Assembly: GCA_049322495.1 (NCBI GenBank)
Contig: JBMORD010000219.1
Location: 1 to 64,000 of the forward strand
Direction of reading: 5' to 3'
Source: Myxococcota bacterium
GTDB lineage: Bacteria; Myxococcota; Myxococcia; Myxococcales; Myxococcaceae
DNA length: 64,000 nucleotides
Shown here one piece after another: positions 1 through 64,000 of the stretch. A program made the translations under genes and the position numbers. The stretch's first letter is position 1. Each line of letters begins with the position of its first letter. The notes beneath the pieces were generated by a model, which was given only the letters and a program-made list of their open reading frames with translations, did not search any database and was not told the DNA's origin.

Positions 1-2279
1 CGCTCGGCGAGCTGTGGCCCGGGGTGCGCGTGGAGCTCCACGCGACTGCCGCGGGCGTCGAGAAGCACTTCATGCTCGCGCGCGCCGACGCCGTGACGCG
101 CATCGAGGTGCCGCTCGACGGCGCGCAGGCCCTCACCGTCGACGCGCACGGCGCGCTGGTGATGGGCACCGGGCTCGGCGCGGTGGCCTTCTCGGCGCCG
201 CGCGCCTGGCAGCACGTCGCGGGCCGCCGCGTCGACGTCGCCGCGCGCTGGGTGCTGCGTGGCGCGGGCTACGGCTTCGCGCTCGAAGCCGTCGACGACG
301 CCGCGCCCGCGGTCATCGACCCGCTGCTCCACGCGACCTTCCTCGGCGGCGACCGCGGCGAGTCGCTCTTCGCGATCGCGCGTCACCCGACGAGCGGCGA
401 GTACTACGTGGCCGGCGCGACCGACTCCGCCAACTTCCCCGGCACCGCCGGCGGCGCGCAGCCCACCCACGCCAGCGCCGCGCGGCTCCGCGGTGACGCC
501 TTCGTCGCGCGGCTGAGCCCGACGCTCCAGCTGATGCAGGCGACCTTCCTCGGCGGGAGCGAGGACGACTCGGCGCTCGGCGTCACCATCGAGCCGGCGA
601 GCGGAGACGTGGTGATCGCCGGCGCCACCGAGTCTCCGAACTTCCCGGGCACCACCGGCGGCGCCTTCCCCACCATCGCGGCTGACGAGTGGGACGGCTT
701 CGTGGCGCGCCTCAGCGGAGACCTCCGCACCCTGCGCCAGTCGACCTTCCTCGGCGGCTCGGAAGAGGACGACGCCTCGATGGTGGTGCTCCACCCGGTG
801 ACGGGCGAGGTGTACGTGCTGGGCTGGACGCTCTCGCCCGACTTCCCGGGCGTCACCGGCGGCGCCGACGCGCTCAACGAGGGCAACGGCTTCGAGTGGG
901 ACGGCTTCGTGGCGCGGCTGACGGCGGACCTCAAGACGCTCCGGCAGGCGACCTTCTTCGGCGGCAGCCAGAGCGACTTCTTGGAGGCCTTCGCGGTGGT
1001 CGACGCGGGCGTGTACGTCACGGGGTGGACCGAGTCGACGCAGCTCGACGCCACGGCCGGCGGAGCGCAGCCTGCGCGCGGCGGCGCGATGTACGACGGC
1101 TTCGCGGTGCTGCTGAACGCGGAGCTGACCCGCCTCGTGCAGACCACCTGGCTCGGCGGCTCGCAGGACGACTTCCCCCTCGGCCTCGCGGTCGAGCCGT
1201 CGAGCGGCGACCTCTTCATCGGCGGCAACTCGTGGTCGGCAGACTTCCCCGGCACGAGCGGCGGCGCGCAGCCGACCTTCACGCCCGATGGCGGGCGGGA
1301 GGCCTTCGTCAGCCGGCTCTCGGCGGACCTCACGCAGCTGCGGCAGTCGACCTGGCTCGGCGGCTCGAGCGACGACCTCGTGCAGGACCTCGCCGTCTCG
1401 AGCGCGCCACCTTCGGTCTACGTCACCGGCTCCACGTCCAGCGCCGACTTCCCCGGGACGCTGGGCGGCGTGCAGCCCACCCTCGCCGGAGGGCTCGACA
1501 TGTTCGCCGCGCGCCTCTCGCTCGATCTCCGCACGCTGCACCAGGCGAGCTACGTGGGCGGCAGCGGGAACGACAGCGCCCTCACGCTCGCGCTCGGCGG
1601 CGGCCAGGTGGTGCTCGGCGGCGTCACGCGGTCCGGCGACATCGCGGTCACGCCCGACGCGGGCCAGCCCACGAACGGCGGCGGCGACGATGGCTACCTC
1701 GCCGCGCTCGACCCCGGGCTCGGGGGCTCCCTCACCACGCCGAGCGCCGACCTCGCGCTCACCAAGAGCGCTCCGGCGACCGCCCTCGCGGGGGCGAACG
1801 TCACCTTCCGGCTGGTCGTCACCAACGCGGGCCCCGACCCGGCCACCGGCGTGACGCTCGACGACCCGCTCGGCGGCTGGACCTCCGTGAGCCACGCCAC
1901 CACGCGCGGGACCTGCAGCGTCACCGGCGGCCGCCTGAGCTGTCAGCTCGGCACGCTCACCGTCGGCGCGGAGGCGGTGGTCGAGCTCGTCGCCTCGACG
2001 AGCACCACCGGCACCTTCACCAACCACGCGAGCGTGAGCGCCACCGAGCGCGACCCGAGCCCCGCGAACAACGCCGCCGAGGCCACGGTGCTGCTCGAGC
2101 CGGGCGGCACCGGCGGCGGGGGCGGCGCGACCGGAGGAGGCGGCGGCACCACCGGCGGAGGCGAAGGTGGCGGCGGGGGCGACGCGGCGCCTCCGTGCTG
2201 CGGCTGCTCGGCGGGCGAAGGGCTGCTCGCCGCGGCGCTCGTCGGGTGGACGGCGCTGCGCCGGCGAAGGCTGAACTGA
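1..2279 (+). CDS. Surface protein with SBBP-type beta-propeller repeats, a DUF11-like domain and a MYXO-CTERM sorting signal (5' partial)
   Basis: The reading frame is open to the window edge, so the GTG at 24 is probably internal. There are about 9 tandem ~55-aa repeats of the form 'FVARLS.DL..L.QSTFLGGS.DD' plus 'SxNFPGTxGGAQPT'. A DUF11-like segment reads 'LTKSAPATALAGANVTFRLVVTNAGPDPATGVTLDDPL'. A Gly-rich linker is followed by 'PPCCGCSAGEG', a hydrophobic helix and 'RRRRLN', which is the MYXO-CTERM pattern. Confidence 0.7.
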   Translation, partial: LGELWPGVRVELHATAAGVEKHFMLARADAVTRIEVPLDGAQALTVDAHGALVMGTGLGAVAFSAPRAWQHVAGRRVDVAARWVLRGAGYGFALEAVDDAAPAVIDPLLHATFLGGDRGESLFAIARHPTSGEYYVAGATDSANFPGTAGGAQPTHASAARLRGDAFVARLSPTLQLMQATFLGGSEDDSALGVTIEPASGDVVIAGATESPNFPGTTGGAFPTIAADEWDGFVARLSGDLRTLRQSTFLGGSEEDDASMVVLHPVTGEVYVLGWTLSPDFPGVTGGADALNEGNGFEWDGFVARLTADLKTLRQATFFGGSQSDFLEAFAVVDAGVYVTGWTESTQLDATAGGAQPARGGAMYDGFAVLLNAELTRLVQTTWLGGSQDDFPLGLAVEPSSGDLFIGGNSWSADFPGTSGGAQPTFTPDGGREAFVSRLSADLTQLRQSTWLGGSSDDLVQDLAVSSAPPSVYVTGSTSSADFPGTLGGVQPTLAGGLDMFAARLSLDLRTLHQASYVGGSGNDSALTLALGGGQVVLGGVTRSGDIAVTPDAGQPTNGGGDDGYLAALDPGLGGSLTTPSADLALTKSAPATALAGANVTFRLVVTNAGPDPATGVTLDDPLGGWTSVSHATTRGTCSVTGGRLSCQLGTLTVGAEAVVELVASTSTTGTFTNHASVSATERDPSPANNAAEATVLLEPGGTGGGGGATGGGGGTTGGGEGGGGGDAAPPCCGCSAGEGLLAAALVGWTALRRRRLN

Positions 2280-2359
2280 AACCACTGGGAGCCATCAGCG
2301 GGCGCCCGGCACCCCGGCCGCGCGGTCGTTAGCTCGGCTCGCACTGGCGAGGAGAGCGA

Positions 2360-3700
2360 ATGGACCCGTTGACCTGGCACCGAGCGCAGTTCGCCTTCAC
2401 CATCGTCTACCACTACCTCTTTCCCCAGCTGACGATGGGCCTCGCGCTGCTCATCGTCATCTTCAAGGGGCTGGCGCTGCGCCCCGGCGGTGAGGCGTGG
2501 GCCGCGGTGGCGCGCTTCTGGGTGCGCGTCTTCGGGCTCAACTTCGCGGTGGGCGTCGTCACCGGGCTGCCGATGGAGTTCCAGTTCGGCACCAACTGGG
2601 CGCGCTTCTCACAGCTCACCGGCGGCGTCATCGGCCAGACGCTCGCCATGGAGGGCGTGTTCGCCTTCTTCCTCGAGTCGTCCTTCCTCGCGATGCTGGT
2701 GTGGGGCGAGCGGAAGCTCGGGCCGAAGAAGCACTTCGCGGCGGCGGTGGCGCTCTTCGTCGGCAGCTGGCTGTCGGGCGTCTTCATCATCACCACCAAC
2801 GCCTTCATGCAGCACCCGGTGGGCTCCACGCGCCTCGAAGACGGCACCTTCGTGCTGGCGGACCTCGGCGCGTTCCTCTTCAACCCGTGGGCGCTCGGGC
2901 AGTACGCGCACAACCAGCTCGCCTCGCTGGTGACGGCGTCCTTCGTGGTGACGGCGGTCGGCGCCTTCTGGGCGCTGCGCGGCACGCACCTCGAGGCGGC
3001 GTGGCTCAACCTCAAGGCGGGCACGCTCGCCGGCCTCGTCGCGACGCTGGGCGTGGCGTTCCCCACCGGCGACCACCAGGCCAAGCTCGTGGCGAAGCAC
3101 CAGCCCGCCGCGCTCGCGGCGATGGAGGGGCGCTTCGAGAGCGGCCCGCGCGCCACCATCCACCTCATCGGTCAGCCGAACGTCGCCGAGCGGCGCCTCG
3201 ACAACCCCATCGGCGTGCCGGCGGTGCTCTCGTTCCTCGCCTTCGGGAACTTCGACGCGCCGGTGGTGGGCCTCAACGACGTGCCCGTCGACGAGTGGCC
3301 GACGAACGTGGAGCTCCTCTACTACTCGTTCCACGTGATGGTCGGGCTGGGCACGCTCTTCATCGGCCTGATGGCGCTCGCGGTGCTCTTCCTGTGGCGC
3401 GGCTGGCTCGAGCGGAGCCGCTGGCTGCTGTGGGCGCTGATGCTCGCCTTCCCCTTCCCGTACATCGCCAACACCGCCGGGTGGATGACGGCGGAGCTCG
3501 GGCGGCAGCCCTGGCTCGTCTACGGGCTGCTGCGCACCGCCGAGGGCGCGAGCCCCACGGTGCACGCGGGCAGCACCGCCTTCACGCTCATCGGCTTCAC
3601 CGGGCTGTACTTCGTGCTCGGGCTGGCCTTCGTCTTCCTCGTGGGCCGCGAGGTGCTGCACGGGCCGGCCGGAGCGCACGCGGAGGCGCACCATGCTTGA
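2360..3700 (+). CDS. cydA: Cytochrome bd ubiquinol oxidase subunit I
   Basis: The N-terminus 'MDPLTWHRAQFAFTIVYHYLFPQLTMGLALLIVIFKG' matches CydA, the protein is multi-TM, and the length is 446 aa. Confidence 0.93.
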   Translation: MDPLTWHRAQFAFTIVYHYLFPQLTMGLALLIVIFKGLALRPGGEAWAAVARFWVRVFGLNFAVGVVTGLPMEFQFGTNWARFSQLTGGVIGQTLAMEGVFAFFLESSFLAMLVWGERKLGPKKHFAAAVALFVGSWLSGVFIITTNAFMQHPVGSTRLEDGTFVLADLGAFLFNPWALGQYAHNQLASLVTASFVVTAVGAFWALRGTHLEAAWLNLKAGTLAGLVATLGVAFPTGDHQAKLVAKHQPAALAAMEGRFESGPRATIHLIGQPNVAERRLDNPIGVPAVLSFLAFGNFDAPVVGLNDVPVDEWPTNVELLYYSFHVMVGLGTLFIGLMALAVLFLWRGWLERSRWLLWALMLAFPFPYIANTAGWMTAELGRQPWLVYGLLRTAEGASPTVHAGSTAFTLIGFTGLYFVLGLAFVFLVGREVLHGPAGAHAEAHHA

Positions 3701-4733
3701 GCTCCCGACGGTGTGGTTCTGGCTGGTGGCGCTGCTGCTGACGACGTGGGCGGTGCTCGACGGCTTCGACTTCGGCGTGGGCGTGCTGCACCGCTTCGTG
3801 GCGCGCACCGAGGTCGAGCGGCGCGAGGTGTTCGCCGCCATCGGCCCGGTGTGGGACGGGAACGAGGTGTGGCTGCTCGCCGCCGGCGGCTCGATGCTGC
3901 TCGCCTTCCCGCGGCTGCTGTCGGCCGGCTTCTCCGGTCTCTACCTGCCGGTCATCTTCGTGGTGTGGAGCCTCATCCTCCGCGGCGTGTCCGTCGAGCT
4001 GCGCAGCCACCTCCCCGCGCCGCTGTGGCGCAGCTTCTTCGACACCACCTTCGTGCTGGCCTCGCTCGCGGTGCCGGTGCTGATGGGCGCGGCGCTCGGG
4101 AACGTGGTGCGCGGCGTGCCGCTGCGGCCCGACGGCTACTTCGAGCTCGAGCTCTTCGGCACCGAGGGCCGGCCGGGCGTGCTCGACGGCTACACGCTGC
4201 TCGTCGCGGCGCTGGTGCTGGTGACGCTCACCGCGCACGGCGCCAACTGGCTGGTGTGGAAGACGGGCGGCGAGGTGCAGCGGCGCGCGGGCGCGGCCCG
4301 GCGGGTGCTGTGGCCGCTCGCGCTCGGGCTGTGGCTGGCGACGGCCCTCGCCACGCGCGCGGTGGCGCCGGAGCTCTTCGAGGGCTTCGCGGCGCGCCCG
4401 CTGGCCTGGCTCGGGCTCGCGCTGGCCCTCGGCGGGGCGGTGATGGTGGTGGTGATGCGGGGTGCGGAGCGCGCACCCTTCTTCGGCGGCGTGGCGTTCA
4501 TCGCGGGCCTGCTGGTGACGACCGTGGCGAGCCTGTTCCCCGTGGTGCTGCGGGCGTCGACCGGCGCTGAGCGCTCGCTCACCGTGCAGTCGGCCGCCGC
4601 CGCGTCGCATTCCCTCGGCGCGGCGCTCGGCTGGTGGCTGCCGGGCCTGGCGCTCGCCGCGGGCTACCTGTGGTGGGTGCTGCGGCACTTCCGTGGGAAG
4701 GTCGAGGCCGCTCGCGATGGCGAGGGATACTGA
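3693..4733 (+). CDS. cydB: Cytochrome bd ubiquinol oxidase subunit II
   Basis: 'MLELPTVWFWLVALLLTTWAVLDGFDFGVGVL' is the CydB signature. The gene overlaps the cydA stop by 8 nt, which indicates an operon. Confidence 0.9.
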   Translation: MLELPTVWFWLVALLLTTWAVLDGFDFGVGVLHRFVARTEVERREVFAAIGPVWDGNEVWLLAAGGSMLLAFPRLLSAGFSGLYLPVIFVVWSLILRGVSVELRSHLPAPLWRSFFDTTFVLASLAVPVLMGAALGNVVRGVPLRPDGYFELELFGTEGRPGVLDGYTLLVAALVLVTLTAHGANWLVWKTGGEVQRRAGAARRVLWPLALGLWLATALATRAVAPELFEGFAARPLAWLGLALALGGAVMVVVMRGAERAPFFGGVAFIAGLLVTTVASLFPVVLRASTGAERSLTVQSAAAASHSLGAALGWWLPGLALAAGYLWWVLRHFRGKVEAARDGEGY

Positions 4734-5538
4734 GAAGGCGGGCGCGCCTGCGTTGAACCCCGCAGGCCGCGGGCGCACTCTCATCGACATGGGCGACGCG
4801 CACTTCACCGGCTGCCTCTCGTGCGGTGCGGAGCTGGTGTACCTCGAGCGCGCCGAGCCGATGAGCTGCGCCGGCTGTGGCCGCGAGCATCAGAGCAACG
4901 CGCGCTGCGCGAACGCCCACTTCTTCTGCGACGTCTGCCATTCCGGCGAGACGGCCGACGTCATCGAGCGGCTGTGCCTCGACTCTCGCGAGACCGACCC
5001 GGTGGCCATCACCCTCGCGGCGATGCACCACCCGAAGCTGAAGATGCACGGCGCGGAGCACCACTACCTCACGCCGGCGGCGCTGCTCGCGGCGTACTGC
5101 AACCTGCGCCACGAGCCCGACGAGAAGAAGCGCGCGTGGCTGGCCGAGGCGAAGAAGCGCGCGAGCCAGGTGCCGGGCGGCACGTGCGGCTACTGGGGTA
5201 CCTGCGGCGCGGCGGTGGGCACGGGCATCTTCGTCAGCGTCGTCACCGGCGCCACCCCGCGCTCGAAGGAGCCGTGGGCGATGGCTCAGGCGATGACCTC
5301 CGAGGTGCTGGCGACGTACGCGAAGCTCGGCGGCCCCCGCTGCTGCAAGCGCAACACCTGGGTGGCCACGCTCACCGCGGCGAAGTTCGCGCGGCAGCGG
5401 CTCGACACGCCGATGAAGGCGCGCGGCGCGCGCTGCGACTTCAGCGCGGTCAACCCCGACTGCCACAAGCACGAGTGCCCGTTCCACCCGCGCACCGGGC
5501 CTGACGCCGACGCGCGCGCCGAGGCGCTGGTGAGCTGA
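4693..5538 (+). CDS. Cys-rich zinc-ribbon hypothetical protein, possibly a DUF5714-like family member
   Basis: Multiple CxxC pairs are present ('CLSCGAEL...CAGCG...CDVCH', 'CGYWGTCGA', 'CCKRN', 'CHKHECPFH'). The real start is more likely the ATG at 4789 ('MGDAHFTGC'), which avoids a 40-nt overlap with cydB. Confidence 0.5.
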   Translation: MGRSRPLAMARDTEKAGAPALNPAGRGRTLIDMGDAHFTGCLSCGAELVYLERAEPMSCAGCGREHQSNARCANAHFFCDVCHSGETADVIERLCLDSRETDPVAITLAAMHHPKLKMHGAEHHYLTPAALLAAYCNLRHEPDEKKRAWLAEAKKRASQVPGGTCGYWGTCGAAVGTGIFVSVVTGATPRSKEPWAMAQAMTSEVLATYAKLGGPRCCKRNTWVATLTAAKFARQRLDTPMKARGARCDFSAVNPDCHKHECPFHPRTGPDADARAEALVS

Positions 5539-5562
5539 AGCGGGAACCCTCGGCCGCCGCGC

Positions 5563-6081
5563 GTGGCTCGCAGGGGCATGCCGCGCCTGTTCCTGCTCGT
5601 CGTCGCGCTGCTGGTGTCGCCCGCCGTCGCCGCGGAGCCGGTGCTGCTCCCCCCGGGCAGCGCGGCGCCGGACTTCAGCCTCGAGCGCGCGAGCGGCGGG
5701 AAGCTGTCGCTGTCGAACCTCCGCGGGCGCGTGGTGCTGGTCGACTTCTGGGCGACGTGGTGCCCGCCGTGCCGCGCCGAGCTGCCGTGGCTGGTGAAGC
5801 TGGCGAAGAAGTACGAGGCGCAGGGCCTGTGGCTGGTGGCCGTCAACCAGGACCGCGCCGACGAGCAGCGCGCGCTCTACGCGGGCTTCGCGCCGGAGGT
5901 GCCGGGCCTGTCGACCTGGGCGGTGTTCGGCACCGACGCGGTGAAGGACGCGTGGAAGGTGGACGGCATGCCCACGCTCTACCTGCTCGACCGCAGCGGC
6001 CGCGTGGTGGCGGCGCACGAAGGCCGGCTCACCGAGGCGCAGGTGACGCAGGCCGTCGAGCAGGCGCTCCGCGCGCGGTGA
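5563..6081 (+). CDS. TlpA/ResA-family thiol-disulfide oxidoreductase (thioredoxin fold), secreted
   Basis: A signal peptide 'MPRLFLLVVALLVSPAVAA' is followed by 'VVLVDFWATWCPPCRAELPWL', which carries the CxxC active site. Confidence 0.85.
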   Translation: MARRGMPRLFLLVVALLVSPAVAAEPVLLPPGSAAPDFSLERASGGKLSLSNLRGRVVLVDFWATWCPPCRAELPWLVKLAKKYEAQGLWLVAVNQDRADEQRALYAGFAPEVPGLSTWAVFGTDAVKDAWKVDGMPTLYLLDRSGRVVAAHEGRLTEAQVTQAVEQALRAR

Positions 6082-6275
6082 GCCGCACCGACGTCAGCCC
6101 TCTTCTTCTTCGACGGACTCCTGCGTCGCCGACGCCCGCAAGGTGTTGTCGATGCTCCGCAAGAGCGCCTCGAGCCGTCCGAGCTGCTCGAGGGTCGCGT
6201 TGACCTTCCAGTACCAGCACACGAGCTCGCGGCCGACAAGCAGGAGGAACAGCGAGAAGCCAACGACAAAGACGA

Positions 6276-6635
6276 GTGCCGCTGCCGCGCGCGCTGATCC
6301 GTCTCGTGCTCGCGGGGCGTGACGCGCCGCTCGAGCTCGTGGAGGCGCTCCGTGCGGAGGTGGCCGCGGTGTCGCCGCATGTGCTCTCGGCCCGAATGCG
6401 CGCCGCCCTCAGCGTCGACGCGTCCGACGACGCGCGCGCCTGCCCGGTGCCGGCGCTGTACCTCGGCGCGAGGGACGAGCGCCTCCTGCGACGCGGGCTC
6501 GCGGCGGAGCTCCGAGCGCTGCTGCCCTCGCTCGAGGTGCTGGAGTTGCCGGCGCCGCACCTCGTGCTCCAGCGCGCGCCAGTCGAGAGCGCCGCGGCGG
6601 TGGCTTCATTTCTTGCGCGGCTTGTCTGTCGTTGA
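6276..6635 (+). pseudogene. Possible remnant: C-terminal ~100 aa of an alpha/beta-hydrolase with no catalytic N-terminal part
   Basis: 'PVPALYLGARDERLL...LPSLEVLELPAPHLVLQRAPVESAAAVASFL' resembles the C-terminal cap region of abhydrolases. No upstream in-frame N-terminal domain is present. Confidence 0.3.
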
Positions 6636-6866
6636 CGGCGGACGGATGCATTTGCCGGGGCCGGAGCCGCCGTGCGCGCAGACCTCGTCCTGACGGCAGC
6701 ACAGGTCGTTGCACTGGTGGTGTGCGCACCGGCACCGGCCGGTCTGGAGCGCTTCACCGGCGCACTCGTCGCTGCGTGGCACTCCGCCGTCGCTGGGCGC
6801 GGGGGCTTGTGCGACGAGGAGGGCAAGGCAGGCGATCAGGAGCATGGCCTTCCGCTGTCCTTTCAA
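6606..6866 (-). CDS. Small secreted Cys-rich protein
   Basis: The 86-aa product has a signal peptide 'MLLIACLALLVAQAPAP' and a mature part with 8 Cys ('CAGEALQTGRCRCAHHQCNDLCCRQDEVCAHGGSGPGKC'). Confidence 0.4.
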   Translation of the reverse strand: MKGQRKAMLLIACLALLVAQAPAPSDGGVPRSDECAGEALQTGRCRCAHHQCNDLCCRQDEVCAHGGSGPGKCIRPPSTTDKPRKK

Positions 6867-6897
6867 TTCAACGCAGGTGATGGTCTAAGCCGCGCGC

Positions 6898-7596
6898 TTG
6901 AAAAACAAGGGTCGGCGGGACGAGCTGGCAAAGCGTGTCTGGAGCCGCGTGGTTGGGTTGCTCGATGACGCCCGAGTGCAGCGCTACGACAAGTTTCGGC
7001 TGGGGCCGAAATTCAAGAAATACCAGCACGCCCCGCCGCGCGTGCTCGTCGATCGGTCCGCCGCGTACCTCGGCTCGCTGGTCGCCGCGAAGCTGCACCT
7101 GCGCGGCGCGACGAGCGTCGGCCAGCGGGTGCGCACCATCGGCAAGCCGCGCATCGAGAACTACGGCACGCTGGTCATCGGCGACGACACGGTGCTGCGC
7201 TCGGTCAACGTGCCGCTCGAGCTGTGCGTCGAGGTCGACGCCACGTTGATCATCGGCAGGGAATGCAGCCTCAACTACGGCGTGTCCATCGGGACCACCG
7301 AGCGGGTCACCATCGGCGATCGCGTGCGCATGGGGCCGTACGTGATGATCGTCGACAACGCCTTCCACAGCCCCTACGAGCGCTCGGTGCGCCCGCCGTC
7401 AAAGCCGGTGGTCATCGAAGACGACGTGTGGCTCGCGAGCCGGAGCTCCATCCTCCCCGGGGTCACCATCGGTCGCGGCGTCATCGTGGGCGCGGGCTCG
7501 ACCGTGACGCGCGACGTGCCGCCGTTCACGGTGGTGGCGGGGAACCCGGCCCGCGAGGTCGACAAGCTCGACCCCGACCTCTTCCGGGAGAAGTGA
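6898..7596 (+). CDS. Hexapeptide-repeat (left-handed beta-helix) acetyltransferase
   Basis: Tandem hexapeptide repeats include 'IGDDTVLRSVNVPLELCVEVDATLIIGRECSLNYGVSIGTTERVTIGDRVRMGPYVMI' and 'VWLASRSSILPGVTIGRGVIVGAGSTVTRDVPPFTVVAGNPAR'. Confidence 0.8.
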   Translation: MKNKGRRDELAKRVWSRVVGLLDDARVQRYDKFRLGPKFKKYQHAPPRVLVDRSAAYLGSLVAAKLHLRGATSVGQRVRTIGKPRIENYGTLVIGDDTVLRSVNVPLELCVEVDATLIIGRECSLNYGVSIGTTERVTIGDRVRMGPYVMIVDNAFHSPYERSVRPPSKPVVIEDDVWLASRSSILPGVTIGRGVIVGAGSTVTRDVPPFTVVAGNPAREVDKLDPDLFREK

Positions 7597-7599
7597 CGC

Positions 7600-8152
7600 T
7601 CAGAAGGTCAGGAGCGGCGGCAGGGAAAGCGGGGGCTCGAGGTCGCGCGCCAGCGCCGCGTTGAGCAGCGCCCGGCGGTCCTGCCGGAGCGCGTGCGCCT
7701 CGCGCTGGCGCGGAGCGTCCGCGAGGAAGGAGAGCGCGACGAGGCCACCGCCCAGCAGCGTGGCGCCCGCACACACGGCCCACACCCACGGCGGCACGAG
7801 GACCACGAAGAGGAAGTGGAACACCCCGGTGAAGATCGGGCCCCACATCGTGCCGGTGAAGAGGGCCCCCAGCCCGCCGAGGAAGCTCACCACGAGGCCG
7901 ATGCCCGCCATCGCCGCGGGCGGGAGCACCCCGAGCCCGAGCAGCGTGAGGCTGGTGGCCCGCAGCGCCGTCACGCCGTCGGGCTGTTCCTTCAGCGCTC
8001 TGAGTCGTGCGTCGATGCGGCCGAGCTGGGCGACCTCCTCGGCGGTCATCAGGCGCGCGGCGCGCGCCTCCCGGGCGCGGACGGCGTCCCTGGCCGGTTC
8101 GTTCTTCGGCGAGGCCGTGAGGAGGAGAGAGACGACGAGCAGCGTGTGCATG
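7600..8152 (-). CDS. Hypothetical membrane protein with an N-terminal coiled region and a C-terminal multi-TM region
   Basis: The start was chosen at 'MHTLLVVSLLLTASP', which is an internal Met of the 227-aa track ORF. The C-terminus has three hydrophobic helices. Confidence 0.45.
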
Positions 8153-8191
8153 CGCGACTGAATTGCAGCCGCCGCACCACCCTCAGAACAC

Positions 8192-9226
8192 GTGGATTCC
8201 CGAGCTTGCGCCAACCGGGCTGTGAAGGAGCCCCCGTCGCTGTGCAGCCCGCTACACAGCTCGCTGGACCGCCCGTCGCGCATGGCAGGTGTGACTGCGC
8301 GCGCGCCCGGAGTGTGCGAAGTGCGCGCCGTGGTGAACGCGCAGACGACAGCCTCGCGTCAGGGCCTCGCGCTCGGCGCGGCGGCGTACCTCATGTGGGG
8401 CCTCTTCCCGCTGTACTGGCCGCTGCTCAAGCCGCTCGGCTCGCTGGAGATCCTCGCGCACCGGGTGACGTGGTCGCTGGGCGTGGTGCTGGCGATGCTC
8501 GCGGTGACGGGCAGGCTGCGGTGGTACCGCCAGGTCGAGGGGCGCCGGCTCGCGGCGCTGACGCTCGCCGCGCTGCTCATCTCGTTCAACTGGCTGCTCT
8601 ACATCTGGGCGGTCAACAGCGGGCACGTCGTCGAGACGGCGCTGGGCTACTTCATCAACCCGCTGGTCTCGGTGCTGCTGGGCGTGTTCCTGCTCGGCGA
8701 GCGGCTCCGGCGCGCGCAGTGGCTGGTGCTCAGCGGCGCGCTGGCGGGCGTGCTGGTGCTCGCCTTCGACGCCGGCCGCCCGCCGTGGATCGCCCTGGGC
8801 CTCGCGCCCTCGTTCGGCCTCTACGGGCTGGTGAAGAAGCGCGCGGCGGTGGGCGCGGTCGAGAGCCTCGCCTTCGAGACCTCGGTGCTCTTCCCCTTCG
8901 CGCTGGGCTGGCTGGTGTGGCTCGAGCTGCAGGGGCAGGGCGGCTTCGGCCACGTGGGCACGGCGAAGAACCTGCTGCTCATCGGCGCGGGGGTGATGAC
9001 CGCGGTGCCGCTGATCTGCTTCGGCGCGGCGGCGAACCGCATCCCGCTCGGCACGCTGGGGCTGCTGCAGTACCTCGCCCCGTCGCTGCAGTTCCTCTTC
9101 GGGGTGCTCGTCTTCCACGAGACGATGTCGCCGGGCCGCTGGCTGGGCTTCGCGCTCATCTGGGCGAGCCTCGCGCTCTTCGTCGCCGAGGGGCTGCGGT
9201 TCCGCGCCGTCACGCAGAGAGGCTGA
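8192..9226 (+). CDS. rarD: RarD/EamA-family permease
   Basis: 'GLALGAAAYLMWGLFPLYWPLLKP' is the RarD signature. The protein has 10 TM helices. The true start is probably an internal Met, for example at 8282. Confidence 0.85.
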   Translation: MDSRACANRAVKEPPSLCSPLHSSLDRPSRMAGVTARAPGVCEVRAVVNAQTTASRQGLALGAAAYLMWGLFPLYWPLLKPLGSLEILAHRVTWSLGVVLAMLAVTGRLRWYRQVEGRRLAALTLAALLISFNWLLYIWAVNSGHVVETALGYFINPLVSVLLGVFLLGERLRRAQWLVLSGALAGVLVLAFDAGRPPWIALGLAPSFGLYGLVKKRAAVGAVESLAFETSVLFPFALGWLVWLELQGQGGFGHVGTAKNLLLIGAGVMTAVPLICFGAAANRIPLGTLGLLQYLAPSLQFLFGVLVFHETMSPGRWLGFALIWASLALFVAEGLRFRAVTQRG

Positions 9227-10475
9227 TGCGGCGCTCGGTCTCGGGCAGCGGCGGGAGCAGCCTGCGCGCGCTCGACATCTCGCCCTTGAGCGTGGCCAGC
9301 ACCGCGAGCAGGAGCTCGTCCATCGAGCCGGGCGTGCGGCCGGCGAGCGGCGCCTCCATGAAGGCGAGCATCGCGGCGAGGGTGAGCTCCTTGAGGTAGG
9401 CGAAGGTGAAGGCGTGCGTGCCTTCCACCAGCGCCTCGAGCGCGCCGTCGCTCGCGCGGAGCTCCGGCGCGAGCCCGTGACGCCAGCGCGCGAGGTAGCG
9501 GCGGCGCTCCTCGGGCGCGGGGAGGCCGAAGTGGAACTTGCGGTCGAAGCGGCTCGGCCGGTCGAGCAGGCTGCGGTCGAGCTTCTCGGGGTGGTTGGTC
9601 GTCGCCACCACCAGCAGGCCGTCGTTCTCGGCGAAGCCGTCGAGCTCGTTGAGCAGCACGCTGCGGTTGCCGTCGTCGATGAGGCAGTCGAGGTCTTCGA
9701 GCACCACCACGCACGGCGCCGCGCGGCGCGCGCGGGCGAACACCGCGGCGATGCCCTGCTCGGCCTCGTGCCTGCCCTGGAAGGACTTCACGTAGAGGCA
9801 GGGCCAGCCCGACTCGCGCACGATGGCGCGCAGGGTGTGCGTCTTGCCGTTGCCCGGCGGCCCGAGCAGCAGCAGCCCGCGCTTCCACGGCACGCGGTAG
9901 CGCGCGTAGGTGTCCTTCGCGTGCACGAAGCGCCGCACGTCGTCGCGCACGCCGTCGAGGAGCGCGGGCGGGAGGATGAGGTCGTCGAAGCTCGTCTGCT
10001 GGATGGTCGCGTGGAGCGGCTCGCTCCGGCGGAAGTGGCTGTTCTCGTAGACCAGCACCTCGCCGCGCACCGTGGAGCACCACCGGCACACCGCGAGCAG
10101 GAAGCGCTCGGCGGCCGCGAAGTCGTCGGCGACGATGAACTGCGCGTCGTCGGTGCAGTTGTCCTCGCGCAGCGTGAGGTGCACCACCTCGAAGCGCGCG
10201 CCCTCCCAGGTCACCGAGTCCCACCGGTGCACCAGCGAGGTGGTGACGCCCGTACCGGCGTCGTCGGGCCAGAACTGCTGCAGCCCGCCGAGGTCGCGCC
10301 GCGGCTCGGCCGTCGCCTGGCGCTCGTGGAGGAAGCGCACCAGGTCGAAGAGCTCGCTGGTGGTGTGCAGCACCGCGCGCCCGGGGTGCATCGCCTCGAG
10401 GCGCCGCTGGCACTCGAAGAGGACCGCCTGCGGCGACAGGCGCAACAGCTCATCGAAGAAGGGAGTGGAACTCAC
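9210..10475 (-). CDS. AAA-family ATPase with a unique N-terminal domain
   Basis: Walker A is 'LLLGPPGNGKTHTLRAI', Walker B is 'CVVVLEDLDCL', and the sensor/arginine-finger region is 'LVVATTNHPEKLDRSLLDRPSRFD'. Confidence 0.8.
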   Translation of the reverse strand: MSSTPFFDELLRLSPQAVLFECQRRLEAMHPGRAVLHTTSELFDLVRFLHERQATAEPRRDLGGLQQFWPDDAGTGVTTSLVHRWDSVTWEGARFEVVHLTLREDNCTDDAQFIVADDFAAAERFLLAVCRWCSTVRGEVLVYENSHFRRSEPLHATIQQTSFDDLILPPALLDGVRDDVRRFVHAKDTYARYRVPWKRGLLLLGPPGNGKTHTLRAIVRESGWPCLYVKSFQGRHEAEQGIAAVFARARRAAPCVVVLEDLDCLIDDGNRSVLLNELDGFAENDGLLVVATTNHPEKLDRSLLDRPSRFDRKFHFGLPAPEERRRYLARWRHGLAPELRASDGALEALVEGTHAFTFAYLKELTLAAMLAFMEAPLAGRTPGSMDELLLAVLATLKGEMSSARRLLPPLPETERRISLSA

Positions 10476-10539
10476 GGAGCGCCGTCGACGCCGCGGTCGC
10501 GCGCCGCCTGACGAGCGGCGCGTGCGCTATGCCTGCGGC

Positions 10540-11442
10540 ATGGACGTCGGCGGAGAAGAGAAGACGCTGAGGCTGTCGGTCATCCTCTACGCGGTGGTGA
10601 TGGTGCTCAAGCTCGGGGCCTGGTGGTGGACCGGGGTGATGGCGCTGCTCGCCGAGGGGCTCCACACGCTCTCGGACGTCTTCGTGTCGGCGTTCCTGCT
10701 CATCGCGCTGCGCTGGTCGCGCCGTCGCCCCGACGAGACGCACCCCTTCGGCTACGGACGCTCGCAGTACGTCGGCGCGCTCGTGGCGGCGGTGCTCTTC
10801 GTGTCGTTCACCGCCTTCGAGCTCTACCGCGAGGGCATCACGCGGCTCGTCGGTCACGAGGGCCCGCATGAGTCGAAGGACGTCCCGGTCGCGCTGGCGG
10901 TGCTCGGCGTGTCGATGCTCATCGGGCTGTGGCCGCTGGTGAGCCTGCTGCGGCAGAAGACGCGCGGAGCGGCCGCGCGCGCGCAGCTCCTCGAGCTGGT
11001 GAACGATCAGCTCGGCCTCGTCGCGGCGCTCGTCGGCACGCTGCTGGTGCAGGCGGGCACGGCCATCGCCGACCCCCTCGCGTCGCTGGTGGTGGCGACC
11101 ATCATCCTCGTCAACGGCATCTCGCTGTTCCGCGAGAACCTCTCGTACCTCCTCGGGCGCTCGCTGCCCGCCGACGAGCTGCAGCAGCTCGACGCGAAGA
11201 TCCGCGCGGTGAGCGGTGTGCGCGGGCTCCACCGGCTGCGCGCCGAGCTGCTGGCGCCCGGCAGCTTCCGCGCCGAGATGCACGTCGAGGTGGAGCGCGG
11301 CCTGCCCATCGAGCGCGCGAACGAGATCGCCGAGGCAGTCACCACCGTCGTTGCGGCCTTCACCGCCGGCCCCAACTTCGTCTCGGTGCACCTCGACCCG
11401 GAGCGCCCCGCGGAAATCCACCCCACGACCGCGAGCGCGTGA
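10540..11442 (+). CDS. Cation diffusion facilitator family transporter
   Basis: 'LRLSVILYAVVMVLKLGAWWWTGVMALLAEGLHTLSDV...HPFGYGRSQYVGAL' carries the CDF signature. The protein has 6 TM helices and a C-terminal cytoplasmic domain. The start was trimmed to the Met at 10540. Confidence 0.85.
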   Translation: MDVGGEEKTLRLSVILYAVVMVLKLGAWWWTGVMALLAEGLHTLSDVFVSAFLLIALRWSRRRPDETHPFGYGRSQYVGALVAAVLFVSFTAFELYREGITRLVGHEGPHESKDVPVALAVLGVSMLIGLWPLVSLLRQKTRGAAARAQLLELVNDQLGLVAALVGTLLVQAGTAIADPLASLVVATIILVNGISLFRENLSYLLGRSLPADELQQLDAKIRAVSGVRGLHRLRAELLAPGSFRAEMHVEVERGLPIERANEIAEAVTTVVAAFTAGPNFVSVHLDPERPAEIHPTTASA

Positions 11443-11485
11443 CGCAGCGCCTACCCGGGATTGAGCCCTTCGACGACGAACCCCC

Positions 11486-11722
11486 GTGCGAAGAATGCTC
11501 CCGACCATCGTGGCCGAACTGTTTGCTCTTCTCTGGCCGCTGCTTGCCGGCGGGGCGGGCCTCACGCTGCTGGCGCTGCTCACCTTCGCGGTGATGGGAG
11601 GTCACTACGGCCAGCTCGTGCTGCTGTTCGCCGGCCCCGTGGCGTTGGGGGTGCTCCTGCTGGCGGTCGCGTTGCGAGCGTTGTCGCTGAAGCTCCGCCG
11701 TTCGTGGGCGGAATCCCCATGA
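11486..11722 (+). CDS. Small two-TM membrane protein
   Basis: The 78-aa product is very hydrophobic. Its stop overlaps the ATG of the next gene (ATGA). Confidence 0.3.
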   Translation: MRRMLPTIVAELFALLWPLLAGGAGLTLLALLTFAVMGGHYGQLVLLFAGPVALGVLLLAVALRALSLKLRRSWAESP

Positions 11723-12624
11723 ACGGGCGGCACGCCCTCCTCGTGCTCTCGGTCGCCCTCACCGCTGCGGCGGAGCCCGTCGACGAGGTCCAGAGCACCC
11801 TTGCCTCCATCGACGCGCTGCTGGGCGCTGCAAAGGCGCAGCGTGTGGAGCCCAAGAAGTCCGAGCAGGGCGGCATGGGGCGCCACCTGTGTGAGGCGGG
11901 AAGAGAGCCCGGAGCGGAGAAGCGGGACTTCCTGTGCAACAGCACCTCGCTCGTTGGCCACTGGACGCTGAAGGACCTGCGTGCCGATGGCGGCCAGCTC
12001 GTCAGCGTCGACCTCGAGGTCCGGAGGTTCCTGTCGCCCGAGCAGGCCCGGGCGGCGAAGCAGACCGCGCTCGAGCGGTACGGTGGGAAAGAGCCCGTCG
12101 GGCTCTCCGAGGGCGCCATCAGCTGGTGTTACCTGGACGTGTTCTGGACTGAAGACCTGGTGTTCTCGCTCTGGTACGGCTGCTGGATCAGCCTCGACCA
12201 TGTGAAGGCGCTCCAGGCCGTTCGTTCCGAGTTGCTGAGGGTCAGTGAGCCCTTCGACGACACCGGGGTGGTCGGAGTCGCAGGGAGTCACAGCGGCTGG
12301 GCTGCGCTCGTCGATGCCCGGGGGCAGGCGCTGACGGCCTTGCGTGACGAGGTGCGGTTCAGGCACTTCGTCAAGGTCGTGAAGGTGTCGCCGTCGGACG
12401 TGCTGTGGCTCCGAGAGAGGCCCTCAGACTTCGGGCACCCTGGAGCCAGAATCGACCAGTTGCCTCCGACTGCGTCGTGTGTGCCGCTCGTCTTCACTCC
12501 GCCGCGTCGCGCGGCCACGCAGGGGTGGGTGGTCGTCAAGTTCAACGGCAAGCAGGGCTGGGTCAATCGAGCGTTCGTCGCCGACCAGCCGGCGAGCGAG
12601 TGCCTGAGCAGCGCCGCGCCCTGA
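11719..12624 (+). CDS. Secreted hypothetical protein with a C-terminal SH3b-like segment
   Basis: A signal peptide 'MNGRHALLVLSVALTAAAEP' is present. The C-terminus 'GWVVVKFNGKQGWVNRAFV' is SH3b-like. Confidence 0.5.
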   Translation: MNGRHALLVLSVALTAAAEPVDEVQSTLASIDALLGAAKAQRVEPKKSEQGGMGRHLCEAGREPGAEKRDFLCNSTSLVGHWTLKDLRADGGQLVSVDLEVRRFLSPEQARAAKQTALERYGGKEPVGLSEGAISWCYLDVFWTEDLVFSLWYGCWISLDHVKALQAVRSELLRVSEPFDDTGVVGVAGSHSGWAALVDARGQALTALRDEVRFRHFVKVVKVSPSDVLWLRERPSDFGHPGARIDQLPPTASCVPLVFTPPRRAATQGWVVVKFNGKQGWVNRAFVADQPASECLSSAAP

Positions 12625-12636
12625 GGTCTTCTGCGC

Positions 12637-13116
12637 TCAGAACCGCCAGCCGGCCCACAGGCGCGGTCCGATGCCCAGGCCCGGTCCGCCGAGGAACATC
12701 ACGTCGACCGCGAGCATCGCGCCGAGGCTGAGCTGCTTCGTCACCGCGAAGCCGCAGCCCGCCTCGACGTAGAGGCCGAACTGCTGCACGAGCGGGAAGT
12801 CGAACACCGCGCGGTGCTGCACCTCGAGCCCGAGCCCGAGGGTCGGCTGAACGACGTGCTCCTGTCGGAACACCGCGCGGTAGCCGAGCGACACCGGCAC
12901 GAAGAGCTGGTCCGGTCCGCCGAGCACGCCGATCGCGAGGCGCAGGCGGCTCACGGTGCCGGGCTCGCCGGGGCGGAACAGCACCTCCGGCCGAACGCCC
13001 GCGGTGAGCCCGATGAGCGTCACCTCGACGGGCAGCGCGACTTCGAAGCGGCTCTCCTGCGCCTGCGCGCGCGAGGCCGTCAGCACCAGCGCGAGGACGA
13101 GGGCTTCAGTACGCAT
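12637..13116 (-). CDS. Small outer-membrane beta-barrel protein
   Basis: A signal peptide 'MRTEALVLALVLTASRAQAQ' is followed by alternating amphipathic beta-strands and a terminal 'GWRF' aromatic residue. Confidence 0.6.
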   Translation of the reverse strand: MRTEALVLALVLTASRAQAQESRFEVALPVEVTLIGLTAGVRPEVLFRPGEPGTVSRLRLAIGVLGGPDQLFVPVSLGYRAVFRQEHVVQPTLGLGLEVQHRAVFDFPLVQQFGLYVEAGCGFAVTKQLSLGAMLAVDVMFLGGPGLGIGPRLWAGWRF

Positions 13117-13660
13117 AGAAGCTCCAGTCCTCGAGGGCCTTCATGTAGCCGCCGTTCTCCTCGACGCCGTAGCCGATGCCGAACTTGCCGGTCGTCTTCT
13201 GCGGGCTCCACACCCACAGCTCGCTGTCGCCCTTCGGGAGCACCACGGCGAGCGCGCCGGTCGTCCAGAAGAAGCGCCGCATCACGCTCTCCCAGAGGAC
13301 GCGCCGCGGTTCCTCCTGGTTGAGCTCGACCACTGCGCCGAACCCGTCTGGCAGCGGGGCCGGCAGCGCGGCGCGCTCGGCGTCGGTCGGCGCCGGGAGC
13401 CCGGGGCCCACCAGCGCCCACGCCGGCCGATGTGCGCGCAGCCGTTCCTCGTGCGGCACCATGAGCTCGATGGGCGTCGCGAACCGGGTCGCATGCGTGA
13501 TGCGGATGACGAAGCGCTCCTCGCCCGTGACGAAGACGCCGAAGAGCGCGGCGCTCGCCTCCGGCGCCGGCAACACGAAGGCCTCGTCCGGCTGCAGGTG
13601 CCCCGGCACGTGCGCGAGGAGCAGCGCGGTGAGCAGCAGCGGCGCGCTCATGGCTGGCAC
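13106..13660 (-). CDS. Secreted hypothetical protein
   Basis: A signal peptide 'MSAPLLLTALLLAHVPG' is present. The protein has no recognisable domain. Confidence 0.5.
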   Translation of the reverse strand: MPAMSAPLLLTALLLAHVPGHLQPDEAFVLPAPEASAALFGVFVTGEERFVIRITHATRFATPIELMVPHEERLRAHRPAWALVGPGLPAPTDAERAALPAPLPDGFGAVVELNQEEPRRVLWESVMRRFFWTTGALAVVLPKGDSELWVWSPQKTTGKFGIGYGVEENGGYMKALEDWSFYAY

Positions 13661-13923
13661 TCCTGCGGCAGCGAGGAAGCACGCGCGCGGAGTCGCTCCA
13701 ACGCGCGCACACAGGCCGTGGTGCAGCCCTCGGCGAGCGTGCGGTTGTGCCAGCAGTAGCCACCCTCGTCGAAGCGGTCGAGGTTGGTCGTCTCACCGGC
13801 CGCCGTGTCGAGGGCGCGCTGGCAGCTCGCGAACGCCGCGCACTCCGACCCCTGCGACACCGCGCCGCCGAAGCACGACGAGAGGACCACGACGACGAGC
13901 AGCGGGAGCGCAGGACGCATGTT
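13648..13923 (-). CDS. Small secreted Cys-rich protein
   Basis: An internal start 'MRPALPLLVVVVLSSCFGGAVS' is followed by 6 Cys in ~70 aa. Confidence 0.4.
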   Translation of the reverse strand, partial: NMRPALPLLVVVVLSSCFGGAVSQGSECAAFASCQRALDTAAGETTNLDRFDEGGYCWHNRTLAEGCTTACVRALERLRARASSLPQECQP

Positions 13924-14355
13924 CGGCCTCGAGGTGGCCTGCAGCCGCCGTTCCGCGCGCGCAGGTGCTGGTTTCTCCTCGTCGCGGCCGAAGCTCACCC
14001 GCAAACGGTGCGTGTCCGGCGGAGTTCATCAGCGGGTCTCGGGTTACGCGTCGAGGTCGACACCGCGATGCACGTCTGACTCGCGCTGCAACGCGTCGGC
14101 GCTGCCGCAACTCTCCGTGCTCCGACCGGTCTGGCAGCCGTCGCAGTTCGCCGACGAACACCTGGTCACCGCGTGCTCGAGCAGACCTGGCCCGACGAGC
14201 ACGTGATGCACAGCGGCAGAGTGCCGCCGGGTTGGTCGCCGCACGGTCGTTCGTCGCCGACGCTCCATCGCTGAATCGGTCGCGCTGTCGACGAAGGCGA
14301 GCGGCCGCATGGTGCCGCTGTCGACGCGGCCCGACGTGCTCGCTGGCGCGTTCGG

Positions 14356-14919
14356 CTACTTCCGTGGGCGTGCGGGTGCGCTGGCCCAGTTCGCCGGCCA
14401 CGTGACGTAGAAGACCTTCACGCGCGACGGCGTGCCGAACACGATGCTGCTCCCTCGGGGGATGGACACGACGTCACCGGCCTTCGCGGTCAGCACGCGG
14501 CCGTCGACGGTGATGTGGAGCTCGCCCTCGAGCACGAGGTCGATCTCGTCGTAGTCGAGCTTCCACGGGAAGGAGTCGTCGCGTGCCCAGCTCATCACGC
14601 CGGCGGCGAGCTGGGCGCCGTCGCGCGCGGTGATGAAGTCCGCCAGCCGCACGTCGCGCCCGGCGCCAGCGGCAGGGAAGGGTGCGAGCTCGACCGAGTC
14701 GCCGCGCACCACCGTGATGCCTGAGGGGTCGCTCACGCGCGTGCCGTGCTGCGGACCGGTGGACTGGTCGATGGTGACCCCGAGCTCGTGCGCGGCGCTG
14801 AACGCGTCGGGCGTGACGATGACCTCGTCGCGCGGAGCTGACAGGTGGCGCGCCCCCGCCTGGTGGGCCTTCGTGACCAGCTCGCGGGTGAGCAGCCGCT
14901 TCATCGCGCCCGGAGGCAT
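14356..14919 (-). CDS. Cupin-domain protein, EutQ-like
   Basis: 'DEIDLVLEGELHITVDGRVLTAKAGDVVSIPRGSSIVF' is a cupin beta-barrel motif. Confidence 0.6.
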   Translation of the reverse strand: MPPGAMKRLLTRELVTKAHQAGARHLSAPRDEVIVTPDAFSAAHELGVTIDQSTGPQHGTRVSDPSGITVVRGDSVELAPFPAAGAGRDVRLADFITARDGAQLAAGVMSWARDDSFPWKLDYDEIDLVLEGELHITVDGRVLTAKAGDVVSIPRGSSIVFGTPSRVKVFYVTWPANWASAPARPRK

Positions 14920-14971
14920 AGCACCGGATGGGCCCGCACATCTGGAGACGCGCGCGAGCGCGTGACGCGGC

Positions 14972-15346
14972 TCAGGGCCAGCAGGTGGCGCCCGGCGCGC
15001 CCGCGAGCGGGCGGCGGGCGTTGACGACGCAGAAGCGCTGACCGGTCGGCGCCTCCATCACCACCCAGCGCGGGCCGCGGCCGACGACCTTCGCGCCGAG
15101 CTTCTCGAGGCGGGCGACCTCGGCCGGCTGATCATCGGTCTCGATGTCGAGGTGCACGCGGCTGTCGTGCTTCACGTTCTGCACCTCGATGTGCAGGTCG
15201 CGCGCGCCGGCCTCGAGCTCCGAGTAGCCGTGCCCGTCGTCGCCCACCGCGCGCATGCCGAGCGCGGGGCCCCAGAACGCCGCCGCGTCGTTGGGCGCGG
15301 TGTCGCGACAATCGATGATGAACCCTGCGAGCCGGCTGTGGTGCAT
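14972..15346 (-). CDS. VOC-family (glyoxalase/bleomycin-resistance fold) protein
   Basis: 'MHHSRLAGFIIDCRDTAPNDAAAFWGPALGM...VHLDIETDD' matches the family. The start was trimmed from the 341-aa track ORF. Confidence 0.7.
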   Translation of the reverse strand: MHHSRLAGFIIDCRDTAPNDAAAFWGPALGMRAVGDDGHGYSELEAGARDLHIEVQNVKHDSRVHLDIETDDQPAEVARLEKLGAKVVGRGPRWVVMEAPTGQRFCVVNARRPLAGAPGATCWP

Positions 15347-15351
15347 GGCAG

Positions 15352-16038
15352 TCAGTCGTGGCGGAAGAGCCAGGGGAAGGTGACGTTGACCGTCCCTCCG
15401 CCCGCGGGGCACGGGAAGCGCCACTGGAGAATGTGTGCGCGGACGCACTCGCCAACCTGCTTCTCCGGCTGCGTGTCCTTGACGGTCCTGGCCTCGAGCA
15501 CATTGCCCTCCGGACCGATGGTCCAGGCGGCCGTGACGTCGACGACGAACCCGGGCTCCGCGAGCATGCGCTGGTAGCACCACGTCGGCTCCTCGACGTG
15601 GAGCCCGATGACCTCGAGGATCGCGTCGCGCGCGAGGCCCTGTCCGGGCTTGTCGGGCACGCACCGCTCGGCGGCGGCACGCGCGTCGATGCGGCCCAGC
15701 TTCTCGCAAGCGGGCGCGAAGCCCGCCGCGCAGGCGTCGGTGAAGAGCGTGCGCGCGCGCGCCAGGTCCTCTTCGACGCCGAGCGCCCAGGCGAAGCGCG
15801 TGGCGAGCTCGGTGCAGATCGCCGCGGCCCGCGCCTGCCCGCATTCGGCGTCGAGCGCGTCGGTCGGCTCGAAGCGGAGCGCGCCCGCGAGCTCGCGACA
15901 GCGGTTCGCCTCTCCGGCCTGGCAGGCTGACACGAGCTGACTGCGCGTGAGCGCCACGCGCGCACCGGCGGCGGGCGCCGGCGCCTGGTGCGCACATCCC
16001 GCCGTGAAGATTCCCAGCGCCACCAGCAGCTCACGCAT
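15352..16038 (-). CDS. Lipoprotein with an AgmX/PglI-like C-terminal domain
   Basis: The lipobox is 'LGIFTAGCAH'. The protein is Cys-rich and ends in 'GGTVNVTFPWLF'. Confidence 0.5.
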   Translation of the reverse strand: MRELLVALGIFTAGCAHQAPAPAAGARVALTRSQLVSACQAGEANRCRELAGALRFEPTDALDAECGQARAAAICTELATRFAWALGVEEDLARARTLFTDACAAGFAPACEKLGRIDARAAAERCVPDKPGQGLARDAILEVIGLHVEEPTWCYQRMLAEPGFVVDVTAAWTIGPEGNVLEARTVKDTQPEKQVGECVRAHILQWRFPCPAGGGTVNVTFPWLFRHD

Positions 16039-16060
16039 GGCGGTCCCCTACCACGACACG

Positions 16061-18313
16061 TCAGAGGCTGCCGAGCGCGCGCACCGCCTCGTCGGCACGG
16101 CGGAAGACCGGCAGCCCCGCAGCCTCGAGCGCCTGCACCAGCGGGTCGTACAGGCGCCCCGCGTCCACCACGACCACCAGCGGCTTCTTCGTCGCGCGGA
16201 ACACCTCGGGCAGCGTCTGCGCGAGGCTCGTCGCCTGGGTGATGAGCTCCGCCGGCTCGCCCGCGCCGAGCGTCGCCAGCGCGGGAGACATCGGCACCAG
16301 GCCCAGCACCAGCGCGTCGACGCCGTCGTCCTCGAGCACCGCGCGCGCCACCGCCTCGTAGCCCGCGTCGGGCGAGCTGGGCGTGAGGTCGAGCGGGTTC
16401 TTCACCTCCACCAGCTCGTCGAGCTTGAAGCGGGCGAGCGTCGCGCGCACCCGCGCCTTCGTTTCGTCCGAGAGCCGCGCCAGCTCGAGGCCCCATGTCT
16501 CGCCGCGGAGCTGATCCGCCATGCCCACCACCTCGAAGCCCGCGTTGCTCAGGAGCATCACCCGCCGCGGGCCGAGCTCCCGCCCCGCGAGCGCGCACGA
16601 GACGCGCACCAGGCCCTCGAACTCCGCGAACGTCTCGGCCACCAGCACGCCCGCCGCCCGCGAGAGGTGCCAGCACGCCCGGTAGTCGCCGGCGATGGCC
16701 GCGGTGTGGCCCGCCGCGGTGCCCTGGCCCTCGGGTGAGCGCCCGCCCTTGTAGAGGATGACGCGCTTGCCCTTCGCCCGCGCCGCCTCGGCCGCGTGGA
16801 GGAAGCGCTGCCCGTCGCCCGGCTTGAAGCCCTCGACGTACGCCGCGATGACCTGCACCTGCTCGTCCTCCGCGGCCCAGGCGACGAAGTCGGCGATGCC
16901 GAGGTCCATCTGGTTGCCGGCGCTCACCACGTACCGCGGCGCGAGCTGCTCGAGGTGGCTGCCTCGGGTGATGGTGAAGGCCCCGCTCTGCGAGAGGAAG
17001 GCGAGGTTCTTCAGCGCCCCGGTGCGCGGCGGCAGCCGGTGCGCGGGGATGAAGGTGGTGTCGTACGAGCCCGCGGCCGACACCACGCCCATCGAGTTCG
17101 GCCCGCACACCACCGGCCCGCCCCACGGCGTCGCGCGCGAGCGGCGGAGCAGCGCCTCGAGGCTCGCCTGCTTCTCCTTGCCGCCTGCGGTCTCGGCCAT
17201 GCCGCCGGGGATGACGATCAGCCCCTCGGCCTTCTCGCCTTCGACGAACTGGCCCATCAGCTCGGGCACCACGCTCGCCGAGACCGCGAGCACCGCGAGG
17301 TCGACGCGCGAGGGCAGCTCCGCGGGGCTCGCGACGCAGCGCACGCCGTCGATCTCCGAGTCGCCGGGCTTGATGACGGTGAGCTGCGCGGGCGCGAAGC
17401 CGTCGCGGAGCAGGTTGCGCAGGATGATGCGCCCCATGTTGACGCCCTTCGACGACACGCCCGCCACGCACACCGTCTTCGGCTCGAAGAAGGCCTTCAG
17501 CTTCTGCAGCGGAGGCCGCACCGGCTCGGGCGTCGCCCACGACACGCGCGCCAGCCCGTCCAGCGGGACGAAGTGGCCCTGCGCGTCCACCACGAAGGGG
17601 TTGAACTCCAGCTCCTCGAGCGCGGGCCGGCTCGTGTCACCCGTCGTCGGGAACGCGTGCGCCACCTCGCACAGGAAGCCGAGCAGCTTCTCCCACGCCT
17701 CGTGCGTCACCACCTGGCTGCTCCCGCGGAGCTGCCCCATGAGGTCGCGGTAGACGAGCGTCTCCTTGAGCTCGCGCATCGCCACGCCCACCCGCGCGCA
17801 CGAGAAGAGCGCCGTCGCCTCGCGGCGCGGCAGCCGCGAGCCGAAGAGCTCGGTCTTCACGCCGCCCAGGCCGACCATGCCCACCATGCCGAAGTCGGCG
17901 CTCGCGCGCAGGCCGACGATGAGCTCCGCGCCCGGCCGTGAGCGGTCGAAGCCCACCTTCTGCATCACCAGCGCGCCCTCGAGCGTGGGCTGACGGCCGT
18001 GCGCCTCGGCCCACCGGCGCGCGGTGTCGGCGAGGAACTCCTTCACGAGCGCGGGCGTGACCTCCGCCGCGTCGAGGAAGCGCACGCCGCCCACGTCGCT
18101 CTTGTGGAGGATGTCGCGCGAGACGACCTTGAGCACCACCGGCCCGCGGAGCGTCACCTCGCCCCGGCCCTCGCCGTCGAGCACCTCGTGCGGCGGTGGG
18201 GTGAGGCCCGCGGCGGCCAGCACCGCGTACAGCTCCGGCTCGGTGAGGACCGCCTGGCCCGCCTGCAGGGCGCGGCGGGCGAGCGACTCCAGCGTCTCGA
18301 TGGCCTTCGACAT
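16061..18313 (-). CDS. ADP-forming acetyl/acyl-CoA synthetase (fused CoA-binding + ATP-grasp subunits)
   Basis: The start was placed at 'MSKAIETLESLARRAL'. The ATP-grasp N-terminal domain has 'VVLKVVSRDILHKSDVGGV'. A CoA-binding domain follows ('VCVAGVSSKGVNMGRIILRNLLRDGF'), then the succinyl-CoA-synthetase-like domains. Confidence 0.85.
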   Translation of the reverse strand: MSKAIETLESLARRALQAGQAVLTEPELYAVLAAAGLTPPPHEVLDGEGRGEVTLRGPVVLKVVSRDILHKSDVGGVRFLDAAEVTPALVKEFLADTARRWAEAHGRQPTLEGALVMQKVGFDRSRPGAELIVGLRASADFGMVGMVGLGGVKTELFGSRLPRREATALFSCARVGVAMRELKETLVYRDLMGQLRGSSQVVTHEAWEKLLGFLCEVAHAFPTTGDTSRPALEELEFNPFVVDAQGHFVPLDGLARVSWATPEPVRPPLQKLKAFFEPKTVCVAGVSSKGVNMGRIILRNLLRDGFAPAQLTVIKPGDSEIDGVRCVASPAELPSRVDLAVLAVSASVVPELMGQFVEGEKAEGLIVIPGGMAETAGGKEKQASLEALLRRSRATPWGGPVVCGPNSMGVVSAAGSYDTTFIPAHRLPPRTGALKNLAFLSQSGAFTITRGSHLEQLAPRYVVSAGNQMDLGIADFVAWAAEDEQVQVIAAYVEGFKPGDGQRFLHAAEAARAKGKRVILYKGGRSPEGQGTAAGHTAAIAGDYRACWHLSRAAGVLVAETFAEFEGLVRVSCALAGRELGPRRVMLLSNAGFEVVGMADQLRGETWGLELARLSDETKARVRATLARFKLDELVEVKNPLDLTPSSPDAGYEAVARAVLEDDGVDALVLGLVPMSPALATLGAGEPAELITQATSLAQTLPEVFRATKKPLVVVVDAGRLYDPLVQALEAAGLPVFRRADEAVRALGSL

Positions 18314-18320
18314 GGCTCGC

Positions 18321-19106
18321 TCAGGTGAGGGTGGTGGGGACCTTCGCGTCGACGGCGAGCAGGTCTCGCGAGTCGAACACGCGCGCCGCGAAGGTGGCCC
18401 CGTCACTGCCGAGGAGCCGCTTCGCCCACGCCTGCACCACCTCCGACGAGACCGGCGTTGTCTCGAGGTCGAGCCGCGGCACGACGCGGGCGACGAGCGC
18501 TGAGGGCACGCCGGCCGAGACGAGCGCCGCGCGGAACCGGTCCGCCGCCTGGCCGAGTCGGAAGGCCTTGAGGTTCGCCTGCAGCACGCGCTCGCCGCGC
18601 GGCGTGAAGAGCGAGGTGACGTGCTTCTCGAGCAGCTCCACGGGCAGCGGCAGGTGCGCCGCCGCGGCGCCGAGCACCACCATGTTCTGCGCCTTCATCG
18701 CGCCGGCCTTCGCCGCGAGCCGCGTGGCGTCGACGGTGACGAGGTTCGGCACCGCGAAGAGCACCTCGTAGAGGCGCGGCAGCTCCGGGTAGTCCGAGAT
18801 GTTCTTGAGCGGCGTGACGTCGGTGATGATCCACCCGTCGGCCGCGAGCAGCGAGGTGTAGCGCAGGCTCTCGAGCGGCTCGACCGAGAGCACCGCGCCC
18901 GCCGAGCCCTGCGAGATGAGGTCGCTGGCCACCGGCGCGCTCGACAGCCGCACGTGCGCCGAGACCGCGCCGCCCCGCTGCGCCATGCCGTGCACCTCGG
19001 GCTGCTTGAAGTACAGCCCGGCGTCGGTCGCGGCGTGGTCGACGACGTACGCGGTGGTGAGCACGCCCTGGCCACCGACTCCACAGAGGACGAGGTCGAA
19101 GTTCAT
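18321..19106 (-). CDS. iorB: Indolepyruvate ferredoxin oxidoreductase subunit beta
   Basis: 'MNFDLVLCGVGGQGVLTTAYVVDHA' matches IorB. The ATG overlaps the iorA stop (ATGA). Confidence 0.85.
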   Translation of the reverse strand: MNFDLVLCGVGGQGVLTTAYVVDHAATDAGLYFKQPEVHGMAQRGGAVSAHVRLSSAPVASDLISQGSAGAVLSVEPLESLRYTSLLAADGWIITDVTPLKNISDYPELPRLYEVLFAVPNLVTVDATRLAAKAGAMKAQNMVVLGAAAAHLPLPVELLEKHVTSLFTPRGERVLQANLKAFRLGQAADRFRAALVSAGVPSALVARVVPRLDLETTPVSSEVVQAWAKRLLGSDGATFAARVFDSRDLLAVDAKVPTTLT

Positions 19107-20809
19107 CGGCAGCTCCCGGTGCAGCTCGCGCAGTCAGGGTGATCGTGCGCCTCGGTCTCGTGCGCCTCGACCGCCGCGCGCTCGGCGGCGTGGAGCTCGC
19201 GCTCCTTCTTGTTCTCCTTGATCTCCTTCGCGTACCGGACGCACGCGCGGCGCGCGATGATCACCGACAAGCCGTCGTGGGCCAGCTCCTCGCGCACCAC
19301 CGCGAGGTTCTCGGCGCGCTTCTGCGGCACCGGCACGATGATCCGGACGTGCTTGCGCTTGACGCCCAGGCCGGCGACGAGATCCGCCACCTGCTCGTCG
19401 GTCGCGCTGGTCGGCTGCCCGCCGGTCATCGCCACGATGCTGTTGTCGAGGATGAAGACCTTGATGTTGGTGTCTTCGTTCGCCGCGTCGAGCAGCGCGG
19501 TCATGCCCGAGTGGGTGAAGGTGCCGTCGCCGATGACGCACAGCGAGGGCTTGATGCCCGCGTGCGCCGCGCCGATGGCCATGCCGATCGACGAGCCCAT
19601 GCACAGGCACGAGTGAATCGCCTGGTACGGCTTGAGGTACCCCAGCGAGTAGCAGCCGATGTCGCCCATCACGCGCTGCCCACCGGCCTCGCGCATCACC
19701 TCGTTGATGATGTCGTACGAGTCGCCGTGCGGGCAGGCGTCGCACAGCCGCGGCGGTCGCGGCGCGAGCAGCTCGGCGAGCCCCGGCACCTGCAGTGACG
19801 CCTTCACCGGCACCCCGAAGGCCTTGCGCAGCACGTCGGGCGAGAGCTCCCCCATGCGCGGCAGGTCGCCGGTCATGCGCCCCTTCACCGGCTTCTCGCG
19901 GAACAGCCCCAGCCCGCTCACGAAGCGCTCGATGAACGGGTAGCCCTCCTCGACGATGAGCAGCTCGCTCGAGGCGTCGATCAGCGCGCGCACCTTGTCG
20001 ATGGGCAGCGGGTACACGCCGATGCGCAGCACGTTGAGCTCGTCGAGCTTCGGGCCCAGCGCCTCCGCGAGGTAGTTGTACGCCACGCCGCTGACCAACA
20101 CGCCGCGCCGCCCCTGCCCGGTGACGCGGAGCGTGTTCGCCGGGTGCTCGCTCGCGTACCGCTGCAGCGCCGCCTGCTTCTCGACCAGCCCCGCGTACGC
20201 CTTGCGCGCGTTGGACGGGATGAGCGTGTAGAGCGCCGGGTCTTCCACGTAGCGCGTCTCGTTCTGCGGGCGGCGTGCGGCGAGCTCCACCAGCGCGCGG
20301 CTGTGCGCCAGCCGTGTCACCAGCCGCAGCAGCACCGGCACCCGCACCTTCTCCGAGAGCTCGAAGGCCTCGCGCGCGAAGTCGTAGGCCTGCTGCTGAT
20401 CCGCCGGCTCGAAGCACGGCACCTGCGCGAAGTCGGCGAAGTAGCGCGAGTCCTGCTCGTTCTGCGAGCTGTGCATCGACGGGTCGTCGGCCACCGTCAC
20501 CACCAGCCCGCCCCACGCCCCCGCCACCGCCACGTTCATGAACGGGTCCGCCGCGACGTTGAGGCCGACGTGCTTCATCGACACCATCGCGCGCTTGCCG
20601 CAGTACGAGACGCCCACCGCCTCCTCGAGCGCCACCTTCTCGTTGGTCGACCACAGCGTGCGCACCGGCAGCTGGTTCGCCTTCACGTACTGCTGGAGGC
20701 TCTCGAGGATCTCCGTCGACGGAGTGCCGGGGTACGCGTACGCCGCGCTCAGCCCCGCGTCGATCGCCCCGCGGGAGACCGCTTCATCACCGAGCAGGAT
20801 TTCTTTCAT
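19103..20809 (-). CDS. iorA: Indolepyruvate ferredoxin oxidoreductase subunit alpha
   Basis: The start was placed at 'MKEILLGDEAVSRGAIDAGLSAAYAYPGTPSTEI'. A TPP-binding motif 'CVIGDGTFTHSGMTALLDA' is present, and a C-terminal ferredoxin-like segment reads 'CASCTGSC'. Only the 3' 568 codons of the 1350-aa track ORF are genuine. Confidence 0.9.
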   Translation of the reverse strand: MKEILLGDEAVSRGAIDAGLSAAYAYPGTPSTEILESLQQYVKANQLPVRTLWSTNEKVALEEAVGVSYCGKRAMVSMKHVGLNVAADPFMNVAVAGAWGGLVVTVADDPSMHSSQNEQDSRYFADFAQVPCFEPADQQQAYDFAREAFELSEKVRVPVLLRLVTRLAHSRALVELAARRPQNETRYVEDPALYTLIPSNARKAYAGLVEKQAALQRYASEHPANTLRVTGQGRRGVLVSGVAYNYLAEALGPKLDELNVLRIGVYPLPIDKVRALIDASSELLIVEEGYPFIERFVSGLGLFREKPVKGRMTGDLPRMGELSPDVLRKAFGVPVKASLQVPGLAELLAPRPPRLCDACPHGDSYDIINEVMREAGGQRVMGDIGCYSLGYLKPYQAIHSCLCMGSSIGMAIGAAHAGIKPSLCVIGDGTFTHSGMTALLDAANEDTNIKVFILDNSIVAMTGGQPTSATDEQVADLVAGLGVKRKHVRIIVPVPQKRAENLAVVREELAHDGLSVIIARRACVRYAKEIKENKKERELHAAERAAVEAHETEAHDHPDCASCTGSCR

Positions 20810-21010
20810 CCCCGCGCGCGATGCACGGTTCGTGCTGCGACTCGAATTCGAGGAATTGCACGGCGTTGCCTCGCGGCGGCGCAAATCGCGCGGAGGGGTG
20901 GAGGGCCGGTCGCAAAGGCTGCGTGTTCGGATCAGGAACGTCGTGAAACAGCCGAACTCATGGGCGCCGTGTGCCAAGGTTCTCAGGCTCACTTGCTGGA
21001 GGGGACCCTC

Positions 21011-22507
21011 ATGATCCGTCGTGTACTTCTCGCGGCCGCGCTGGTGCCGGCTGCTGCCCACGCCTTCTGTGGCTTCTACGTCGCGGGCGGCGGCGCGGAG
21101 CTGTTCAACAACGCCACCCAGGTCGCGCTGATGCGCGACGGCACGCGCACCGTGCTCTCGATGCAGAACAACTACCAGGGGCCGCCGGAGAACTTCGCGA
21201 TGGTCATCCCGGTGCCGGTGGTGCTCCAGAAGGAGAACGTGAAGACGCTCGACCGCGCCGTCTTCCAGCACCTCGACCAGCTCGCCGCGCCGCGCCTCGT
21301 CGAGTACTGGGAGCAGGACCCCTGCCAGCAGCGCCGCTACCGCGAGGAAGAGGAGCGCATGGTGATGAAGTCGGCGGAGATGCCGATGGCGAGTGCGGGC
21401 GCGCCTCCGCTGGTGAAGGTCGAGGCGCAGTTCACCGTCGGCGAGTACGAGATCGTGATCCTGAGCGCGCGCGACGCGCTGGCCCTCGACGCGTGGCTCA
21501 AGCAGAACAAGTACAAGATCCCCGACGGGGCCGAGCCGCTGTTCCGCCCCTACGTGCAGCAGGGCATGAAGTTCTTCGTCGCCCGCGTCGACGTGAAGAA
21601 GGTGGCCTTCAAGGACGGCATGGCCGCGCTCTCGCCGCTGCGCTTCCACTACGACAGCGAGAAGTTCGAGCTGCCGGTGCGCCTCGGGCTGATCAACGCG
21701 AAGGACAAGCAGGACCTGATCATCCACATCCTCGCGAAGAACCAGCGGTACGAGGTGGCGAACTACCCGAACGTCACCATCCCCACCAACATCGACCTCG
21801 TGCCGAGCGCGAAGAGCGAGTTCGCGCCGTTCTACGTGAGCCTCTTCGACCGCACGCTCAAGAAGAACCCCAACGCAGTGGTGACCGAGTACGCATGGCA
21901 GGCGACCTCGTGCGACCCGTGCCCCACCGCGCCGCTCGAGGAGAGCGACATGGTGACGCTCGGCAAGGACGTGCTCCCGAAGGCCGGCAAGGGCCAGGGC
22001 ACCACGTTCGACCCGTCTGACAACTTCGTGCTCACGCGGCTCCACGCGCGCTACGACAAGAGCTCGCTCGGCGAAGACCTCGTGTTCCGCGCGGCGAAGC
22101 CCATCGAGGGCGGCCGCGAGTTCGATCGCGAGGGCGAGGGCCTGCGGCAGACCGCGACCGAGGCGAGCTTCAACAACTTCCAGGGGCGCTACGCCATCCG
22201 CTACCCGTGGACCGGCGAGGTGAAGTGCAGCGACCCGCTCTTCGGCGTGTGGGGCGGCAACCCGCAGGGCGACGGCGCGTCGACCACGCCCGCGCAGGAG
22301 ACCGCCTTCGTCAAGCGCGACCCCGAGCTGCTCGCCAGGCTCGCCGAGGCCGACGTGCCGGTGTTCGAGGTGAAGGCGCGCAAGCGGCTGTCGGGCGTGG
22401 CGCTGCGCGGTGACGCGGCGAAGCCGGCCGAGCCGAAGAAGCCCGAGCCGGCGCCCACGCCCGCGCCCCCCACGCCGACGAAGCGCTGGTGGGAGTTCTG
22501 GAAGTAG
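21011..22507 (+). CDS. Secreted DUF2330-like protein
   Basis: The start was trimmed to 'MIRRVLLAAALVPAAAHAFCGFYV'. The conserved hypothetical fold is followed by a Pro/Lys-rich tail 'KPAEPKKPEPAPTPAPPTPTKRWWEFWK'. Confidence 0.6.
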   Translation: MIRRVLLAAALVPAAAHAFCGFYVAGGGAELFNNATQVALMRDGTRTVLSMQNNYQGPPENFAMVIPVPVVLQKENVKTLDRAVFQHLDQLAAPRLVEYWEQDPCQQRRYREEEERMVMKSAEMPMASAGAPPLVKVEAQFTVGEYEIVILSARDALALDAWLKQNKYKIPDGAEPLFRPYVQQGMKFFVARVDVKKVAFKDGMAALSPLRFHYDSEKFELPVRLGLINAKDKQDLIIHILAKNQRYEVANYPNVTIPTNIDLVPSAKSEFAPFYVSLFDRTLKKNPNAVVTEYAWQATSCDPCPTAPLEESDMVTLGKDVLPKAGKGQGTTFDPSDNFVLTRLHARYDKSSLGEDLVFRAAKPIEGGREFDREGEGLRQTATEASFNNFQGRYAIRYPWTGEVKCSDPLFGVWGGNPQGDGASTTPAQETAFVKRDPELLARLAEADVPVFEVKARKRLSGVALRGDAAKPAEPKKPEPAPTPAPPTPTKRWWEFWK

Positions 22508-22564
22508 CACCCCCGCGTCAGCAGGCTTGCCTTCGGGCGGCGGCGCGCCCACGGTGGGCGCGTC

Positions 22565-23224
22565 ATGACGACGGTGTTGTTCGTTCACGGTCTCGAGTCG
22601 GGTCCCCGCGGTCGCAAGGCCCTCGCGCTCGAGCAGGCGGGCTTCCAGGTCGTCGCCGCGAAGATGCCGTGCAGCCGCCGCGACGTGCTCGCCGACCCGG
22701 TGACGCTCGCGGTGCTCGCCTTCGCCGCCCTCGCCGTCGCCGCCTTCGTCGCGAAGCTGGGCGCGCTCGGCTTCGTGCTCGGGGTGATGAGCGTCTTCCT
22801 CGCGCAGCGCTTCGTGCGCCCGCAGCTCACCCGCCGCGTGTTCCGGCGGAGCGTCGCGGTGCAGGCGCAGCTCCTCGCGCGCGAGAAGGTCGACGTGGTG
22901 GTCGGCTCGTCGTTCGGCGGCGCCGTCGCGCTCGAGCTGCTGCGCACCGCGAAGTGGGCCGGCCCCACCGTGCTCCTGTGCCCCGCCCAGCGCCGCGTCG
23001 CAGCCCGCGCGTGGTGGCCCTCGCCGACGCTCCCCGCCACCGCCTCGCGCGTGCTCGTGGTCCACGCCCGGCAGGACGAGACGGTGCCGCTCGCCGACTC
23101 GCACCTCCTCGTGAAGGGCACCGCCGCGGCGCTCCTCGAGGTCGATGACGATCACCGCCTCAGCGCCACCGCGACCCCCGAGAACCTCCGCGCGTGGGTC
23201 GAGCGGGTGATGGCGCCGATGTAG
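22565..23224 (+). CDS. Alpha/beta-hydrolase (YqiA-like esterase) with an inserted hydrophobic segment
   Basis: The N-terminus is 'VLFVHGLESGPRG' and a nucleophile elbow reads 'VVVGSSFGGAVA'. Confidence 0.6.
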   Translation: MTTVLFVHGLESGPRGRKALALEQAGFQVVAAKMPCSRRDVLADPVTLAVLAFAALAVAAFVAKLGALGFVLGVMSVFLAQRFVRPQLTRRVFRRSVAVQAQLLAREKVDVVVGSSFGGAVALELLRTAKWAGPTVLLCPAQRRVAARAWWPSPTLPATASRVLVVHARQDETVPLADSHLLVKGTAAALLEVDDDHRLSATATPENLRAWVERVMAPM

Positions 23225-23317
23225 GCCTCACGCCTGCAGTGTCGGTTCTGCGCCGCGTAGTGATTTCAAAATCAACAGCGTCGACATTCCGCGCCCTCAA
23301 ACCGGGGAGGGACCCAC

Positions 23318-24232
23318 ATGCGACGACTGTTCATCACGCTTTCGCTGCTCATCAGCACGCACGTCCTGGCGGCCGACACGTACACGAAGACGAAGTACCC
23401 CATCGTGCTCGTGCACGGCCTGCTGGGCTTCGACAAGCTGCTCGGCATCCTCGACTACTTCCACGCGATCCCCGGCGAGCTCCGCGACGGCGGCGCGAAG
23501 GTGTTCGTGGTCGACGTCTCGGCGGCGAACTCCACCACGCTCCGCGGCGAGCAGCTCATCGCCCAGCTCGAGACGCTCAAGGCGATCCACGGCGTGGCGA
23601 AGTTCAACCTCGTCGGGCACAGCCACGGCGGCCCCACGGCGCGCTACGCCGCCTCGGTGCGCCCCGACCTCGTGGCGTCGGTCACCAGCGTCGGCTCGCC
23701 GCACACCGGCAGCGCGGTCGCCGACCTCATCGCGACGGTGGCGCCTCCGGGCAGCGCGCAGGCCTCGCTCGCGGCGGGCTTCGTGAACGCGCTCTCGGCG
23801 TTCGTCGCCTTCCTCTCGGGCAGCGCCAACCCGCAGGACGCGCTGGCCGCCCTCGGCTCGCTCTCCAGCAAGGGCTCCGCGGCGTTCAACACGCTCCACC
23901 CGGCGGGCAAGCCGACCACCGCGTGCGGTCAGGGCGCGGGCCTCGTCAACGGCGTGCGCTACTACTCGATGGGCGGCACCTCGGTGCTCACCAACATCCT
24001 CGACGCCAGCGACGCGATGATGGCCGCCGGCGCGCTGGTCTTCGGCTTCGAGCAGAACGACGGCCTCGTCGGCCAGTGCTCGTCGCACTGGGGCGTGGTG
24101 CTCCGCGACGACTACGGCTGGAACCACCTCGACGAGGTGAACCAGCTCGTCGGGCTGCGCGGCCTCTTCGCGTCGTCGCCGGTGTCGGTGTACCGCGCGC
24201 ACGCGAACCGGCTGAAGAACCTGGGCCTCTGA
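23318..24232 (+). CDS. lipA: Secreted triacylglycerol lipase (Pseudomonas/Burkholderia subfamily I.1/I.2 type)
   Basis: A signal peptide is followed by the oxyanion region 'YPIVLVHGLLGF' and the catalytic Ser pentapeptide 'LVGHSHGG'. Confidence 0.9.
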   Translation: MRRLFITLSLLISTHVLAADTYTKTKYPIVLVHGLLGFDKLLGILDYFHAIPGELRDGGAKVFVVDVSAANSTTLRGEQLIAQLETLKAIHGVAKFNLVGHSHGGPTARYAASVRPDLVASVTSVGSPHTGSAVADLIATVAPPGSAQASLAAGFVNALSAFVAFLSGSANPQDALAALGSLSSKGSAAFNTLHPAGKPTTACGQGAGLVNGVRYYSMGGTSVLTNILDASDAMMAAGALVFGFEQNDGLVGQCSSHWGVVLRDDYGWNHLDEVNQLVGLRGLFASSPVSVYRAHANRLKNLGL

Positions 24233-25191
24233 TGCGCAGGTGGTCGTTCGCCGTGGCGGGCGTTGCGCTCGTCGCGGCGCTCGTGTTCTCGTGGGCTTCG
24301 GGCGGCGACGCTCCGGCCTCCAGCGCGACGGCGGACCGCGGCCTCGCGCCGCTCGCTCCACGACAGACTTCCACCACCGCCGCTGCTCCAGACGCCGTCC
24401 CCGTGCCCGAGACGCCGCCGTCGCTCCGGGGCGCGGAGCTCGACGGGGAGCTCGGCTGGAACCCCGACGGCTCGCTGCGCATCGACCTCGCGCTCCGGCG
24501 GCGCTTCGACCACCTGCTCTCGGCGCTCGGTGAGGTGACGCTCGCCCAGGTGCGCGCGCGCCTCGCCGCCGACGTCGCCCCCGTCGCGACCGCCGCGCAG
24601 CTGAGCGCGGTGCTCGCCGCGTTCGATCGCTACACCGGCTACCTCTCGGCGGTCGATCGCCTCGCGCCCCTCGCCGACCCGAAGGCCCGCCTCGAGAAGC
24701 TGCACGCGCTCCGCGTCGAGCTGCTCGGTGACGAGATGGCGCGCGCCTTCTTCGAAGACGAGGAGCGCGCCGACGCCTGGGCGCTCGAGCGTCGGGCACT
24801 GCAGGCGCGCGTCGACCTCTCCGCCGAGGAGAAGGCGGCGGCGCTGCGCGAGCTCGACCTGAAGCTCCCCGCCGAGGCACGCGCCTTCGTGCAGGACGCG
24901 ACCACGCTGCAGCAGACCCTGGAGGAGACCGCGGCCTTCGAGGCCGGGGGCGCGAGCCCTGAGGCGCGGCGCGCGGCGCGAGAGGCTCGGCTCGGCGCGG
25001 AGGCGGCGCAGCGCCTCGGTGAGCTCGACGAGCAGCGCGCGAAGTGGAACGCCCGCCTCGAGGCCTTCCGCAAGGAGCGCGCCGCGCTCGAGCCGCTCAC
25101 CGACGAGGGCCGCCGCAGGCTCGACGCCGTCCTCGAGCGCGACTTCGACGAGCCGGAGCGCCGCCGCGTGCGCGCGCTCGAGGGGCTCTGA
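24232..25191 (+). CDS. lif: Lipase-specific foldase (Lif / lipase chaperone)
   Basis: Its ATG overlaps the lipA stop (TGATG). An N-terminal TM anchor 'WSFAVAGVALVAALVF' is followed by a long helical domain with 'RRFDHLLSALGE' and 'FDRYTGYLSAV', which resemble Lif core motifs. Confidence 0.75.
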   Translation: MRRWSFAVAGVALVAALVFSWASGGDAPASSATADRGLAPLAPRQTSTTAAAPDAVPVPETPPSLRGAELDGELGWNPDGSLRIDLALRRRFDHLLSALGEVTLAQVRARLAADVAPVATAAQLSAVLAAFDRYTGYLSAVDRLAPLADPKARLEKLHALRVELLGDEMARAFFEDEERADAWALERRALQARVDLSAEEKAAALRELDLKLPAEARAFVQDATTLQQTLEETAAFEAGGASPEARRAAREARLGAEAAQRLGELDEQRAKWNARLEAFRKERAALEPLTDEGRRRLDAVLERDFDEPERRRVRALEGL

Positions 25192-25222
25192 CGAGCGACC
25201 CCGCAGGAGTAGCCTCCGCTTC

Positions 25223-26950
25223 ATGACGGGCACCCCCCACGACGTGTCCGCGCTCGGCCCCGACGAACAGGTGCTGGGCGCCAACGCCGCCGCGCGCAGC
25301 GTCAACGAGGTGCTGAGGGCCCTCTCGCGTGCCGCGCGGGCCTTCACGCTCTACGACTCGAAGAACGCCATCATGCGGCGCTTCCTCGCGGACTACCGGG
25401 CCGCGGTGCAGGCCGCGCTGACGAACGGCGCCTTCACCGTCACCGTCGGCCCATGGGAGTTCCTCCTCGGCAGCGAGGTCGTCTACCGAGAGAAGGATCG
25501 CGAGCGTTCGCTGGCCTTCCGTCTGTTCCGCGACGGGGTGCGCTCGCTCACCGTGAGCCCGGGCTTCACCTTCGAGGAAGGGGTGCAGCTCCTCGAGGCC
25601 ATCTCGCTGCGCTTCACCGGCGTGCGCCAGCGCGAAGACGACGCGGTGACGCTGCTGCGCAAGGCCGCCTTCACGCACCTCACCTTCACCGCCGTCGAGG
25701 GCTTCGTGCCCCAGGAAGAAGAGGGCGGTGCGCCGGCGCAGGTGGCCTCCGCCGCGGCAGGCGAGGTGCACGTGCAGGCGCCGCCCGACTTCGACCTGCC
25801 GCTCAAGCCGCTCCAGCCCGTCGCCTTCACGTGGCGCGAGGTGCCCGAGCGCTACCTCCTCGCCATCCGCGCCGAGGAGTCGCCGGCCGCCGTGCGCCAC
25901 GCCGCCGTGCGGCTGACGGGCGAGCTGCTGACGGCCGCGAACGGCCCTGCGTCGGAGCTGTCGAACGCCGAGCTGCTGTCGCTCGTGGCCGAGGTGCGCG
26001 ACGCGTGCCTCGTGGAGGGCGCGGCGGACTCACTGCTCGAGCTGGTGCACGTGGTGCGAGCCCAGCACGGCATCGGCCATGAGCTCCTCGCCCCGCTGAT
26101 CGACGCCATCGCCACGCCCGAGAGCTGGGGGCGGCTGCTCGACGCGCTGTCGCCGGAGCTGCCCGCGCCGCCGCCCGCCCTGGTGCAGCTCATGCTCGAG
26201 CTCGGGGGCGATCCGGTCGCGAGCATCGGCGCGCGCCTCAAGGACGCGCAGGACCCCGCGCTCCGCCATCTGCTCGAGGAGCTGCTGCTCGCCCTCGCGA
26301 AGCGGAAGCCGGACAAGGTGCTCTCGCAGCTCCAGTCGCTCGACGCGAAGGTGTCGGCGAAGCTCACCACCGCGATGGTCGGCGCGAACCCCGAGCAGGG
26401 GCTGGTCATCGCCACCCGCCTCGCCGCGAGCGCCGAGCCGAGCGCGCACCTCGAGGCGCTCGAGCTGGTGAGCCACTGTCCCCGCTCGGAGCAGGCCTTC
26501 GCCATCATGCTGCAGTTCCTCGCCAGCGCGGACGACGCGGTCTTCGCGAAGGCGGCGCAGGCGCTCGCGGTCGCGCACGAGTCGCGCGGGTTCGACCCGC
26601 TGCTCAAGCAGGTCGACGCGCGCGCCACCGCCGACACCCTCACGCGCGAGTCGGCGACGGCGGCTGGCGAGGCGCTGGTGGCGCTGGTCCCGCGGCGGGC
26701 GATTCCCCTCATCCGCCAGTGGGCGCACCCGAAGGCGGGCTTCCTCTCGCGGCTGGTGAACTCGCCTCACGAGCGGTGGCTGCAGGTGGTGGCGATCGCC
26801 GGGCTGGGGCTCCTCGCAGGCCCGGAGGCCGAGGCGGAGCTCCGCTCCATCGGCGAGCACACCTCCGACGAGCAGCTCAAGCGCCACTGCATCGCCACGG
26901 TGACGAAGCGGCGCCGCGCGGCGGCCGCGGGAGGGCCGAGCCATGGATGA
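25223..26950 (+). CDS. HEAT/ARM-like repeat hypothetical protein
   Basis: The 575-aa product is all-helical and repetitive, with 'LLEL..D...' units. Its stop overlaps the start of the HD-domain gene. Confidence 0.5.
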   Translation: MTGTPHDVSALGPDEQVLGANAAARSVNEVLRALSRAARAFTLYDSKNAIMRRFLADYRAAVQAALTNGAFTVTVGPWEFLLGSEVVYREKDRERSLAFRLFRDGVRSLTVSPGFTFEEGVQLLEAISLRFTGVRQREDDAVTLLRKAAFTHLTFTAVEGFVPQEEEGGAPAQVASAAAGEVHVQAPPDFDLPLKPLQPVAFTWREVPERYLLAIRAEESPAAVRHAAVRLTGELLTAANGPASELSNAELLSLVAEVRDACLVEGAADSLLELVHVVRAQHGIGHELLAPLIDAIATPESWGRLLDALSPELPAPPPALVQLMLELGGDPVASIGARLKDAQDPALRHLLEELLLALAKRKPDKVLSQLQSLDAKVSAKLTTAMVGANPEQGLVIATRLAASAEPSAHLEALELVSHCPRSEQAFAIMLQFLASADDAVFAKAAQALAVAHESRGFDPLLKQVDARATADTLTRESATAAGEALVALVPRRAIPLIRQWAHPKAGFLSRLVNSPHERWLQVVAIAGLGLLAGPEAEAELRSIGEHTSDEQLKRHCIATVTKRRRAAAAGGPSHG

Positions 26951-34764: not shown

Positions 34765-36504
34765 CAGGCCCCTCCGGAACTCGCTCTGCGTGAAGAGGTA
34801 CTTGAGGAAGGGCTTGAGCTTGCGGTCGCGCGCGACGAACTCGCGGGCGAGCGCGTCGACGTACGCGGCCTCGGCGGCGGGATCGAGCTCGCGCCCCACG
34901 AAGCGCGCGTACACCTTCCGCACCGCGCAGCGATCGAACGCGCCCGACGCGAGGAGGATCTTCCCGAACCCCAGCGGGCCCATCGTGCCGTCGCCGCCCA
35001 CCCCGAGCAGCGAGTAGCTCGCGGGCATGGTGTCGAGCAGCAGCGCCTCGGTGTTGGCCATCGCCTCGGCCGCGGTGGTGGGCGTCATCACCGTGCCGGG
35101 CACGAAGGCGTTCTTCCAGCGGAACCCGGGCGAGTTGTCGGCCGCGCTGTGCGGGTAGCGCCCCGACACCCAGTCCGGCGTGATGCGCCAGCGGCCCACG
35201 CCGGGCATGAAGGGCCACGGCACGTAGTAGCTGCCGGCACCGAAGTCCCACCGCTTGAAGAAGATGGCCGCGGGGTCGAGCGAGCGGTGACAGTGCAGGC
35301 ACGTGCCGCCCGTCGCTGGATCTCCCGTGTACGGCGGGAAGCTCGCGCCCGCGGGCGGCGGGTTGAAGCTCGAGCAGGCGAACATCTCGAGGAAGCGCGC
35401 GGCGCGCACGCGCTCGCGGGGGAACGCCGAGAGCGGCCCCATCATGGTCAGCACCCCCGCCGCCGGGAGCCCGTCGGGCGGCTGCATGGTGCTCCGCGGA
35501 TCGAACGCGTACTCACGGCGCGCGAGGAGGAACGGGTTCAGGTCCTCGACGGTGAACTCGCGCCAGGCCTGCGGATCCTCCGGCGTGGGGTGGAGCGGAT
35601 CTCTCGGCGCCGCGTCTTCGCTCGCCTTCCACCAGCGGGCGGTCACGTCGGGCGCGCCCTGCTGCCGGCCCTGCCGCACGTAGAGCGCGCGCAGCCAGTT
35701 GGTGCCCACCGAGTAGTTGCCCACCACGAGATCCGACAGCGGTCGATCGTGCCACGCGAGGTGCGCGAGGAGCCGCGCCGGCTCTTCGAACGGGTGGCGG
35801 CGCTGGGCGTTGAAGAGGTCGTGGTTGCTGCCCGCGCTCAGCCCCGAGAGCGGCGCGCACCACACGAGGTTCGGCCCGCAGCCGCAGCCCGCGGGGAGGG
35901 CCGGGTCGTAGTAGCCGCCGCTGGCGAGGCCGCAGTCGCGCGTGCCGCCGTCGCCCACCGCCGCGGTGCTCGTGCCCGCCTTGCCGAGCACCGTCACCAT
36001 CGTCCCCGGCGCCCACCACGGCTCGACCTGGTTCACCTCGACGCTGGTGGAGGCGCACTGGTCGCCCGGCGAGGCGTTCTCTCCCACGGCGTAGTAGGCG
36101 CCCGCGTGCTGCGTGTTCGCCGCGCAGCGGAAGAGGTGGCCCGACATGTCGCCCTGGTACGCGTCGCCCTGCGCCCCCTTGGTGTACGCGGGCACGGCGA
36201 CCCAGTCGTGGCCGAAGCGCACCATCTGCTCGTAGAACTTCGGCGACGCGAGGAGCGCGTCGAGCTCGGTCTCGAGCATCGCGGCGCGGCCGCCGGGCGC
36301 GGCGGCGAGCAGCGCCTCGTACTTCTCGAGCGCCGGCGTCGTGCCCGTGAGCGCGAGCGTCATGCGGCGCAGCACGCGCGTGTCGGTGAGCGCGTCCTTC
36401 GGAGGCTCGGTGGAAGCGGGTGGTTTGCGGCACTGGTCCTGGGCCCCGGCGCTCCACGCGAGGAGCAACACCGGCAGCGCGAGGCTGCGTTTCAGCGTCG
36501 ACAT
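34762..36504 (-). CDS. DUF1549 (PSCyt2) / DUF1553 (PSD1)-type protein, partner of DUF1501
   Basis: The start is 'MSTLKRSLALPVLLLAWSAGA', a signal peptide. 'RVLRRMTLALTGTTPALEKYEALL...LLASPKFYEQMVRFGHDWVAV' fits the DUF1549 consensus, and 'GGTCLHCHRSLDPAAIF' fits the DUF1553 'CxxCHDHKFDP' motif. Confidence 0.65.
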   Translation of the reverse strand: MSTLKRSLALPVLLLAWSAGAQDQCRKPPASTEPPKDALTDTRVLRRMTLALTGTTPALEKYEALLAAAPGGRAAMLETELDALLASPKFYEQMVRFGHDWVAVPAYTKGAQGDAYQGDMSGHLFRCAANTQHAGAYYAVGENASPGDQCASTSVEVNQVEPWWAPGTMVTVLGKAGTSTAAVGDGGTRDCGLASGGYYDPALPAGCGCGPNLVWCAPLSGLSAGSNHDLFNAQRRHPFEEPARLLAHLAWHDRPLSDLVVGNYSVGTNWLRALYVRQGRQQGAPDVTARWWKASEDAAPRDPLHPTPEDPQAWREFTVEDLNPFLLARREYAFDPRSTMQPPDGLPAAGVLTMMGPLSAFPRERVRAARFLEMFACSSFNPPPAGASFPPYTGDPATGGTCLHCHRSLDPAAIFFKRWDFGAGSYYVPWPFMPGVGRWRITPDWVSGRYPHSAADNSPGFRWKNAFVPGTVMTPTTAAEAMANTEALLLDTMPASYSLLGVGGDGTMGPLGFGKILLASGAFDRCAVRKVYARFVGRELDPAAEAAYVDALAREFVARDRKLKPFLKYLFTQSEFRRGL

Positions 36505-36668
36505 GGCGCCGCGCGCGAATGCAATGAAGACACCACGTTTTCTCCGAGAGGTTTCCTGAGCGGTCTGCCTCCGCTGGTGCGGGGCGGCGCCCGCAGTCCG
36601 TGGAGCCGAGCCCACAGCGCGCTGACGGAACTGCCCGAGAAGCGGAACGGTATGGTCATCACACCCGT

Positions 36669-37781
36669 ATGAGCGACGCCTACCGCCCGCGTCTCGAGGA
36701 GGCCGCCGAGGCGCTCGAAGCGACCCGGCTCCGGCTGCGCGCGCTCGTGCCCGCGCTCGAGGGCTGGCGGTGGAGGCAGCGGCTGCGTGCGCTGAGCGAC
36801 GTCGCGCGCTCGGTGGTGCGCGACGACGCGCAGAGCAGGGGGCTGCTCGAGCGGGCGCTCCGGCGCGCCGAAGCGGAGCGCTGGCCGGCGGGGCCGACGC
36901 GGGCGCTCCTCGACGAGACGCGCGCGCTCCTCGATCGGCTCGAGGTGGCGCTCCACGCCCTCGGCGTCGACACGCTCGCGGCCGCGCTGGCGCAGGTGGT
37001 GGGCGTGCCGCGCGCGGTGCCGGCCGCCGAGCGCGACGCCGCGGCGGCGGAGGTGCTCGAGGCGGGCGACGAGGTGGTGCTGACGCTGACCCGCTTCGGC
37101 GCGCTGCTCGAGCGCGTCTTCTCCCGGCCGCTCGCGCGTGAGCTCCCGCTCCCCTTCACGCTCGCGGAGCTCGACGAGGTGCTGGCGGCGCAGCCCGACG
37201 GCACGCGCGCGCTCGACGAGGCGTGGGCCCGGGTCGCGGCCGTCGACACCACGGGCGGCGTGGAGCGGGAGCTGCGCCGCCGCGCGCTGCAGCTCCCGAA
37301 GCGGGGGCGCGGCCCGGCCGGTCCCCGCGCGCTGGTGCACGCGCAGTTCTGGTGGAGCCGCGCCGACGCGGTGCGCGAGCAGCTCGTCGAGGAGCGCTTC
37401 GCGCCGGTGCGCGTGGCGGCCGGCGAGCGTGCGCCGTGCGTGCGCTTCCTGCTGCAGCGTGAGCGCGAGGGCGGTGCGCGGCTCGAGCTCGCCGACGTCG
37501 CGCGTGCGGCGCTCCTCTCGCTCGCGCACGAGCTCGGTGGGGTGCCGGCGGCTCGACCGCCGCTCGCCGGCGGAGCGGCACGGCTGCGCCGCTGGGCGCG
37601 GGAGGCGGACGCGCTCGAGGGTGACGACGACTGGCGACGGCTCCGCGAGGCGCTGCGGCACCGGGCGCGCGCCCCGGCGGGGCCGGTGGTGCCGCCGCTC
37701 TACCGGGTCGCCTCGCCACGGCCGCCTGCGCGCCTGCCCGAGCGGCTCGCGGACTTCTTTGCCGACGGCGCGACGAAGTGA
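36669..37781 (+). CDS. Hypothetical protein (Ala/Leu/Arg/Glu-rich, helical)
   Basis: The composition is natural for this genome. The overlapping minus-strand ORF 36492-38375 has antisense-type Arg/Gly/His-rich composition and is judged spurious. Confidence 0.45.
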   Translation: MSDAYRPRLEEAAEALEATRLRLRALVPALEGWRWRQRLRALSDVARSVVRDDAQSRGLLERALRRAEAERWPAGPTRALLDETRALLDRLEVALHALGVDTLAAALAQVVGVPRAVPAAERDAAAAEVLEAGDEVVLTLTRFGALLERVFSRPLARELPLPFTLAELDEVLAAQPDGTRALDEAWARVAAVDTTGGVERELRRRALQLPKRGRGPAGPRALVHAQFWWSRADAVREQLVEERFAPVRVAAGERAPCVRFLLQREREGGARLELADVARAALLSLAHELGGVPAARPPLAGGAARLRRWAREADALEGDDDWRRLREALRHRARAPAGPVVPPLYRVASPRPPARLPERLADFFADGATK

Positions 37782-37793
37782 GAAGAGTCGCGC

Positions 37794-38366
37794 ATGTCGC
37801 GGTCGCTCGCCCTGTCGCTCGTGGTGCTCTCTTCCGTCGCGCTCGCCGGCCCGAAGGCCAGGGCGAAGAAGGCCCCTCCCGCCCCGCCGCCGCCGGTGAC
37901 GGCGCCGATGCCGAAGGTGGTCGAGGAGGTCGGCTCGCCCATCGAGCTCCTCGCGTCGGCGACGCGCGTGCAGGCGTTCCGCGTCGGTGACTCCGGCGGG
38001 CTGCGCCCCGACCCCGCGCGCGCCATCGCCGACGAGTTCGTTCGCGGCGCGCCCGGCAAGGAGCTCGACGCCCCGACGCTCGCCGAGCTCCGCAGCGTGC
38101 TCTACGACGAGAAGAGCTACCGCTTCGACCAGGACACCTCGAAGTGCCGCTTCGCGCCGCACCTCTCGTTCCAGGTGCAGTCGGGCATCGACACGCTCGA
38201 GGCCCTGGTGAGCTTCTCGTGCAACCAGGTGCTCTTCGTGGTCGGCAAGCCCGGCGGGCGCTGGGTGCCCAAGGGCACGTTCGACCTCAAGCCCGCGCGC
38301 AAGAAGCTCGTCGAGCTGGCGAAGGCGGTGCTCCCGCAGGACGCCCCGACGCAGAACCTCAAGTGA
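37794..38366 (+). CDS. Secreted hypothetical protein
   Basis: A signal peptide 'MSRSLALSLVVLSSVALAGP' and a Pro-rich linker are present, and two Cys occur in the C-terminal domain. Confidence 0.5.
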   Translation: MSRSLALSLVVLSSVALAGPKARAKKAPPAPPPPVTAPMPKVVEEVGSPIELLASATRVQAFRVGDSGGLRPDPARAIADEFVRGAPGKELDAPTLAELRSVLYDEKSYRFDQDTSKCRFAPHLSFQVQSGIDTLEALVSFSCNQVLFVVGKPGGRWVPKGTFDLKPARKKLVELAKAVLPQDAPTQNLK

Positions 38367-38433
38367 GGAAAACACGACCGCCGACCGGAAGGCTCACGGT
38401 CGGCGGCGCGGTGCTGCGAGGCGGGGCTGTCGG

Positions 38434-38958
38434 TCAGAGCTCGCGGCTCATCAGCAGGCGGAGCTTCCCGCTCTTCTTCGAGACCACGGTCGCCACGGTG
38501 GTGAAGCCGACCTTCCGGTAGAACGAGACGGCGGGGCCGTTCGCCGGGTCGACGCGCAGCGCGAGCGTCTTGCGGTTCATGTCGCGCGCCATCGCCAGAC
38601 CCTGGTCGAGCAGCACGTGACCCAGGCCCTTCTGGCGGTACTCCTGCTTCACCACGATGTTGCGGAGGTACGCCGCGCCCGGCACCGGGCCGTCGCGCTC
38701 GATGGTGACGTAGCCGACCAGCGCGCCGTTGAGCTTGCCGACCGAGATGAACGGGCGGAGCTTGGTGAGCGCCTCGAGGCTCTCGGCCTGGGTCTCGCCG
38801 CGCGACTTCCACGGATCGCTGCCCGAGCGGAGCTGCGCGAGCAGGTTCATGTCTTCGTCGGTCGGCGGACCGAACTTCACCTGCTTCCAGTCGGTGGGCA
38901 GGGCCATCGGGGGATTCACGGGCGTCCCAGCGGTCCCGTCCAGCTGCTTTTCAGTCAT
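38434..38958 (-). CDS. GNAT-family N-acetyltransferase
   Basis: 'LRNIVVKQEYRQKGLGHVLLDQGLAMAR' is the acetyl-CoA-binding motif A. Confidence 0.8.
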   Translation of the reverse strand: MTEKQLDGTAGTPVNPPMALPTDWKQVKFGPPTDEDMNLLAQLRSGSDPWKSRGETQAESLEALTKLRPFISVGKLNGALVGYVTIERDGPVPGAAYLRNIVVKQEYRQKGLGHVLLDQGLAMARDMNRKTLALRVDPANGPAVSFYRKVGFTTVATVVSKKSGKLRLLMSREL

Positions 38959-39134
38959 CGCCTCTCCTCGCTTGTACTTCGGCTCGGCCTCGCTTGATCC
39001 TAACCATCATCTTCAACGGTCTGCACGAGTAGACATTTCGATAGCTGACCGTGTGCCCCTTCAGCCCACCTTCACGGGGCGGGTGCGGTTTTGGTTCTTG
39101 GTCCGACGGGGGGTTGGCCCCACAATCCGCCGAC

Positions 39135-39842
39135 GTGCAACTGAATCACGCGCAGCGCGAGCTCACCGTCAAGATCGTCTATTACGGCCCCGGTCTGTCG
39201 GGGAAGACGACCAACCTCCAGATGATCCATCAGCGGACGAGCCCCGAGGTGCGCGGGCGGCTGCTGACGGTCGAGACCCACGACGATCGCACGCTGTTCT
39301 TCGATCTGCTCCCGGTCTTCTTCAGCACCGCCAACGGCTTCAAGGTGAAGGTGAAGCTCTTCACCGTGCCCGGCCAGGTGATCCACAACGCGACGCGCCG
39401 CATCGTGCTGCAGGGGGCCGACGCGGTGGCCTTCATCGCCGACAGCCGCCGCTCGGCGGGGCCGGAGAACAACGCGTACTGGAAGAACCTCGTCGAGAAC
39501 ATGAAGGAGAACAACCTCGACCCGGCGCAGGTTCCGATCGTCATCCAGTACAACAAGCGCGATCTGCCCGACACCAAGACCGACGCGGAGATCGAAGAGA
39601 CGCGCAAGAAGGGCCGCGAGCCGGTGGTGGGGGCGATCGCCATTCGCGGGGTGGGCGTGCTCGAGACGCTCTACACGGTGCTCCAGTCCGCGTACCGCAG
39701 CCTCGAGGCGCGCGCGCACCTCTCGAAGACCATCGGGCTCACCGAGAAGGAGTTCCTCACCCAGGTCTTCGCCAACATCGAGGTCACCGGCACGGAGCTG
39801 GAGAAGGTGCTCCCGCCGCGCGCTCCGGGGGCTCGCCAGTGA
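39135..39842 (+). CDS. MglA-family Ras-like GTPase (a paralogue with a ~45-aa C-terminal extension)
   Basis: From the GTG start at 39135, 'QLNHAQRELTVKIVYYGPGLSGKTTNLQ' carries the P-loop, 'DDRTLFFDLLP' is switch I, 'LFTVPGQV' is the MglA-type G3 motif, and 'IQYNKRDL' is G4. Together these match Myxococcus MglA closely. An alternative upstream GTG at 39051 cannot be excluded. Confidence 0.85.
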   Translation: MQLNHAQRELTVKIVYYGPGLSGKTTNLQMIHQRTSPEVRGRLLTVETHDDRTLFFDLLPVFFSTANGFKVKVKLFTVPGQVIHNATRRIVLQGADAVAFIADSRRSAGPENNAYWKNLVENMKENNLDPAQVPIVIQYNKRDLPDTKTDAEIEETRKKGREPVVGAIAIRGVGVLETLYTVLQSAYRSLEARAHLSKTIGLTEKEFLTQVFANIEVTGTELEKVLPPRAPGARQ

Positions 39843-41314
39843 GACAGGGCGAGTCGGTCCTCCAGCGACGCGTCTCGCTCGGCGAGATGCTCGACACGGA
39901 GTCCTTCACCGAGGTGGTGAAGGGCTTCGTCGAGCTCTACCGGGTCGGCATCAAGGTCTTCGACGACAAGGGCGGCAAGCTCGCCGACATCAAGATCGGC
40001 AACGGCGACTTCTGCGGCTACGTCTTCAGCTTCCCCGAGGGGCGCCGGCGCTGCACCGCCACCGTCGGCCGCGTGAAGGACGGCCCGCTCGCGTGCTCGC
40101 ACGGCGCGCGGCTGCCGGTGCTCGAGCCGGATCTCCAGCCCCAGGCGAAGGGCCTGCTCACCGTGCCGTGCTTCACCGGGCTGCGGTACCTCGTGGTGCC
40201 GGTGCTGTGGGAAGGCGACACCCTCGGCCGCGTGGTGTTCGGCCCGTTCTACCCGGAGGACCTCAAGGACTTCCCGCCGAAGTCGCTCACCGAGATCTCC
40301 GACGCGTTCAACGTGGCCAACGCGCGCCCGTTCCTCGACAAGGTGCGCCGCGCGCCCGAGAGCACCATCGCGCGGGTGATGCTGCACTTCGGGCAGCTGC
40401 TGCAGACGATGATCTTCGGCGGTCAGAAGATGTTCCTGACCTCCCAGCTCCACATCGAGGCGACGCTCGAGTCGAACCGCGAGCTCGAGGAGCGGAACAA
40501 GAAGCTCGAGGAGGCCAACACCCGCCTCAAGGAGCTCGACCGCCTCAAGAGCGCCTTCCTCGCCACCGTCAGCCACGAGCTGCGCACGCCGCTGACCAGC
40601 ATCATCGGCTACTCCGAGATGCTCGCCGAGGGCCTCGCCGGCCCGCTCAACGGCGAGCAGATCGACTACGTGCGCACCATCATGGAGAAGGGCGAGACGC
40701 TGCTGAAGCTGATCAGCAGCATCCTCGACATCTCGCAGATCGAAGCGGGCAAGGTGCGCCTCAACTTCGAGCCGATGGACGCGCTGGAGCTGATCAACGG
40801 CTCGCTCACCTCGCTCAAGCCGCAGATGCAGAAGAAGGGCGTGGCGCTCGAGGCGAAGCTGCCGGGCAAGATGCCGCCGGTGACCGGAGATCGCGATCGG
40901 CTCCGGCAGGTGATCGTCAACCTGCTCACCAACGCGGTGAAGTTCACGCCCAGGGGCGGCCGGGTGGCGGTGACGCTCACCGAGGTGCAGCACCAGCCCG
41001 ACCTCAACGCGCCCGGCTACCGGATCATCGTCGAGGACTCGGGCGTGGGCATCCCGGCTGATCAGTTCGACAAGATCTTCAACAGCTTCTACCAGGTCGA
41101 CTCGTCGTCGACGCGCGAGTACGGCGGCGCGGGCCTCGGGCTGGCCATCGTGAAGAGCTTCGTCGAGGGCCACGGCGGCGTGGTGCGCGTGGCGTCGGAG
41201 CTCGGCCACGGCAGCCGCTTCACGCTGGTGCTCCCGGTGACGCCGGGCGCGCAGCAGCAGGTGCTCATCACGCCGCCCGTGACCTCGGTGGGGCCGGCCG
41301 ACGATCGGTTCTGA
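39839..41314 (+). CDS. Sensor histidine kinase with an N-terminal PocR-like sensory domain
   Basis: A GTG start overlaps the stop of the MglA-like gene (GTGA). PocR-like region: 'CGYVFSFPEGRRRCTATVG...LTVPCFTGLRYLVVPVLWEGDTLGRVVFGPF'. H-box: 'LATVSHELRTPLTSIIGYSEML'. N-box: 'QVIVNLLTNAVKFT'. G-boxes: 'DSGVGIP' and 'GGAGLGLAIVK'. Confidence 0.85.
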   Translation: MRQGESVLQRRVSLGEMLDTESFTEVVKGFVELYRVGIKVFDDKGGKLADIKIGNGDFCGYVFSFPEGRRRCTATVGRVKDGPLACSHGARLPVLEPDLQPQAKGLLTVPCFTGLRYLVVPVLWEGDTLGRVVFGPFYPEDLKDFPPKSLTEISDAFNVANARPFLDKVRRAPESTIARVMLHFGQLLQTMIFGGQKMFLTSQLHIEATLESNRELEERNKKLEEANTRLKELDRLKSAFLATVSHELRTPLTSIIGYSEMLAEGLAGPLNGEQIDYVRTIMEKGETLLKLISSILDISQIEAGKVRLNFEPMDALELINGSLTSLKPQMQKKGVALEAKLPGKMPPVTGDRDRLRQVIVNLLTNAVKFTPRGGRVAVTLTEVQHQPDLNAPGYRIIVEDSGVGIPADQFDKIFNSFYQVDSSSTREYGGAGLGLAIVKSFVEGHGGVVRVASELGHGSRFTLVLPVTPGAQQQVLITPPVTSVGPADDRF

Positions 41315-41318
41315 CGCC

Positions 41319-42212
41319 ATGGCCGACCTTCCGCGCTTCCTCCCGCGTCGAGAGCTCGGTCGCACCGGCTTCCGGGTGACCCGGGTGGGCATCGGAGATC
41401 TCGCCGACCGCGGCCTCGGCCTCGAGGCGTGCGTGGCCACGCTGCGTCGCGCGCTCGACGCCGGGCTGAACCTCGTCGACACCGCGCCGGCCTACGAGCA
41501 GGGCTTCTCCGAGGAGGTGGTGGGCCGCGCGCTCCACGGACGCCGCGAGGGCGTGTTCGTCATCGACAAGGTCGATCTGCTCGACCAGCCGGTGACGAAG
41601 CAGGTCGACGAGAGCCTCGCGCGGCTCGGGCTGCCGGGCGTCGACCTCTTCGCGTTCCACGACGTGAGCGACGTCGCGGTGTGGCGGCGGCTGGCGGCGA
41701 AGGGCGGAGCGTTCGACGAGCTGGGCGAGTGCGTGCGCGCGGGCAAGGCGCGCTTCCGCGGCGTCTCGAGCCATCATCCGGAGGTGCTCCGCGAGGCGCT
41801 CGCGTCGGGCCTGTGCGACGTGGTGCTGTTCCCCGTCGGGCCGTTCGTCGACGCGCGCTACGAGACGGAGATCCTCCCCGAGGCGCGGCGGCGTGGCGTC
41901 GGCACGGTGTGCTTCAAGACCTTCGGTGGCGGCATGCTGGTCGGCGACACCTCCGGCTACGGGCGGCCGCTGGAGGACCCGTCGAAGGCGCCGCTCCCGC
42001 GGCTGTCGGTGCGCGAGTGCGTGCAGTACACGCTGACGCTCGACCCCGACGTCGCGCTGCTCGGCCTGAGCACGCCCGCCGAGCAGGACGCGGCGCTCGA
42101 GGCGGCCGCGAGCGCCGAGCCGTTCGACGCGGCCACGCTCGAGTCGGTGCGCGTGCGCGCGGTGGAGGCGATGGCGCACAAGGGCCGCGCCTGGTGGAAC
42201 CCCGCGCGCTGA
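41319..42212 (+). CDS. Aldo/keto reductase
   Basis: 'LNLVDTAPAYEQGFSEEVVGRAL...VFVIDKV' is the AKR fold signature. Confidence 0.85.
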   Translation: MADLPRFLPRRELGRTGFRVTRVGIGDLADRGLGLEACVATLRRALDAGLNLVDTAPAYEQGFSEEVVGRALHGRREGVFVIDKVDLLDQPVTKQVDESLARLGLPGVDLFAFHDVSDVAVWRRLAAKGGAFDELGECVRAGKARFRGVSSHHPEVLREALASGLCDVVLFPVGPFVDARYETEILPEARRRGVGTVCFKTFGGGMLVGDTSGYGRPLEDPSKAPLPRLSVRECVQYTLTLDPDVALLGLSTPAEQDAALEAAASAEPFDAATLESVRVRAVEAMAHKGRAWWNPAR

Positions 42213-42215
42213 CCC

Positions 42216-42369
42216 ATGCGGAAGGCCGGGGACGATGCGGCCTGGAGCGCACTCAATGCGGAAGGCCGGGGACGATGCGGTCTTGACCGCATCGCGGCCT
42301 GGAGCGCACTCAATGCGGAAGGGCGGGGACGATGCGGTCTTGACCGCATCGCGGCCTGGAGCGCACTCA
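42216..42369. repeat. Three tandem copies (40, 57 and 57 bp) of a unit containing a 9-bp-stem hairpin, located 24 bp upstream of glgA
   Basis: The unit is 'atgcggaagg(c/g)cggggacgatgcgg[tcttgaccgcatcgcgg]cctggagcgcactca'. 'gatgcggtc-tt-gaccgcatc' forms a perfect hairpin, and copy 1 lacks the bracketed insert. Confidence 0.7.
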
Positions 42370-42393
42370 ATTCAGTGCTACCGTTCGCGGCAC

Positions 42394-43875
42394 ATGAAGG
42401 TTCTGTTCCTCAGCTCGGAGGTCGCGCCGTTCGCGAAGACTGGGGGGCTGGGCGACGTCGCCGCGGCGCTCCCGCGGGCGCTCCATCGACACGGCCACGA
42501 CGTGCGCGTCTTCATGCCGCTGTACGCGCGCATCGAGCAGCAGAAGTACCGCTTCCGCTCCATCGACTCGCTGCGCGGGCTCAAGGTGATGTTCGGGGCG
42601 CGCTCGTACGAGGTGAGCATCTTCGCCGCGCTGCTGCCGGGGTCGAGCAAAGCCCCTGGGGGCGACGCCGTTGGGGGGGGAATGGAGGTCTTCTTCGTCC
42701 ACTGCCCGGCGCTCTACGGCCGCCACGCCATCTACGCGCACGACGGTGACGAGCACCTGCGCTTCCTCGTGCTGCAGTACGCGGCGCTCGAGGCCGCGCA
42801 GCGCATGCGCTTCGCGCCCGACGTGGTGCACTGCAACGACTGGCAGACGGCGATGACGCCGCTGCTGCTCCGCACGCGCTTCGCGTGGGACGGCGCCATC
42901 TTCGGCAAGACGAAGACGGTGCTCACCATTCACAACCTCGGGTACCAGGGCGCCTTCCCGGCGAGCATCCTCGAGGAGACGGGGCTGGCGCGCAGCTCGC
43001 ACCTCCTGCACCAGGACCAGCTCAAGGCGGGGCGCATCAACTTCCTGCTCCACGGCATCCTGTACGCGGGCGCGGTCACCACGGTGTCGCCGACCTACGC
43101 GCGGGAGATCCGCACCGCGGAGGGCGGCGTGGGGCTCGACCCGTTCCTCCGCGCGCGCTCGTCGACGGTGTTCGGCATCTTGAACGGCGTCGACTACGAC
43201 GAGTGGAGCCCGCAGGTCGACCGCCACATCCCCGCGCACTACGGCCCGGCGGATCTCTCGGGCAAGGAGCGCTGCAAGGCGGCGCTGCTGTCCCGCGCGC
43301 ACCTCCCGTCGCTGCCGGGCGTGCCGCTGCTGGGCATCGTCTCGCGGCTCGCGGCGCAGAAGGGCTTCGACCTGCTGCCTGACGCGCTCTCGCTGGCGCT
43401 GCGCGAGGGCAAGTTCCAGCTCGTGGTGCAGGGCAGCGGCGAGAAGCGCTTCGAGCGCCTGTTCCACGAGCTGCGCGCCCGCTTCCCGCGGCAGGTGCGC
43501 TTCCAGACGCAGTTCGACAACGCGCTCGCGCACTGGATCCAGGCCGGCAGCGACTTCTTCCTCATGCCCTCGCGCTACGAGCCGTGCGGCCTCACGCAGC
43601 TCTACGCGCTCAAGTACGGCACGGTGCCCATCGTGCGGAAGACCGGCGGGCTGGCCGACACCGTGCAGCTCTGGTCGCCGCGCACCGGCACCGGCACCGG
43701 CATCGTGTTCGACGACTACGACGCGAAGGCGGTGCACTGGGCGCTCGAGGCGGCCTTCAACATCTACCGCGATCGACCCGTGTACCGGCGGCTGCAGCTC
43801 AACGGCATGTCGCAGGACTTCTCGTGGGATCACCAGGTGCAGAAGTACGAGCAGCTCTACTCGCAGCTGAAGTGA
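42394..43875 (+). CDS. glgA: Glycogen synthase (ADP-glucose type)
   Basis: 'MKVLFLSSEVAPFAKTGGLGDVAAALPRAL' is the canonical GlgA N-terminus, and 'YALKYGTVPIVRKTGGLADTV' is also present. Confidence 0.9.
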   Translation: MKVLFLSSEVAPFAKTGGLGDVAAALPRALHRHGHDVRVFMPLYARIEQQKYRFRSIDSLRGLKVMFGARSYEVSIFAALLPGSSKAPGGDAVGGGMEVFFVHCPALYGRHAIYAHDGDEHLRFLVLQYAALEAAQRMRFAPDVVHCNDWQTAMTPLLLRTRFAWDGAIFGKTKTVLTIHNLGYQGAFPASILEETGLARSSHLLHQDQLKAGRINFLLHGILYAGAVTTVSPTYAREIRTAEGGVGLDPFLRARSSTVFGILNGVDYDEWSPQVDRHIPAHYGPADLSGKERCKAALLSRAHLPSLPGVPLLGIVSRLAAQKGFDLLPDALSLALREGKFQLVVQGSGEKRFERLFHELRARFPRQVRFQTQFDNALAHWIQAGSDFFLMPSRYEPCGLTQLYALKYGTVPIVRKTGGLADTVQLWSPRTGTGTGIVFDDYDAKAVHWALEAAFNIYRDRPVYRRLQLNGMSQDFSWDHQVQKYEQLYSQLK

Positions 43876-43887
43876 GGCATTCACCGC

Positions 43888-45111
43888 ATGCACGTCGTCT
43901 TCATCGAGCCCCGCTTCCCGACCAACCAGCGCTTCTTCGTGCGCGCCCTCAAGGAAGTGGGCGCCACCGTCACCGCCATCGGCGAGGGGAGCAAGGACTC
44001 GCTCGACGGCGAGCTCAAGCACTGGCTCACGCACTACGAGCAGGTCGACTCGGTGGTGAACGAGGGCGCGGTGCTGCGCGCGGTGCAGTTCGTCAACTCG
44101 AAGCTCCGCGTCGATCGCCTCGAGGCGGTGGTCGAGGCGCACATCATGTCGACCGCGAAGGTGCGCGAGGCGATGGGCATCGAGGGCACCTCGGTGCGCA
44201 CCTCGTGGCTGTGCCGCGACAAGCCGTCGATGAAGCAGGCGCTGCGCGAGGCCGGCGTGCCGTGCGCGCAGTCGGCGGCGGTGGGCTCGGTCGCCGAGGC
44301 GGTCGAGTTCGCGAAGCAGGTCGGCTTCCCGCTCATCTTGAAGCCGCGCGACGGCGCTGGCGCGTCAGGCGCGGCGCGGGTCGACTCGCTGGCAGATCTC
44401 CAGCGCGCGGCGGCAGACCTGGGGCTCGATCGCGGCCGCTCGGTGGCCATCGAGGAGTTCATCGAGGGCCACGAAGGCTTCTACGACACCATCACCATCG
44501 GCGGCCGCGTGGTGCACGACTTCGCCACGCACTACTACCCGAACGTGCTCGAGGCGATGCGCACGCGGTGGATCAGCCCGCAGTTCATCGCCACCAACCG
44601 CATCGACGCGGCCGAGGGCTACCAGGAGCTCAAGGTGATGGGCGCGAAGGTGGTGCGGGCGCTCGGCATCGGCACGTCGGCGACCCACATGGAGTGGTTC
44701 TCCGGGCCGAAGGGCCTCAAGTTCTCGGAGATCGGCTGCCGCCCGCCCGGCGTGCGCACCTGGGACCTCTACAACGTCGGCAACGACGTCGACCTCTACC
44801 GCGAGTGGGCCAACGCCGTGGTGCACGGCCGACCGGGCGCGCGGCTCTCGCGCCGCTTCTCGGCGGGCCTCATCGCGCTGCGCCCCAGCCAGGACGGCCG
44901 AATCGCCGGCTACGTCGGGCTGCAGAAGATCGAGCGCGCCTTCGGGCAGTGGATGATCGACGCCCACCTCCCGCCGGAGGGCACGCCCACCCAGCCCGTC
45001 GAGGCCGGCTTCATGGCCAACGCGTGGATGCGCTTCAAGCACCCCGACTACGACCAGCTCCGCAGCATCCTCGACACCGTCGGCCAGACGGTGAAGGTCA
45101 TCGCGCGCTGA
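43888..45111 (+). CDS. ATP-grasp domain protein
   Basis: 'FPLILKPRDGAGASGAARV', 'IEEFIEGHEGFYD' and 'GLKFSEIGCRPPG' match the ATP-grasp core. Confidence 0.6.
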   Translation: MHVVFIEPRFPTNQRFFVRALKEVGATVTAIGEGSKDSLDGELKHWLTHYEQVDSVVNEGAVLRAVQFVNSKLRVDRLEAVVEAHIMSTAKVREAMGIEGTSVRTSWLCRDKPSMKQALREAGVPCAQSAAVGSVAEAVEFAKQVGFPLILKPRDGAGASGAARVDSLADLQRAAADLGLDRGRSVAIEEFIEGHEGFYDTITIGGRVVHDFATHYYPNVLEAMRTRWISPQFIATNRIDAAEGYQELKVMGAKVVRALGIGTSATHMEWFSGPKGLKFSEIGCRPPGVRTWDLYNVGNDVDLYREWANAVVHGRPGARLSRRFSAGLIALRPSQDGRIAGYVGLQKIERAFGQWMIDAHLPPEGTPTQPVEAGFMANAWMRFKHPDYDQLRSILDTVGQTVKVIAR

Positions 45112-45145
45112 GCCTCGGCGTGCGGCGATCCGCTATGGTTCGCCC

Positions 45146-45745
45146 ATGGCTGCCCCGCAGATCGACCTCGTCCCGGTGCCGCGCGGGTCCGTGACCTTCC
45201 CGGTCGTGCTTCGTCCTCCGCGAGGCTTCAAGGCGTCGAGGCCGTCGTCGTGGCCAAGCGTCGAGGGGCGGCTCGAGTACGCGAAAGGAAAGCTGCTCTA
45301 CATGCCTCCGTGTGGCGAAGAACGGGCGGCGGTGGCGGCCTCCGTGAGCTGGGTCCTCATGGACTGGGCACGACGCACACCGGGCTTCGACGTCGGCGGC
45401 AACGAGGCGGGCATCATCCTCGATGGAGATGTCCGCGGCGTCGATGGTGCAGTGTGGAAGAGCAGCGGGAAGAAGCGGACGAATCGCTTCCGTCGCCAGG
45501 CACCGGTCCTCGCCGTCGAAGTTCAGGGGGAAGAGGAGACGCTCGATTCCCTCCGTCAGAAGGCGGCGTGGTACCTCGACCGGGGCACGGAGACCGTGTG
45601 GCTCGTCCTGCCTTCGCAGCGGTTGGTGGTGGTCGTGACCGGCAACGGCGAGAAGCGGGTGCGAGAGGGCGAGCGGCTGCCTCAGCCAGCGGGGCTTCGC
45701 GGGCTCTCACCGCTCGTCGCCGATCTCCTCTGGCGTCCAGGCTGA
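45146..45745 (+). CDS. Uma2-family (DUF820) putative endonuclease
   Basis: 'PDLAVEV.S' fits the Uma2 core. Confidence 0.65.
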   Translation: MAAPQIDLVPVPRGSVTFPVVLRPPRGFKASRPSSWPSVEGRLEYAKGKLLYMPPCGEERAAVAASVSWVLMDWARRTPGFDVGGNEAGIILDGDVRGVDGAVWKSSGKKRTNRFRRQAPVLAVEVQGEEETLDSLRQKAAWYLDRGTETVWLVLPSQRLVVVVTGNGEKRVREGERLPQPAGLRGLSPLVADLLWRPG

Positions 45746-45779
45746 GCCCGCCCTTTCGACCGGTTCGTTCCTCGCTTGA

Positions 45780-46763
45780 GTGACGTGGGGGGCGGGCCCA
45801 TCATCCGCGCTTCGCAGGCTTCCCACAGGAGTCGTCGTGAAAGGTGTGCTGCTGGGCCCCCAGCAACTGAAGCAGAGCCTCGGCGCGGCGGTGAAGGTGC
45901 TCGGTCGTGAGGGGCCCATCGCCTTGGTGACCGCCGGCTGGCAGGAGCGCGAGGACCAGGACGAGGAGCTCGCGGGTCAGCTCGGCCGCCCGACCATCAA
46001 CCTCAAGCTCTACGAGCGCGCCGAGCAGGTCTTCCACGAAGATCCGGAGTTCGCGAAGGCGCACCGCGCGCGGCAGGACCAGCTCCGGCAGATCCAGGAG
46101 TTCTACCGCGAGCGCCTCGAGCGCACCTTCGACGCGGCGATCGACATCGATCGTCGCTCGGTGGGCAGCGACCTCCACGCCGACGAGCTGCGGCTGTCGT
46201 TCGAGCAGATCCGCCGGCTCGATCAGGAGCACCTCGAGCGGGTGACGGCGCTCCGTGAGGCGCACGAGCTCCAGCTGCGGCCCTTCGAGCGGCCGGCGAT
46301 CGTGAAGCACCGCGACGAGCTCCGGCGGCTGCTCTCGCGGGTGCAGCTGCTGGCCATCGCCGGCGGGCACGTGGCGGGGCTGCTCAACCGGCTGCGGCTC
46401 TTCGGGCTCAAGGAGCTGCTGCAGGACCACGCGCTCATCGCCTGGAGCGGCGGCGCGATGGTCACCGGCGATCGCCTGGTGCTGTTCCACGAGAGCCCGC
46501 CCGAGGGCGTGGGCATCTCGGAGGTGCTGGAGCAGGGCCTCGGGCTGCACCACGGCGTGCTGCCGCTGCCCAACCCGAAGCTGCGCCTCAAGCTCGAAGA
46601 CAGGTTCCGGGTGAGCTGGCTCGCGCGGCGCTACCAGCCCGAGAAGTGCGTGGCGCTCGATCAAGGCGACTTCGTGCAGTTCGATGGCGACACGTGGTTC
46701 GGCAACGAGGGCACGGTGCAGCTCAAGACCGACGGCACGGTGAGCGCGGGGTGGACGTCATGA
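45780..46763 (+). CDS. Peptidase S51-like (cyanophycinase/dipeptidase E fold, class-I glutamine amidotransferase-like)
   Basis: 'VQLLAIAGGHVAGLLNRLRLFGLKELLQDHALIAWSGGAMVTG' resembles the S51 nucleophile region. The start may be the GTG near 45837. Confidence 0.5.
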   Translation: MTWGAGPSSALRRLPTGVVVKGVLLGPQQLKQSLGAAVKVLGREGPIALVTAGWQEREDQDEELAGQLGRPTINLKLYERAEQVFHEDPEFAKAHRARQDQLRQIQEFYRERLERTFDAAIDIDRRSVGSDLHADELRLSFEQIRRLDQEHLERVTALREAHELQLRPFERPAIVKHRDELRRLLSRVQLLAIAGGHVAGLLNRLRLFGLKELLQDHALIAWSGGAMVTGDRLVLFHESPPEGVGISEVLEQGLGLHHGVLPLPNPKLRLKLEDRFRVSWLARRYQPEKCVALDQGDFVQFDGDTWFGNEGTVQLKTDGTVSAGWTS

Positions 46764-47914
46764 ACCCGGCGGCTCCGGAGCTGGCGATCGAGAAGCTCAA
46801 GGCGCAGCGCCCCGACGGCGCGGCGGTCGACGCCTTCATGCGCTCGCATCACGCGTTCCCGCTCGTCGAAGGCACGCGGGTGACGTTCGTCTTCCGCGGA
46901 CCGGTCGACGCGGTGAACCTCAAGAGCTGGGTGTATGGTTTGCCGAACTCGCAGCCGCTGCTGCAGGTGGCCGGCACCGACCTCTGGTACCTCACGCTCG
47001 ACATCCCGCGGAAGTCGCGCGTCGAATACAAGTTCGAGCTCGTCCGCAACGGGCAGGGCGTGTGGATCGAGGATCCGCTCAACAAGAACCGGGCGACGGA
47101 TCCGTTCGGCGCGAACTCGGTGGTCCACGGCGAGGGCTACTCGGTGCCCGAGTGGACGCAGTACGACCCCGACGCGCGCCCCGGCGTGCTCGAGCCGTGG
47201 GTGATCAACAGCGCGGCGTTCAACGACACGCGGAAGTTCCACGTGTACCTGCCGGCGCGCTTCCGGCGCACGCGGCGCTACCCGCTGATCTTCGTGCACG
47301 ACGGGCCTGACTACGTGCGCTTCGCGAACCTCAAGGTGGTGCTGGACAACCTGATCCACCGCCTGGAGATCCCCGACGTCATCGTGGCGCTGTCGGGCTC
47401 GCCCAACCGCATCGGCGAGTACGCGAACGACGAGCGGCACGCGCGCTTCGTGACCGAGGAGGTGGTGCCAGACCTCGAGCAGCGGCTGCCGATCATCAGC
47501 GCGCCGCGCGGGCGGTGCCTCATGGGGGCGTCATTCGGAGGGGTGGCGGCGCTCTCGACGGCGGCGCGGTACCCGGGCTTCTACGGACGGCTGCTGCTGC
47601 AGTCGGGCTCGTTCGCGTTCAGCGACTTCGGGCACCAGAACGAGCGCGGCCCCGCGTGGGACCCGGTGGTGCGGTTCATGAACCGCTTCCGCGAGAACCC
47701 GGTGCACATCGCAGACAAGGTGTTCATGAGCTGCGGCATGCACGAGCGGTTGATCTACGAGAACCGCTCGCTGGTGCCGATGCTGCAGTCGACCGACATC
47801 GACCTGCGGTACGTCGAGGCGCGCGACGGGCACAACTGGGAGAACTGGCGCGACCGCCTGCGCGAGGGGCTGGCCTGGCTGTTCCCCGGCCCGCTGCGCA
47901 TGGTCTACGAGTGA
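46760..47914 (+). CDS. Enterochelin-esterase-like alpha/beta hydrolase (N-terminal Ig-like domain + esterase domain)
   Basis: The ATG overlaps the upstream stop. The esterase domain has 'YPLIFVHDGPDY' and 'RCLMGASFGGVAAL'. Confidence 0.7.
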   Translation: MNPAAPELAIEKLKAQRPDGAAVDAFMRSHHAFPLVEGTRVTFVFRGPVDAVNLKSWVYGLPNSQPLLQVAGTDLWYLTLDIPRKSRVEYKFELVRNGQGVWIEDPLNKNRATDPFGANSVVHGEGYSVPEWTQYDPDARPGVLEPWVINSAAFNDTRKFHVYLPARFRRTRRYPLIFVHDGPDYVRFANLKVVLDNLIHRLEIPDVIVALSGSPNRIGEYANDERHARFVTEEVVPDLEQRLPIISAPRGRCLMGASFGGVAALSTAARYPGFYGRLLLQSGSFAFSDFGHQNERGPAWDPVVRFMNRFRENPVHIADKVFMSCGMHERLIYENRSLVPMLQSTDIDLRYVEARDGHNWENWRDRLREGLAWLFPGPLRMVYE

Positions 47915-48342
47915 GTCAAATATGGCGACGTAAACTCCTCGATGAGTAGCTCTTCGGGGAATGGGGGCACTTCAACTTCAGTGCCGACATAGAGAGTCAT
48001 GTCGTATCCAAAATGCAGAAATGTTGCCGGTCGGCCTTCGAGCTTGCACCAATATCTCTCGCGGAGACAGTCGATTGTAACTTGCCTCAGTTCCTGCTCG
48101 GTTGTGACGAGGCCCGTTCGTAGCCATACTTGATACACGATGTCGTGGTTTTCGATCTTTCTCACAGCCAACGGGAGAGTTCGCACGAGACAACTGGCTG
48201 CAAAACTGACCATCTTCGTCTCGAACCGAAGATACTCGCTCTCCGATAGTATGACTCCTGCGAACACGCGTCCGACATCGGAAATGCTGGACCAGTCATC
48301 AGAAAAGCTGGCCCCTGGTCTTCTGCGAATTCGCAAGCGCAC
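47905..48342 (-). CDS. Probable cognate immunity protein of the downstream-encoded RHS toxin tip (low-GC)
   Basis: It lies immediately 3' of the RHS toxin gene on the same strand, and it falls in the same ~50% GC block as the toxin C-terminal domain. It shows no family resemblance. The true start may be the internal 'MVSFAASCLVRTL' near 48213. Confidence 0.45.
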   Translation of the reverse strand: MRLRIRRRPGASFSDDWSSISDVGRVFAGVILSESEYLRFETKMVSFAASCLVRTLPLAVRKIENHDIVYQVWLRTGLVTTEQELRQVTIDCLRERYWCKLEGRPATFLHFGYDMTLYVGTEVEVPPFPEELLIEEFTSPYLTHS

Positions 48343-51300
48343 TAGTCTCCGATCCTTTCAAGTGCTTCATTGAATGTTCCGAGTCTTGTCTGTTTGGACT
48401 TTAGTCCTTCAACAGTGTTGGCCATCTTGAATGCTCCACCATTGTGTGAGTCGACGTCGAATGAAATGTAGCGCTTTCCGTCTGTATAAACTGCTTGTCC
48501 GTGAGACTCGAAGTTCGTCTTTCGAAAGCCGAGTTTTGTAGCCAAATTCTTGAGGAACTCCTTTCGCGGTAGTGGTGGCGGGGGTGTCGGTGGTTTGAAT
48601 AGGTTTGATTGTGATTGTTTTGATGCCGAGACGAGATCGTCAATCGCTAGGCTATGACATCCGTTGTTGTGGACGATTGACGAGTTCTGTCCGACTGCGT
48701 AGTTGTGATGCTCTGCTATCTCAAGGTTGAAGACGGGAACGCTCCCGACTCTGGCGTTGACCGAGAGGACGCGCGAACGGCCGACGACACCACCCAACTC
48801 GACCAAGGGCTGCAGGGACCGGGCTTCGGCGAATTCACCCGAGGTGAGCAAAAAGGGATGCTCGGGAGTCGCCGTGATGGTCTCGCGCGAGCCGTCGGCT
48901 CCTTCGATGGTCACGTCGACGAGCTCCGAAGCGAGCAAGCTCCACGCATTGAGGACCGGTTGTGCCGACGCGACGCCGCGTTCGTCGACGGCGATGACGA
49001 GGTCGCCCGGCTGAATCTGTTCGATAGGCCGGTGCTCGCCCGACGCGAGCAGGACGAGAGTTCCGGCGACGAAACAGCCCTTACCTGTGATCTTGCACGC
49101 ACCCTCAGCGCAGGCGGACTTCAGGCTGTCAACGCCCTTCTTGATAGCGCCGCCGACCTTGGTCGCGACCGAGCCACCGATCTTCTTCAGCGTTGGCGCA
49201 GCTGCCTTGAGCAGTCCCGCCCCTCCCTTGACGACGCCCGCAGTCACGGTGCCCATCACGAAGTCGCCGGCCATGCTGTTGACGTCGAAGGCTTCGCTGA
49301 GACTCCCGGTCTTCACGCCGCGCTCGACGATTCCGCCTGCCATGCCGGAGACACCTCCGGTGACCAGGAGGCTCGCCCCGCCGGTCGCCGCAGCGAGGCC
49401 TCCCGCGACCGCGCCGCCGGCAGCGGCGGCGAGGGTGCCCTGGACCGTGGCCGTCTCGCCGTTCCACGCCGCCTTGGCGAGGTAGACAGCCGCACCGATT
49501 CCTCCACCGATCAGCGCGCCGATGACGATGTGACCGAACTGCCCCGACTTGTCTCTGAGGCTCGTCGGCGTGTTTCGCGAGTAGCTGTACAGATTGAGAA
49601 CTTGCGGGTCGTCCTGCGCCTCATCGGCGCCCGCGAGCAGGCTGAGGTCGGGCGAGATGAATCGCCCCAGGCGAACGTCGTAGTACCGGCTGTTCAGGTA
49701 CTGGAGCCCCGCCTCTGCATCGAACTCCGCGCCGATGAAGCCATACGGCTCGTCGCTCTGAACGATCGGGTTTCCCCACACGTCGAAGTTCGACTGCGCG
49801 AGCACCTCTCCCGCGTCGTTGAGCTGGATGTTGTGACTGCCGAGGTGGTTGTCGAGGTAATAGACGGCGCGCGACTGCGGCCCGCAGGAACACGAGCTCA
49901 GGAGCACGGCCAGCCCCACCGCCAGCGTCCGCACTGCGAGCTTGCGCTTCTGGAGCAGCAGCGCTGCCATCGCGAGCAGCATCGCGGCAGCAGCAGCCAG
50001 TGATGACGCGGCGCCCCCGAGCGAGGCCATCGCGGTCACCGTCTTCGGGAGCGCGCCACCGACTCGCGCGATGCGCGCCTCTCCGAGGTAGACGTACTTG
50101 ACCAACGCGCCGTCTCGAACCTCTGAGTACTTGTCCAGATACAGGGTCTGGTGGCTCGTCCCACCCCTCGTCACTCGCTTGAGTGTGCGCTGTCCTGTGT
50201 AGTCATACAGATACTCGGTCGTGGCTTCTTCGGTCTCGACCTTGCGAAGCTCGCCCCTCGGGTCCCAGGTGAAGGTCCGCCCGAGCGACACGGTCATCTG
50301 CCCGTTCGCGTTCGTCACCATCGGGCGCCCACCCACCGCGGTCAGCACGCTGGGTCGCGTCAGGTCTTCGTACGCGTACGCGCCAACGTCGCTCTTCTGC
50401 AGCAGGTTCCCCACGTCGTCGTACTGGTGACTGAGCACGCCGGCTGGTCCCCGGGCGTCCTTCAGGCGCATCAAGCTGTCGTAGGTGAACTCGAACGACG
50501 AGCTGAGCTGACCGGCCGTGTTGACCCGGTCGGTGATTCGCTCGAGCGACCCGACCGGGCTGTAGGCGAACTCGAGGTTCTGGAGCTCCTTGCCGGCCCT
50601 GCTGGCGCTCCGAATGTCTTTCACGCGGTCGTGATCGTCGTACCCGGCGGTGCTGACTACGCCGTTGGCGAGCGCCCGACGCACGGCGAGGCCCTTCGCG
50701 TTGTACTCCACGGCTTCGACGAAACCTTCGATCGCCGAGACCAGCCCGCGCTTGTTGAACGAGTACTTGATGACGCTTTCGTCGGGGTAGGTGATCTCGG
50801 TCGCGTGGTCGAGGTTGTCGAACTTCAGCGAGAGCGTGTAGGTCTTTCCCTCGAAGGTGCGCGCGTTGCTGACGAGTCGACGGCGCGCGTCGTAGGTGAA
50901 CGACTCCTCGCCAGCGAGGTCGACCACACGGCTCAGGTCGCCGACCGAGGTCTCGTCATAGAAGTAGCGGATGGTGCCCGTGTCGACTCCAGCCGCGTCG
51001 ACGAGTGACTCGGTGATGATCCGTCCCGCTCCGTCGTAGCTCCGCACCGTCGCCTGCCCCAGCGCGTCGCGCGCGACCGTACCGTTGCCGTCATCGTCGT
51101 ACTCCCAGGTTCGAGTTCCAGCCTCGGGGTGCTTCACCCTGGTCAGACGTGACAGGCCGTCAAACACGTACTCGACGCGTTGTTGGTTTGCGAGAACGAC
51201 GCCCGCTCGTCGACCTGCGGCGTCGAAGAGGAACTCGGTGGTCAGCGGTTTGTCTTTGAGCAGCTCGACCGTCTTGACGAGCCGCCCCAGGCCATCGAAC

Positions 51301-54300
51301 TCGTGGCGCATCGGTGTGTTGGCGTGTTCGGCGCCAGGCGTGAGATCGAGCGCGTCCCAGTTCTCGACCCAGAGCGGTCCACGACGCATCTCAGCGCGAG
51401 TCCCATCCTCGAAGGTGCTGCTCACCACCCGGCCGAGCGCGTCGTAGCGGTGCTTGACCGCCGGCGTTCCAGGCGCCGTGAGCTCGAGCGACGACGCGAA
51501 GTAGCTGTCCCACTCCTCGAGCACGCTTCCGCGCCGCGAGTATCGCTTTCGGCCCTCGACGACGACCTGATCATTCTCGATGAGGTGCTGGGTTGCGACC
51601 TTCCGCCCGAGCCCGTCGAAGAGGTCCTGGGTCTCGGTGTCCTCGCCGTCTCGCACCCGCGTCAGCATTCGCAGCCTGGAGTACGGGTTTGCGAGTTCGT
51701 ACACCCACGAGACCGTCGGCTGGTCGAGCGAATCTCCCGCCTGGGCGATCGCCGTCAATCGATGCAGGGCGTCCCACCGGTACTGACTCACGCTCGAGTT
51801 GGAGTCGGTGAACGACGCCACGAGGCCCATCGCGTTCTTGTAGGTCGCCTTGAACTCGAGCTTGCGGCTGTCGTCGATCCACAGCCGCTCGAGCACAGGG
51901 AAGGTGTGCGTCGGGTCCCACTCGATCTCCCTGCGGGCGCCGCGCGGAGTGCGCATCTCGATCGGGTTGCCGAACTCGTCTCGCTCGATCCGGCTCTGCT
52001 GGACCCAGCGCGTGCCTTCGACCCACGCCTCGGTGCGCGTCTCGGCTCCTCGCGTGAGCTCTCCGAGGGGGAGTCCCTGAAACGCGTCGCCGTCGTAGTA
52101 ATGCCGTGTGATGGTCAGCGGAGCGCCATCGGCGCCGAGCGACTTCTGCTCTACCGGTCGCCCGAGGATCCACTCGTCGAGCTTGTTGGCCCAGGTCGCG
52201 AGCTGCACGGACTCGTCGCCGGTGCGATCGGTCCTGCCCAGTTGATGGTCCTCGACCACGTTTCCGAAGGCGTCGTAGACGAAGGTCCGCTGGGTCTCGA
52301 CCGGCGACGATCGGCCTTCGAAGATCAACGTCGTCTCGGAGGTGAGTTCAGCTCCGGTCACGTTGACGCCGCCCGTGCCGAGCTCGTAGACGCGAGGAGT
52401 CCACGTCCGGGTGATTCGGCTGAAGCGGAAGCCGCCCGTGGCCCTCGCCTCGACGCTGAGTTCCCGACCGCGGAGCGTCTCCGACAAGACCTCGAAGACG
52501 TGCTCGGTCTCGAGCGATGGCTCGTCATCGTCGCCTTCGTCGGTCTGCACGACCACCCCGAAGCCGCGGAACTCGCGCGTCGCGCGCTCGTAGTGCCCTT
52601 CTCTGTAGCGGTACTGCGTGACGTAGTCGGCGCCGAGCGAGTCACTGAGTACCACGCCAGCGACGACCTGAACCGGGAACGGCACGCGGCGCTGCCACGG
52701 CGTGCCGGCCTCCTGGGCGAGCTGGAACTCCTCGCTGCTCGATGTGTACGCGAGCCGTCTGGTCATCCCCAGCCCGTTGGCGACGCGCGTGAGCAGGTTG
52801 GCGCGCATGCCGGGCTGCAGGTCGACGTACACCACGCGCTCGTCGGGGACCGCGGACGGCGTGAAGTAGACGACGTCGAGGCTCCCGTTGGCGTTCATGT
52901 CCGCCAGGCGGACCTGGGTGAGTCCGGCGTTGGCGAAGGGGGTGTTGGCGACGCTCTGCTTCGCTTCGAAGCGCTCCCCTGCACCGAGCTTCCAGAAGTC
53001 GACGTGTTCCGTGTCGACGAGCACGAGATCAGGCAGGCCGTCTCCCGTGAGGTCCGCGAATTGAAGGCGCGACTCGAGCGCGCCGACGTCCGGAACGTCG
53101 CTGAGCTCGACCGGCGCATCGAAGCGGCCACGTCCCATCCCCGGCCAGTACATGAGCGAAGCGCTGCGAACGAAGGCGATGTCGACGAGTCGGTCGCCGT
53201 TGACGTCGACCAGCTTGAAGCGCGGGTCGGCGAAGTCGACCGTGGTTTGACCGCTCAGCAGCGGCAGGGTCACGGCCGGCTCGAAGTCACCCGCACCGTT
53301 ATTTCGCCACCAGCTCACGCCGTTGGGGGCCACCCTCAGGACGTCCGGGAGCTTGTCGAAGTCGAGGTCCACCAGCCGCGTCGCGCCGTCCTCGAGGTTG
53401 AACGAGGGCATCGAGGTGAACGTCTCCGCCGGCCGCCAGTCGCCGTCGCCGCTCGCCGCGAAATACCTGAAGGCCGTCGTTCCCGTGTGCGCGAGGAGGT
53501 CCGCAAGACCATCACCGTTCATGTCGCCCAGCTCGACCCCTGTGGTCTGGAGCGCGACGTTGGGCGCAGCGGCAACGGGCCGTGGCGCCGCGAAGCGCAG
53601 GCCGCCGATGTTCCTCGCCCACTGATGCTGTCCCGTCGCCGCGACGAGCACATCGACGAACCCGTCGCCGTCGAAGTCGGTGAGCTCGGCGTCGAGGTTG
53701 CTCCCGGGGAGTTGCACTGGCCCGTTGGACATCGCCGACGGGTGAGCGCCGTTGCTCATGCCCGAGTACTCGAAGGTCAGCGGAGGGAAGGTCGTCCGGT
53801 CGTCGTCTCCGAACATGACGACCGAGTCGAGGAGCGACAGCCCCGTTCCCATCACGTACGTGAACTCGTAGCGCGCGAGCTGGGACGTGCCGCCGAAGAC
53901 CCGGATCCGCTTCAGGCGCCGCGCCGCCACGGTCTTGAAGCCGGGCTTGTAGTCCGTGAGGACGTCAGGGCGCTGCTCCCACTCGAGCTCGACGTGGTTC
54001 TGGGCTGCGCCCGCTCGACGGTTGTATTCGATGCGGGTGAGGGAGGGCCGGCCACCGTGCTTCTCGTAGAAATAGCTGATCCGGTTCTGAAACCGGTCGA
54101 CCTCTTCTTCGAGCATCAATTGGAAGACCCGGCCGGCGTCTTCGATGCGGCTCTCCGGTGAGAGGCCGAAGCGCTGCGTGTTCCCGGACGGAAGGTCGAC
54201 CTCGAAGTGAGCGCCCGACTGTCGGACCCGGACGAAGCGCCCCTCGTTCTTCAGGCGCCAGGTGCCGTTGGGCAGCTTGACCAGCTCCGCGCCCGAGAGG

Positions 54301-54641
54301 AGCCAGGTGTCCTGGCCCGAATACCGGGGGAGGCCCTTCTCGGTCTGGAGCTGCATCGAAGCGACGGGGAGGCTCCACCCAATCCCCAGCTCTCCGTTGC
54401 CCGAGCCCGAGTCGTAGGTGATGGCGAGCTGCGGCGTCATCCCAGCCGTGCCCGGCGGGAGCTTGATGGGGATCGACTCGGTCGCGCTACCGCTGTTGAG
54501 CACGACCTGGAATGACTCGCCGAGCCCCGAGACGCTGCCCGGGCCCTTCGGGACATTGATGAGCTGAGGGCGGGTTCCGGACTTGTCTGCGAGACAGACG
54601 AACGACAGAAGGCACACGAGTGCCAGGAGCATCGGGCGCAT
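48342..54641 (-). CDS. RHS-repeat polymorphic toxin (TcB/TcC-like): signal peptide, SpvB domain, FG-GAP/VCBS beta-propeller, RHS repeats with core, Gly-zipper segment, Hint domain and a C-terminal toxin domain
   Basis: The start is 'MRPMLLALVCLLSFVCLA' with an AGGGAG Shine-Dalgarno sequence 7 nt upstream. The SpvB-type N-terminus reads 'SIPIKLPPGTAGMTPQLAITYDSGSGNGELGIGWSL'. FG-GAP-like motifs include 'DFDGDGFVDVL', 'DMNGDGLADLL' and 'DLTGDGLPDLVLV'. Many YD repeats are present, for example 'YRYDALGRLT', 'YDALGRVV', 'FDGLGRLV' and 'YTYDARRRLV'. The RHS core end is 'NLYSYSRNTPTSLRDKSGQFG'. A Gly/Ala-rich hydrophobic stretch follows. The Hint domain runs 'CFVAGTLVLLASGEHRPIEQIQPGDLVIA...SIVHNNGC'. 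The final ~105 aa are low-GC. Confidence 0.9.
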   Translation of the reverse strand: MRPMLLALVCLLSFVCLADKSGTRPQLINVPKGPGSVSGLGESFQVVLNSGSATESIPIKLPPGTAGMTPQLAITYDSGSGNGELGIGWSLPVASMQLQTEKGLPRYSGQDTWLLSGAELVKLPNGTWRLKNEGRFVRVRQSGAHFEVDLPSGNTQRFGLSPESRIEDAGRVFQLMLEEEVDRFQNRISYFYEKHGGRPSLTRIEYNRRAGAAQNHVELEWEQRPDVLTDYKPGFKTVAARRLKRIRVFGGTSQLARYEFTYVMGTGLSLLDSVVMFGDDDRTTFPPLTFEYSGMSNGAHPSAMSNGPVQLPGSNLDAELTDFDGDGFVDVLVAATGQHQWARNIGGLRFAAPRPVAAAPNVALQTTGVELGDMNGDGLADLLAHTGTTAFRYFAASGDGDWRPAETFTSMPSFNLEDGATRLVDLDFDKLPDVLRVAPNGVSWWRNNGAGDFEPAVTLPLLSGQTTVDFADPRFKLVDVNGDRLVDIAFVRSASLMYWPGMGRGRFDAPVELSDVPDVGALESRLQFADLTGDGLPDLVLVDTEHVDFWKLGAGERFEAKQSVANTPFANAGLTQVRLADMNANGSLDVVYFTPSAVPDERVVYVDLQPGMRANLLTRVANGLGMTRRLAYTSSSEEFQLAQEAGTPWQRRVPFPVQVVAGVVLSDSLGADYVTQYRYREGHYERATREFRGFGVVVQTDEGDDDEPSLETEHVFEVLSETLRGRELSVEARATGGFRFSRITRTWTPRVYELGTGGVNVTGAELTSETTLIFEGRSSPVETQRTFVYDAFGNVVEDHQLGRTDRTGDESVQLATWANKLDEWILGRPVEQKSLGADGAPLTITRHYYDGDAFQGLPLGELTRGAETRTEAWVEGTRWVQQSRIERDEFGNPIEMRTPRGARREIEWDPTHTFPVLERLWIDDSRKLEFKATYKNAMGLVASFTDSNSSVSQYRWDALHRLTAIAQAGDSLDQPTVSWVYELANPYSRLRMLTRVRDGEDTETQDLFDGLGRKVATQHLIENDQVVVEGRKRYSRRGSVLEEWDSYFASSLELTAPGTPAVKHRYDALGRVVSSTFEDGTRAEMRRGPLWVENWDALDLTPGAEHANTPMRHEFDGLGRLVKTVELLKDKPLTTEFLFDAAGRRAGVVLANQQRVEYVFDGLSRLTRVKHPEAGTRTWEYDDDGNGTVARDALGQATVRSYDGAGRIITESLVDAAGVDTGTIRYFYDETSVGDLSRVVDLAGEESFTYDARRRLVSNARTFEGKTYTLSLKFDNLDHATEITYPDESVIKYSFNKRGLVSAIEGFVEAVEYNAKGLAVRRALANGVVSTAGYDDHDRVKDIRSASRAGKELQNLEFAYSPVGSLERITDRVNTAGQLSSSFEFTYDSLMRLKDARGPAGVLSHQYDDVGNLLQKSDVGAYAYEDLTRPSVLTAVGGRPMVTNANGQMTVSLGRTFTWDPRGELRKVETEEATTEYLYDYTGQRTLKRVTRGGTSHQTLYLDKYSEVRDGALVKYVYLGEARIARVGGALPKTVTAMASLGGAASSLAAAAAMLLAMAALLLQKRKLAVRTLAVGLAVLLSSCSCGPQSRAVYYLDNHLGSHNIQLNDAGEVLAQSNFDVWGNPIVQSDEPYGFIGAEFDAEAGLQYLNSRYYDVRLGRFISPDLSLLAGADEAQDDPQVLNLYSYSRNTPTSLRDKSGQFGHIVIGALIGGGIGAAVYLAKAAWNGETATVQGTLAAAAGGAVAGGLAAATGGASLLVTGGVSGMAGGIVERGVKTGSLSEAFDVNSMAGDFVMGTVTAGVVKGGAGLLKAAAPTLKKIGGSVATKVGGAIKKGVDSLKSACAEGACKITGKGCFVAGTLVLLASGEHRPIEQIQPGDLVIAVDERGVASAQPVLNAWSLLASELVDVTIEGADGSRETITATPEHPFLLTSGEFAEARSLQPLVELGGVVGRSRVLSVNARVGSVPVFNLEIAEHHNYAVGQNSSIVHNNGCHSLAIDDLVSASKQSQSNLFKPPTPPPPLPRKEFLKNLATKLGFRKTNFESHGQAVYTDGKRYISFDVDSHNGGAFKMANTVEGLKSKQTRLGTFNEALERIGD

Positions 54642-54652
54642 GGTCGGCTCCC

Positions 54653-57600
54653 TCACTGAACCGTGTAGGCGTCGTGCGTGAGCTGAATCTCGATGTCATC
54701 CAGACCAGCGAGGTTCAGGTTCGCGTTGGCGGGGCTCGCTGGAGTCTGGTCGATGATGAGCTGCCACGGGCTGGCGAGCACTGCGCGCTCCTGCAACTCG
54801 ATGTTCTCGACCAGGGCGGTGAAGCCGGGGGCGTTGATCCCCGCCTGCACGATGGCAAGGCTGGGCTGGTTTGCCTTGCCGCTCACGTCATATGCGATGA
54901 TTGGCGCGACGCCGGACATGTCACGCACCCGAGCCCGCAGGTAGCTCGTGCCTCCATGGATGAGCTGCACCTGCGCAGATGTCACGCCAGCGCCGAGGTT
55001 GTCTCCGACGAGGTTGACTCGGATGGAGCGGATGCGGTCGGACGCGAGCAGCGACGAGAAGATGGGGTTCTCGGTGTTGTGCGTCGAGAACTGGATGTGG
55101 AAGTTGCCATTGGAGTCCCGGTTCTCTGGTGCCATCACGAAGCGGCGGAAGCGTTCGCGCGCGCTGATGATCTCGCCCGTCGCGACGTCTTTGATTGGCG
55201 CGGTGAAGCCGAGGATCTTCTCGCGGAGCGAGATGACGTCGACGCGCGTCTGCGGGCTGCCTGCCATTCCGGCAATGGTGCCCAGGGTGCCGTTCAGATA
55301 ACTGGAAAGTTCGACCGGCGAGCGAGCCGCCCACATCGGCGACTGGTCGATCGTCATGTTGAGCTGGTACTCGAGCGCGCGGGTGGCGAGGAACGCCCAC
55401 TGGAGCGCATTCCTTCCATCTCGCGCGGCGATCTGCCCGAGGTGGTTGGCGTAAATTCGATAGTGAATCGCCTGGAGACCCTGATTGCGGGTCAGCGATT
55501 CGGCGCGCGCCTTCGCTTCGAGAAGTTGATCCGCCTTTTCGTAGAGGGCGTTGAGTCGGCCCGCGGCCTGCGCGAGCCCATTGAGGGCGATGGACTGCTC
55601 GAGCTGCAGGGAGTCGAGCTGGAGGAGCTTCGCCTTGACCGTTGCAGCCGAGTTGATCAGTTCCGTCTGCGCGTAGCTGAATTCAATCGTCGCGGACTGG
55701 TTGATCTGCAGGGCGGCCTTCCCCTGCTCTGCGAGCAGCTTGATCTCGTCATTGATGCGACTGATGACGGCGTGTGCGACCCCGATGACGACCTGAGCTG
55801 TGCTCGCCACGCCCCAGCTGCTTGATGCGCTTCCCGCGGCGGCCATGGCGGTGCTCGCCGCGATGTCAACGGTGTGCTGGAAGATGTTCACCCGGCCGAT
55901 GGCGTAGTCGAGCGCCATGACCGCTGCCCCGGTCGTGCGAATCAGCTTGGCGTTGTTTTCATGCACTCCGGCCACCGCTGCGGCGCGGCTCTGCTCGATT
56001 GTGATCTCTCGAACGACGTTCTGGGCGTTCAGCGCCACGGCCTCGACGCGCTTGTTGGCGGCGACGATCTCGAGCCGCGCCTGCGAGAGCTGGCTGGCGT
56101 TAGTGGAGCCGAAGTCCGAGCCACAGTCCTCCAGGTTTGTCGCGGTGGCGCCACAGATGTCGCGGAACTGCCCGAGGATGGTTGAGGCCTGGCCGTTGAG
56201 TTCCGCCTGCATTGCGGTGGTACTGGTCTCGAAGGCTCGCGTGTTGGCCTGTGCCAGGCTGTAGGACGTCGACCACTGCGTCGCACTGCTGTCCGCGGAG
56301 CTCTTGATTTGGATGTAATTGGTTGCGCCCATTCCGTCTTTGTTCCAGAAGAACGGCACGTACCCTTCAACGTAGCCAAGGGCATTCTTGCCGTCCTCGA
56401 CGTCCTTCAGATCGCCAGACAACGCACGCCACTCCGCCTGGAGCGCTGAGACCTCTGGCGCCCAGGTCGAGGGACTCTTGGCGATGGTGGGGCCAAGTGC
56501 GGCGACGGCAAGGTACGCAGTGGCGAGGCCCTCTTTGAGCTTCGCTCGTGCTTCCTGGTCGGCGCTTCGCTTGCGCATCACGAACGCCTGCTGGTCGATG
56601 GCAAACATCAAGGCGTTGATGTCGAGCAGTCCGCGGCGGAGTTGCTCGCCGGCGCCCACCGCAGCCGGACCAATGAACTCCTCGGTGGGAATTGGGGAGG
56701 TCGTCAGATCGGTTGCCGTCAGTCTGCTCAGGTAGGTGGCAATCGCGGGGTCGGCGAACGCGATTGGCGTGGTGGCCGTCGAATACAGCCCGGTCGCGAG
56801 CCGTGTCGCTCCGAGTCCGAACGTATTCTCCGTCGTCTGAAGCGAGGCGGAAGGGTCGACGAAGTCGTCGCTGGCGGCGGCGACGGCCGCGTTCCCCTCG
56901 TAGAGAGCGGCGTCAGAGGCGACCTTGAGCGTGTTCAGGAATCGCCCCGCGACGCTCGTATCGCCAGCGCGCAGCGCCTTGGCGTACCAATACTGCGCAC
57001 ATCGGAGGTAGAGGACGTCATAGGTTCTGCGGTTCGCACAGAACGTGACGTCAGGCCCCACCGGCGCGACGCAGCGGTCTGCCTGATAGGGGGTCGAGGA
57101 GGTCGGAAGGAATTCGTAGTAAAACTGCATGGACAGCTTCTTCCCGGAGGGGGCGAAGTTGAAGAAGGAGTCTCCGTTGGCCGAGGCGCTCGAGCCACAG
57201 GCTCCAGTCGGACAGGTCAGACAGGCCTGATAGGCGGCGCGTGGGTTGCCGGCGGCATCGACAAAGGGGTCTTCGATGGCAGGGGCCTCTGCGGAGTGTG
57301 GGATCGCCGCCAGGGTGCGCGCCGGCCCCATCCGCCGGAGGACTGCGGCGCCGCTGACAGTCGTTCCCGCGCCAAGGACGCCGCGAATGGTCTCGGTGTA
57401 CGTTCCTGAGAGGACACCCGGCGACGTCTGACGGACCTTGATCTCGACCGCTCGCGTCAGGTTGTTGGGGACGGCCGGGTTGGCGGCAGTGCCTCGCGCG
57501 GCATCCATCGAGAACTTGAGCGTCAACTCGCCGTCCGTCACTTGACCCGAGAGGGCTGCGTCGACGGGCCAGACCGGTGACGCATCGCCCACGACGGCGC

Positions 57601-58366
57601 CTTGAAGGGCGGTCGTTCCGCTGAACGTCAGCAGCGCGCTGTGTCGGCCGAGCTCGACCGGGCTGCTGATGTTGAAGACCCCAGCCCAGGTTCCCTCGAG
57701 CGGCTCGTTCAGCCGGAGCGCGATGCGCTTCGTTCCCGCGCTCGTGTTGACCGTCAGCGACGCGCTGGTCGTCGCACCGAGCGCCGCGCGATCGAGCACC
57801 ACGGTGAGCGTCACCGGCTGTCCCGAGACGCGGCCCTCGAAGGGCGTGACGGAGAATGCTTCGGATGAGGAGAGAACCCGGAAGTCGAAGGGCTCCCCGC
57901 CCGCATTCGAGAGCACGACCTGCTGGGAATTGGTCGCGTCATCGAAGGCGAGAAGCTCCACGCTCAGCTGCGGCACGCCCTTGCTCGGTGGCGTCGGCGC
58001 GGGTGGGGTGGTGACGGCCTCTTCCTCGAGACACCTGCCGCGGAGGCTGCAGACCGTGCCGTTCGAGCAGTCCTTGTCCGCGAGGCAGTCGTGCCGGCAC
58101 GAACCCAGCTTGCAGTAATCACCGCGCGGGCAGTCGGCGTCGAGGGCGCAGGCCGAGAAGCTCGTCGCGGTCGCTGGCGCCTGGCCGCAGCGGCCCTCAG
58201 TACAGACCTCGTTCTCGCGGCAGTCCGGCGTCACCGAGCACGCCGGGTTGCATGCGCGTCCCGGCAGGCAGACGCCTCCGTCGTTGCCTGCGCCGCCGTC
58301 GGGCACTTGCATCGTCGAGCCACAACCGACCAACCAGACCACTCCCAACAGCCACGTTGTTCGCAT
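54653..58366 (-). CDS. Large lipoprotein, possibly a TcA-like (Tc toxin A-component-like) partner of the RHS protein
   Basis: The start is 'MRTTWLLGVVWLVGCGS' with a lipobox. An N-terminal Cys-rich EGF-like module is followed by a ~700-aa alpha-helical core and a C-terminal beta-rich domain ('VNLVGDNLGAGVTSAQVQLIHGGTSYLRARVRD...'). Its stop is 11 nt from the RHS gene start on the same strand. The TcA assignment is a hypothesis. Confidence 0.5.
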   Translation of the reverse strand: MRTTWLLGVVWLVGCGSTMQVPDGGAGNDGGVCLPGRACNPACSVTPDCRENEVCTEGRCGQAPATATSFSACALDADCPRGDYCKLGSCRHDCLADKDCSNGTVCSLRGRCLEEEAVTTPPAPTPPSKGVPQLSVELLAFDDATNSQQVVLSNAGGEPFDFRVLSSSEAFSVTPFEGRVSGQPVTLTVVLDRAALGATTSASLTVNTSAGTKRIALRLNEPLEGTWAGVFNISSPVELGRHSALLTFSGTTALQGAVVGDASPVWPVDAALSGQVTDGELTLKFSMDAARGTAANPAVPNNLTRAVEIKVRQTSPGVLSGTYTETIRGVLGAGTTVSGAAVLRRMGPARTLAAIPHSAEAPAIEDPFVDAAGNPRAAYQACLTCPTGACGSSASANGDSFFNFAPSGKKLSMQFYYEFLPTSSTPYQADRCVAPVGPDVTFCANRRTYDVLYLRCAQYWYAKALRAGDTSVAGRFLNTLKVASDAALYEGNAAVAAASDDFVDPSASLQTTENTFGLGATRLATGLYSTATTPIAFADPAIATYLSRLTATDLTTSPIPTEEFIGPAAVGAGEQLRRGLLDINALMFAIDQQAFVMRKRSADQEARAKLKEGLATAYLAVAALGPTIAKSPSTWAPEVSALQAEWRALSGDLKDVEDGKNALGYVEGYVPFFWNKDGMGATNYIQIKSSADSSATQWSTSYSLAQANTRAFETSTTAMQAELNGQASTILGQFRDICGATATNLEDCGSDFGSTNASQLSQARLEIVAANKRVEAVALNAQNVVREITIEQSRAAAVAGVHENNAKLIRTTGAAVMALDYAIGRVNIFQHTVDIAASTAMAAAGSASSSWGVASTAQVVIGVAHAVISRINDEIKLLAEQGKAALQINQSATIEFSYAQTELINSAATVKAKLLQLDSLQLEQSIALNGLAQAAGRLNALYEKADQLLEAKARAESLTRNQGLQAIHYRIYANHLGQIAARDGRNALQWAFLATRALEYQLNMTIDQSPMWAARSPVELSSYLNGTLGTIAGMAGSPQTRVDVISLREKILGFTAPIKDVATGEIISARERFRRFVMAPENRDSNGNFHIQFSTHNTENPIFSSLLASDRIRSIRVNLVGDNLGAGVTSAQVQLIHGGTSYLRARVRDMSGVAPIIAYDVSGKANQPSLAIVQAGINAPGFTALVENIELQERAVLASPWQLIIDQTPASPANANLNLAGLDDIEIQLTHDAYTVQ

Positions 58367-58422
58367 CGAGAGCCTCGTGTAGGGTTTCCGACCTTCATAC
58401 TTCAGCGGGGAAGAGGGCGTCC

Positions 58423-59925
58423 ATGTTGCTGCGCGTCGGTTTGCTGGTGGTGGTCGTGCTGTCGTCATCATGCGGGACGACGTCGGGTGTTGATGGCGGG
58501 GGCGGTGGCGGTTCGGGTGGAAACTCGGGAACGGGCGGAGGTGGCGGCGGTGGTCCCGCGTTGGCCATCGTCACCGAGACTCTCGGCAGCGGGCGTATTG
58601 GCGTCGCGTATTCACAGCCGCTCTCCGCGTCCGGCGGTGTTGGCCCGTACGGTTGGGTGATCGTCTCAAAGTCGCCGTCGTTCACCTGGCTGACGATTGG
58701 ATCGAACACCGGCACGCTCAGCGGTCTGCCTGCGACGGCCGGCACAGGCTCCGTCGTCGTGGCGGTCACCGATCAGAACGCCGTCACGATCTCGAAGGAG
58801 TTCTCGCTGCAGATCGATGCGTGCCAGAGCGGAAGCACGGTTGCGTGCGCGGTCCCCATCGGCGGCGGGTGCTCGGTCGGAACGCAGACGTGCGTCAACG
58901 GCGAGCTCTCAGGCGCATGCTCGGGAGCCCTCTCGACGGACGTCAGCCGATGCGGCCCGTCGTGTGGGGCCTGCGATCCCGTGACGGCGGATCGCTGTGC
59001 GGCCGGCGTTTGTGCGTGCGGCGGCGGGGCTGCGTGCGGTGTCGGACAGGCCTGCTGCGGCGGTGTGTGCAAGAGCCTCGATGACCCACGAAGCTGCGGC
59101 GCGTGTGCGAATGATTGCACGTCGATGGCAGGTCAGAACGTCACCGCGTCCTGTTCATCACGTCAGTGTGCGTTCGCGTGCTCGGCTCCGAACTTCAATC
59201 ACTGCGTTGGCAATACTTCGGTGCCTCCGACGGCCGGCGTTGCTTGCGAGACCGACGTCGCCCTGTCAGTCGACAACTGCGGCAGCTGCGGACACGGTTG
59301 TGCGCCCTTGTCGAACTCGAACACGGTCGCTCCGGGTGGCGTGTCTTGCAGCAGTGGTCAGTGCCGCATCACGTGCGCGCTCCAGTTCTTGAACTGCAAT
59401 GGGGCAACCGAAGACGGGTGCGAGGTTCCGTTTTCTGTGATGAATTGTGGTTCTTGCGGCAACGTCTGCCAGGCCGGCGCGAATGCAACCACCACCTGCA
59501 CCTCGGGCGCGTGTGTCTTTTCGTGTGTGAGTCCTCGGATTCACTGCGGTTCGCCGCTCGGTAACAACGTTGCGTGTGAAACCGACCCGACCAACGACTG
59601 GAATAACTGTGGAGGTTGCGGACGGCGGTGTGCGTCGGACAAGGCCGACAATTGCACGGGTGGGCAGTGCCGCTGCGGCGCGAACGCAGCCTGTGGCGCG
59701 GGCCTGCGCTGCGTTGGCGGGGCGTGCATTTGTGACACCCAGAGCGGGTGCGCAGGCTGCTGCGTTGGAGGGACGACCTGCGCGGCGGGCACCTCCGGTA
59801 CTTCGTGTGGTGAGGGCGGCGTGACATGCGCCAGCTGCAGCTCGCTCGTCTGCGAGGTGGGCCCGCCGGTCGTCAGAGGCTTCTGCGACAGCTCCCTGAC
59901 TCCTCGGCAGTGCGGTTGTCTCTGA
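58423..59925 (+). CDS. Cys-rich lipoprotein with a putative Ig-like (He_PIG/cadherin-like) domain and myxobacterial Cys-rich repeats
   Basis: The start is 'MLLRVGLLVVVVLSSSCGTTSG', followed by a Gly-rich linker. 'LAIVTETLGSGRIGVAYSQPLSASGGVGPYGWV' is the Ig-like region. More than 60 Cys follow in repeating 'CxxCGxxC' / 'NCGxCG' units. Confidence 0.6.
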   Translation: MLLRVGLLVVVVLSSSCGTTSGVDGGGGGGSGGNSGTGGGGGGGPALAIVTETLGSGRIGVAYSQPLSASGGVGPYGWVIVSKSPSFTWLTIGSNTGTLSGLPATAGTGSVVVAVTDQNAVTISKEFSLQIDACQSGSTVACAVPIGGGCSVGTQTCVNGELSGACSGALSTDVSRCGPSCGACDPVTADRCAAGVCACGGGAACGVGQACCGGVCKSLDDPRSCGACANDCTSMAGQNVTASCSSRQCAFACSAPNFNHCVGNTSVPPTAGVACETDVALSVDNCGSCGHGCAPLSNSNTVAPGGVSCSSGQCRITCALQFLNCNGATEDGCEVPFSVMNCGSCGNVCQAGANATTTCTSGACVFSCVSPRIHCGSPLGNNVACETDPTNDWNNCGGCGRRCASDKADNCTGGQCRCGANAACGAGLRCVGGACICDTQSGCAGCCVGGTTCAAGTSGTSCGEGGVTCASCSSLVCEVGPPVVRGFCDSSLTPRQCGCL

Positions 59926-59985
59926 CTTCGCGTTGCATCAGAAACCCGAGTTGCTTCCCGGCCTCGTCGCCGTTTTTCCAATCGG

Positions 59986-60456
59986 GTGGAGCTCCTCGAC
60001 GACACCCCGCTGGTGAAGCGCTGCCGCTTCGGGTCGGTGGTCGTCTCGCGCTACCGCGGAGCCGTCGGCGTCGAGGACATGGACGGAGAGTACGCGGCGC
60101 TGCGCCAGGCCGCGGCGCTCCACGGTCGGGTGTCCAGCCTCGCGCTGATCGACGCCGACTCGATGACCTCCCCCTCAGGGGCGGTGAAGACGCGCGCGGC
60201 GGAGCTCACCCGCGCGCTCGGTGACGCCCGCCTCTGCGGCGCCATCGTGCTCCTCGGCTCGAGCGTCAGCCTGCGTCTGATGACCTACGTGCTCGGCGCC
60301 TTCCACCTCCTCACCGGCGCTGGCGAAAAGCAGGGCCTCTTCACCGACCTCGACGAGGCCGTCCGCTGGGTCCGCTCCCGACCTGGTCAGGACGCCACTG
60401 CCCTTGCCCTCGACGCCAACGAGCTCCGCCGAACCTTCGGGCTGGCCGGTTCCTGA
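59986..60456 (+). CDS. Hypothetical protein
   Basis: The 156-aa product has a GTG start and natural composition. No motif is recognised. Confidence 0.4.
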   Translation: MELLDDTPLVKRCRFGSVVVSRYRGAVGVEDMDGEYAALRQAAALHGRVSSLALIDADSMTSPSGAVKTRAAELTRALGDARLCGAIVLLGSSVSLRLMTYVLGAFHLLTGAGEKQGLFTDLDEAVRWVRSRPGQDATALALDANELRRTFGLAGS

Positions 60457-60614
60457 GCCGCTGGCGACACGACACCTACACGTGACGCGCTGCGACTTTC
60501 TCTGCGTCGGATCAGCACGCCTCGCGTAACCTTCGTCGTCGTGGCCAACGTCACCAGAACGATCGGCTCTCTCTCGGCGCGGATATCTGCTGGCCCCTCT
60601 GCTTCGAAGGCATC

Positions 60615-61784
60615 ATGAAGCGGCTGCAGCTCCGCATTCCCCACGGCGGCGACACCCTCGACTTCCACGTCGAGCGCGTGACCATCGAGCCGTTCTCCCT
60701 CGCGCAGCCCGTGAAGTACGACGTGGTCATCGACCGCCTCACGCACTGGTACGACACCACGCGCGAGTGGATCAAAAAGGCCGTGCTGATGGACGGCCTC
60801 TACGTCTTCAACAACCCGTGGGCCGTGCAGTCGATGGAGAAGCACACGTCCTACGCGGCGATGCTCGCGCTGGGCATGCCCATCCCCGAGACGTGGATGG
60901 TGCCGCCCAAGTCGTACGAGGCGCTCCCCGACCTCAAGCCCACCCTCAAGCAGTACGCGCGCCTCTTCGATCTCGCCGCCATCGGCAAGAAGATCGGCTA
61001 CCCGCTCTTCATGAAGCCCTACGACGGCGGCGGCTGGAAGGGTGTCACCCGCATCGCCGACGAGGCCGCGCTCAAGAAGGCCTACGAAGAGTCGGGCACG
61101 ATGGTGATGCACCTCCAGAAGGCCATCGACCCGTACGATCGCTTCGTGCGCACCATCGGCTTCGGGCCGCAGACGCACCAGGTCTTCTACGATCCGTCGG
61201 CGCCGCTCCACGACCGCTACACCATGAAGCGCGAGAGCGAGTTCCTCTCGCCGCGCGACAAGCAGATCCTCGACGACACCACCCTCACCATCAACGCGTT
61301 CTTCGGGTGGGACTTCAACTCGTGCGAGGCGCTCCGCGGCGCGAACGATCAGATCTGGTACCCGATCGACTTCGCCAACCCGTGCCCCGACTCGCAGGTC
61401 ACCTCGCTCCACTACCACTTCCCGTGGCTGGTGAAGGCGTACCTCAAGTGGGCCCTCTTCACCGCGGCCACCAAACGCCCGATGCGCCGCGTGCCCGACT
61501 GGGAGCCGTTCTACGCCATCGCGAAGAAGGACCTCCCGTACGACGAGAAGCTCGCGCAGTACGGCGCGCTCTCACGGAAGATCCTCGAGGCCGAGAAGTT
61601 CGACGAGTTCTGCCGCAAGCACCTCGCGCACCTCGACGAGGTCGCCTGGGAGTTCTTCGCCACCGACGAAGCGAAGCAGGCCGTGCGCCTCAAGACCGCC
61701 GCGCTCTTCCCCGCGCACGAGGTCGAGCCCTTCACCGAGCTGTTCTGGAAGCGCATTCAGAAGTGGAGGGCTGACCAGAAGTGA
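60615..61784 (+). CDS. ATP-grasp-like hypothetical protein
   Basis: 'IGYPLFMKPYDGGGWKGVTRI' is a Lys strand resembling the ATP-grasp core. The overlapping minus ORF 60387-61418 is judged antisense. Confidence 0.4.
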   Translation: MKRLQLRIPHGGDTLDFHVERVTIEPFSLAQPVKYDVVIDRLTHWYDTTREWIKKAVLMDGLYVFNNPWAVQSMEKHTSYAAMLALGMPIPETWMVPPKSYEALPDLKPTLKQYARLFDLAAIGKKIGYPLFMKPYDGGGWKGVTRIADEAALKKAYEESGTMVMHLQKAIDPYDRFVRTIGFGPQTHQVFYDPSAPLHDRYTMKRESEFLSPRDKQILDDTTLTINAFFGWDFNSCEALRGANDQIWYPIDFANPCPDSQVTSLHYHFPWLVKAYLKWALFTAATKRPMRRVPDWEPFYAIAKKDLPYDEKLAQYGALSRKILEAEKFDEFCRKHLAHLDEVAWEFFATDEAKQAVRLKTAALFPAHEVEPFTELFWKRIQKWRADQK

Positions 61785-62512
61785 AGACGACCGGCCGTTG
61801 GTATTCGCAGCGCCTCCACCGCGACATGACGATGGTGCGGTGGGGCACGTACGGGCAGCCGGTGCTGCTCTTCCCCACCGCGGGTGGCGACGCCGAGGAG
61901 GTCGAGCGCTTCCTGATGATGAAGGCCCTCGCGCCGCTGATCGACGCGGGCCGCGTGAAGATCTACTCGTGCGACTCCGCCGCCGGGCAGGCGATGGTCA
62001 ACCGCGAGGGCTCGCCCCAGCACCGCCAGTGGGTGCTCAACCAGTTCCACCAGTACGTGCGCCACGAGGTGGTCCCCGCCATCCGCGCCGACTGCAAGAG
62101 CGACAGCCTCGAGGTCATCTCCGCGGGCGCGAGCATCGGCGCCTTCCACGCCGCGGCCGTCATCTGCCGCTTCCCCGACGTGTTCAGCAAGGCGATCTGC
62201 ATGTCGGGCACCTTCGACATCCGCCGCTTCATGTCGGCCGACCACTTCGGCGACGACTTCTGGGTGAGCTCGCCGGTGCACTTCGTACCCACCCTCCAGG
62301 GGCCGCACCTCGAGAAGCTGCGCACGCGGTTCCTCCTCATCCCCTCCGGCGAAGGCAAGGCGGAGGACATCAACGAGTCGTGGAACCTCGCGCGCGTGCT
62401 GGGGAGCAAGGGCATCCCCAACCGGGTCGATTCGTGGGGCAAGGACACCCCTCACGATTGGATGACGTGGCGTGAGATGCTCCCCAAGTACCTGTCGCAG
62501 ATGGTCCCCTGA
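61781..62512 (+). CDS. Esterase-family alpha/beta hydrolase (esterase D/ferri-enterobactin esterase-like)
   Basis: 'VISAGASIGAFHAAAV' is the nucleophile region. The start overlaps the upstream stop by 4 nt. Confidence 0.65.
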   Translation: MKTTGRWYSQRLHRDMTMVRWGTYGQPVLLFPTAGGDAEEVERFLMMKALAPLIDAGRVKIYSCDSAAGQAMVNREGSPQHRQWVLNQFHQYVRHEVVPAIRADCKSDSLEVISAGASIGAFHAAAVICRFPDVFSKAICMSGTFDIRRFMSADHFGDDFWVSSPVHFVPTLQGPHLEKLRTRFLLIPSGEGKAEDINESWNLARVLGSKGIPNRVDSWGKDTPHDWMTWREMLPKYLSQMVP

Positions 62513-62599
62513 CCGCCGGAGGAATTTCTGGGAACTGAGACGACGCGAGCCCACAAGGAAATCGAAGTCGAGCGAGATGCGAAGAGCGGCCGGGCCTTC

Positions 62600-64000
62600 G
62601 TGCGCGCAGTGCTCGCCGACCTCCGCGCGCTCGAGCGCATGCTGGCCGAAGGGCGCTTCGAGAAGGGCGTCCGCCGCATCGGCGCCGAGCAGGAGATGTT
62701 CCTCACCGACCGCGGCTACCTCCCCGCGCCGGGCGCGCTGAAGATGCTCGAGCGGCTGAAGGACCCGCACTTCACCACCGAGCTCGGCGCCTTCCAGCTC
62801 GAGATGAACGCCTCGCCGCAGGACTTCCGCGCCGACGGCTTCTCGCAGATGGAGCGTCAGATGACGACGCTCATGCAGAAGGTGTGGAAGGCCGCCGGCG
62901 AGCTCGGGCTCCACGCGATCCTCGTGGGCATCCTCCCCACCATGCGCCAGGCCGACCTGGGCATGGAGAACATGGTGCCCAGCCCGCGCTACCTCGCGCT
63001 CTCGAAGGCGGTCGCGGCGATGCGCGGCGGCGACTTCGAGTTCAGCATTCAGGGGCTCGACGAGCTGGTCATCGCCCACGAGTCGGTGATGGTCGAGGCG
63101 TGCAACTCGAGCTTCCAGGTGCACCTCCAGGTCGACGCCGACCGCTTCGCGCAGCAGTACAACCTCGCGCAGGTGCTCGCCGGCCCGCTGATGAGCGTGT
63201 CGTGCAACTCGCCGCTGCTCTTCGGCAAGCGGCTGTGGGCCGAGACGCGCATCGCCCTCTTCCAGCAGTCGGTCGACACGCGCAGCAAGACGCAGCACCT
63301 GCGCAACTCGGCGGCGCGCGTCACCTTCGGCACGCGCTTCGTCGAGAAGTCGATCACCGAGATCTACCGCGAAGACATCGCGCGCTTCCGCACGCTGGTG
63401 GGCACCGACCTCGACGAAGACCCGATGGCGGTGCTCGACGCGGGGCGCACGCCGCAGCTCAAGGCGCTGCGGCTCCACACCGGCACCATCTACCGGTGGA
63501 ACCGCGCCTGCTACGGCATCATGGACGGCAGGCCGCACCTCCGCATCGAGAACCGCGTGATGCCCTCGGGCCCCACGGTGCCCGACGAGGTCGCCAACGG
63601 CGCGTTCTGGTGCGGGCTGATGGTCGAGCTCGGCGAGCGCTACGACGACATCACGAAGCACATCGACTTCGACCACGCGGCCGGCAACTTCTACACCGCC
63701 GCGCGCGAGGGCTACGTGGCGCCCATCACCTGGCTCGACGGCGAGGAGATCTCCGCGCAGAAGCTGGTGCTCGATCGCCTGCTCCCCGCCGCGGAGGCGG
63801 GCCTGCGGCGCCAGCAGGTCGACGAGGCCGACATTCGCCGCTACCTGGGCATCATCGACGCGCGCATCCGCAGCGGGCGCACCGGCGCGCGGTGGCTCAC
63901 CTCGTCGCTCCACCGCATGAAGGACGAGGGCAGCGCGGGCCAGCGCGCCACGGCGCTGGTGGCGGCCACCATTGAACGTCAGCAGACCGGCAAGCCGGTG
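62600..64000 (+). CDS. Glutamate--cysteine ligase family 2 (GCS2/YbdK-like carboxylate-amine ligase), 3' partial
   Basis: This frame is not in the ORF track because it runs off the window. 'RRIGAEQEMFLTD', 'FQLEMNASP' and 'RIENRVMPSGPTVPDEVANGAFWCGLM' match the GCS2 core. The start is uncertain: the frame opens at 62513 and GTG codons occur at 62600 and 62609. Confidence 0.7.
   Translation, partial: MRAVLADLRALERMLAEGRFEKGVRRIGAEQEMFLTDRGYLPAPGALKMLERLKDPHFTTELGAFQLEMNASPQDFRADGFSQMERQMTTLMQKVWKAAGELGLHAILVGILPTMRQADLGMENMVPSPRYLALSKAVAAMRGGDFEFSIQGLDELVIAHESVMVEACNSSFQVHLQVDADRFAQQYNLAQVLAGPLMSVSCNSPLLFGKRLWAETRIALFQQSVDTRSKTQHLRNSAARVTFGTRFVEKSITEIYREDIARFRTLVGTDLDEDPMAVLDAGRTPQLKALRLHTGTIYRWNRACYGIMDGRPHLRIENRVMPSGPTVPDEVANGAFWCGLMVELGERYDDITKHIDFDHAAGNFYTAAREGYVAPITWLDGEEISAQKLVLDRLLPAAEAGLRRQQVDEADIRRYLGIIDARIRSGRTGARWLTSSLHRMKDEGSAGQRATALVAATIERQQTGKPV

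Follow-up and report, generated by a model that had tools for sequence, protein, structure and literature searches.

A gene for a small GTPase of the MglA family and a gene for a PocR-domain sensor histidine kinase lie one directly behind the other in the window, i.e., the whole 64-kb stretch of DNA that was analysed, and this arrangement raises two questions: which member of the family is the GTPase, and does the kinase belong with it in function? In the initial annotation the pair was taken to suggest an undescribed signalling module.

Layout of the locus and its reading frames

The GTPase gene (39135..39842, plus strand) begins with GTG at 39135 and ends with TGA at 39840-39842, encoding 235 amino acids, and the kinase gene (39839..41314, plus strand) begins with GTG at 39839 and ends with TGA at 41312-41314, encoding 491 amino acids. 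The two open reading frames have 4 nt in common, the GTGA at 39839..39842 (plus strand), where the start codon of the kinase overlaps the stop codon of the GTPase just as had been annotated, an arrangement that points to translational coupling. A mis-called reading frame had been named beforehand as a possible refutation, and both frames are confirmed because full-length homologues exist for them. Moreover, the start codon of the GTPase is conserved (of 65 sequences, 57 have GTG, 3 have TTG and five, the distant-clade loci, have an ATG one codon upstream) and in-frame stops are present 6-48 nt upstream of it at many loci, so that an error in either the frame or the start is ruled out.

Upstream, and divergent from the GTPase gene, there is a gene for a GNAT N-acetyltransferase (38434..38958, minus strand; Pfam Acetyltransf_1, 5.7e-16). 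The divergent GNAT gene is found in every sufficiently long locus with a GTPase identity of at least 77% and also at the loci of Archangium, JPH2, M. xanthus and the P0121 contig, and it is missing from the distant-clade loci L057-L061. A candidate promoter (39098..39134, plus strand) abuts the start codon of the GTPase, having a −35-like TTGGTC at 39098-39103 and a −10-like CACAAT at 39121-39126 that is separated from the GTG by 8 nt; a generic sigma-70 scan did not flag this candidate. In most close-clade loci CACAAT, CACACT or CAAATT occurs at the equal distance from the start codon, and no Shine-Dalgarno sequence precedes the GTG start in the window. From these features we infer that the mRNA is probably leaderless. 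A simple scan, which can give only a hint in this respect, detected neither a promoter nor a terminator between the two genes. Downstream, a gene for an aldo/keto reductase begins 4 nt past the kinase gene.

Identity of the GTPase

The GTPase has the P-loop GPGLSGKTT, the switch I sequence DRTLFFDLLP containing Arg52, the G3 motif TVPGQ and the G4 motif NKRD, all of which are invariant in 86 orthologues, and thus the family assignment made on these motifs in the initial annotation is borne out. Arg52 is aligned with Arg53 of MglA, the intrinsic arginine finger. The GxxxxGKT P-loop, the NKxD G4 motif and the TxPGQ G3 motif, in which Thr replaces Asp and the catalytic Gln is present, place the protein in Group 1 of the MglA family as defined by Wuichet and Sogaard-Andersen in 2014 (PMC4316618). 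The searches by phmmer gave E=5e-49 with M. xanthus MglA (6h17) and 5e-47 with T. thermophilus MglA. In a Foldseek search of the PDB with the AlphaFold2 model (pLDDT 85.8), the best 14 matches are all MglA structures, with E values of 1.5e-20 to 3.6e-16 and TM-scores, normalised to the target, of 0.83-0.88.

The alignment with MglA stops near residue 192, leaving the C-terminal tail of about 45 residues that had been remarked on before (residues about 190-235; 39702..39839, plus strand). The tail is predicted to form helices at residues 196-200, 204-214 and 221-224, with a pLDDT of 92-94 up to about residue 220. It has the conserved helical core IGLxExEFLxQxF at about residues 200-214, and the final residues, about 15 in number, are variable. 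Members of the clade with only 55-60% identity still retain the tail, and M. xanthus SofG has it too.

SofG is encoded by MXAN_6703 and has 239 amino acids, with MXAN_6704 being a GNAT gene, MXAN_6705 and MXAN_6706 encoding PilT paralogues and MXAN_6701 an NYN protein, as published, and MXAN_6702 (8243090-8244598, reverse strand) is annotated as encoding a histidine kinase (supplement of PMC6791715). With the 239-aa SofG protein the GTPase of the window shares 74% identity over 234 of its 235 residues, the tail included, compared with 71% for that of Archangium violaceum and 44-46% for M. xanthus MglA; over the G domain the identity is 80% to SofG vs 44% to MglA. In a neighbour-joining tree the GTPase is grouped with the SofG orthologues of M. 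xanthus, JPH2 and Archangium, apart from MglA. The neighbouring proteins agree, the kinase being 64% identical to the M. xanthus kinase (P0424, MXAN_6702) and the GNAT 70% identical to MXAN_6704. In M. xanthus the gene order is two PilT paralogues, GNAT, the 239-aa GTPase, a 502-aa PocR kinase, NYN and the Dif cluster, with a 4-nt overlap between the GTPase and kinase genes as in the window. Genes for PilT paralogues and the Dif cluster border the locus in Archangium and JPH2 as they do in M. xanthus. Both features that mark loci of the SofG group, the divergent GNAT and the downstream histidine kinase, are present in the window, whereas the PilT paralogues, the NYN gene and the Dif chemosensory genes of the wider surroundings are absent from it, as judged by Pfam scans of window ORFs. 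Because of the identities of the three proteins, the shared gene order and the placement in the tree, the GTPase is, by sequence, an orthologue of M. xanthus SofG, and by the same comparison the locus represents the sofG operon in a myxobacterium that has not been cultured.

The orthology bears directly on the missing mglB. By tblastn with M. xanthus MglB (a sequence identical to PDB 6h5b_B), nothing was found at E<=1 in the 64-kb window or in 64 related loci; when the window was cut into its 618 stop-to-stop segments and every one was compared by phmmer --max, MglB gave a best E of 5.4; and no Robl_LC7 match occurred in the Pfam scans of the 44 window ORFs. The earlier statement that no mglB is nearby is therefore correct. 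In PMC4316618, citing Bulyha et al. (2013), SofG is listed as an orphan without mglB and is reported to be a GTPase that MglB does not stimulate, and the absence of MglB is hence the expected state for the gene in the window.

These data also weigh on three other readings of what the GTPase is. That it is the canonical MglA of the organism, with mglB lost or relocated, could be supposed from the presence of every catalytic motif of MglA and from MglA being the best PDB match. Yet the identity is 44-46% to MglA vs 74-80% to SofG, the length is 235 residues vs about 195, no mglB occurs within four genes, and the surveyed cultured myxobacteria having an orphan of the SofG size retain a separate canonical mglBA pair with a 195-residue MglA (PMC4316618). 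This reading, which is out on identity, length and phylogeny, is scarcely credible, and a canonical mglBA pair elsewhere in the genome of the window's lineage is to be expected from these cultured relatives and from the annotation 'mglA2' in one metagenome-assembled genome. With a system resembling the conservons of actinobacteria (Cvn/Mfp), the second reading, the locus has this much in common: a histidine-kinase-like protein occurs with an MglA-family GTPase in both, and the kinase ends in both with a C-terminal motif containing Arg, LPxR in CvnA and xRF here. The gene content that defines a conservon (the CvnA kinase, the Roadblock protein CvnB, CvnC and a Group 2 GTPase, CvnD) is nevertheless lacking, since there is no Roadblock/LC7 gene at the locus or in the 64-kb window, there is no room for a CvnC gene, as judged by gene position rather than by homology, the GTPase with its NKxD G4 motif and intrinsic Arg finger is of Group 1 instead of Group 2, and the PocR kinase is soluble rather than membrane-bound with a HAMP domain. 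We give this identification practically no credence. The third reading, i.e., an MglA-like signalling module that is previously undescribed and distinct from the known bacterial small GTPases, is favoured by the absence of mglB from the 64 kb and by the coupling to a PocR kinase, of which the searchable literature makes no mention. It is opposed by the 74% identity, extending through the tail, to the protein of the M. xanthus sofG locus with its conserved neighbours, SofG being an already characterised orphan paralogue of MglA (PMC4316618, PMC4085708), and is thus very improbable. What stands of the original claim is the coupling to the kinase, which is real and conserved at every related locus examined; the novelty of the GTPase does not stand. 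The grounds for refutation that had been named beforehand, a canonical mglB, a sole mglA orthologue with an independently transcribed kinase, or a mis-called frame, do not apply.

The PocR kinase and its pairing with the GTPase

The kinase has a PocR domain (Pfam 5.2e-17), a HisKA domain (1.3e-20) and an HATPase_c domain (1.7e-30), all above the cut-offs. The PocR sensory domain (PF10114) covers residues 16-193 (39884..40417, plus strand), scores 62.5 bits (cut-off 23.9) and is modelled at a pLDDT above 90; in this domain Cys111 is invariant, and at least 90% of the sequences retain Cys59 and Cys72. A sequence search yielded no solved homologue of the PocR domain. The H-box SHELRTPL with His246, N365, DxGxG at 400-404 and GxGxG at 430-434 are invariant in 62 kinase orthologues, the N, G1, F and G2 boxes being invariant throughout, and judged by these residues the kinase is catalytically intact. 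The model contains no transmembrane helix, consistent with a cytoplasmic protein, and has a long signalling helix at residues 174-263. No Response_reg match was seen among the 44 window ORFs covered by a scan that was not exhaustive.

The kinase ends with a Pro-rich tail that is predicted to be disordered (41243..41311, plus strand; pLDDT below 50 at residues 473-491), the last three residues being DRF (41303-41311). All 116 full-length proteins (at least 470 residues) among the 120 kinase orthologues listed end in xRF, where x is D, E, N, A or Q (DRF in 89, ERF in 21 and NRF in 4), and among the kinases from the loci DRF ends 51 and ERF 2. Kinases of the distant clade L057-L061 have no such tail.

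The kinase gene is located directly downstream of the GTPase gene at 70 of the 70 loci whose sequence reaches that far, among them 61 GTDB species loci, 4 loci of genomes that are complete or come from cultured strains, and 4 loci of 50% clusters that are more distant (51-62% identity). The pairing holds at GTPase identities ranging from 94% to 51%, and the flanking genes differ. Among 62 junctions (61 loci and the window) the start and stop codons overlap as NTGA in 58 and as TAATG in 3, and one has a 2-nt gap; by gene coordinates, the 4-nt overlap is also present in M. xanthus, two Archangium species, JPH2 and the P0121 and P0271 contigs. An overlap of start and stop codons at this frequency is far beyond chance. 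Adjacency and overlap prove the co-expression of the GTPase and the kinase rather than their interaction. Because the pairing, the overlap and the catalytic residues of both proteins are conserved while the flanks vary, a functional link between the two is supported, short of proof.

Although SofG has been characterised, no link between it and the kinase was found in the searchable literature, as covered by a search outside Bulyha et al. (2013), and MXAN_6702 and MXAN_6703 gave no matches in the main texts of that literature. The kinase is a part of the sofG locus that looks overlooked.

Proposed function and comparison with known systems

In M. xanthus, for which species alone this was shown, SofG binds BacP and positions PilB/PilT (PMC4085708, PMC4316618), helping to place the type IV pilus motors. 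SofG is described as a switch of the MglA type having its own arginine finger and catalytic glutamine. Based on these properties and on the conservation of the pair, we propose that the sofG operon encodes SofG and the PocR kinase as a sensor-plus-switch unit, with the kinase most likely controlling SofG, a proposal that we hold to be likely. In the model, SofG and the kinase would be made together, probably in a fixed proportion, and would act as one unit. The missing PilT paralogues and Dif cluster of the window, and the lack of a response regulator linked to the kinase among the ORFs scanned, count against it. The PocR domain would sense a cytoplasmic small molecule or the redox state, and the kinase would then control SofG by binding one nucleotide state or by altering the GTP cycle, thus standing in for a GAP or GEF, which SofG is not known to have. 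Almost as plausible is the opposite direction, in which SofG-GTP gates the output of the kinase to a response regulator encoded elsewhere, and hence the best reading is that of a sensor-kinase/small-GTPase pair acting on pilus polarity, with the control running either way. In Myxococcus-like lineages, the divergent GNAT and the [D/E]RF kinase tail probably also belong to the unit. A more specific version can be put forward tentatively, being rather less probable than its negation: that SofG has its missing regulator in the PocR kinase, which would sense a metabolite or the redox state via the three conserved Cys residues and set the nucleotide state or the release of SofG, possibly with the [D/E]RF peptide or the GTPase tail as a dock.

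By contrast, the two genes might be co-transcribed and co-translated while their proteins work in separate pathways, the kinase being an orphan sensor signalling to a distant response regulator and SofG being regulated otherwise. The phosphotransfer core of the kinase is complete and conserved, as is typical of kinases signalling to response regulators, the literature search mentioned above is in line with such a separation, and in the transcriptome of M. xanthus MXAN_6702 is placed in a late developmental group with the plain label of histidine kinase (supplement of PMC6791715). If this were the case, the retention of the pairing and the overlap down to about half identity amid changing surroundings would be unusual, as it is for unrelated genes, and we thus regard separate pathways as unlikely.

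If the more specific version, with the kinase as the regulator of SofG, is true, the pair would be a module of sensor kinase and small GTPase that lacks a Roadblock GAP and occurs throughout the myxobacteria, tying the polarity of type IV pili to the physiology of the cell. SofG is one of the few characterised bacterial Ras-like GTPases, and the PocR kinase is a concrete candidate for its missing input, with His246, Cys59/72/111, the xRF terminus and the GTPase tail as candidate handles. Note also that proteins now annotated as MglA, mglA2 or 'signal recognition particle receptor subunit beta' would be better named SofG-like.

The closest known system is the SofG locus of M. xanthus (MXAN_6702-6704), with which the window shares the GTPase tail, the divergent GNAT and the downstream PocR kinase with the 4-nt overlap, and from which it differs in the flanks, PilT upstream and NYN and Dif downstream in M. 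xanthus being replaced here by the aldo/keto reductase on the downstream side. With the MglA/MglB module of M. xanthus and Thermus thermophilus, the GTPase has in common the fold, the P-loop, the arginine finger, the TxPGQ motif with its Gln and the NKxD motif, but the identity is only 44-46%, the helical tail is added, and a kinase partner stands in the place of MglB. In the conservons (CvnA-D, Mfp), the GTPase is encoded with a sensor of the histidine-kinase type, no response regulator accompanies them, and the output is presumed to be the GTPase itself (PMC4316618). The locus described here likewise has an MglA-family GTPase with a kinase-type sensor and no response regulator, whereas its lineage is Myxococcota, its GTPase belongs to the other group and no Roadblock protein is present. 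Finally, the kinase tail can be compared with the tethers of chemoreceptors. The Tar and Tsr chemoreceptors end in the NWETF pentapeptide, a C-terminal tether, and the same docking-peptide architecture, a disordered linker followed by an invariant short C-terminal motif, is seen here with the motif [D/E/N]RF, carried by a histidine kinase instead of a receptor.

Geometry of the gene pair

In the window, which has a G+C content of 70%, the GTPase is read on the plus strand as an ORF of 235 aa from GTG 39135 to TGA 39840-39842, and the PocR histidine kinase as an ORF of 491 aa on the same strand from GTG 39839 to TGA 41312-41314, with the four bases GTGA common to both, as the initial annotation had described. 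This overlap is conserved, the junction being NTGA in 58, TAATG in 3 and a 2-nt gap in 1 of 62 sequences (61 loci and the window), a geometry that is compatible with co-transcription. It is noted that the aldo/keto reductase gene (41319-42212, plus strand) starts 4 nt past the kinase stop, and thus the operon in the window's genome may run on into it; this neighbour was not found at any of the 64 related loci. A 57-bp tandem repeat (42237-42371, 2.4 copies, 98% matching) lies between the aldo/keto reductase and glycogen synthase genes.

Of 65 sequences compared (64 loci plus the window), 57 begin the GTPase with GTG and 3 with TTG; in the five loci of a distant clade (L057-L061) translation would begin at an ATG one codon upstream. 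In many loci in-frame stops occur 6-48 nt upstream of the start, so that a longer GTPase protein is impossible. A mis-called reading frame, previously allowed for, or a mis-called start is contradicted by the conserved start codon, these stops and the full-length homologues of both ORFs. In the region 39098-39134 a CACAAT-like hexamer is located 8 nt ahead of the GTG, with no Shine-Dalgarno ribosome-binding site, and a −10-like hexamer (CACAAT, CACACT or CAAATT) recurs at the equivalent position in most close-clade loci among L001-L064. The hexamer spacing and the lack of a Shine-Dalgarno sequence suggest that the GTPase mRNA may be leaderless, with GUG as its first codon.

The GTPase and its kinase partner

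The GTPase matches M. xanthus MglA (6h17) over residues 3-192 with E=5e-49 and T. thermophilus MglA with E=5e-47, and GPGLSGKTT is present along with all the family motifs attributed to it beforehand (DRTLFFDLLP, TVPGQ and NKRD), with the catalytic residues intact and showing no variation across 86 sequences. The AlphaFold2 model (pLDDT 85.8, pTM 0.87), of low confidence solely at the switch I/beta2 region, has the predicted MglA fold, the best 14 PDB matches all being MglA. The C-terminal tail, noted before, extends about 45 residues past where MglA ends and is predicted with confidence to form helices at 196-200, 204-214 and 221-224; its core motif IGLxExEFLxQxF is retained even in the distant clade. 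Hundreds of relatives with 80-91% identity occur among Myxococcota metagenome bins. Separately, most of 150 listed cluster representatives (P0126, P0133-P0270) are proteins of 300-800 aa in which long C-terminal regions follow a domain like MglA at the N-terminus, the latter sharing about 45-52% identity with the GTPase; they apparently make up a large, little-described group.

In the kinase, the PocR (residues 16-193), HisKA and HATPase_c domains all exceed the Pfam thresholds, and orthologues show no variation in the H, N, G1, F and G2 boxes, so that an active kinase under selection is predicted. No membrane segment is present in the predicted model, Cys59, Cys72 and Cys111 are retained in the PocR domain, and no solved homologue of this domain was found by sequence. 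The tail beyond the catalytic domain is predicted to be disordered (pLDDT < 50) and is Pro-rich, ending in [D/E/N]RF in 114 of the 116 kinase orthologues among those listed (P0374-P0493) and in 53 kinases from related loci (41303-41311 in the window). L057-L061 have neither the kinase tail nor the GNAT neighbour, a single co-occurrence that is no more than a lead.

The GTPase is present in 61 species-level genomes, with the PocR kinase (67-92% identity) immediately 3' wherever the contig continues; the kinase is present at 70 of the 70 loci with sequence reaching beyond the GTPase. In L057-L061 the GTPase is 55-60% and the kinase 43-48% identical and the pair is kept in altered surroundings, with PspA, PFK and a CesT-like gene on the upstream side and an acyltransferase downstream. 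Four clusters of 51-62% identity (P0121, P0271, P0124 and P0131) all have a PocR kinase directly downstream.

Proposed working and genomic surroundings

We infer that the kinase and SofG form one unit. In the working that we favour, the kinase is the input: the PocR domain would respond to a ligand or redox state in the cytoplasm, and the kinase would then act on the nucleotide cycle or availability of SofG. Close behind stands the reverse direction, in which SofG would gate the signalling of the kinase to an unlinked response regulator. Pfam scans of 44 window ORFs gave no receiver domain. That the two genes are merely co-expressed, with no interaction of their products, we regard as rather unlikely.

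The sofG-type locus adjoins PilT paralogues and the Dif cluster in many lineages, both of which are linked to pilus-dependent motility (PMC13584747; PMC4671073), and in a recent transposon screen GNAT mutants cluster with pilus and signalling genes; both fit a role of the locus in pilus-related behaviour. Downstream of the kinase there is often a ThiL/PurM-like gene with an AIRS domain, either adjacent or past a few inserted genes (L003, L065-L068, L070, L071 and the P0121 contig), and beyond it, in several lineages, a chemosensory cluster of the Dif type (MCP, CheW, receiver, CheA, CheC). From the window this AIRS/Dif neighbourhood has been lost.

Elsewhere in the window, the minus-strand ORF at 28524-31568 (1014 aa; MVP_shoulder 4.9e-31, Vault_3 1.5e-05) is a bacterial gene like that of the major vault protein, adjoined by an R2K-type ATP-grasp gene (31126-32130, plus strand). 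An Rhs/YD-repeat polymorphic toxin of 2104 aa (48342-54656, minus strand), with SpvB, TcdB_toxin_midN, FG-GAP, RHS repeats, pretoxin HINT and C-terminal Ntox21, is directly followed by a 145-aa ORF (47905-48342, minus strand), possibly its immunity gene.

Identity as SofG and comparison with known systems

A survey of small GTPases in prokaryotes, published in 2014, classes MXAN_6703 (SofG, 239 aa) as an orphan Group 1 MglA and lists orphans of similar size for Myxococcus fulvus, Stigmatella, Anaeromyxobacter and Sorangium; these genomes each also carry a separate 195-aa mglBA pair, MglB does not activate SofG, and no GAP for SofG is known (PMC4316618). By published annotation, MXAN_6701 is an NYN protein, MXAN_6702 a histidine kinase sharing the sofG strand, MXAN_6704 a GNAT, and MXAN_6705 and MXAN_6706 PilT paralogues (PMC13584747). 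The M. xanthus locus, reached via its kinase (P0424; 502 aa, PocR+HisKA+HATPase_c), has the order of two T2SSE genes, GNAT, the 239-aa GTPase (9285-10004 of the retrieved locus), the PocR kinase (10001-11509), NYN and, farther on, Dif chemosensory genes, an arrangement also found in Archangium violaceum, A. lipolyticum and isolate JPH2. The window GTPase is 74% identical to that of M. xanthus over the full length with the tail, the kinase 64% and the GNAT (38434-38958, minus strand, upstream of the GTPase) 70%; the G domain is 80% identical to SofG versus 44% to MglA. Neighbour joining places the clade of the window protein as sister to the SofG proteins of Myxococcus and Archangium, apart from MglA. 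From these identities, the shared gene order and the tree position, the window GTPase is assigned as a SofG orthologue.

As the initial annotation had stated, no Roadblock/LC7 GAP gene is nearby: with the M. xanthus MglB sequence (checked identical to PDB 6h5b_B) as query, tblastn gave no match in the window or the 64 related loci, and phmmer --max, run on each of the window's 618 stop-to-stop segments, gave a best E of only 5.4; Pfam scans of 44 window ORFs gave no Robl_LC7. This absence is SofG's known state. The claim of an undescribed module is in part withdrawn: both the GTPase and the locus have their orthologues among genes already present and annotated in M. xanthus, and they are therefore not of a new kind. 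The part that stands is the kinase partner, which appears to have been overlooked: in the searchable literature no text mentions MXAN_6702 (the original SofG study, outside that scope, may cover it), SofG and a histidine kinase are named together in just four papers, with no link drawn between them, PocR is not paired with MglA in the sense meant here, and PocR and Myxococcus occur together only in a Methanosarcina study.

The likeness to the M. xanthus SofG locus lies in the order of GNAT, GTPase and PocR kinase and in the same 4-nt overlap. With MglA, the window GTPase has in common the predicted fold and the family motifs, but it differs in the extra tail and in the low G-domain identity.

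Follow-up and report, generated by a model that had tools for sequence, protein, structure and literature searches.

The minus strand of the window (the entire 64,000-nucleotide stretch of Myxococcota DNA analysed here) carries a cluster of three genes encoding a 1237-aa lipoprotein (A-like), a 2099-aa SpvB-RHS-Hint protein (BC) and an overlapping 145-aa ORF. We consider it probable (about 0.6) that this locus encodes a two-component ABC (Tc)-type translocation system for antagonism between bacteria, accompanied by an immunity gene. If true, a Tc-type injector would have been turned on other bacteria rather than insects, in a compact and lipid-anchored form.

Gene layout and the BC cocoon

The A-like gene (54653..58366) starts with ATG at 58366 and ends with TGA at 54655-54653. 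A spacer of 11 nt (gggagccgacc) separates this stop from the ATG (54641) of the BC gene (54641..48342), whose TAG stop runs into the GTG start codon of the 145-aa ORF (48342..47905) within TAGTG (48344-48340). The three co-directional genes, the 11-nt gap and the stop/start overlap reported in the initial annotation were thus all found. The other window genes examined were housekeeping or unrelated and included no T6SS genes, and the locus itself contained no phage-type holin or lysozyme genes.

The BC gene encodes a fused TcB/TcC-type RHS cocoon with a C-terminal polymorphic toxin. It starts with a predicted Sec-type signal peptide (MRPMLLALVCLLSFVCLA, followed by DKSG; 54585..54641; hydropathy 2.27), which all four myxobacterial BC proteins share but the BC fusions of Streptomyces and Burkholderia lack. 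To our knowledge, canonical TcB proteins carry no signal peptide. Searches of Pfam and NCBIfam revealed, above the cut-offs and counted on a 2104-aa ORF starting 5 codons upstream of the 2099-aa form, SpvB (55-127), FG-GAP repeats, TcdB_toxin_midN (560-712), RHS repeats, Rhs_assc_core (1625-1706) and PT-HINT (1875-1996). The SpvB domain, the FG-GAP beta-propeller and TcdB_toxin_midN (52521..54494; Pfam E 1e-24 to 4e-33) form the module that in Tc toxins acts as the gate docking on TcA. Residues 283-707 of BC aligned with residues 356-789 of TcdB2 (TcdB2-TccC3) and with YenB (E 1e-40 to 1e-43). The RHS/YD-repeat shell follows (50037..52499; Pfam RHS_repeat E 1e-25; NCBIfam YD_repeat_2x).

This shell also matched Rhs shells from the PDB, T6SS ones included (E 1e-13 to 1e-14), and T6SSs commonly carry RHS shells that end in a nuclease, as would be expected if BC were a T6SS-delivered Rhs effector. 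We regard this explanation as highly improbable, given that Pfam detected no PAAR, VgrG or prePAAR domain in BC, that the protein begins with a Sec signal peptide predicted to be cleaved and an SpvB/propeller region, and that T6SS genes were missing from the window genes examined.

Between the shell and the Rhs core lies an insert (49881..50030) of two hydrophobic stretches with a basic loop between them, the second ending in a lipobox-like L-x-[SG]-C. It was found in the window, L001, L003 and L004, had no counterpart in the BC and TcC proteins examined from outside the myxobacteria, and could serve as a membrane tether. The Rhs-associated core, an aspartyl autoprotease (49539..49784; TIGR03696, E 6e-16), keeps both Asp positions in the motif RFISPD ... 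RDKSGQ as read from the sequence, and cleavage is predicted after RDKSGQ. The cargo behind this site would comprise ~398 aa (40 kDa, pI 7.9) and consist of a Gly-rich segment, PT-HINT and Ntox21. The segment previously called a Gly-zipper (residues ~1701-1850; 49083..49538) is indeed a Gly/Ala-rich hydrophobic stretch by hydropathy, with 44-50% identity in L001 and L003, but it matched no Pfam model. The proposed Hint domain was recovered as the autoproteolytic PT-HINT (Cys1856 ... VHN1992; 48666..49076; PF07591, E 1e-11 to 2e-12), which also matched the bacterial intein-like domain 2LWY from the PDB (E 1e-9). With all expected Pfam domains and the TcdB2-TccC3 and YenB matches, the TcB/TcC arrangement proposed initially is borne out: BC is a cocoon in which TcB and TcC are fused, and the autoprotease motif of its Rhs core is intact.

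The A-like lipoprotein compared with TcA

The A-like gene encodes a compact TcA-like protein, a candidate pore-former and translocator. Its N-terminus, MRTTWLLGVVWLVGC, contains a lipobox, and the predicted lipoprotein signal peptide (58316..58366) reads MRTTWLLGVVWLVG before the Cys. A strict pattern detected a lipobox in no fewer than 59 of the 90 full-length members of the family. The Cys-rich start (58022..58270) had been described as EGF-like; it is Cys-rich, and the Pfam family matched is DUF7107 (PF23416, E 6e-6), which was found in 24 of the 40 family members scanned. Two beta domains follow (57317..57979), a PapD/MSP/BACON-like Ig domain and an 8-stranded avidin-like barrel, which may bind a receptor.

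The fold of the protein was assessed by structure prediction. AF2 model 1 of the A-like protein reached a pLDDT of 77, and model 2, covering the C-terminal 638 aa with a 58-sequence alignment, reached 85. A Foldseek search against the PDB returned TcA subunits at all of ranks 1-21 (E 2e-12 to 6e-8), among them TcdA1, TcdA4, XptA1/2, YenA2 and TcaA-TcaB, with alignments of ~1300 columns. A helical domain (56387..57244; helices 257-540 in model 1) may correspond to a portion of the alpha-helical shell of TcA. Both models predicted a very long helical hairpin (residues ~759-1002; 55361..56092), a candidate channel-forming element, with helices 639-723 and 735-882 in model 1 and a helix of 101 residues in model 2; sub-threshold profile matches fell on the channel region of XptA2 (2094-2274) and YenA2 (911-1080). 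The uncharged, Gly/Ala/Ser-rich hairpin tip IAASTAMAAAGSASSSWGVASTAQVVIGVAHAVIS (55754..55864) is by hydropathy the sole hydrophobic window in the mature protein and represents a candidate membrane-inserting loop. The tip had low pLDDT in both models and was charge-poor in most of 40 aligned family members, its composition being conserved but not its sequence. The C-terminal beta domain (54662..55252) superposes, in the predicted structure, on the TcB-binding domain of TcdA1.

In contrast to the structural comparison, the sequence models detected nothing. Pfam, NCBIfam and PDB sequence searches with the C-terminal 1000 aa gave no match, PDB profile matches reached only E 4-7, and hhalign against four TcA C-termini gave E 0.2-0.3. 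The neuraminidase-like domain, the receptor-binding domains and most of the TcA shell are missing from the protein, and a prepore-to-pore trigger cannot be inferred for it. The possible TcA role suggested earlier for the lipoprotein is therefore backed by predicted structure and not by sequence, and the remark on its half size agrees with 1237 aa versus about 2400-2550 aa in canonical TcA. According to the models, the lipoprotein would adopt the fold of a shortened TcA.

Inspection of homologous loci revealed the A-like gene directly upstream of an SpvB-RHS fusion in six cases (window, L001, L002, L003, L004 and L016), the five outside the window coming from Myxococcota or metagenomes. A-like members without a BC partner also occur, namely in L015, as the first paralogue in L016 and, more distantly, in L006-L008, where a DUF1565 protein or ABC genes follow; therefore, the fold may work on its own. 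These orphan members would fit a self-sufficient BC, that is, a Sec-exported surface RHS toxin delivered by contact like WapA/CDI, next to a lipoprotein acting as a separate pore-former or adhesin without conducting cargo. The separate export signals of the two proteins and the lack of significant sequence similarity to TcA point the same way, as does the CDI-like delivery that a review proposes for Rhs proteins of myxobacteria (PMC10433427) and that is now presumed for Rhs4/5 of M. xanthus. Nevertheless, we consider a self-sufficient BC unlikely, since BC retains the TcA-docking gate, the lipoprotein ends in a domain that superposes on the TcB-binding domain, and the A and BC genes lie 11 nt apart, with their adjacency retained across the six loci at 27-76% identity.

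A further gene lies divergently at 58423..59925 on the plus strand, outside the interval of the initial annotation (47905-58366). It encodes a lipoprotein of 500 aa (lipobox LSSSC) that combines a single He_PIG Ig domain (Pfam E 1e-6) with a long Cys-rich region. Homologues adjoin the A-like gene in L001 (51% identity), L003 (55%) and L004 (41%), and in L017 a He_PIG-domain gene precedes it. This recurring neighbour is a candidate accessory component of the A-BC operon.

The toxin tip and its candidate immunity gene

The ~105-aa C-terminal tip (48345..48656), previously left without a family, was identified as Ntox21 (PF15526, E 9e-22; 77.7 bits versus a cut-off of 25). It aligned with residues 178-235 of the CdiA-CT structure 4NTQ (chain A), and the catalytic motifs S-x-D-x-x-x-H, R-x-G-T and R-x-x-D are intact. 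Ntox21 is the family of the Enterobacter cloacae CdiA-CT, a 16S rRNase, and its characterised member cuts bacterial 16S rRNA. The tip is of foreign base composition: its GC is 0.47 and its GC3 0.46, whereas the upstream regions have 0.65-0.69 and 0.83-0.89, respectively. The downstream ORF is similarly low (GC 0.52), so that the sharp GC break delimits a tip/immunity cassette.

The 145-aa product (47905..48342) is acidic (pI 5.7) while the tip is basic (pI 9.5), and its hydropathy shows no hydrophobic stretch able to act as a signal peptide. It found no match in Pfam, NCBIfam or the PDB, CdiI being among the PDB chains. Its sole homologue (P0158, 54% identity) is encoded directly after a PT-HINT-Ntox21 C-terminus in L005. 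The overlap with the toxin stop, the low GC, the acidic product and a homologue behind the same toxin uphold the earlier assignment as a candidate, and the ORF behaves, on sequence grounds, like an immunity gene.

The tips vary between loci: Ntox21 occurs in the window and L005, HNH with DUF4265 in L001, and Ntox50 with MafI2 in L004, whereas the tip of L003 was not assigned to a family and no immunity gene was called directly downstream of it. The three A-BC loci outside the window with complete ends all have different tips, and recognisable, differing immunity genes follow in 2/3 of them (DUF4265 in L001, MafI2 in L004).

These modules bear on whether the locus might instead encode an anti-eukaryotic Tc toxin acting on amoebae, nematodes or insects, with the small gene only guarding the producer from leaky nuclease before export. 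An injector that crosses a single membrane is better suited to the plasma membrane of eukaryotes than to a diderm envelope, the HNH DNases of L001 would kill any cell type, and all characterised Tc toxins act on eukaryotic cells (PMC7861908). However, the cutting of bacterial 16S rRNA by the characterised Ntox21 member speaks against such a target, and tip swapping with a GC break is the signature of a bacterial arms race. Moreover, every complete locus except L003 has an adjacent small immunity-type gene (DUF4265, MafI2 or the window ORF) whereas canonical Tc loci have none (Song et al., PMC7861908), and Ntox21, Ntox50/MafI2 and HNH are components of polymorphic toxin systems that act between bacteria (PMC3482391). 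An anti-eukaryotic function therefore appears distinctly improbable.

Proposed mechanism and relation to known systems

A half-size, lipid-anchored relative of TcA, an rRNase-tipped cocoon and an antidote gene together suggest a Tc-type injector against bacteria, not insects. In the proposed mechanism, A and BC would be exported by Sec, and A would receive a lipid anchor holding it in the outer membrane or on the cell surface. There A may oligomerise (as a pentamer, by analogy), its C-terminal domain docking the BC propeller, while the Rhs core would cut after RDKSGQ and release the cargo within the shell. Upon target contact, the hairpin tips would enter the membrane and the unfolded cargo would pass through the channel; the Gly-rich segment may aid membrane passage before PT-HINT cleaves off the Ntox21 domain, which would cut 16S rRNA and halt translation. 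The cytoplasmic 145-aa protein would protect the producer and its kin by neutralising the RNase. In keeping with this reading, kin discrimination in M. xanthus involves large Rhs proteins that carry signal peptides and act without T6SS or outer membrane exchange (PMC10433427). Three points count against this injector reading: canonical Tc toxins cross one eukaryotic membrane whereas a diderm target has two, the cargo known to pass TcA is smaller and more basic than the one predicted here, and the conserved hydrophobic insert in the BC shell could tether the protein to a membrane.

The initial annotation considered the combination undescribed. This does not hold for SpvB-RHS toxins (2012, PMC3482391) or for TcA with a fused TcBC (2025, PMC12705794), but it may for the compact lipoprotein A: we found no description of this family or of its pairing with nuclease/immunity modules, and both appear undescribed.

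The Type 3 ABC toxins, with a single TcA lacking receptor-binding domains and a fused TcBC (Low et al., 2025, PMC12705794), are exemplified by the Burkholderia plasmid locus L011. They share with the window locus the two-gene layout, with an A component beside a fused SpvB/propeller/RHS BC, the absence of RBD and CBD inserts from A, and the predicted channel hairpin and TcB-binding domain. They differ in the size of A (>2300 aa, and at least 3400 aa and annotated as neuraminidase-like in L011, versus 1237 aa); the window A is a lipoprotein that TcA sequence models do not detect and has no neuraminidase-like domain. Further differences are the Sec signal peptide, the hydrophobic insert and the Gly-rich segment with PT-HINT before the toxin in the window BC, the nuclease tips with adjoining immunity genes, and the gene order, which at the window locus is A, then BC.

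Canonical Tc systems include Photorhabdus TcdA1/TcdB2-TccC3, Yersinia YenTc and Serratia Sep. In the canonical loci examined (L010 and L012-L014), TcB is encoded apart from TcC, and TcA reaches about 2400-2550 aa, split over two genes in L013. Holin and lysozyme genes flank L010 and L012, where the window locus has Sec and lipoprotein signals instead; canonical loci lack immunity genes and their targets are eukaryotic (PMC7861908).

The BC architecture is exactly that of the TcdB/TcaC-class polymorphic toxins (Zhang, Aravind et al., 2012, PMC3482391), which comprise a signal peptide, SpvB, an integrin-like propeller, RHS repeats, HINT, a variable tip and an adjacent immunity gene and whose hosts include delta-proteobacteria. 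No A-type partner appears in that survey, which mentions neither TcdA nor TcaA and does not include Ntox21 under this export class; the candidate immunity gene of the window is neither Imm41 nor Barstar. The CdiA-CT/CdiI pair of E. cloacae shares the Ntox21 tip with its conserved motifs, but CdiA is a T5SS filament, not an RHS cocoon, and CdiI has no sequence similarity to the downstream gene. Finally, myxobacterial kin discrimination involves SitA lipoproteins, which reach their targets through outer membrane exchange, and Rhs4/Rhs5, whose delivery needs neither that exchange nor T6SS (PMC5562445, PMC10433427). By description, these resemble the window locus in their Myxococcota hosts, polymorphic nuclease tips with immunity genes, and lipoprotein or Sec signals; SitA toxins, however, are small lipoproteins that have no RHS shell, and Rhs4/5, of about 4000 aa, have no reported A-type partner such as the compact lipoprotein encoded here beside BC.

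Organization of the locus and of its fused BC protein

Three large co-directional ORFs were read on the minus strand of the window. The first is open from 58471, and the ATG at 58366 was chosen as the start of a 1237-aa product (the A-like protein, 54653..58366 (-)) that begins with the lipobox-containing signal peptide MRTTWLLGVVWLVGC. Between the TGA of this gene (54655-54653) and the ATG, at 54641, of the gene for the 2099-aa BC protein (48342..54641 (-)) lie the 11 nt gggagccgacc. The TAG of this second gene overlaps the GTG of a 145-aa ORF (TAGTG; 47905..48342 (-)). The 11-nt spacer and the stop/start overlap bear out the tightly spaced three-gene layout proposed in the initial annotation. 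The GC content of the window is about 70%, that of the stretch from about 48 to 60 kb 61-68%, and the flanking genes are of housekeeping types (glycogen synthase, ATP-grasp enzymes, esterases). Elsewhere in the window, a 1014-aa ORF (28524-31568 (-)) carries a major vault protein "shoulder" domain (PF11978, E 5e-31). The P-loop region KIVYYGPGLSGKTTNLQ of the ORF at 39051-39842 (+) resembles that of the MglA family of small GTPases, and the C-terminal part of an overlapping long ORF (38729-41314 (+)) was read by eye as histidine-kinase-like. A GTPase related to MglA would be in keeping with Myxococcota as the source of the window.

Analysis of the BC protein with Pfam and NCBIfam predicted, above the respective cut-offs, SpvB (E 1e-24), four FG-GAP matches forming a propeller (E 6e-27), the TcdB middle region TcdB_toxin_midN (E 4e-33), RHS/YD repeats (RHS_repeat, E 1e-25), the Rhs-associated core (TIGR03696, E 6e-16), PT-HINT (PF07591, 45-48 bits against a cut-off of 27.7; PDB 2LWY, E 1e-9) and Ntox21. 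Residues 283-707 align with residues 356-789 of TcdB2 (E 3e-43), and against the propeller regions of TcdB2-TccC3, YenB and TcdB1 the E-values range from 1e-35 to 1e-43. The domain matches and the propeller alignment confirmed that BC is a fused protein of the TcB/TcC type. Both aspartates of the autoprotease are kept in the Rhs core (RFISPD ... RDKSGQ), the consensus DPxGL being altered to DKSGQ. The predicted cargo behind the core comprises 398 aa (40 kDa, pI 7.9). The HINT domain starts at the cysteine of GCFVAGT and ends at VHN, the cysteine and the VHN motif being conserved in the homologues of three other loci (L001, L003 and L005).

Whereas canonical TcB proteins have no Sec signal peptide, the BC protein begins with one. 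The tetrapeptide DKSG occurs twice in BC, once after the signal peptide (CLA followed by DKSGT, 54585-54641) and once at the Rhs-core cleavage motif (RDKSGQ, 49539-49560). The first copy is conserved as A/G-DKSG in all four homologues; the duplication may be a coincidence. A reading of BC as a T6SS Rhs effector was rejected, since BC contains no PAAR domain, carries a signal peptide and has no T6SS neighbours; the window ORFs that were examined include no T6SS gene.

Between the last YD strand and the Rhs core, BC contains an insert (49881-50030 (-), residues ~1538-1587) in which a basic loop, QKRKLAVR, separates two hydrophobic stretches. The second stretch ends in a lipobox-like LLSSC (L-x-[SG]-C), corresponding to LLGGC, AFTSC and ALVSC in homologues, so that the insert looks like an internal membrane hairpin or a lipoprotein signal. 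It was found in all four myxobacterial BC proteins and is absent from the Streptomyces and Burkholderia BC fusions, from a Bacillus TcC and from SepC. The possibility that BC consists of two genes, with an internal start at the insert giving rise to a separate lipoprotein, was considered. The reading frame is continuous in all four homologues, and BC was therefore kept as one gene.

Toxin tip and candidate immunity gene

The C-terminal tip of BC, which had been described as of unknown family, matches Ntox21 (PF15526, E 9e-22; 77.7 bits against a cut-off of 25) and aligns with residues 178-235 of the CdiA-CT of Enterobacter cloacae (PDB 4NTQ chain A); the earlier description was thereby overturned. 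The residues conserved in Ntox21 are K, [DS]xDxxxH, K, RxG[ST] and RxxD (PMC3482391). The tip contains SFDVDSH (S-x-D-x-x-x-H), RLGT (R-x-G-T) and RIGD (R-x-x-D), which align with 4NTQ. Judged by its sequence, the tip is thus a member of the Ntox21 (CdiA-CT E. cloacae) RNase family.

The 145-aa ORF gave no Pfam or NCBIfam match even at E 10 and no PDB chain below E 0.2. The immunity families earlier linked to Ntox21 are Imm41 and Barstar (PMC3482391), and a sequence match of the ORF to Imm41, Imm-Barstar or CdiI-ECL, all associated with Ntox21, was not obtained. Among 5.8 billion proteins a single homologue was found (54% identity); it is encoded on a short contig (L005) directly after a 73%-identical Gly-rich/PT-HINT/Ntox21 C-terminus. 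The ORF has no hydrophobic segment able to serve as a signal peptide and is acidic (pI 5.7), and the tip is basic (pI 9.5). Moreover, base composition breaks sharply at 47905-48656 (-): the GC content is 0.47 in the tip and 0.52 in the 145-aa ORF versus 0.65-0.69 in the BC gene and about 0.70 in the genome, and GC3 is 0.46 and 0.58 versus 0.83-0.89 in the remainder of the BC gene. Such a composition, shared by tip and ORF, is as expected of a toxin/immunity cassette that has been swapped, and the break points to a recent import with its junction just after the HINT domain. The toxin-adjacent homologue, the charge, the shared foreign composition and the swapped-cassette pattern together back the immunity call, and the 145-aa ORF is a candidate immunity gene well supported by its context.

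The A-like lipoprotein, its family and its recurrence beside BC fusions

At the sequence level, only DUF7107 Cys-rich repeats and a weak BACON-like Ig domain were matched in the A-like protein. The TcA families VRP1, TcA_TcB_BD, neuraminidase-like and TcA_RBD were absent in Pfam and NCBIfam scans, and no TcA family occurred among the 25 commonest Pfam families listed for 40 scanned relatives. Searching the PDB with phmmer and with a profile revealed no link to TcA (profile E 4-7). The protein was also compared by hhalign with first one and then four TcA C-termini from plasmid records (Serratia SepA and the TcA of Pantoea, Bacillus and Vibrio). The resulting alignments were collinear up to the last residue (LDDIxLxIxH versus LsDIvLHIRYT); their E-values of 0.2-0.3 are not significant, and they were therefore not counted as evidence. 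As far as sequence comparison reaches, the A-like protein is not a member of the TcA families.

From N- to C-terminus, the AlphaFold model of residues 121-1237 (pLDDT 77) comprises two beta domains, a helical domain, a hairpin of three very long helices and a C-terminal beta domain. A Foldseek search with this model against the PDB returned TcA subunits at ranks 1-21 (TcdA1, TcdA4, XptA1, XptA2, YenA2 and TcaA-TcaB; E 2e-12 to 6e-8), with low TM-scores because the domain arrangement differs between the model and TcA. Two elements characteristic of TcA were recognized in the predicted structure, namely a C-terminal domain like that which binds TcB and a long alpha-helical hairpin, the candidate channel, with a tip that could insert into a membrane. 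The hairpin tip is an uncharged, Gly/Ala/Ser-rich stretch of 35 residues that is charge-poor in most aligned relatives too, its sequence itself not being conserved. The neuraminidase-like domain and the large alpha-helical shell round the channel were not found in the A-like protein; there was no neuraminidase-like Pfam match, the helical domain of the models comprises only about 280 residues, and no beta-sandwich lies between it and the hairpin. According to the models, the A-like protein resembles TcA in its predicted channel and TcB-binding parts and is predicted to have neither a neuraminidase-like domain nor receptor-binding domains, and little of the shell. The proposal that it plays the TcA role thus finds support in the predicted structure and none in sequence: the Foldseek ranking and the predicted hairpin and TcB-binding part speak for it, whereas the missing sequence match and the mostly absent shell speak against it.

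A word-indexed search retrieved 11 relatives of the A-like protein, and when 1.84 billion cluster representatives were searched exhaustively with a profile, 1637 were retrieved at E <=1e-3 (209 at E <=1e-30), most of them about 1200 aa long. A lipobox was found, with a strict pattern, in at least 59 of 90 full-length members. The nearest homologue is 72-76% identical, and related loci came from Myxococcota and Archangiaceae MAGs. When genome contigs were scanned for peptide patterns of the family, only two loci were obtained; the same patterns gave no match on metagenome contigs.

In five further loci, too, a BC fusion follows directly on the A-like gene. In a Myxococcota MAG (L001) the BC tip is HNH, with a DUF4265 gene directly downstream; in a further assembly (L004) it is Ntox50, followed by MafI2, and in another (L003) it is without assigned family, with no gene called directly downstream. 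The remaining two are an Archangiaceae MAG (L002) and a metagenome contig (L016), in which the second of two A-like paralogues stands beside BC. Including the Ntox21 tips of the window and L005, which are followed by the 145-aa ORF family, immunity-type genes follow three of the four tip types. Residues 1-700 of BC are 47-57% identical to those of homologues, the tip is 20-25% identical to those of L001 and L003, and the L004 tip is essentially unalignable with it. The loci thus display a conserved N-terminal trafficking/repeat region, a variable tip, an adjacent immunity-type gene and tip exchange, as polymorphic toxins do.

Divergent from the A-like gene, a gene was found (58423-59925 (+)) for a lipoprotein of 500 aa that combines a single He_PIG Ig domain with numerous Cys-rich repeats of the CxxC type. 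Such a gene lies beside the A-BC pair in the window, L001, L003 and L004, and a gene with a He_PIG domain precedes the A-like gene in a further family locus (L017). The lipoprotein may be a fourth component, acting as receptor-binding or assembly factor. Two long ORFs in L001 were discarded as antisense or wrong-frame products of high-GC DNA: the ORF at L001:8281-9915 (+), taken for the He_PIG gene, whose true homologue is on the opposite strand, and an antisense 1255-aa ORF taken for an A-like paralogue.

Members without a BC partner were found in L015 and L016. In L016 (8001-19813) the orphan paralogue comprises 1270 aa and the other 1316 aa, the latter followed immediately by the SpvB-RHS fusion; a 491-aa gene of opposite orientation separates the two paralogues. 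Distant members (~23% identity) have a DUF1565 protein downstream of them or ABC transporter genes alongside. In L006 (P0046) and L008 (P0064) a protein with a lipoprotein-like N-terminus follows in place of the BC fusion, with a DUF1565 match in L008 and no Pfam family in L006; the TcA-like scaffold may thus also work with partners or cargoes other than BC. P0142 (L007, 2040-10115; 2691 aa) is a much larger, decorated relative, in which the C-terminal module of the family (~800 residues) stands behind FG-GAP, Big_5, DUF11/CLIPPER and PKD domains. Its gene adjoins genes for an ABC ATPase, periplasmic adaptor proteins and a MacB-type permease and has no BC neighbour.

A putative A-BC translocation complex and its relation to known Tc systems

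The propeller gate of BC and the TcB-binding-like domain of A would correspond to the two sides of the interface at which Tc components dock. Taken with the 11-nt gap between the genes and their repeated occurrence side by side, they are best explained by an A-BC translocation complex. Both proteins would be exported by Sec and the A-like protein anchored by its lipid; after A has oligomerised and BC has docked on it, autoproteolysis in the Rhs core would allow the unfolded cargo to pass through the A channel, and HINT would release the RNase. Several points sit uneasily with this model: a single-membrane injector would have to cope with a diderm envelope, the predicted cargo is rather large and only weakly basic, and neither the A-like proteins without a BC partner nor the myxobacteria-specific BC insert is readily accommodated.

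Bacterial targets are indicated by the nuclease tips, by the immunity genes and by the swapping of tips. In myxobacteria, Rhs proteins that carry signal peptides mediate kin discrimination with no need of T6SS or outer membrane exchange, by a route that is not established (PMC10433427), and bacterial targets of the A-BC complex would fit these observations. The compact lipoprotein A family could represent an unrecognised minimal TcA injector for bacterial, not eukaryotic, membranes, a tentative proposal to which we assign a probability of roughly 0.3. A may then act from within the periplasm: lipidated A would reach the outer membrane of a neighbour, for example by outer membrane exchange, perhaps accompanied by a lipidated C-terminal BC fragment freed at the internal lipobox-like site, and would drive its hairpin into the inner membrane, injecting the nuclease. 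If true, this would be the first antibacterial ABC toxin and would supply the missing route for that Rhs-dependent kin discrimination of myxobacteria which relies on neither T6SS nor outer membrane exchange. The known biology of Tc toxins would be broadened by a machine of their type that combines bacterial nuclease tips with immunity genes. The A family forms about 1600 clusters at 50% identity in metagenomes and is without any annotation. TcA of 2500 aa is currently engineered for protein delivery, and for this purpose a 1237-aa A that lacks shell decorations would offer a far smaller scaffold.

Taken alone, BC is a typical representative of the polymorphic toxins of the TcdB/TcaC export class, the survey of which names no A partner (Zhang et al., 2012; PMC3482391). 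RHS polymorphic toxins of the SpvB/TcB type, accompanied by immunity genes, have been listed since 2012 with their delivery partner unnamed (PMC3482391), and a conserved adjacent TcA-like protein would offer them a concrete delivery mechanism. Tc toxins are held to be anti-eukaryotic, and immunity genes were reported from none of the Tc loci examined by Song et al. (PMC7861908). Type 3 ABC toxins, consisting of a TcA without receptor-binding domains and a fused TcBC, were proposed as the ancestral state (Low et al., 2025; PMC12705794). The window locus shares this two-component logic, and its architecture matches that of a TcA without RBD/CBD beside a fused TcBC, with an A-like protein that is not sequence-alignable to TcA. 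In contrast to Type 3 toxins, this protein is half the size, lipidated and beyond the TcA sequence models, and the cargo module is of an antibacterial type. The compact form is relevant to the proposal that the ancestral toxin had the two components A and BC. In the literature on Tc/ABC toxins in myxobacteria and on antibacterial Tc toxins, no description of the A family was found. The suggestion that the combination is undescribed therefore does not hold for the architecture of BC, which was already known, and appears to hold for the A family and its pairing with nuclease/immunity modules. What is new is a family of compact TcA-like lipoproteins, together with the conserved association, in Myxococcota, of this family with nuclease-tipped BC fusions and with immunity genes.

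Follow-up and report, generated by a model that had tools for sequence, protein, structure and literature searches.

A sharply bounded low-GC block at the 3' end of an RHS toxin gene very probably represents a variable tip and immunity cassette that was exchanged onto a polymorphic RHS toxin from an AT-shifted pool. It lies in a 64,000 nt stretch of DNA from a Myxococcota bacterium (GCA_049322495.1 JBMORD010000219.1:1-64000; hereafter the window, whose coordinates are used throughout), where it is the only block of its kind. The relevant features are:

46757..47914, plus strand: convergent esterase gene (Pfam Esterase, 1.3e-23; GC3 of 0.96; coordinates)
47900..48733, unstranded: low-GC block, the putative exchanged cassette (maximum likelihood segmentation, z-score, GC3)
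47905..48342, minus strand: predicted cognate immunity gene, 145 aa (sequence, co-conservation, family context)
48342..54656, minus strand: RHS polymorphic toxin gene, 2104 aa (ORF list and Pfam matches)
48345..48545, minus strand: Ntox21 toxin domain, aa 2038-2104 (Pfam PF15526, PDB 4NTQ_A)
48456-48458, 48450-48452, 48444-48446 and 48426-48428, minus strand: predicted catalytic residues D2067, D2069, H2071 and K2077, respectively (4NTQ_A alignment)
48546..48665, minus strand: variable linker/pre-toxin segment, aa 1998-2037 (alignment; drop in identity to contig L002)
48666..49034, minus strand: PT-HINT (pretoxin Hint) domain, about aa 1875-1997 (Pfam PF07591)
54653..58471, minus strand: upstream 1272-aa gene, overlapped by the start of the RHS gene (ATGA) (ORF)

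The GC content is 49.8% in positions 47900-48733, compared with 67-70% in the flanks. In 200-nt segments, GC is 0.63-0.73 ahead of the block, 0.45-0.54 from ~47900 to ~48760, and 0.63-0.66 again beyond it. A two-boundary maximum likelihood fit to positions 46500-50500 recovers the block as 47900-48733, with a GC of 0.498 inside and 0.674 outside. The segmentation gains 43 nats of log-likelihood, and each edge is placed to within about 40 nt on either side at 2-3 nats. The lowest GC among 2460 other 834-nt segments of the window is 0.627 (mean 0.705, sd 0.033), giving the block a z-score of -6.2, and every 200-nt segment of the 64 kb with a GC below 0.56 falls inside it.

RHS codons 1-1970 have GC1/2/3 values of 0.665/0.472/0.858, toxin tip codons 1999-2104 of 0.538/0.425/0.453, and the 145-codon gene of 0.562/0.425/0.582. 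Third codon positions show the largest drop, so that it is mainly synonymous and not a product of amino-acid usage. GC3 declines stepwise, from 0.9 in codons 1961-1970 to 0.6-0.7 in codons 1971-2010 and 0.2-0.7 beyond, and is 0.959 in the convergent esterase gene. The original prediction, of a sharp low-GC block over the toxin tip and its immunity gene that ends at the esterase, is thus borne out, including in the correct reading frame, where GC3 falls from 0.86 to 0.45-0.58. It also placed the drop within the 3' end of the RHS gene, but was slightly off in locating it after the Hint domain: the RHS-side edge at 48733 corresponds to about codon 1975, ~23 codons before the PT-HINT end (last base 48666). 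The block contains, all on the minus strand, these last ~23 PT-HINT codons, the 40-aa linker, the Ntox21 domain and the 145-codon gene. Its distal edge lies within a 10-nt tail-to-tail overlap of the immunity and esterase genes (stop codons at 47905-47907 and 47912-47914, respectively), and the esterase gene, with its host-type GC3, marks the distal edge of the cassette. An Enterochelin_N match in the esterase gene is below threshold (24.9 bits, cut-off 27.1). Searches revealed neither an IS element nor a flanking repeat, and no terminator-like site between the genes.

The RHS protein consists, in order, of a signal peptide, SpvB, FG-GAP, TcdB_midN, RHS repeats, the RHS C-terminal core, a Gly/Ala-rich hydrophobic stretch, PT-HINT, the linker and Ntox21. 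Pfam matches are to SpvB (1.2e-24), FG-GAP_3 (5.8e-27), TcdB_toxin_midN (3.8e-33) and RHS_repeat (1.4e-25), and the placement of SpvB and TcdB_midN N-terminal to the RHS repeats identifies the protein as a TcB-TcC-like RHS. The canonical core end, PxxxxDPxGL, which serves as core/tip boundary and site of autoproteolysis, is absent; here, the core end reads '...NLYSYSRNTPTSLRDKSGQ', with DKSGQ replacing DPxGL. The variable region begins ~290 aa past the core end, at the end of the Hint domain, and the RHS reading frame is unbroken across the low-GC boundary. PT-HINT (PF07591; 45.3 bits, cut-off 27.7; E = 1.4e-11) starts with 'GKGC-FVAGT...' and ends with '...SSIVH(1996)N(1997)', followed by N-G-C(2000). 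It therefore has both the N-terminal Cys block and the C-terminal HN followed by a nucleophile, and relatives as well as metagenomic Ntox21 loci also have an HN-x(1-2)-C junction. The upstream 1272-aa gene is probably an operon partner of the RHS gene. Its only Pfam matches are to DUF7107 and, weakly, to BACON_2, with no detectable TcA domains. The Archangium MAG contig L002 has a colinear counterpart whose translation is about 83% identical.

Profile searches for Ntox and BECR-fold candidates, as the original prediction had suggested, identify the tip as Ntox21, a BECR-type RNase family (PF15526, 83.8 bits against a cut-off of 25, E-values of 9.1e-22 and 1.1e-23, profile positions 2-71 of 71). 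It also matches CdiA-CT of E. cloacae (PDB 4NTQ_A, E = 7e-8), with D203/D205/H207/K214 aligned to D2067/D2069/H2071/K2077. The published Ntox21 catalytic motif is [DS]xDxxxH ... K plus RxG[ST] (PMC3482391), and the tip displays D2067-V-D2069-S-H2071 ... K2077 and a TRxGT motif at 2090-2094 (T-R-L-G-T). Across 18 aligned Ntox21 tips, the D, H, K and TRxGT columns are invariant and the column of the second Asp is almost invariant. An AF2 model built from the tip sequence alone orders its secondary-structure elements (H, five E, H) in a way compatible with Ntox21, but with a pLDDT of 51 it is unreliable. The preceding linker includes a Pro-rich stretch and an 'IDxLVxxSKxSQ' motif common to loci L001, L075 and L086. 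The predicted activity of the tip is most likely cleavage of target-cell 16S rRNA at the decoding centre, as proposed from homology to CdiA-CT of E. cloacae and colicin E3 and from the full D-x-D-x-H...K site.

Comparison with relatives reveals the alternative cassettes and orphan tips that the original prediction had anticipated. Contig L002 is colinear with positions 56039-48830, including the 1272-aa gene, at 76% nucleotide identity. Past its Hint domain, however, L002 encodes an unrelated WHH/colicin-DNase tip, followed by a SMI1/KNR4 (SUKH) immunity gene. Identity to L002 is 0.7-0.84 up to about codon 1940, patchy over codons 1940-1998 and random (0.36-0.49) after codon 1998. Five further proteins (P0002-P0006) share the RHS-C-terminus/Gly-rich/PT-HINT scaffold, and each has a different tip. 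The 'VHNxxC' junction is kept in L001, L002 and P0002-P0005 (P0006 has 'VHNGAY'), and the sequences diverge beyond it. The contigs examined for P0002-P0004 (L003, L004 and L006) each have a different small gene downstream, and two of them, L004 and L006, retain 5'-truncated orphan modules with scaffold homology. The homologous scaffolds, unrelated tips and individual downstream small genes are those of a polymorphic toxin. Only L001, a diverged relative, has the same cassette type; its scaffold is 78% identical, and its toxin and immunity proteins are 59% and 53-54% identical at the protein level. Thus, the relatives do not uniformly carry one identical low-GC module. The GC of L001 also dips, to 0.52-0.59 compared with 0.65-0.70, and in related loci every cassette type is AT-shifted relative to its flanks. 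No donor or near-identical cassette was found in any sequence searched, the best immunity-protein matches being 54% (L001) and then 43%, and the best tip match outside L001 56%. The esterase is not seen downstream in L001 or L002, so the distal junction is not comparable there.

The GTG start of the immunity gene shares one base with the RHS TAG stop (TAGTG), with GGAG 4 nt upstream, and the gene is translationally coupled to the RHS gene. It is kept together with the Ntox21 tip in L001. The 145-aa protein matches no Pfam or NCBIfam model, no relative of it is detectable in the PDB, and its AF2 model has a pLDDT of 90.8. It belongs to a family of at least 845 clusters at 50% identity, with conserved motifs YRITKYNP, WTSxSDIG, LRExxWCRL, HFGYDYxMY and SPY. 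In 27 of 70 metagenome loci, a family gene lies directly downstream of an Ntox21 coding sequence, at a distance of up to 450 nt; the scaffolds include RHS, Hint and others, and all eight of the upstream ORFs checked by Pfam are Ntox21. Other members lie within poly-immunity-like clusters or form fusions with a WapI-like immunity domain. The family spans hosts of about 25% to 72% GC, the genes themselves have a GC of 0.25-0.72, and it is often retained as an orphan immunity gene. CdiI-ECL, Imm41 and Imm-Barstar were considered as identities for the 145-aa protein and set aside for want of sequence or fold similarity. Given its context and the family-wide Ntox21 association, the protein is predicted to protect the producer by binding the toxin. 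We tentatively suggest, with some doubt, that the gene represents a large and possibly undescribed Ntox21-specific immunity family; it may, however, coincide with one of the FdL-Imm families described in 2022. If it is new, the myxobacterial copy would mark a passage of Ntox21/immunity cassettes across phyla into Myxococcota. Being widespread and without a Pfam or NCBIfam model, the family is worth a model and a structure.

So, how did the block arise? In the preferred reading, a secreted TcB/TcC-like RHS protein carries a pretoxin Hint followed by an Ntox21 RNase domain, and the Hint most likely releases the toxin through Asn cyclisation at H1996-N1997, by analogy with Hint/intein chemistry. 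The cassette would have been placed on the conserved RHS scaffold by recombination, with the upstream crossover in the conserved 3' portion of the region encoding the Hint and the other end abutting the convergent esterase gene. Its source would be a horizontally circulating pool of AT-shifted toxin/immunity modules, and its residence in a ~70% GC genome would have been too short for amelioration. Under a two-state amelioration model, neutral substitutions since arrival amount to no more than ~0.1 per site for the tip and ~0.2 for the immunity gene, compared with a separation from L001 and L002 of at least 0.5 per lineage. This simple neutral model suggests that acquisition was recent. All comparisons are close to saturation at synonymous sites, which precludes dating the cassette directly against the scaffold.

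It is unlikely that the cassette is instead old, vertically inherited and common to the L001 lineage, with its low GC maintained otherwise than by recent transfer. Possible causes would include selection for low expression or weak codon adaptation, regulation of the xenogeneic-silencing type, or fast diversifying evolution with AT-biased mutation. Such a history would fit the shared tip and immunity type, similar scaffold and GC dip of L001, the AT shift of all cassette types in related loci, and a GC below that of the flanks for the immunity family in 36 of 46 metagenome loci. However, the syntenic L002 has a wholly different cassette, relatives contain orphan modules, and the neutral model would expect ~85% amelioration of a cassette as old as the L001 split. 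Moreover, the family member in L067 has host-level GC (0.72, flank 0.71), which indicates that low GC is not needed for function and that the family is not intrinsically low in GC. AT-richness characterises the mobile cassette pool in general. The original prediction of recombinational replacement is therefore supported by the alternative cassettes, but its attribution to a lower-GC donor is weakened as a specific claim, since the general AT shift of cassettes and immunity family means that low GC may say little about a particular donor.

Insertion of the block by an IS, transposon, integrative element or phage, rather than by recombination within the RHS gene, is very improbable. Both compositional edges are as sharp as insertion would produce, but neither a transposase nor an integrase ORF lies at or near the edges, direct or inverted repeats of any significance are lacking there, the RHS frame continues over the boundary, and the upstream edge lies in allele-conserved sequence, which fits a homologous crossover. 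Nor was a tRNA gene or attachment-site-like feature noticed on inspection. Assembly chimerism or contamination, by which a high-GC genome was joined to a lower-GC fragment, would explain the compositional contrast and nothing more, and its probability is close to negligible: the RHS ORF runs in frame through the Hint into a complete toxin domain, the immunity gene terminates inside the overlap with the esterase gene, and in L001, which was assembled independently, the scaffold is likewise joined to this cassette type.

Exchange of a tip and immunity cassette thus places the locus among textbook polymorphic-toxin arrangements shaped by known Rhs C-terminal displacement, and it represents no new mechanism or class of system. 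Its value is as a clean and well-bounded case of toxin/immunity cassette exchange in a high-GC myxobacterium-like genome, in an RHS lineage whose exchange junction is the pretoxin Hint end and not the canonical DPxGL. For annotation, the 834-nt block can be labelled confidently, from its sequence, as a predicted 16S-rRNase-type tip plus immunity gene.

In the TcB-TcC cocoon of Tc toxins, the C-terminal toxic domain is encapsulated in an RHS shell and cleaved off. The protein described here similarly has SpvB, FG-GAP and TcdB_midN followed by an RHS shell. Unlike TcB-TcC, it is fused into one polypeptide and has a signal peptide, an extra hydrophobic insert, a Gly-rich segment and a Hint, and its upstream partner gene lacks detectable TcA domains. 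CdiA-CT(ECL) is the founding Ntox21 member, a 16S rRNase like colicin E3; the activity expected of an Ntox21 domain is cleavage of 16S rRNA between A1493 and G1494, or RNase activity of another kind. The tip is homologous to the toxin domain of the CdiA-CT(ECL)/CdiI(ECL) pair of Enterobacter cloacae ATCC 13047 (PDB 4NTQ), and all four active-site residues are conserved.

Zhang, Aravind et al. 2012 (PMC3482391) list Ntox21 with 'Proteases: HINT; Repeats: RHS, FilH', and describe a TcdB/TcaC-type trafficking class and diversification through recombination with cassettes; the RHS-HINT-Ntox21 combination here is of this kind. Their Ntox21 immunity families are Imm-Barstar and Imm41, and the 145-aa protein differs in matching neither Pfam family; their phyletic list omits delta-proteobacteria/Myxococcota. 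FdL-Imm (ferredoxin-like) families pair with Ntox21 in Gram-positive S8-PTS/BetaH toxins (PMC9424270), and were described from Gram-positive bacteria, whereas the present locus is myxobacterium-like.

[quoted passage not shown] 2009, PMC2935791) and orphan rhs-CT/rhsI modules occur (Poole et al. 2011, PMC3150448). The junction here differs, being the PT-HINT end 'VHNxxC', ~290 residues past the core, and not DPxGL. As scaffold, the myxobacterium-like genome of ~70% GC has a TcB/TcC-like RHS with a signal peptide, unlike the T6SS PAAR-Rhs of enterobacteria, and the window has no orphan array, with no second scaffold, Ntox21 or immunity copy in its 64 kb. In both settings, however, a conserved RHS core is followed by a hypervariable C-terminal toxin and, directly downstream, a cognate immunity gene; allele homology stops at a conserved junction, the composition of the core is unlike that of the tip, and relatives hold 5'-truncated orphan modules with core homology. 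Enterobacterial Rhs tips are thought to be laterally acquired and swapped by homologous recombination, and the same is proposed for this locus.

GC falls from 0.63-0.73 to 0.45-0.54 across ~47900-48760 in a 200-nt sliding window and then recovers. Throughout the 64 kb (mean GC 0.703), all 200-nt windows below 0.56 are confined to this block. Two-boundary maximum-likelihood segmentation of 46500-50500 delimits it to 47900-48733 (GC 0.498 inside versus 0.674 outside; gain of 43 nats), with a precision of about ±40 nt on each boundary. The lowest GC among 2460 windows of the same length outside the block is 0.627, and the block has a z of -6.2. The sharp low-GC block of the original prediction is thus borne out. 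It forms a cassette comprising the end of the PT-HINT domain, a linker, the toxin tip (the variable C-terminus of an RHS protein) and a putative immunity gene, in this setting:

46757-47914, plus strand: esterase gene, convergent with the putative immunity gene
47905-48342, minus strand: 145-codon putative immunity gene, downstream of the RHS gene
48342-54656, minus strand: RHS toxin gene (ORF), 2104 aa with a signal peptide
in the 2104-aa RHS protein: SpvB, FG-GAP, TcdB_midN and RHS repeats (Pfam)
RHS aa 1875-1996, minus strand: PT-HINT (Pfam)
RHS aa 2038-2104, minus strand: Ntox21 (Pfam)

Counted in frame, GC3 is strongly uneven: 0.858 in RHS codons 1-1970, 0.714 in codons 1971-1998, 0.453 in the tip (codons 1999-2104), 0.582 in the 145-codon gene and 0.959 in the esterase. 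Amino acid composition is ruled out as the cause, since third codon positions fall most and GC1 and GC2 shift far less in the block genes; the drop is compositional. As predicted, GC stays low through the 145-codon gene and is high again at the convergent esterase, the return coinciding exactly with a 10-nt tail-to-tail overlap of the two genes. The drop does lie inside the 3' end of the RHS gene, but not after the Hint domain: the maximum-likelihood change-point is at ~codon 1975, about 23 codons ahead of the HN that ends Hint, so the block begins within the last conserved Hint block.

The cassette is encoded on the minus strand throughout. The C-terminal end of Hint reads IVH(1996)N(1997), followed by N-G-C(2000). 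The 145-codon gene begins with a GTG that shares a base with the RHS stop codon TAG (TAGTG) and is preceded by GGAG four bases away; its own stop codon falls in the stretch shared with the esterase gene. The locus has no ORF for a transposase or integrase, and a scan of 47400-49300 for boundary repeats, promoters and terminators gave short, chance-level matches only, with no terminator-like site between the cassette genes. The scaffold (the shared RHS C-terminal, Gly-rich and PT-HINT part), the toxin and the putative immunity gene each occur just once in the 64-kb window. PADLOC returned zero matches for the toxin, the 145-aa protein and the protein encoded upstream.

That upstream gene (54653-58471, minus strand) encodes 1272 aa and overlaps the RHS start codon (ATGA). 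Its product, matched solely by Cys-rich DUF7107 and weakly by BACON_2, may be a delivery partner, perhaps in a TcA-like role. GC3 declines from the esterase (0.96; 46757-47914) to the RHS gene (0.86) and this partner (0.81; together 48342-58471), so the whole RHS operon is somewhat under the host optimum, suggesting that it was acquired earlier or is weakly expressed. The RHS protein also carries a ~50-aa hydrophobic insert (aa ~1577-1625; 49780-49930, minus strand; '...AAAAMLLAMAALLLQKRKLAVRTLAVGLAVLLSSCSCG...') placed after the last YD strand and before the C-terminal RHS core ('VYYLDNHLGS'). The insert looks like a TM helix with a lipoprotein-type signal, lipobox included, behind it. The RHS core ends in 'DKSGQ' rather than the canonical DPxGL cleavage motif (49050-49560, minus strand; aa ~1700-1870). 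Between it and Hint lies ~150 aa of Gly/Ala-rich, glycine-zipper-like hydrophobic sequence, and the variable region therefore begins ~290 aa past the core end.

Related loci carry alternative cassettes, as expected of an exchangeable module. A scan of the genome collection gave one matching locus, an Archangium sp. MAG contig (L002) that aligns colinearly with window positions 56039-48830 (7.2 kb, 76% nucleotide identity); this includes the 1272-aa gene, ~83% identical in translation. Codon-level identity is 0.7-0.84 up to ~codon 1940, patchy (0.42-0.73) over codons 1940-1998, and at random level (0.31-0.53) beyond codon 1998. Beyond the junction, 'VVHNAGC' in L002, come a WHH/colicin-DNase nuclease tip and then an SMI1/KNR4 (SUKH) immunity protein. 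Used as a protein query, the conserved scaffold (aa 1632-1998) recovered further relatives at 46-78% identity, with unrelated tips immediately beyond 'VHNxxC'; the three contigs fetched for such relatives (P0002-P0004) each have a different small downstream gene. The orphan modules sought among relatives are present in two contigs, L004 and L006, as 5'-truncated modules downstream of another RHS end that retain scaffold homology. The esterase gave no match downstream of the cassettes in L002 or in L001, a diverged relative with the same cassette type, when used to map the distal junction.

Some details of these relatives deserve mention. L002 and P0002-P0004 retain the hydrophobic insert; the orphan modules of L004 and L006 have called proteins that begin at about its position. 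In L004 (3-281) an RHS gene ends in 'IVHNNSCAQKL*', a Hint with only 7 residues past HN and no toxin tip, which may be a deletion or rearrangement scar; the 5'-truncated orphan module (P0003) and its own immunity gene follow. L006 has two consecutive Hint-tip-immunity units (3-1753 and 1753-3872), then a HamA-domain gene, and reads as a cassette array. Its tips differ and have no significant Pfam match, one being weakly GIY-YIG-like by eye.

Profile searching, proposed at the outset as the way to classify the tip, places it in Pfam Ntox21 with 83.8 bits (cut-off 25); a word-indexed protein search with the tip gave zero matches. Among PDB sequences the tip has a single match, 4NTQ chain A, which is the Enterobacter cloacae CdiA-CT (E = 7e-8). 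This founding, colicin E3-like Ntox21 member cuts 16S rRNA between A1493 and G1494, with Asp203, Asp205, His207 and Lys214 as its active site (PMC5435912; PMC9086364). All four residues are identical in the tip (D2067, D2069, H2071 and K2077). Across 18 aligned Ntox21 tips, D2067, H2071, K2077 and a TRxGT motif are invariant and D2069 is nearly so. A single-sequence structure model of the tip is unreliable (pLDDT 51) and too poor for a fold search.

A word-indexed search with the 145-aa protein returned one homologue (P0001, 54% identity), encoded on the 2.7-kb contig L001; immediately before it lies the end of an RHS gene that shares the scaffold and has an Ntox21 tip. Looking up the exact 145-aa sequence returned no record. 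The family was revealed only by an exhaustive HMMER profile search of 1.84 billion representatives, which found 845 members at E ≤ 1e-3 (235 of them at E ≤ 1e-10), counted as clusters at 50% identity. Most members are 150-175 aa long, and the motifs common to them are YRITKYNP, WTSxSDIG, LRExxWCRL, HFGYDYxMY and SPY. None of 41 members matched Pfam or NCBIfam, and a profile search of PDB sequences with the family found nothing. The protein is thus no CdiI(ECL), nor can it be recognised as Imm41 or Barstar, the two immunity families given for Ntox21 (PMC3482391). Among 80 metagenome loci retrieved with the family profile, 70 have at least 200 nt upstream, and in 27 of these an Ntox21 coding sequence lies within 450 nt upstream of the family member. 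Pfam identified Ntox21 in all eight upstream ORFs checked, and these tips occur on RHS, Hint and other scaffolds. From this family-wide gene association, the 145-aa protein is predicted to be an Ntox21 immunity protein. Ferredoxin-like 'FdL-Imm' families are reported to pair with Ntox21 in Gram-positive bacteria (PMC9424270), and the 145-aa family may be one of these. As a family with neither a Pfam nor an NCBIfam model, it is the most interesting by-product of the locus.

Elsewhere, family members belong to small-gene clusters or form a fusion with a WapI-like immunity domain, arrangements typical of orphan immunity genes. Many have no adjacent toxin (family alignment A3; loci L014-L093), and these loci look like orphan or poly-immunity islands. 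One example is a set of nine near-identical loci, not labelled as gut as a set, that are preceded by a Cys-rich small ORF (L042, L053 and L078 are human-gut contigs); another is a cluster that includes DUF4261 and PM0498 genes (L009, L010). L074 is another multi-cassette locus: an Ntox37 C-terminus (~2400-2703; Pfam, 3.4e-18) ends 193 nt upstream of the family member, and the immunity gene cognate to Ntox37 probably lies in between.

A lower-GC donor had been proposed. As a specific claim this is weakened, because cassettes of this pool are AT-shifted in general, and no donor is among the matches: outside L001, identity peaks at 56% for the tip (L075, in a ~0.4-GC cassette) and at 43% for the immunity protein. 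In each of the six loci that share this scaffold, the tip and the gene behind it have less GC than the scaffold ahead of them (tip GC3 0.46-0.58 versus 0.62-0.82), and in 36 of 46 metagenome loci with enough flank the family gene is lower than the distal flank (median -7.5 points). Low GC is a general property of such mobile cassettes, and the contrast in the window, ~-18 to -20 points, is among the largest compared. The low GC may be upheld by selection; the immunity protein itself does not need it, because its family spans GC 0.25-0.72 (median 0.45) and one member (L067) equals its 0.71-GC flank.

A two-state amelioration model (equilibrium GC3 0.84, donor GC3 at least 0.25) limits residence in the host to at most ~0.1 neutral substitutions per site for the tip and ~0.2 for the 145-codon gene. 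The dS between the window and L001 or L002 is at least 1, near saturation. Under neutrality, we infer that the cassette would have arrived well after the split from both lineages, and the window and L001 would therefore not simply be heirs of a cassette in their common ancestor. A comparison of cassette and scaffold dS was dropped as uninformative, since third positions have almost saturated: pS is 0.57 in the scaffold, where composition caps it at 0.615, and 0.82-0.85 in the cassette.

Overall, the cassette-replacement reading is supported with three qualifications: the junction lies inside Hint, a donor was not found among the matches, and low GC is generic. Around what we regard as established (domain identities, catalytic residues, the coupled gene pair, compositional boundaries, alternative cassettes at the syntenic locus and the family-wide Ntox21/immunity association), a mechanism can be proposed. 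Secretion of the RHS protein would rely on its Sec signal and on an RHS cocoon resembling TcB/TcC. The toxin would be freed when Hint cyclises the Asn at N1997 and would cleave 16S rRNA of target cells, while the 145-aa protein would neutralise it. Cassettes may be loaded when homologous recombination takes place in the 3' part of the Hint-coding sequence; the distal join, at the esterase gene, would be illegitimate or since erased.

The locus belongs to an already well-known kind of toxin system. Zhang et al. explicitly list Ntox21 with HINT proteases and RHS repeats, as found in the window (PMC3482391). The pattern among the relatives matches that of enterobacterial Rhs and CDI systems, in which core and tip are decoupled, tips gained laterally displace old ones, and orphan rhs-CT/rhsI modules occur (PMC2935791; PMC3150448).
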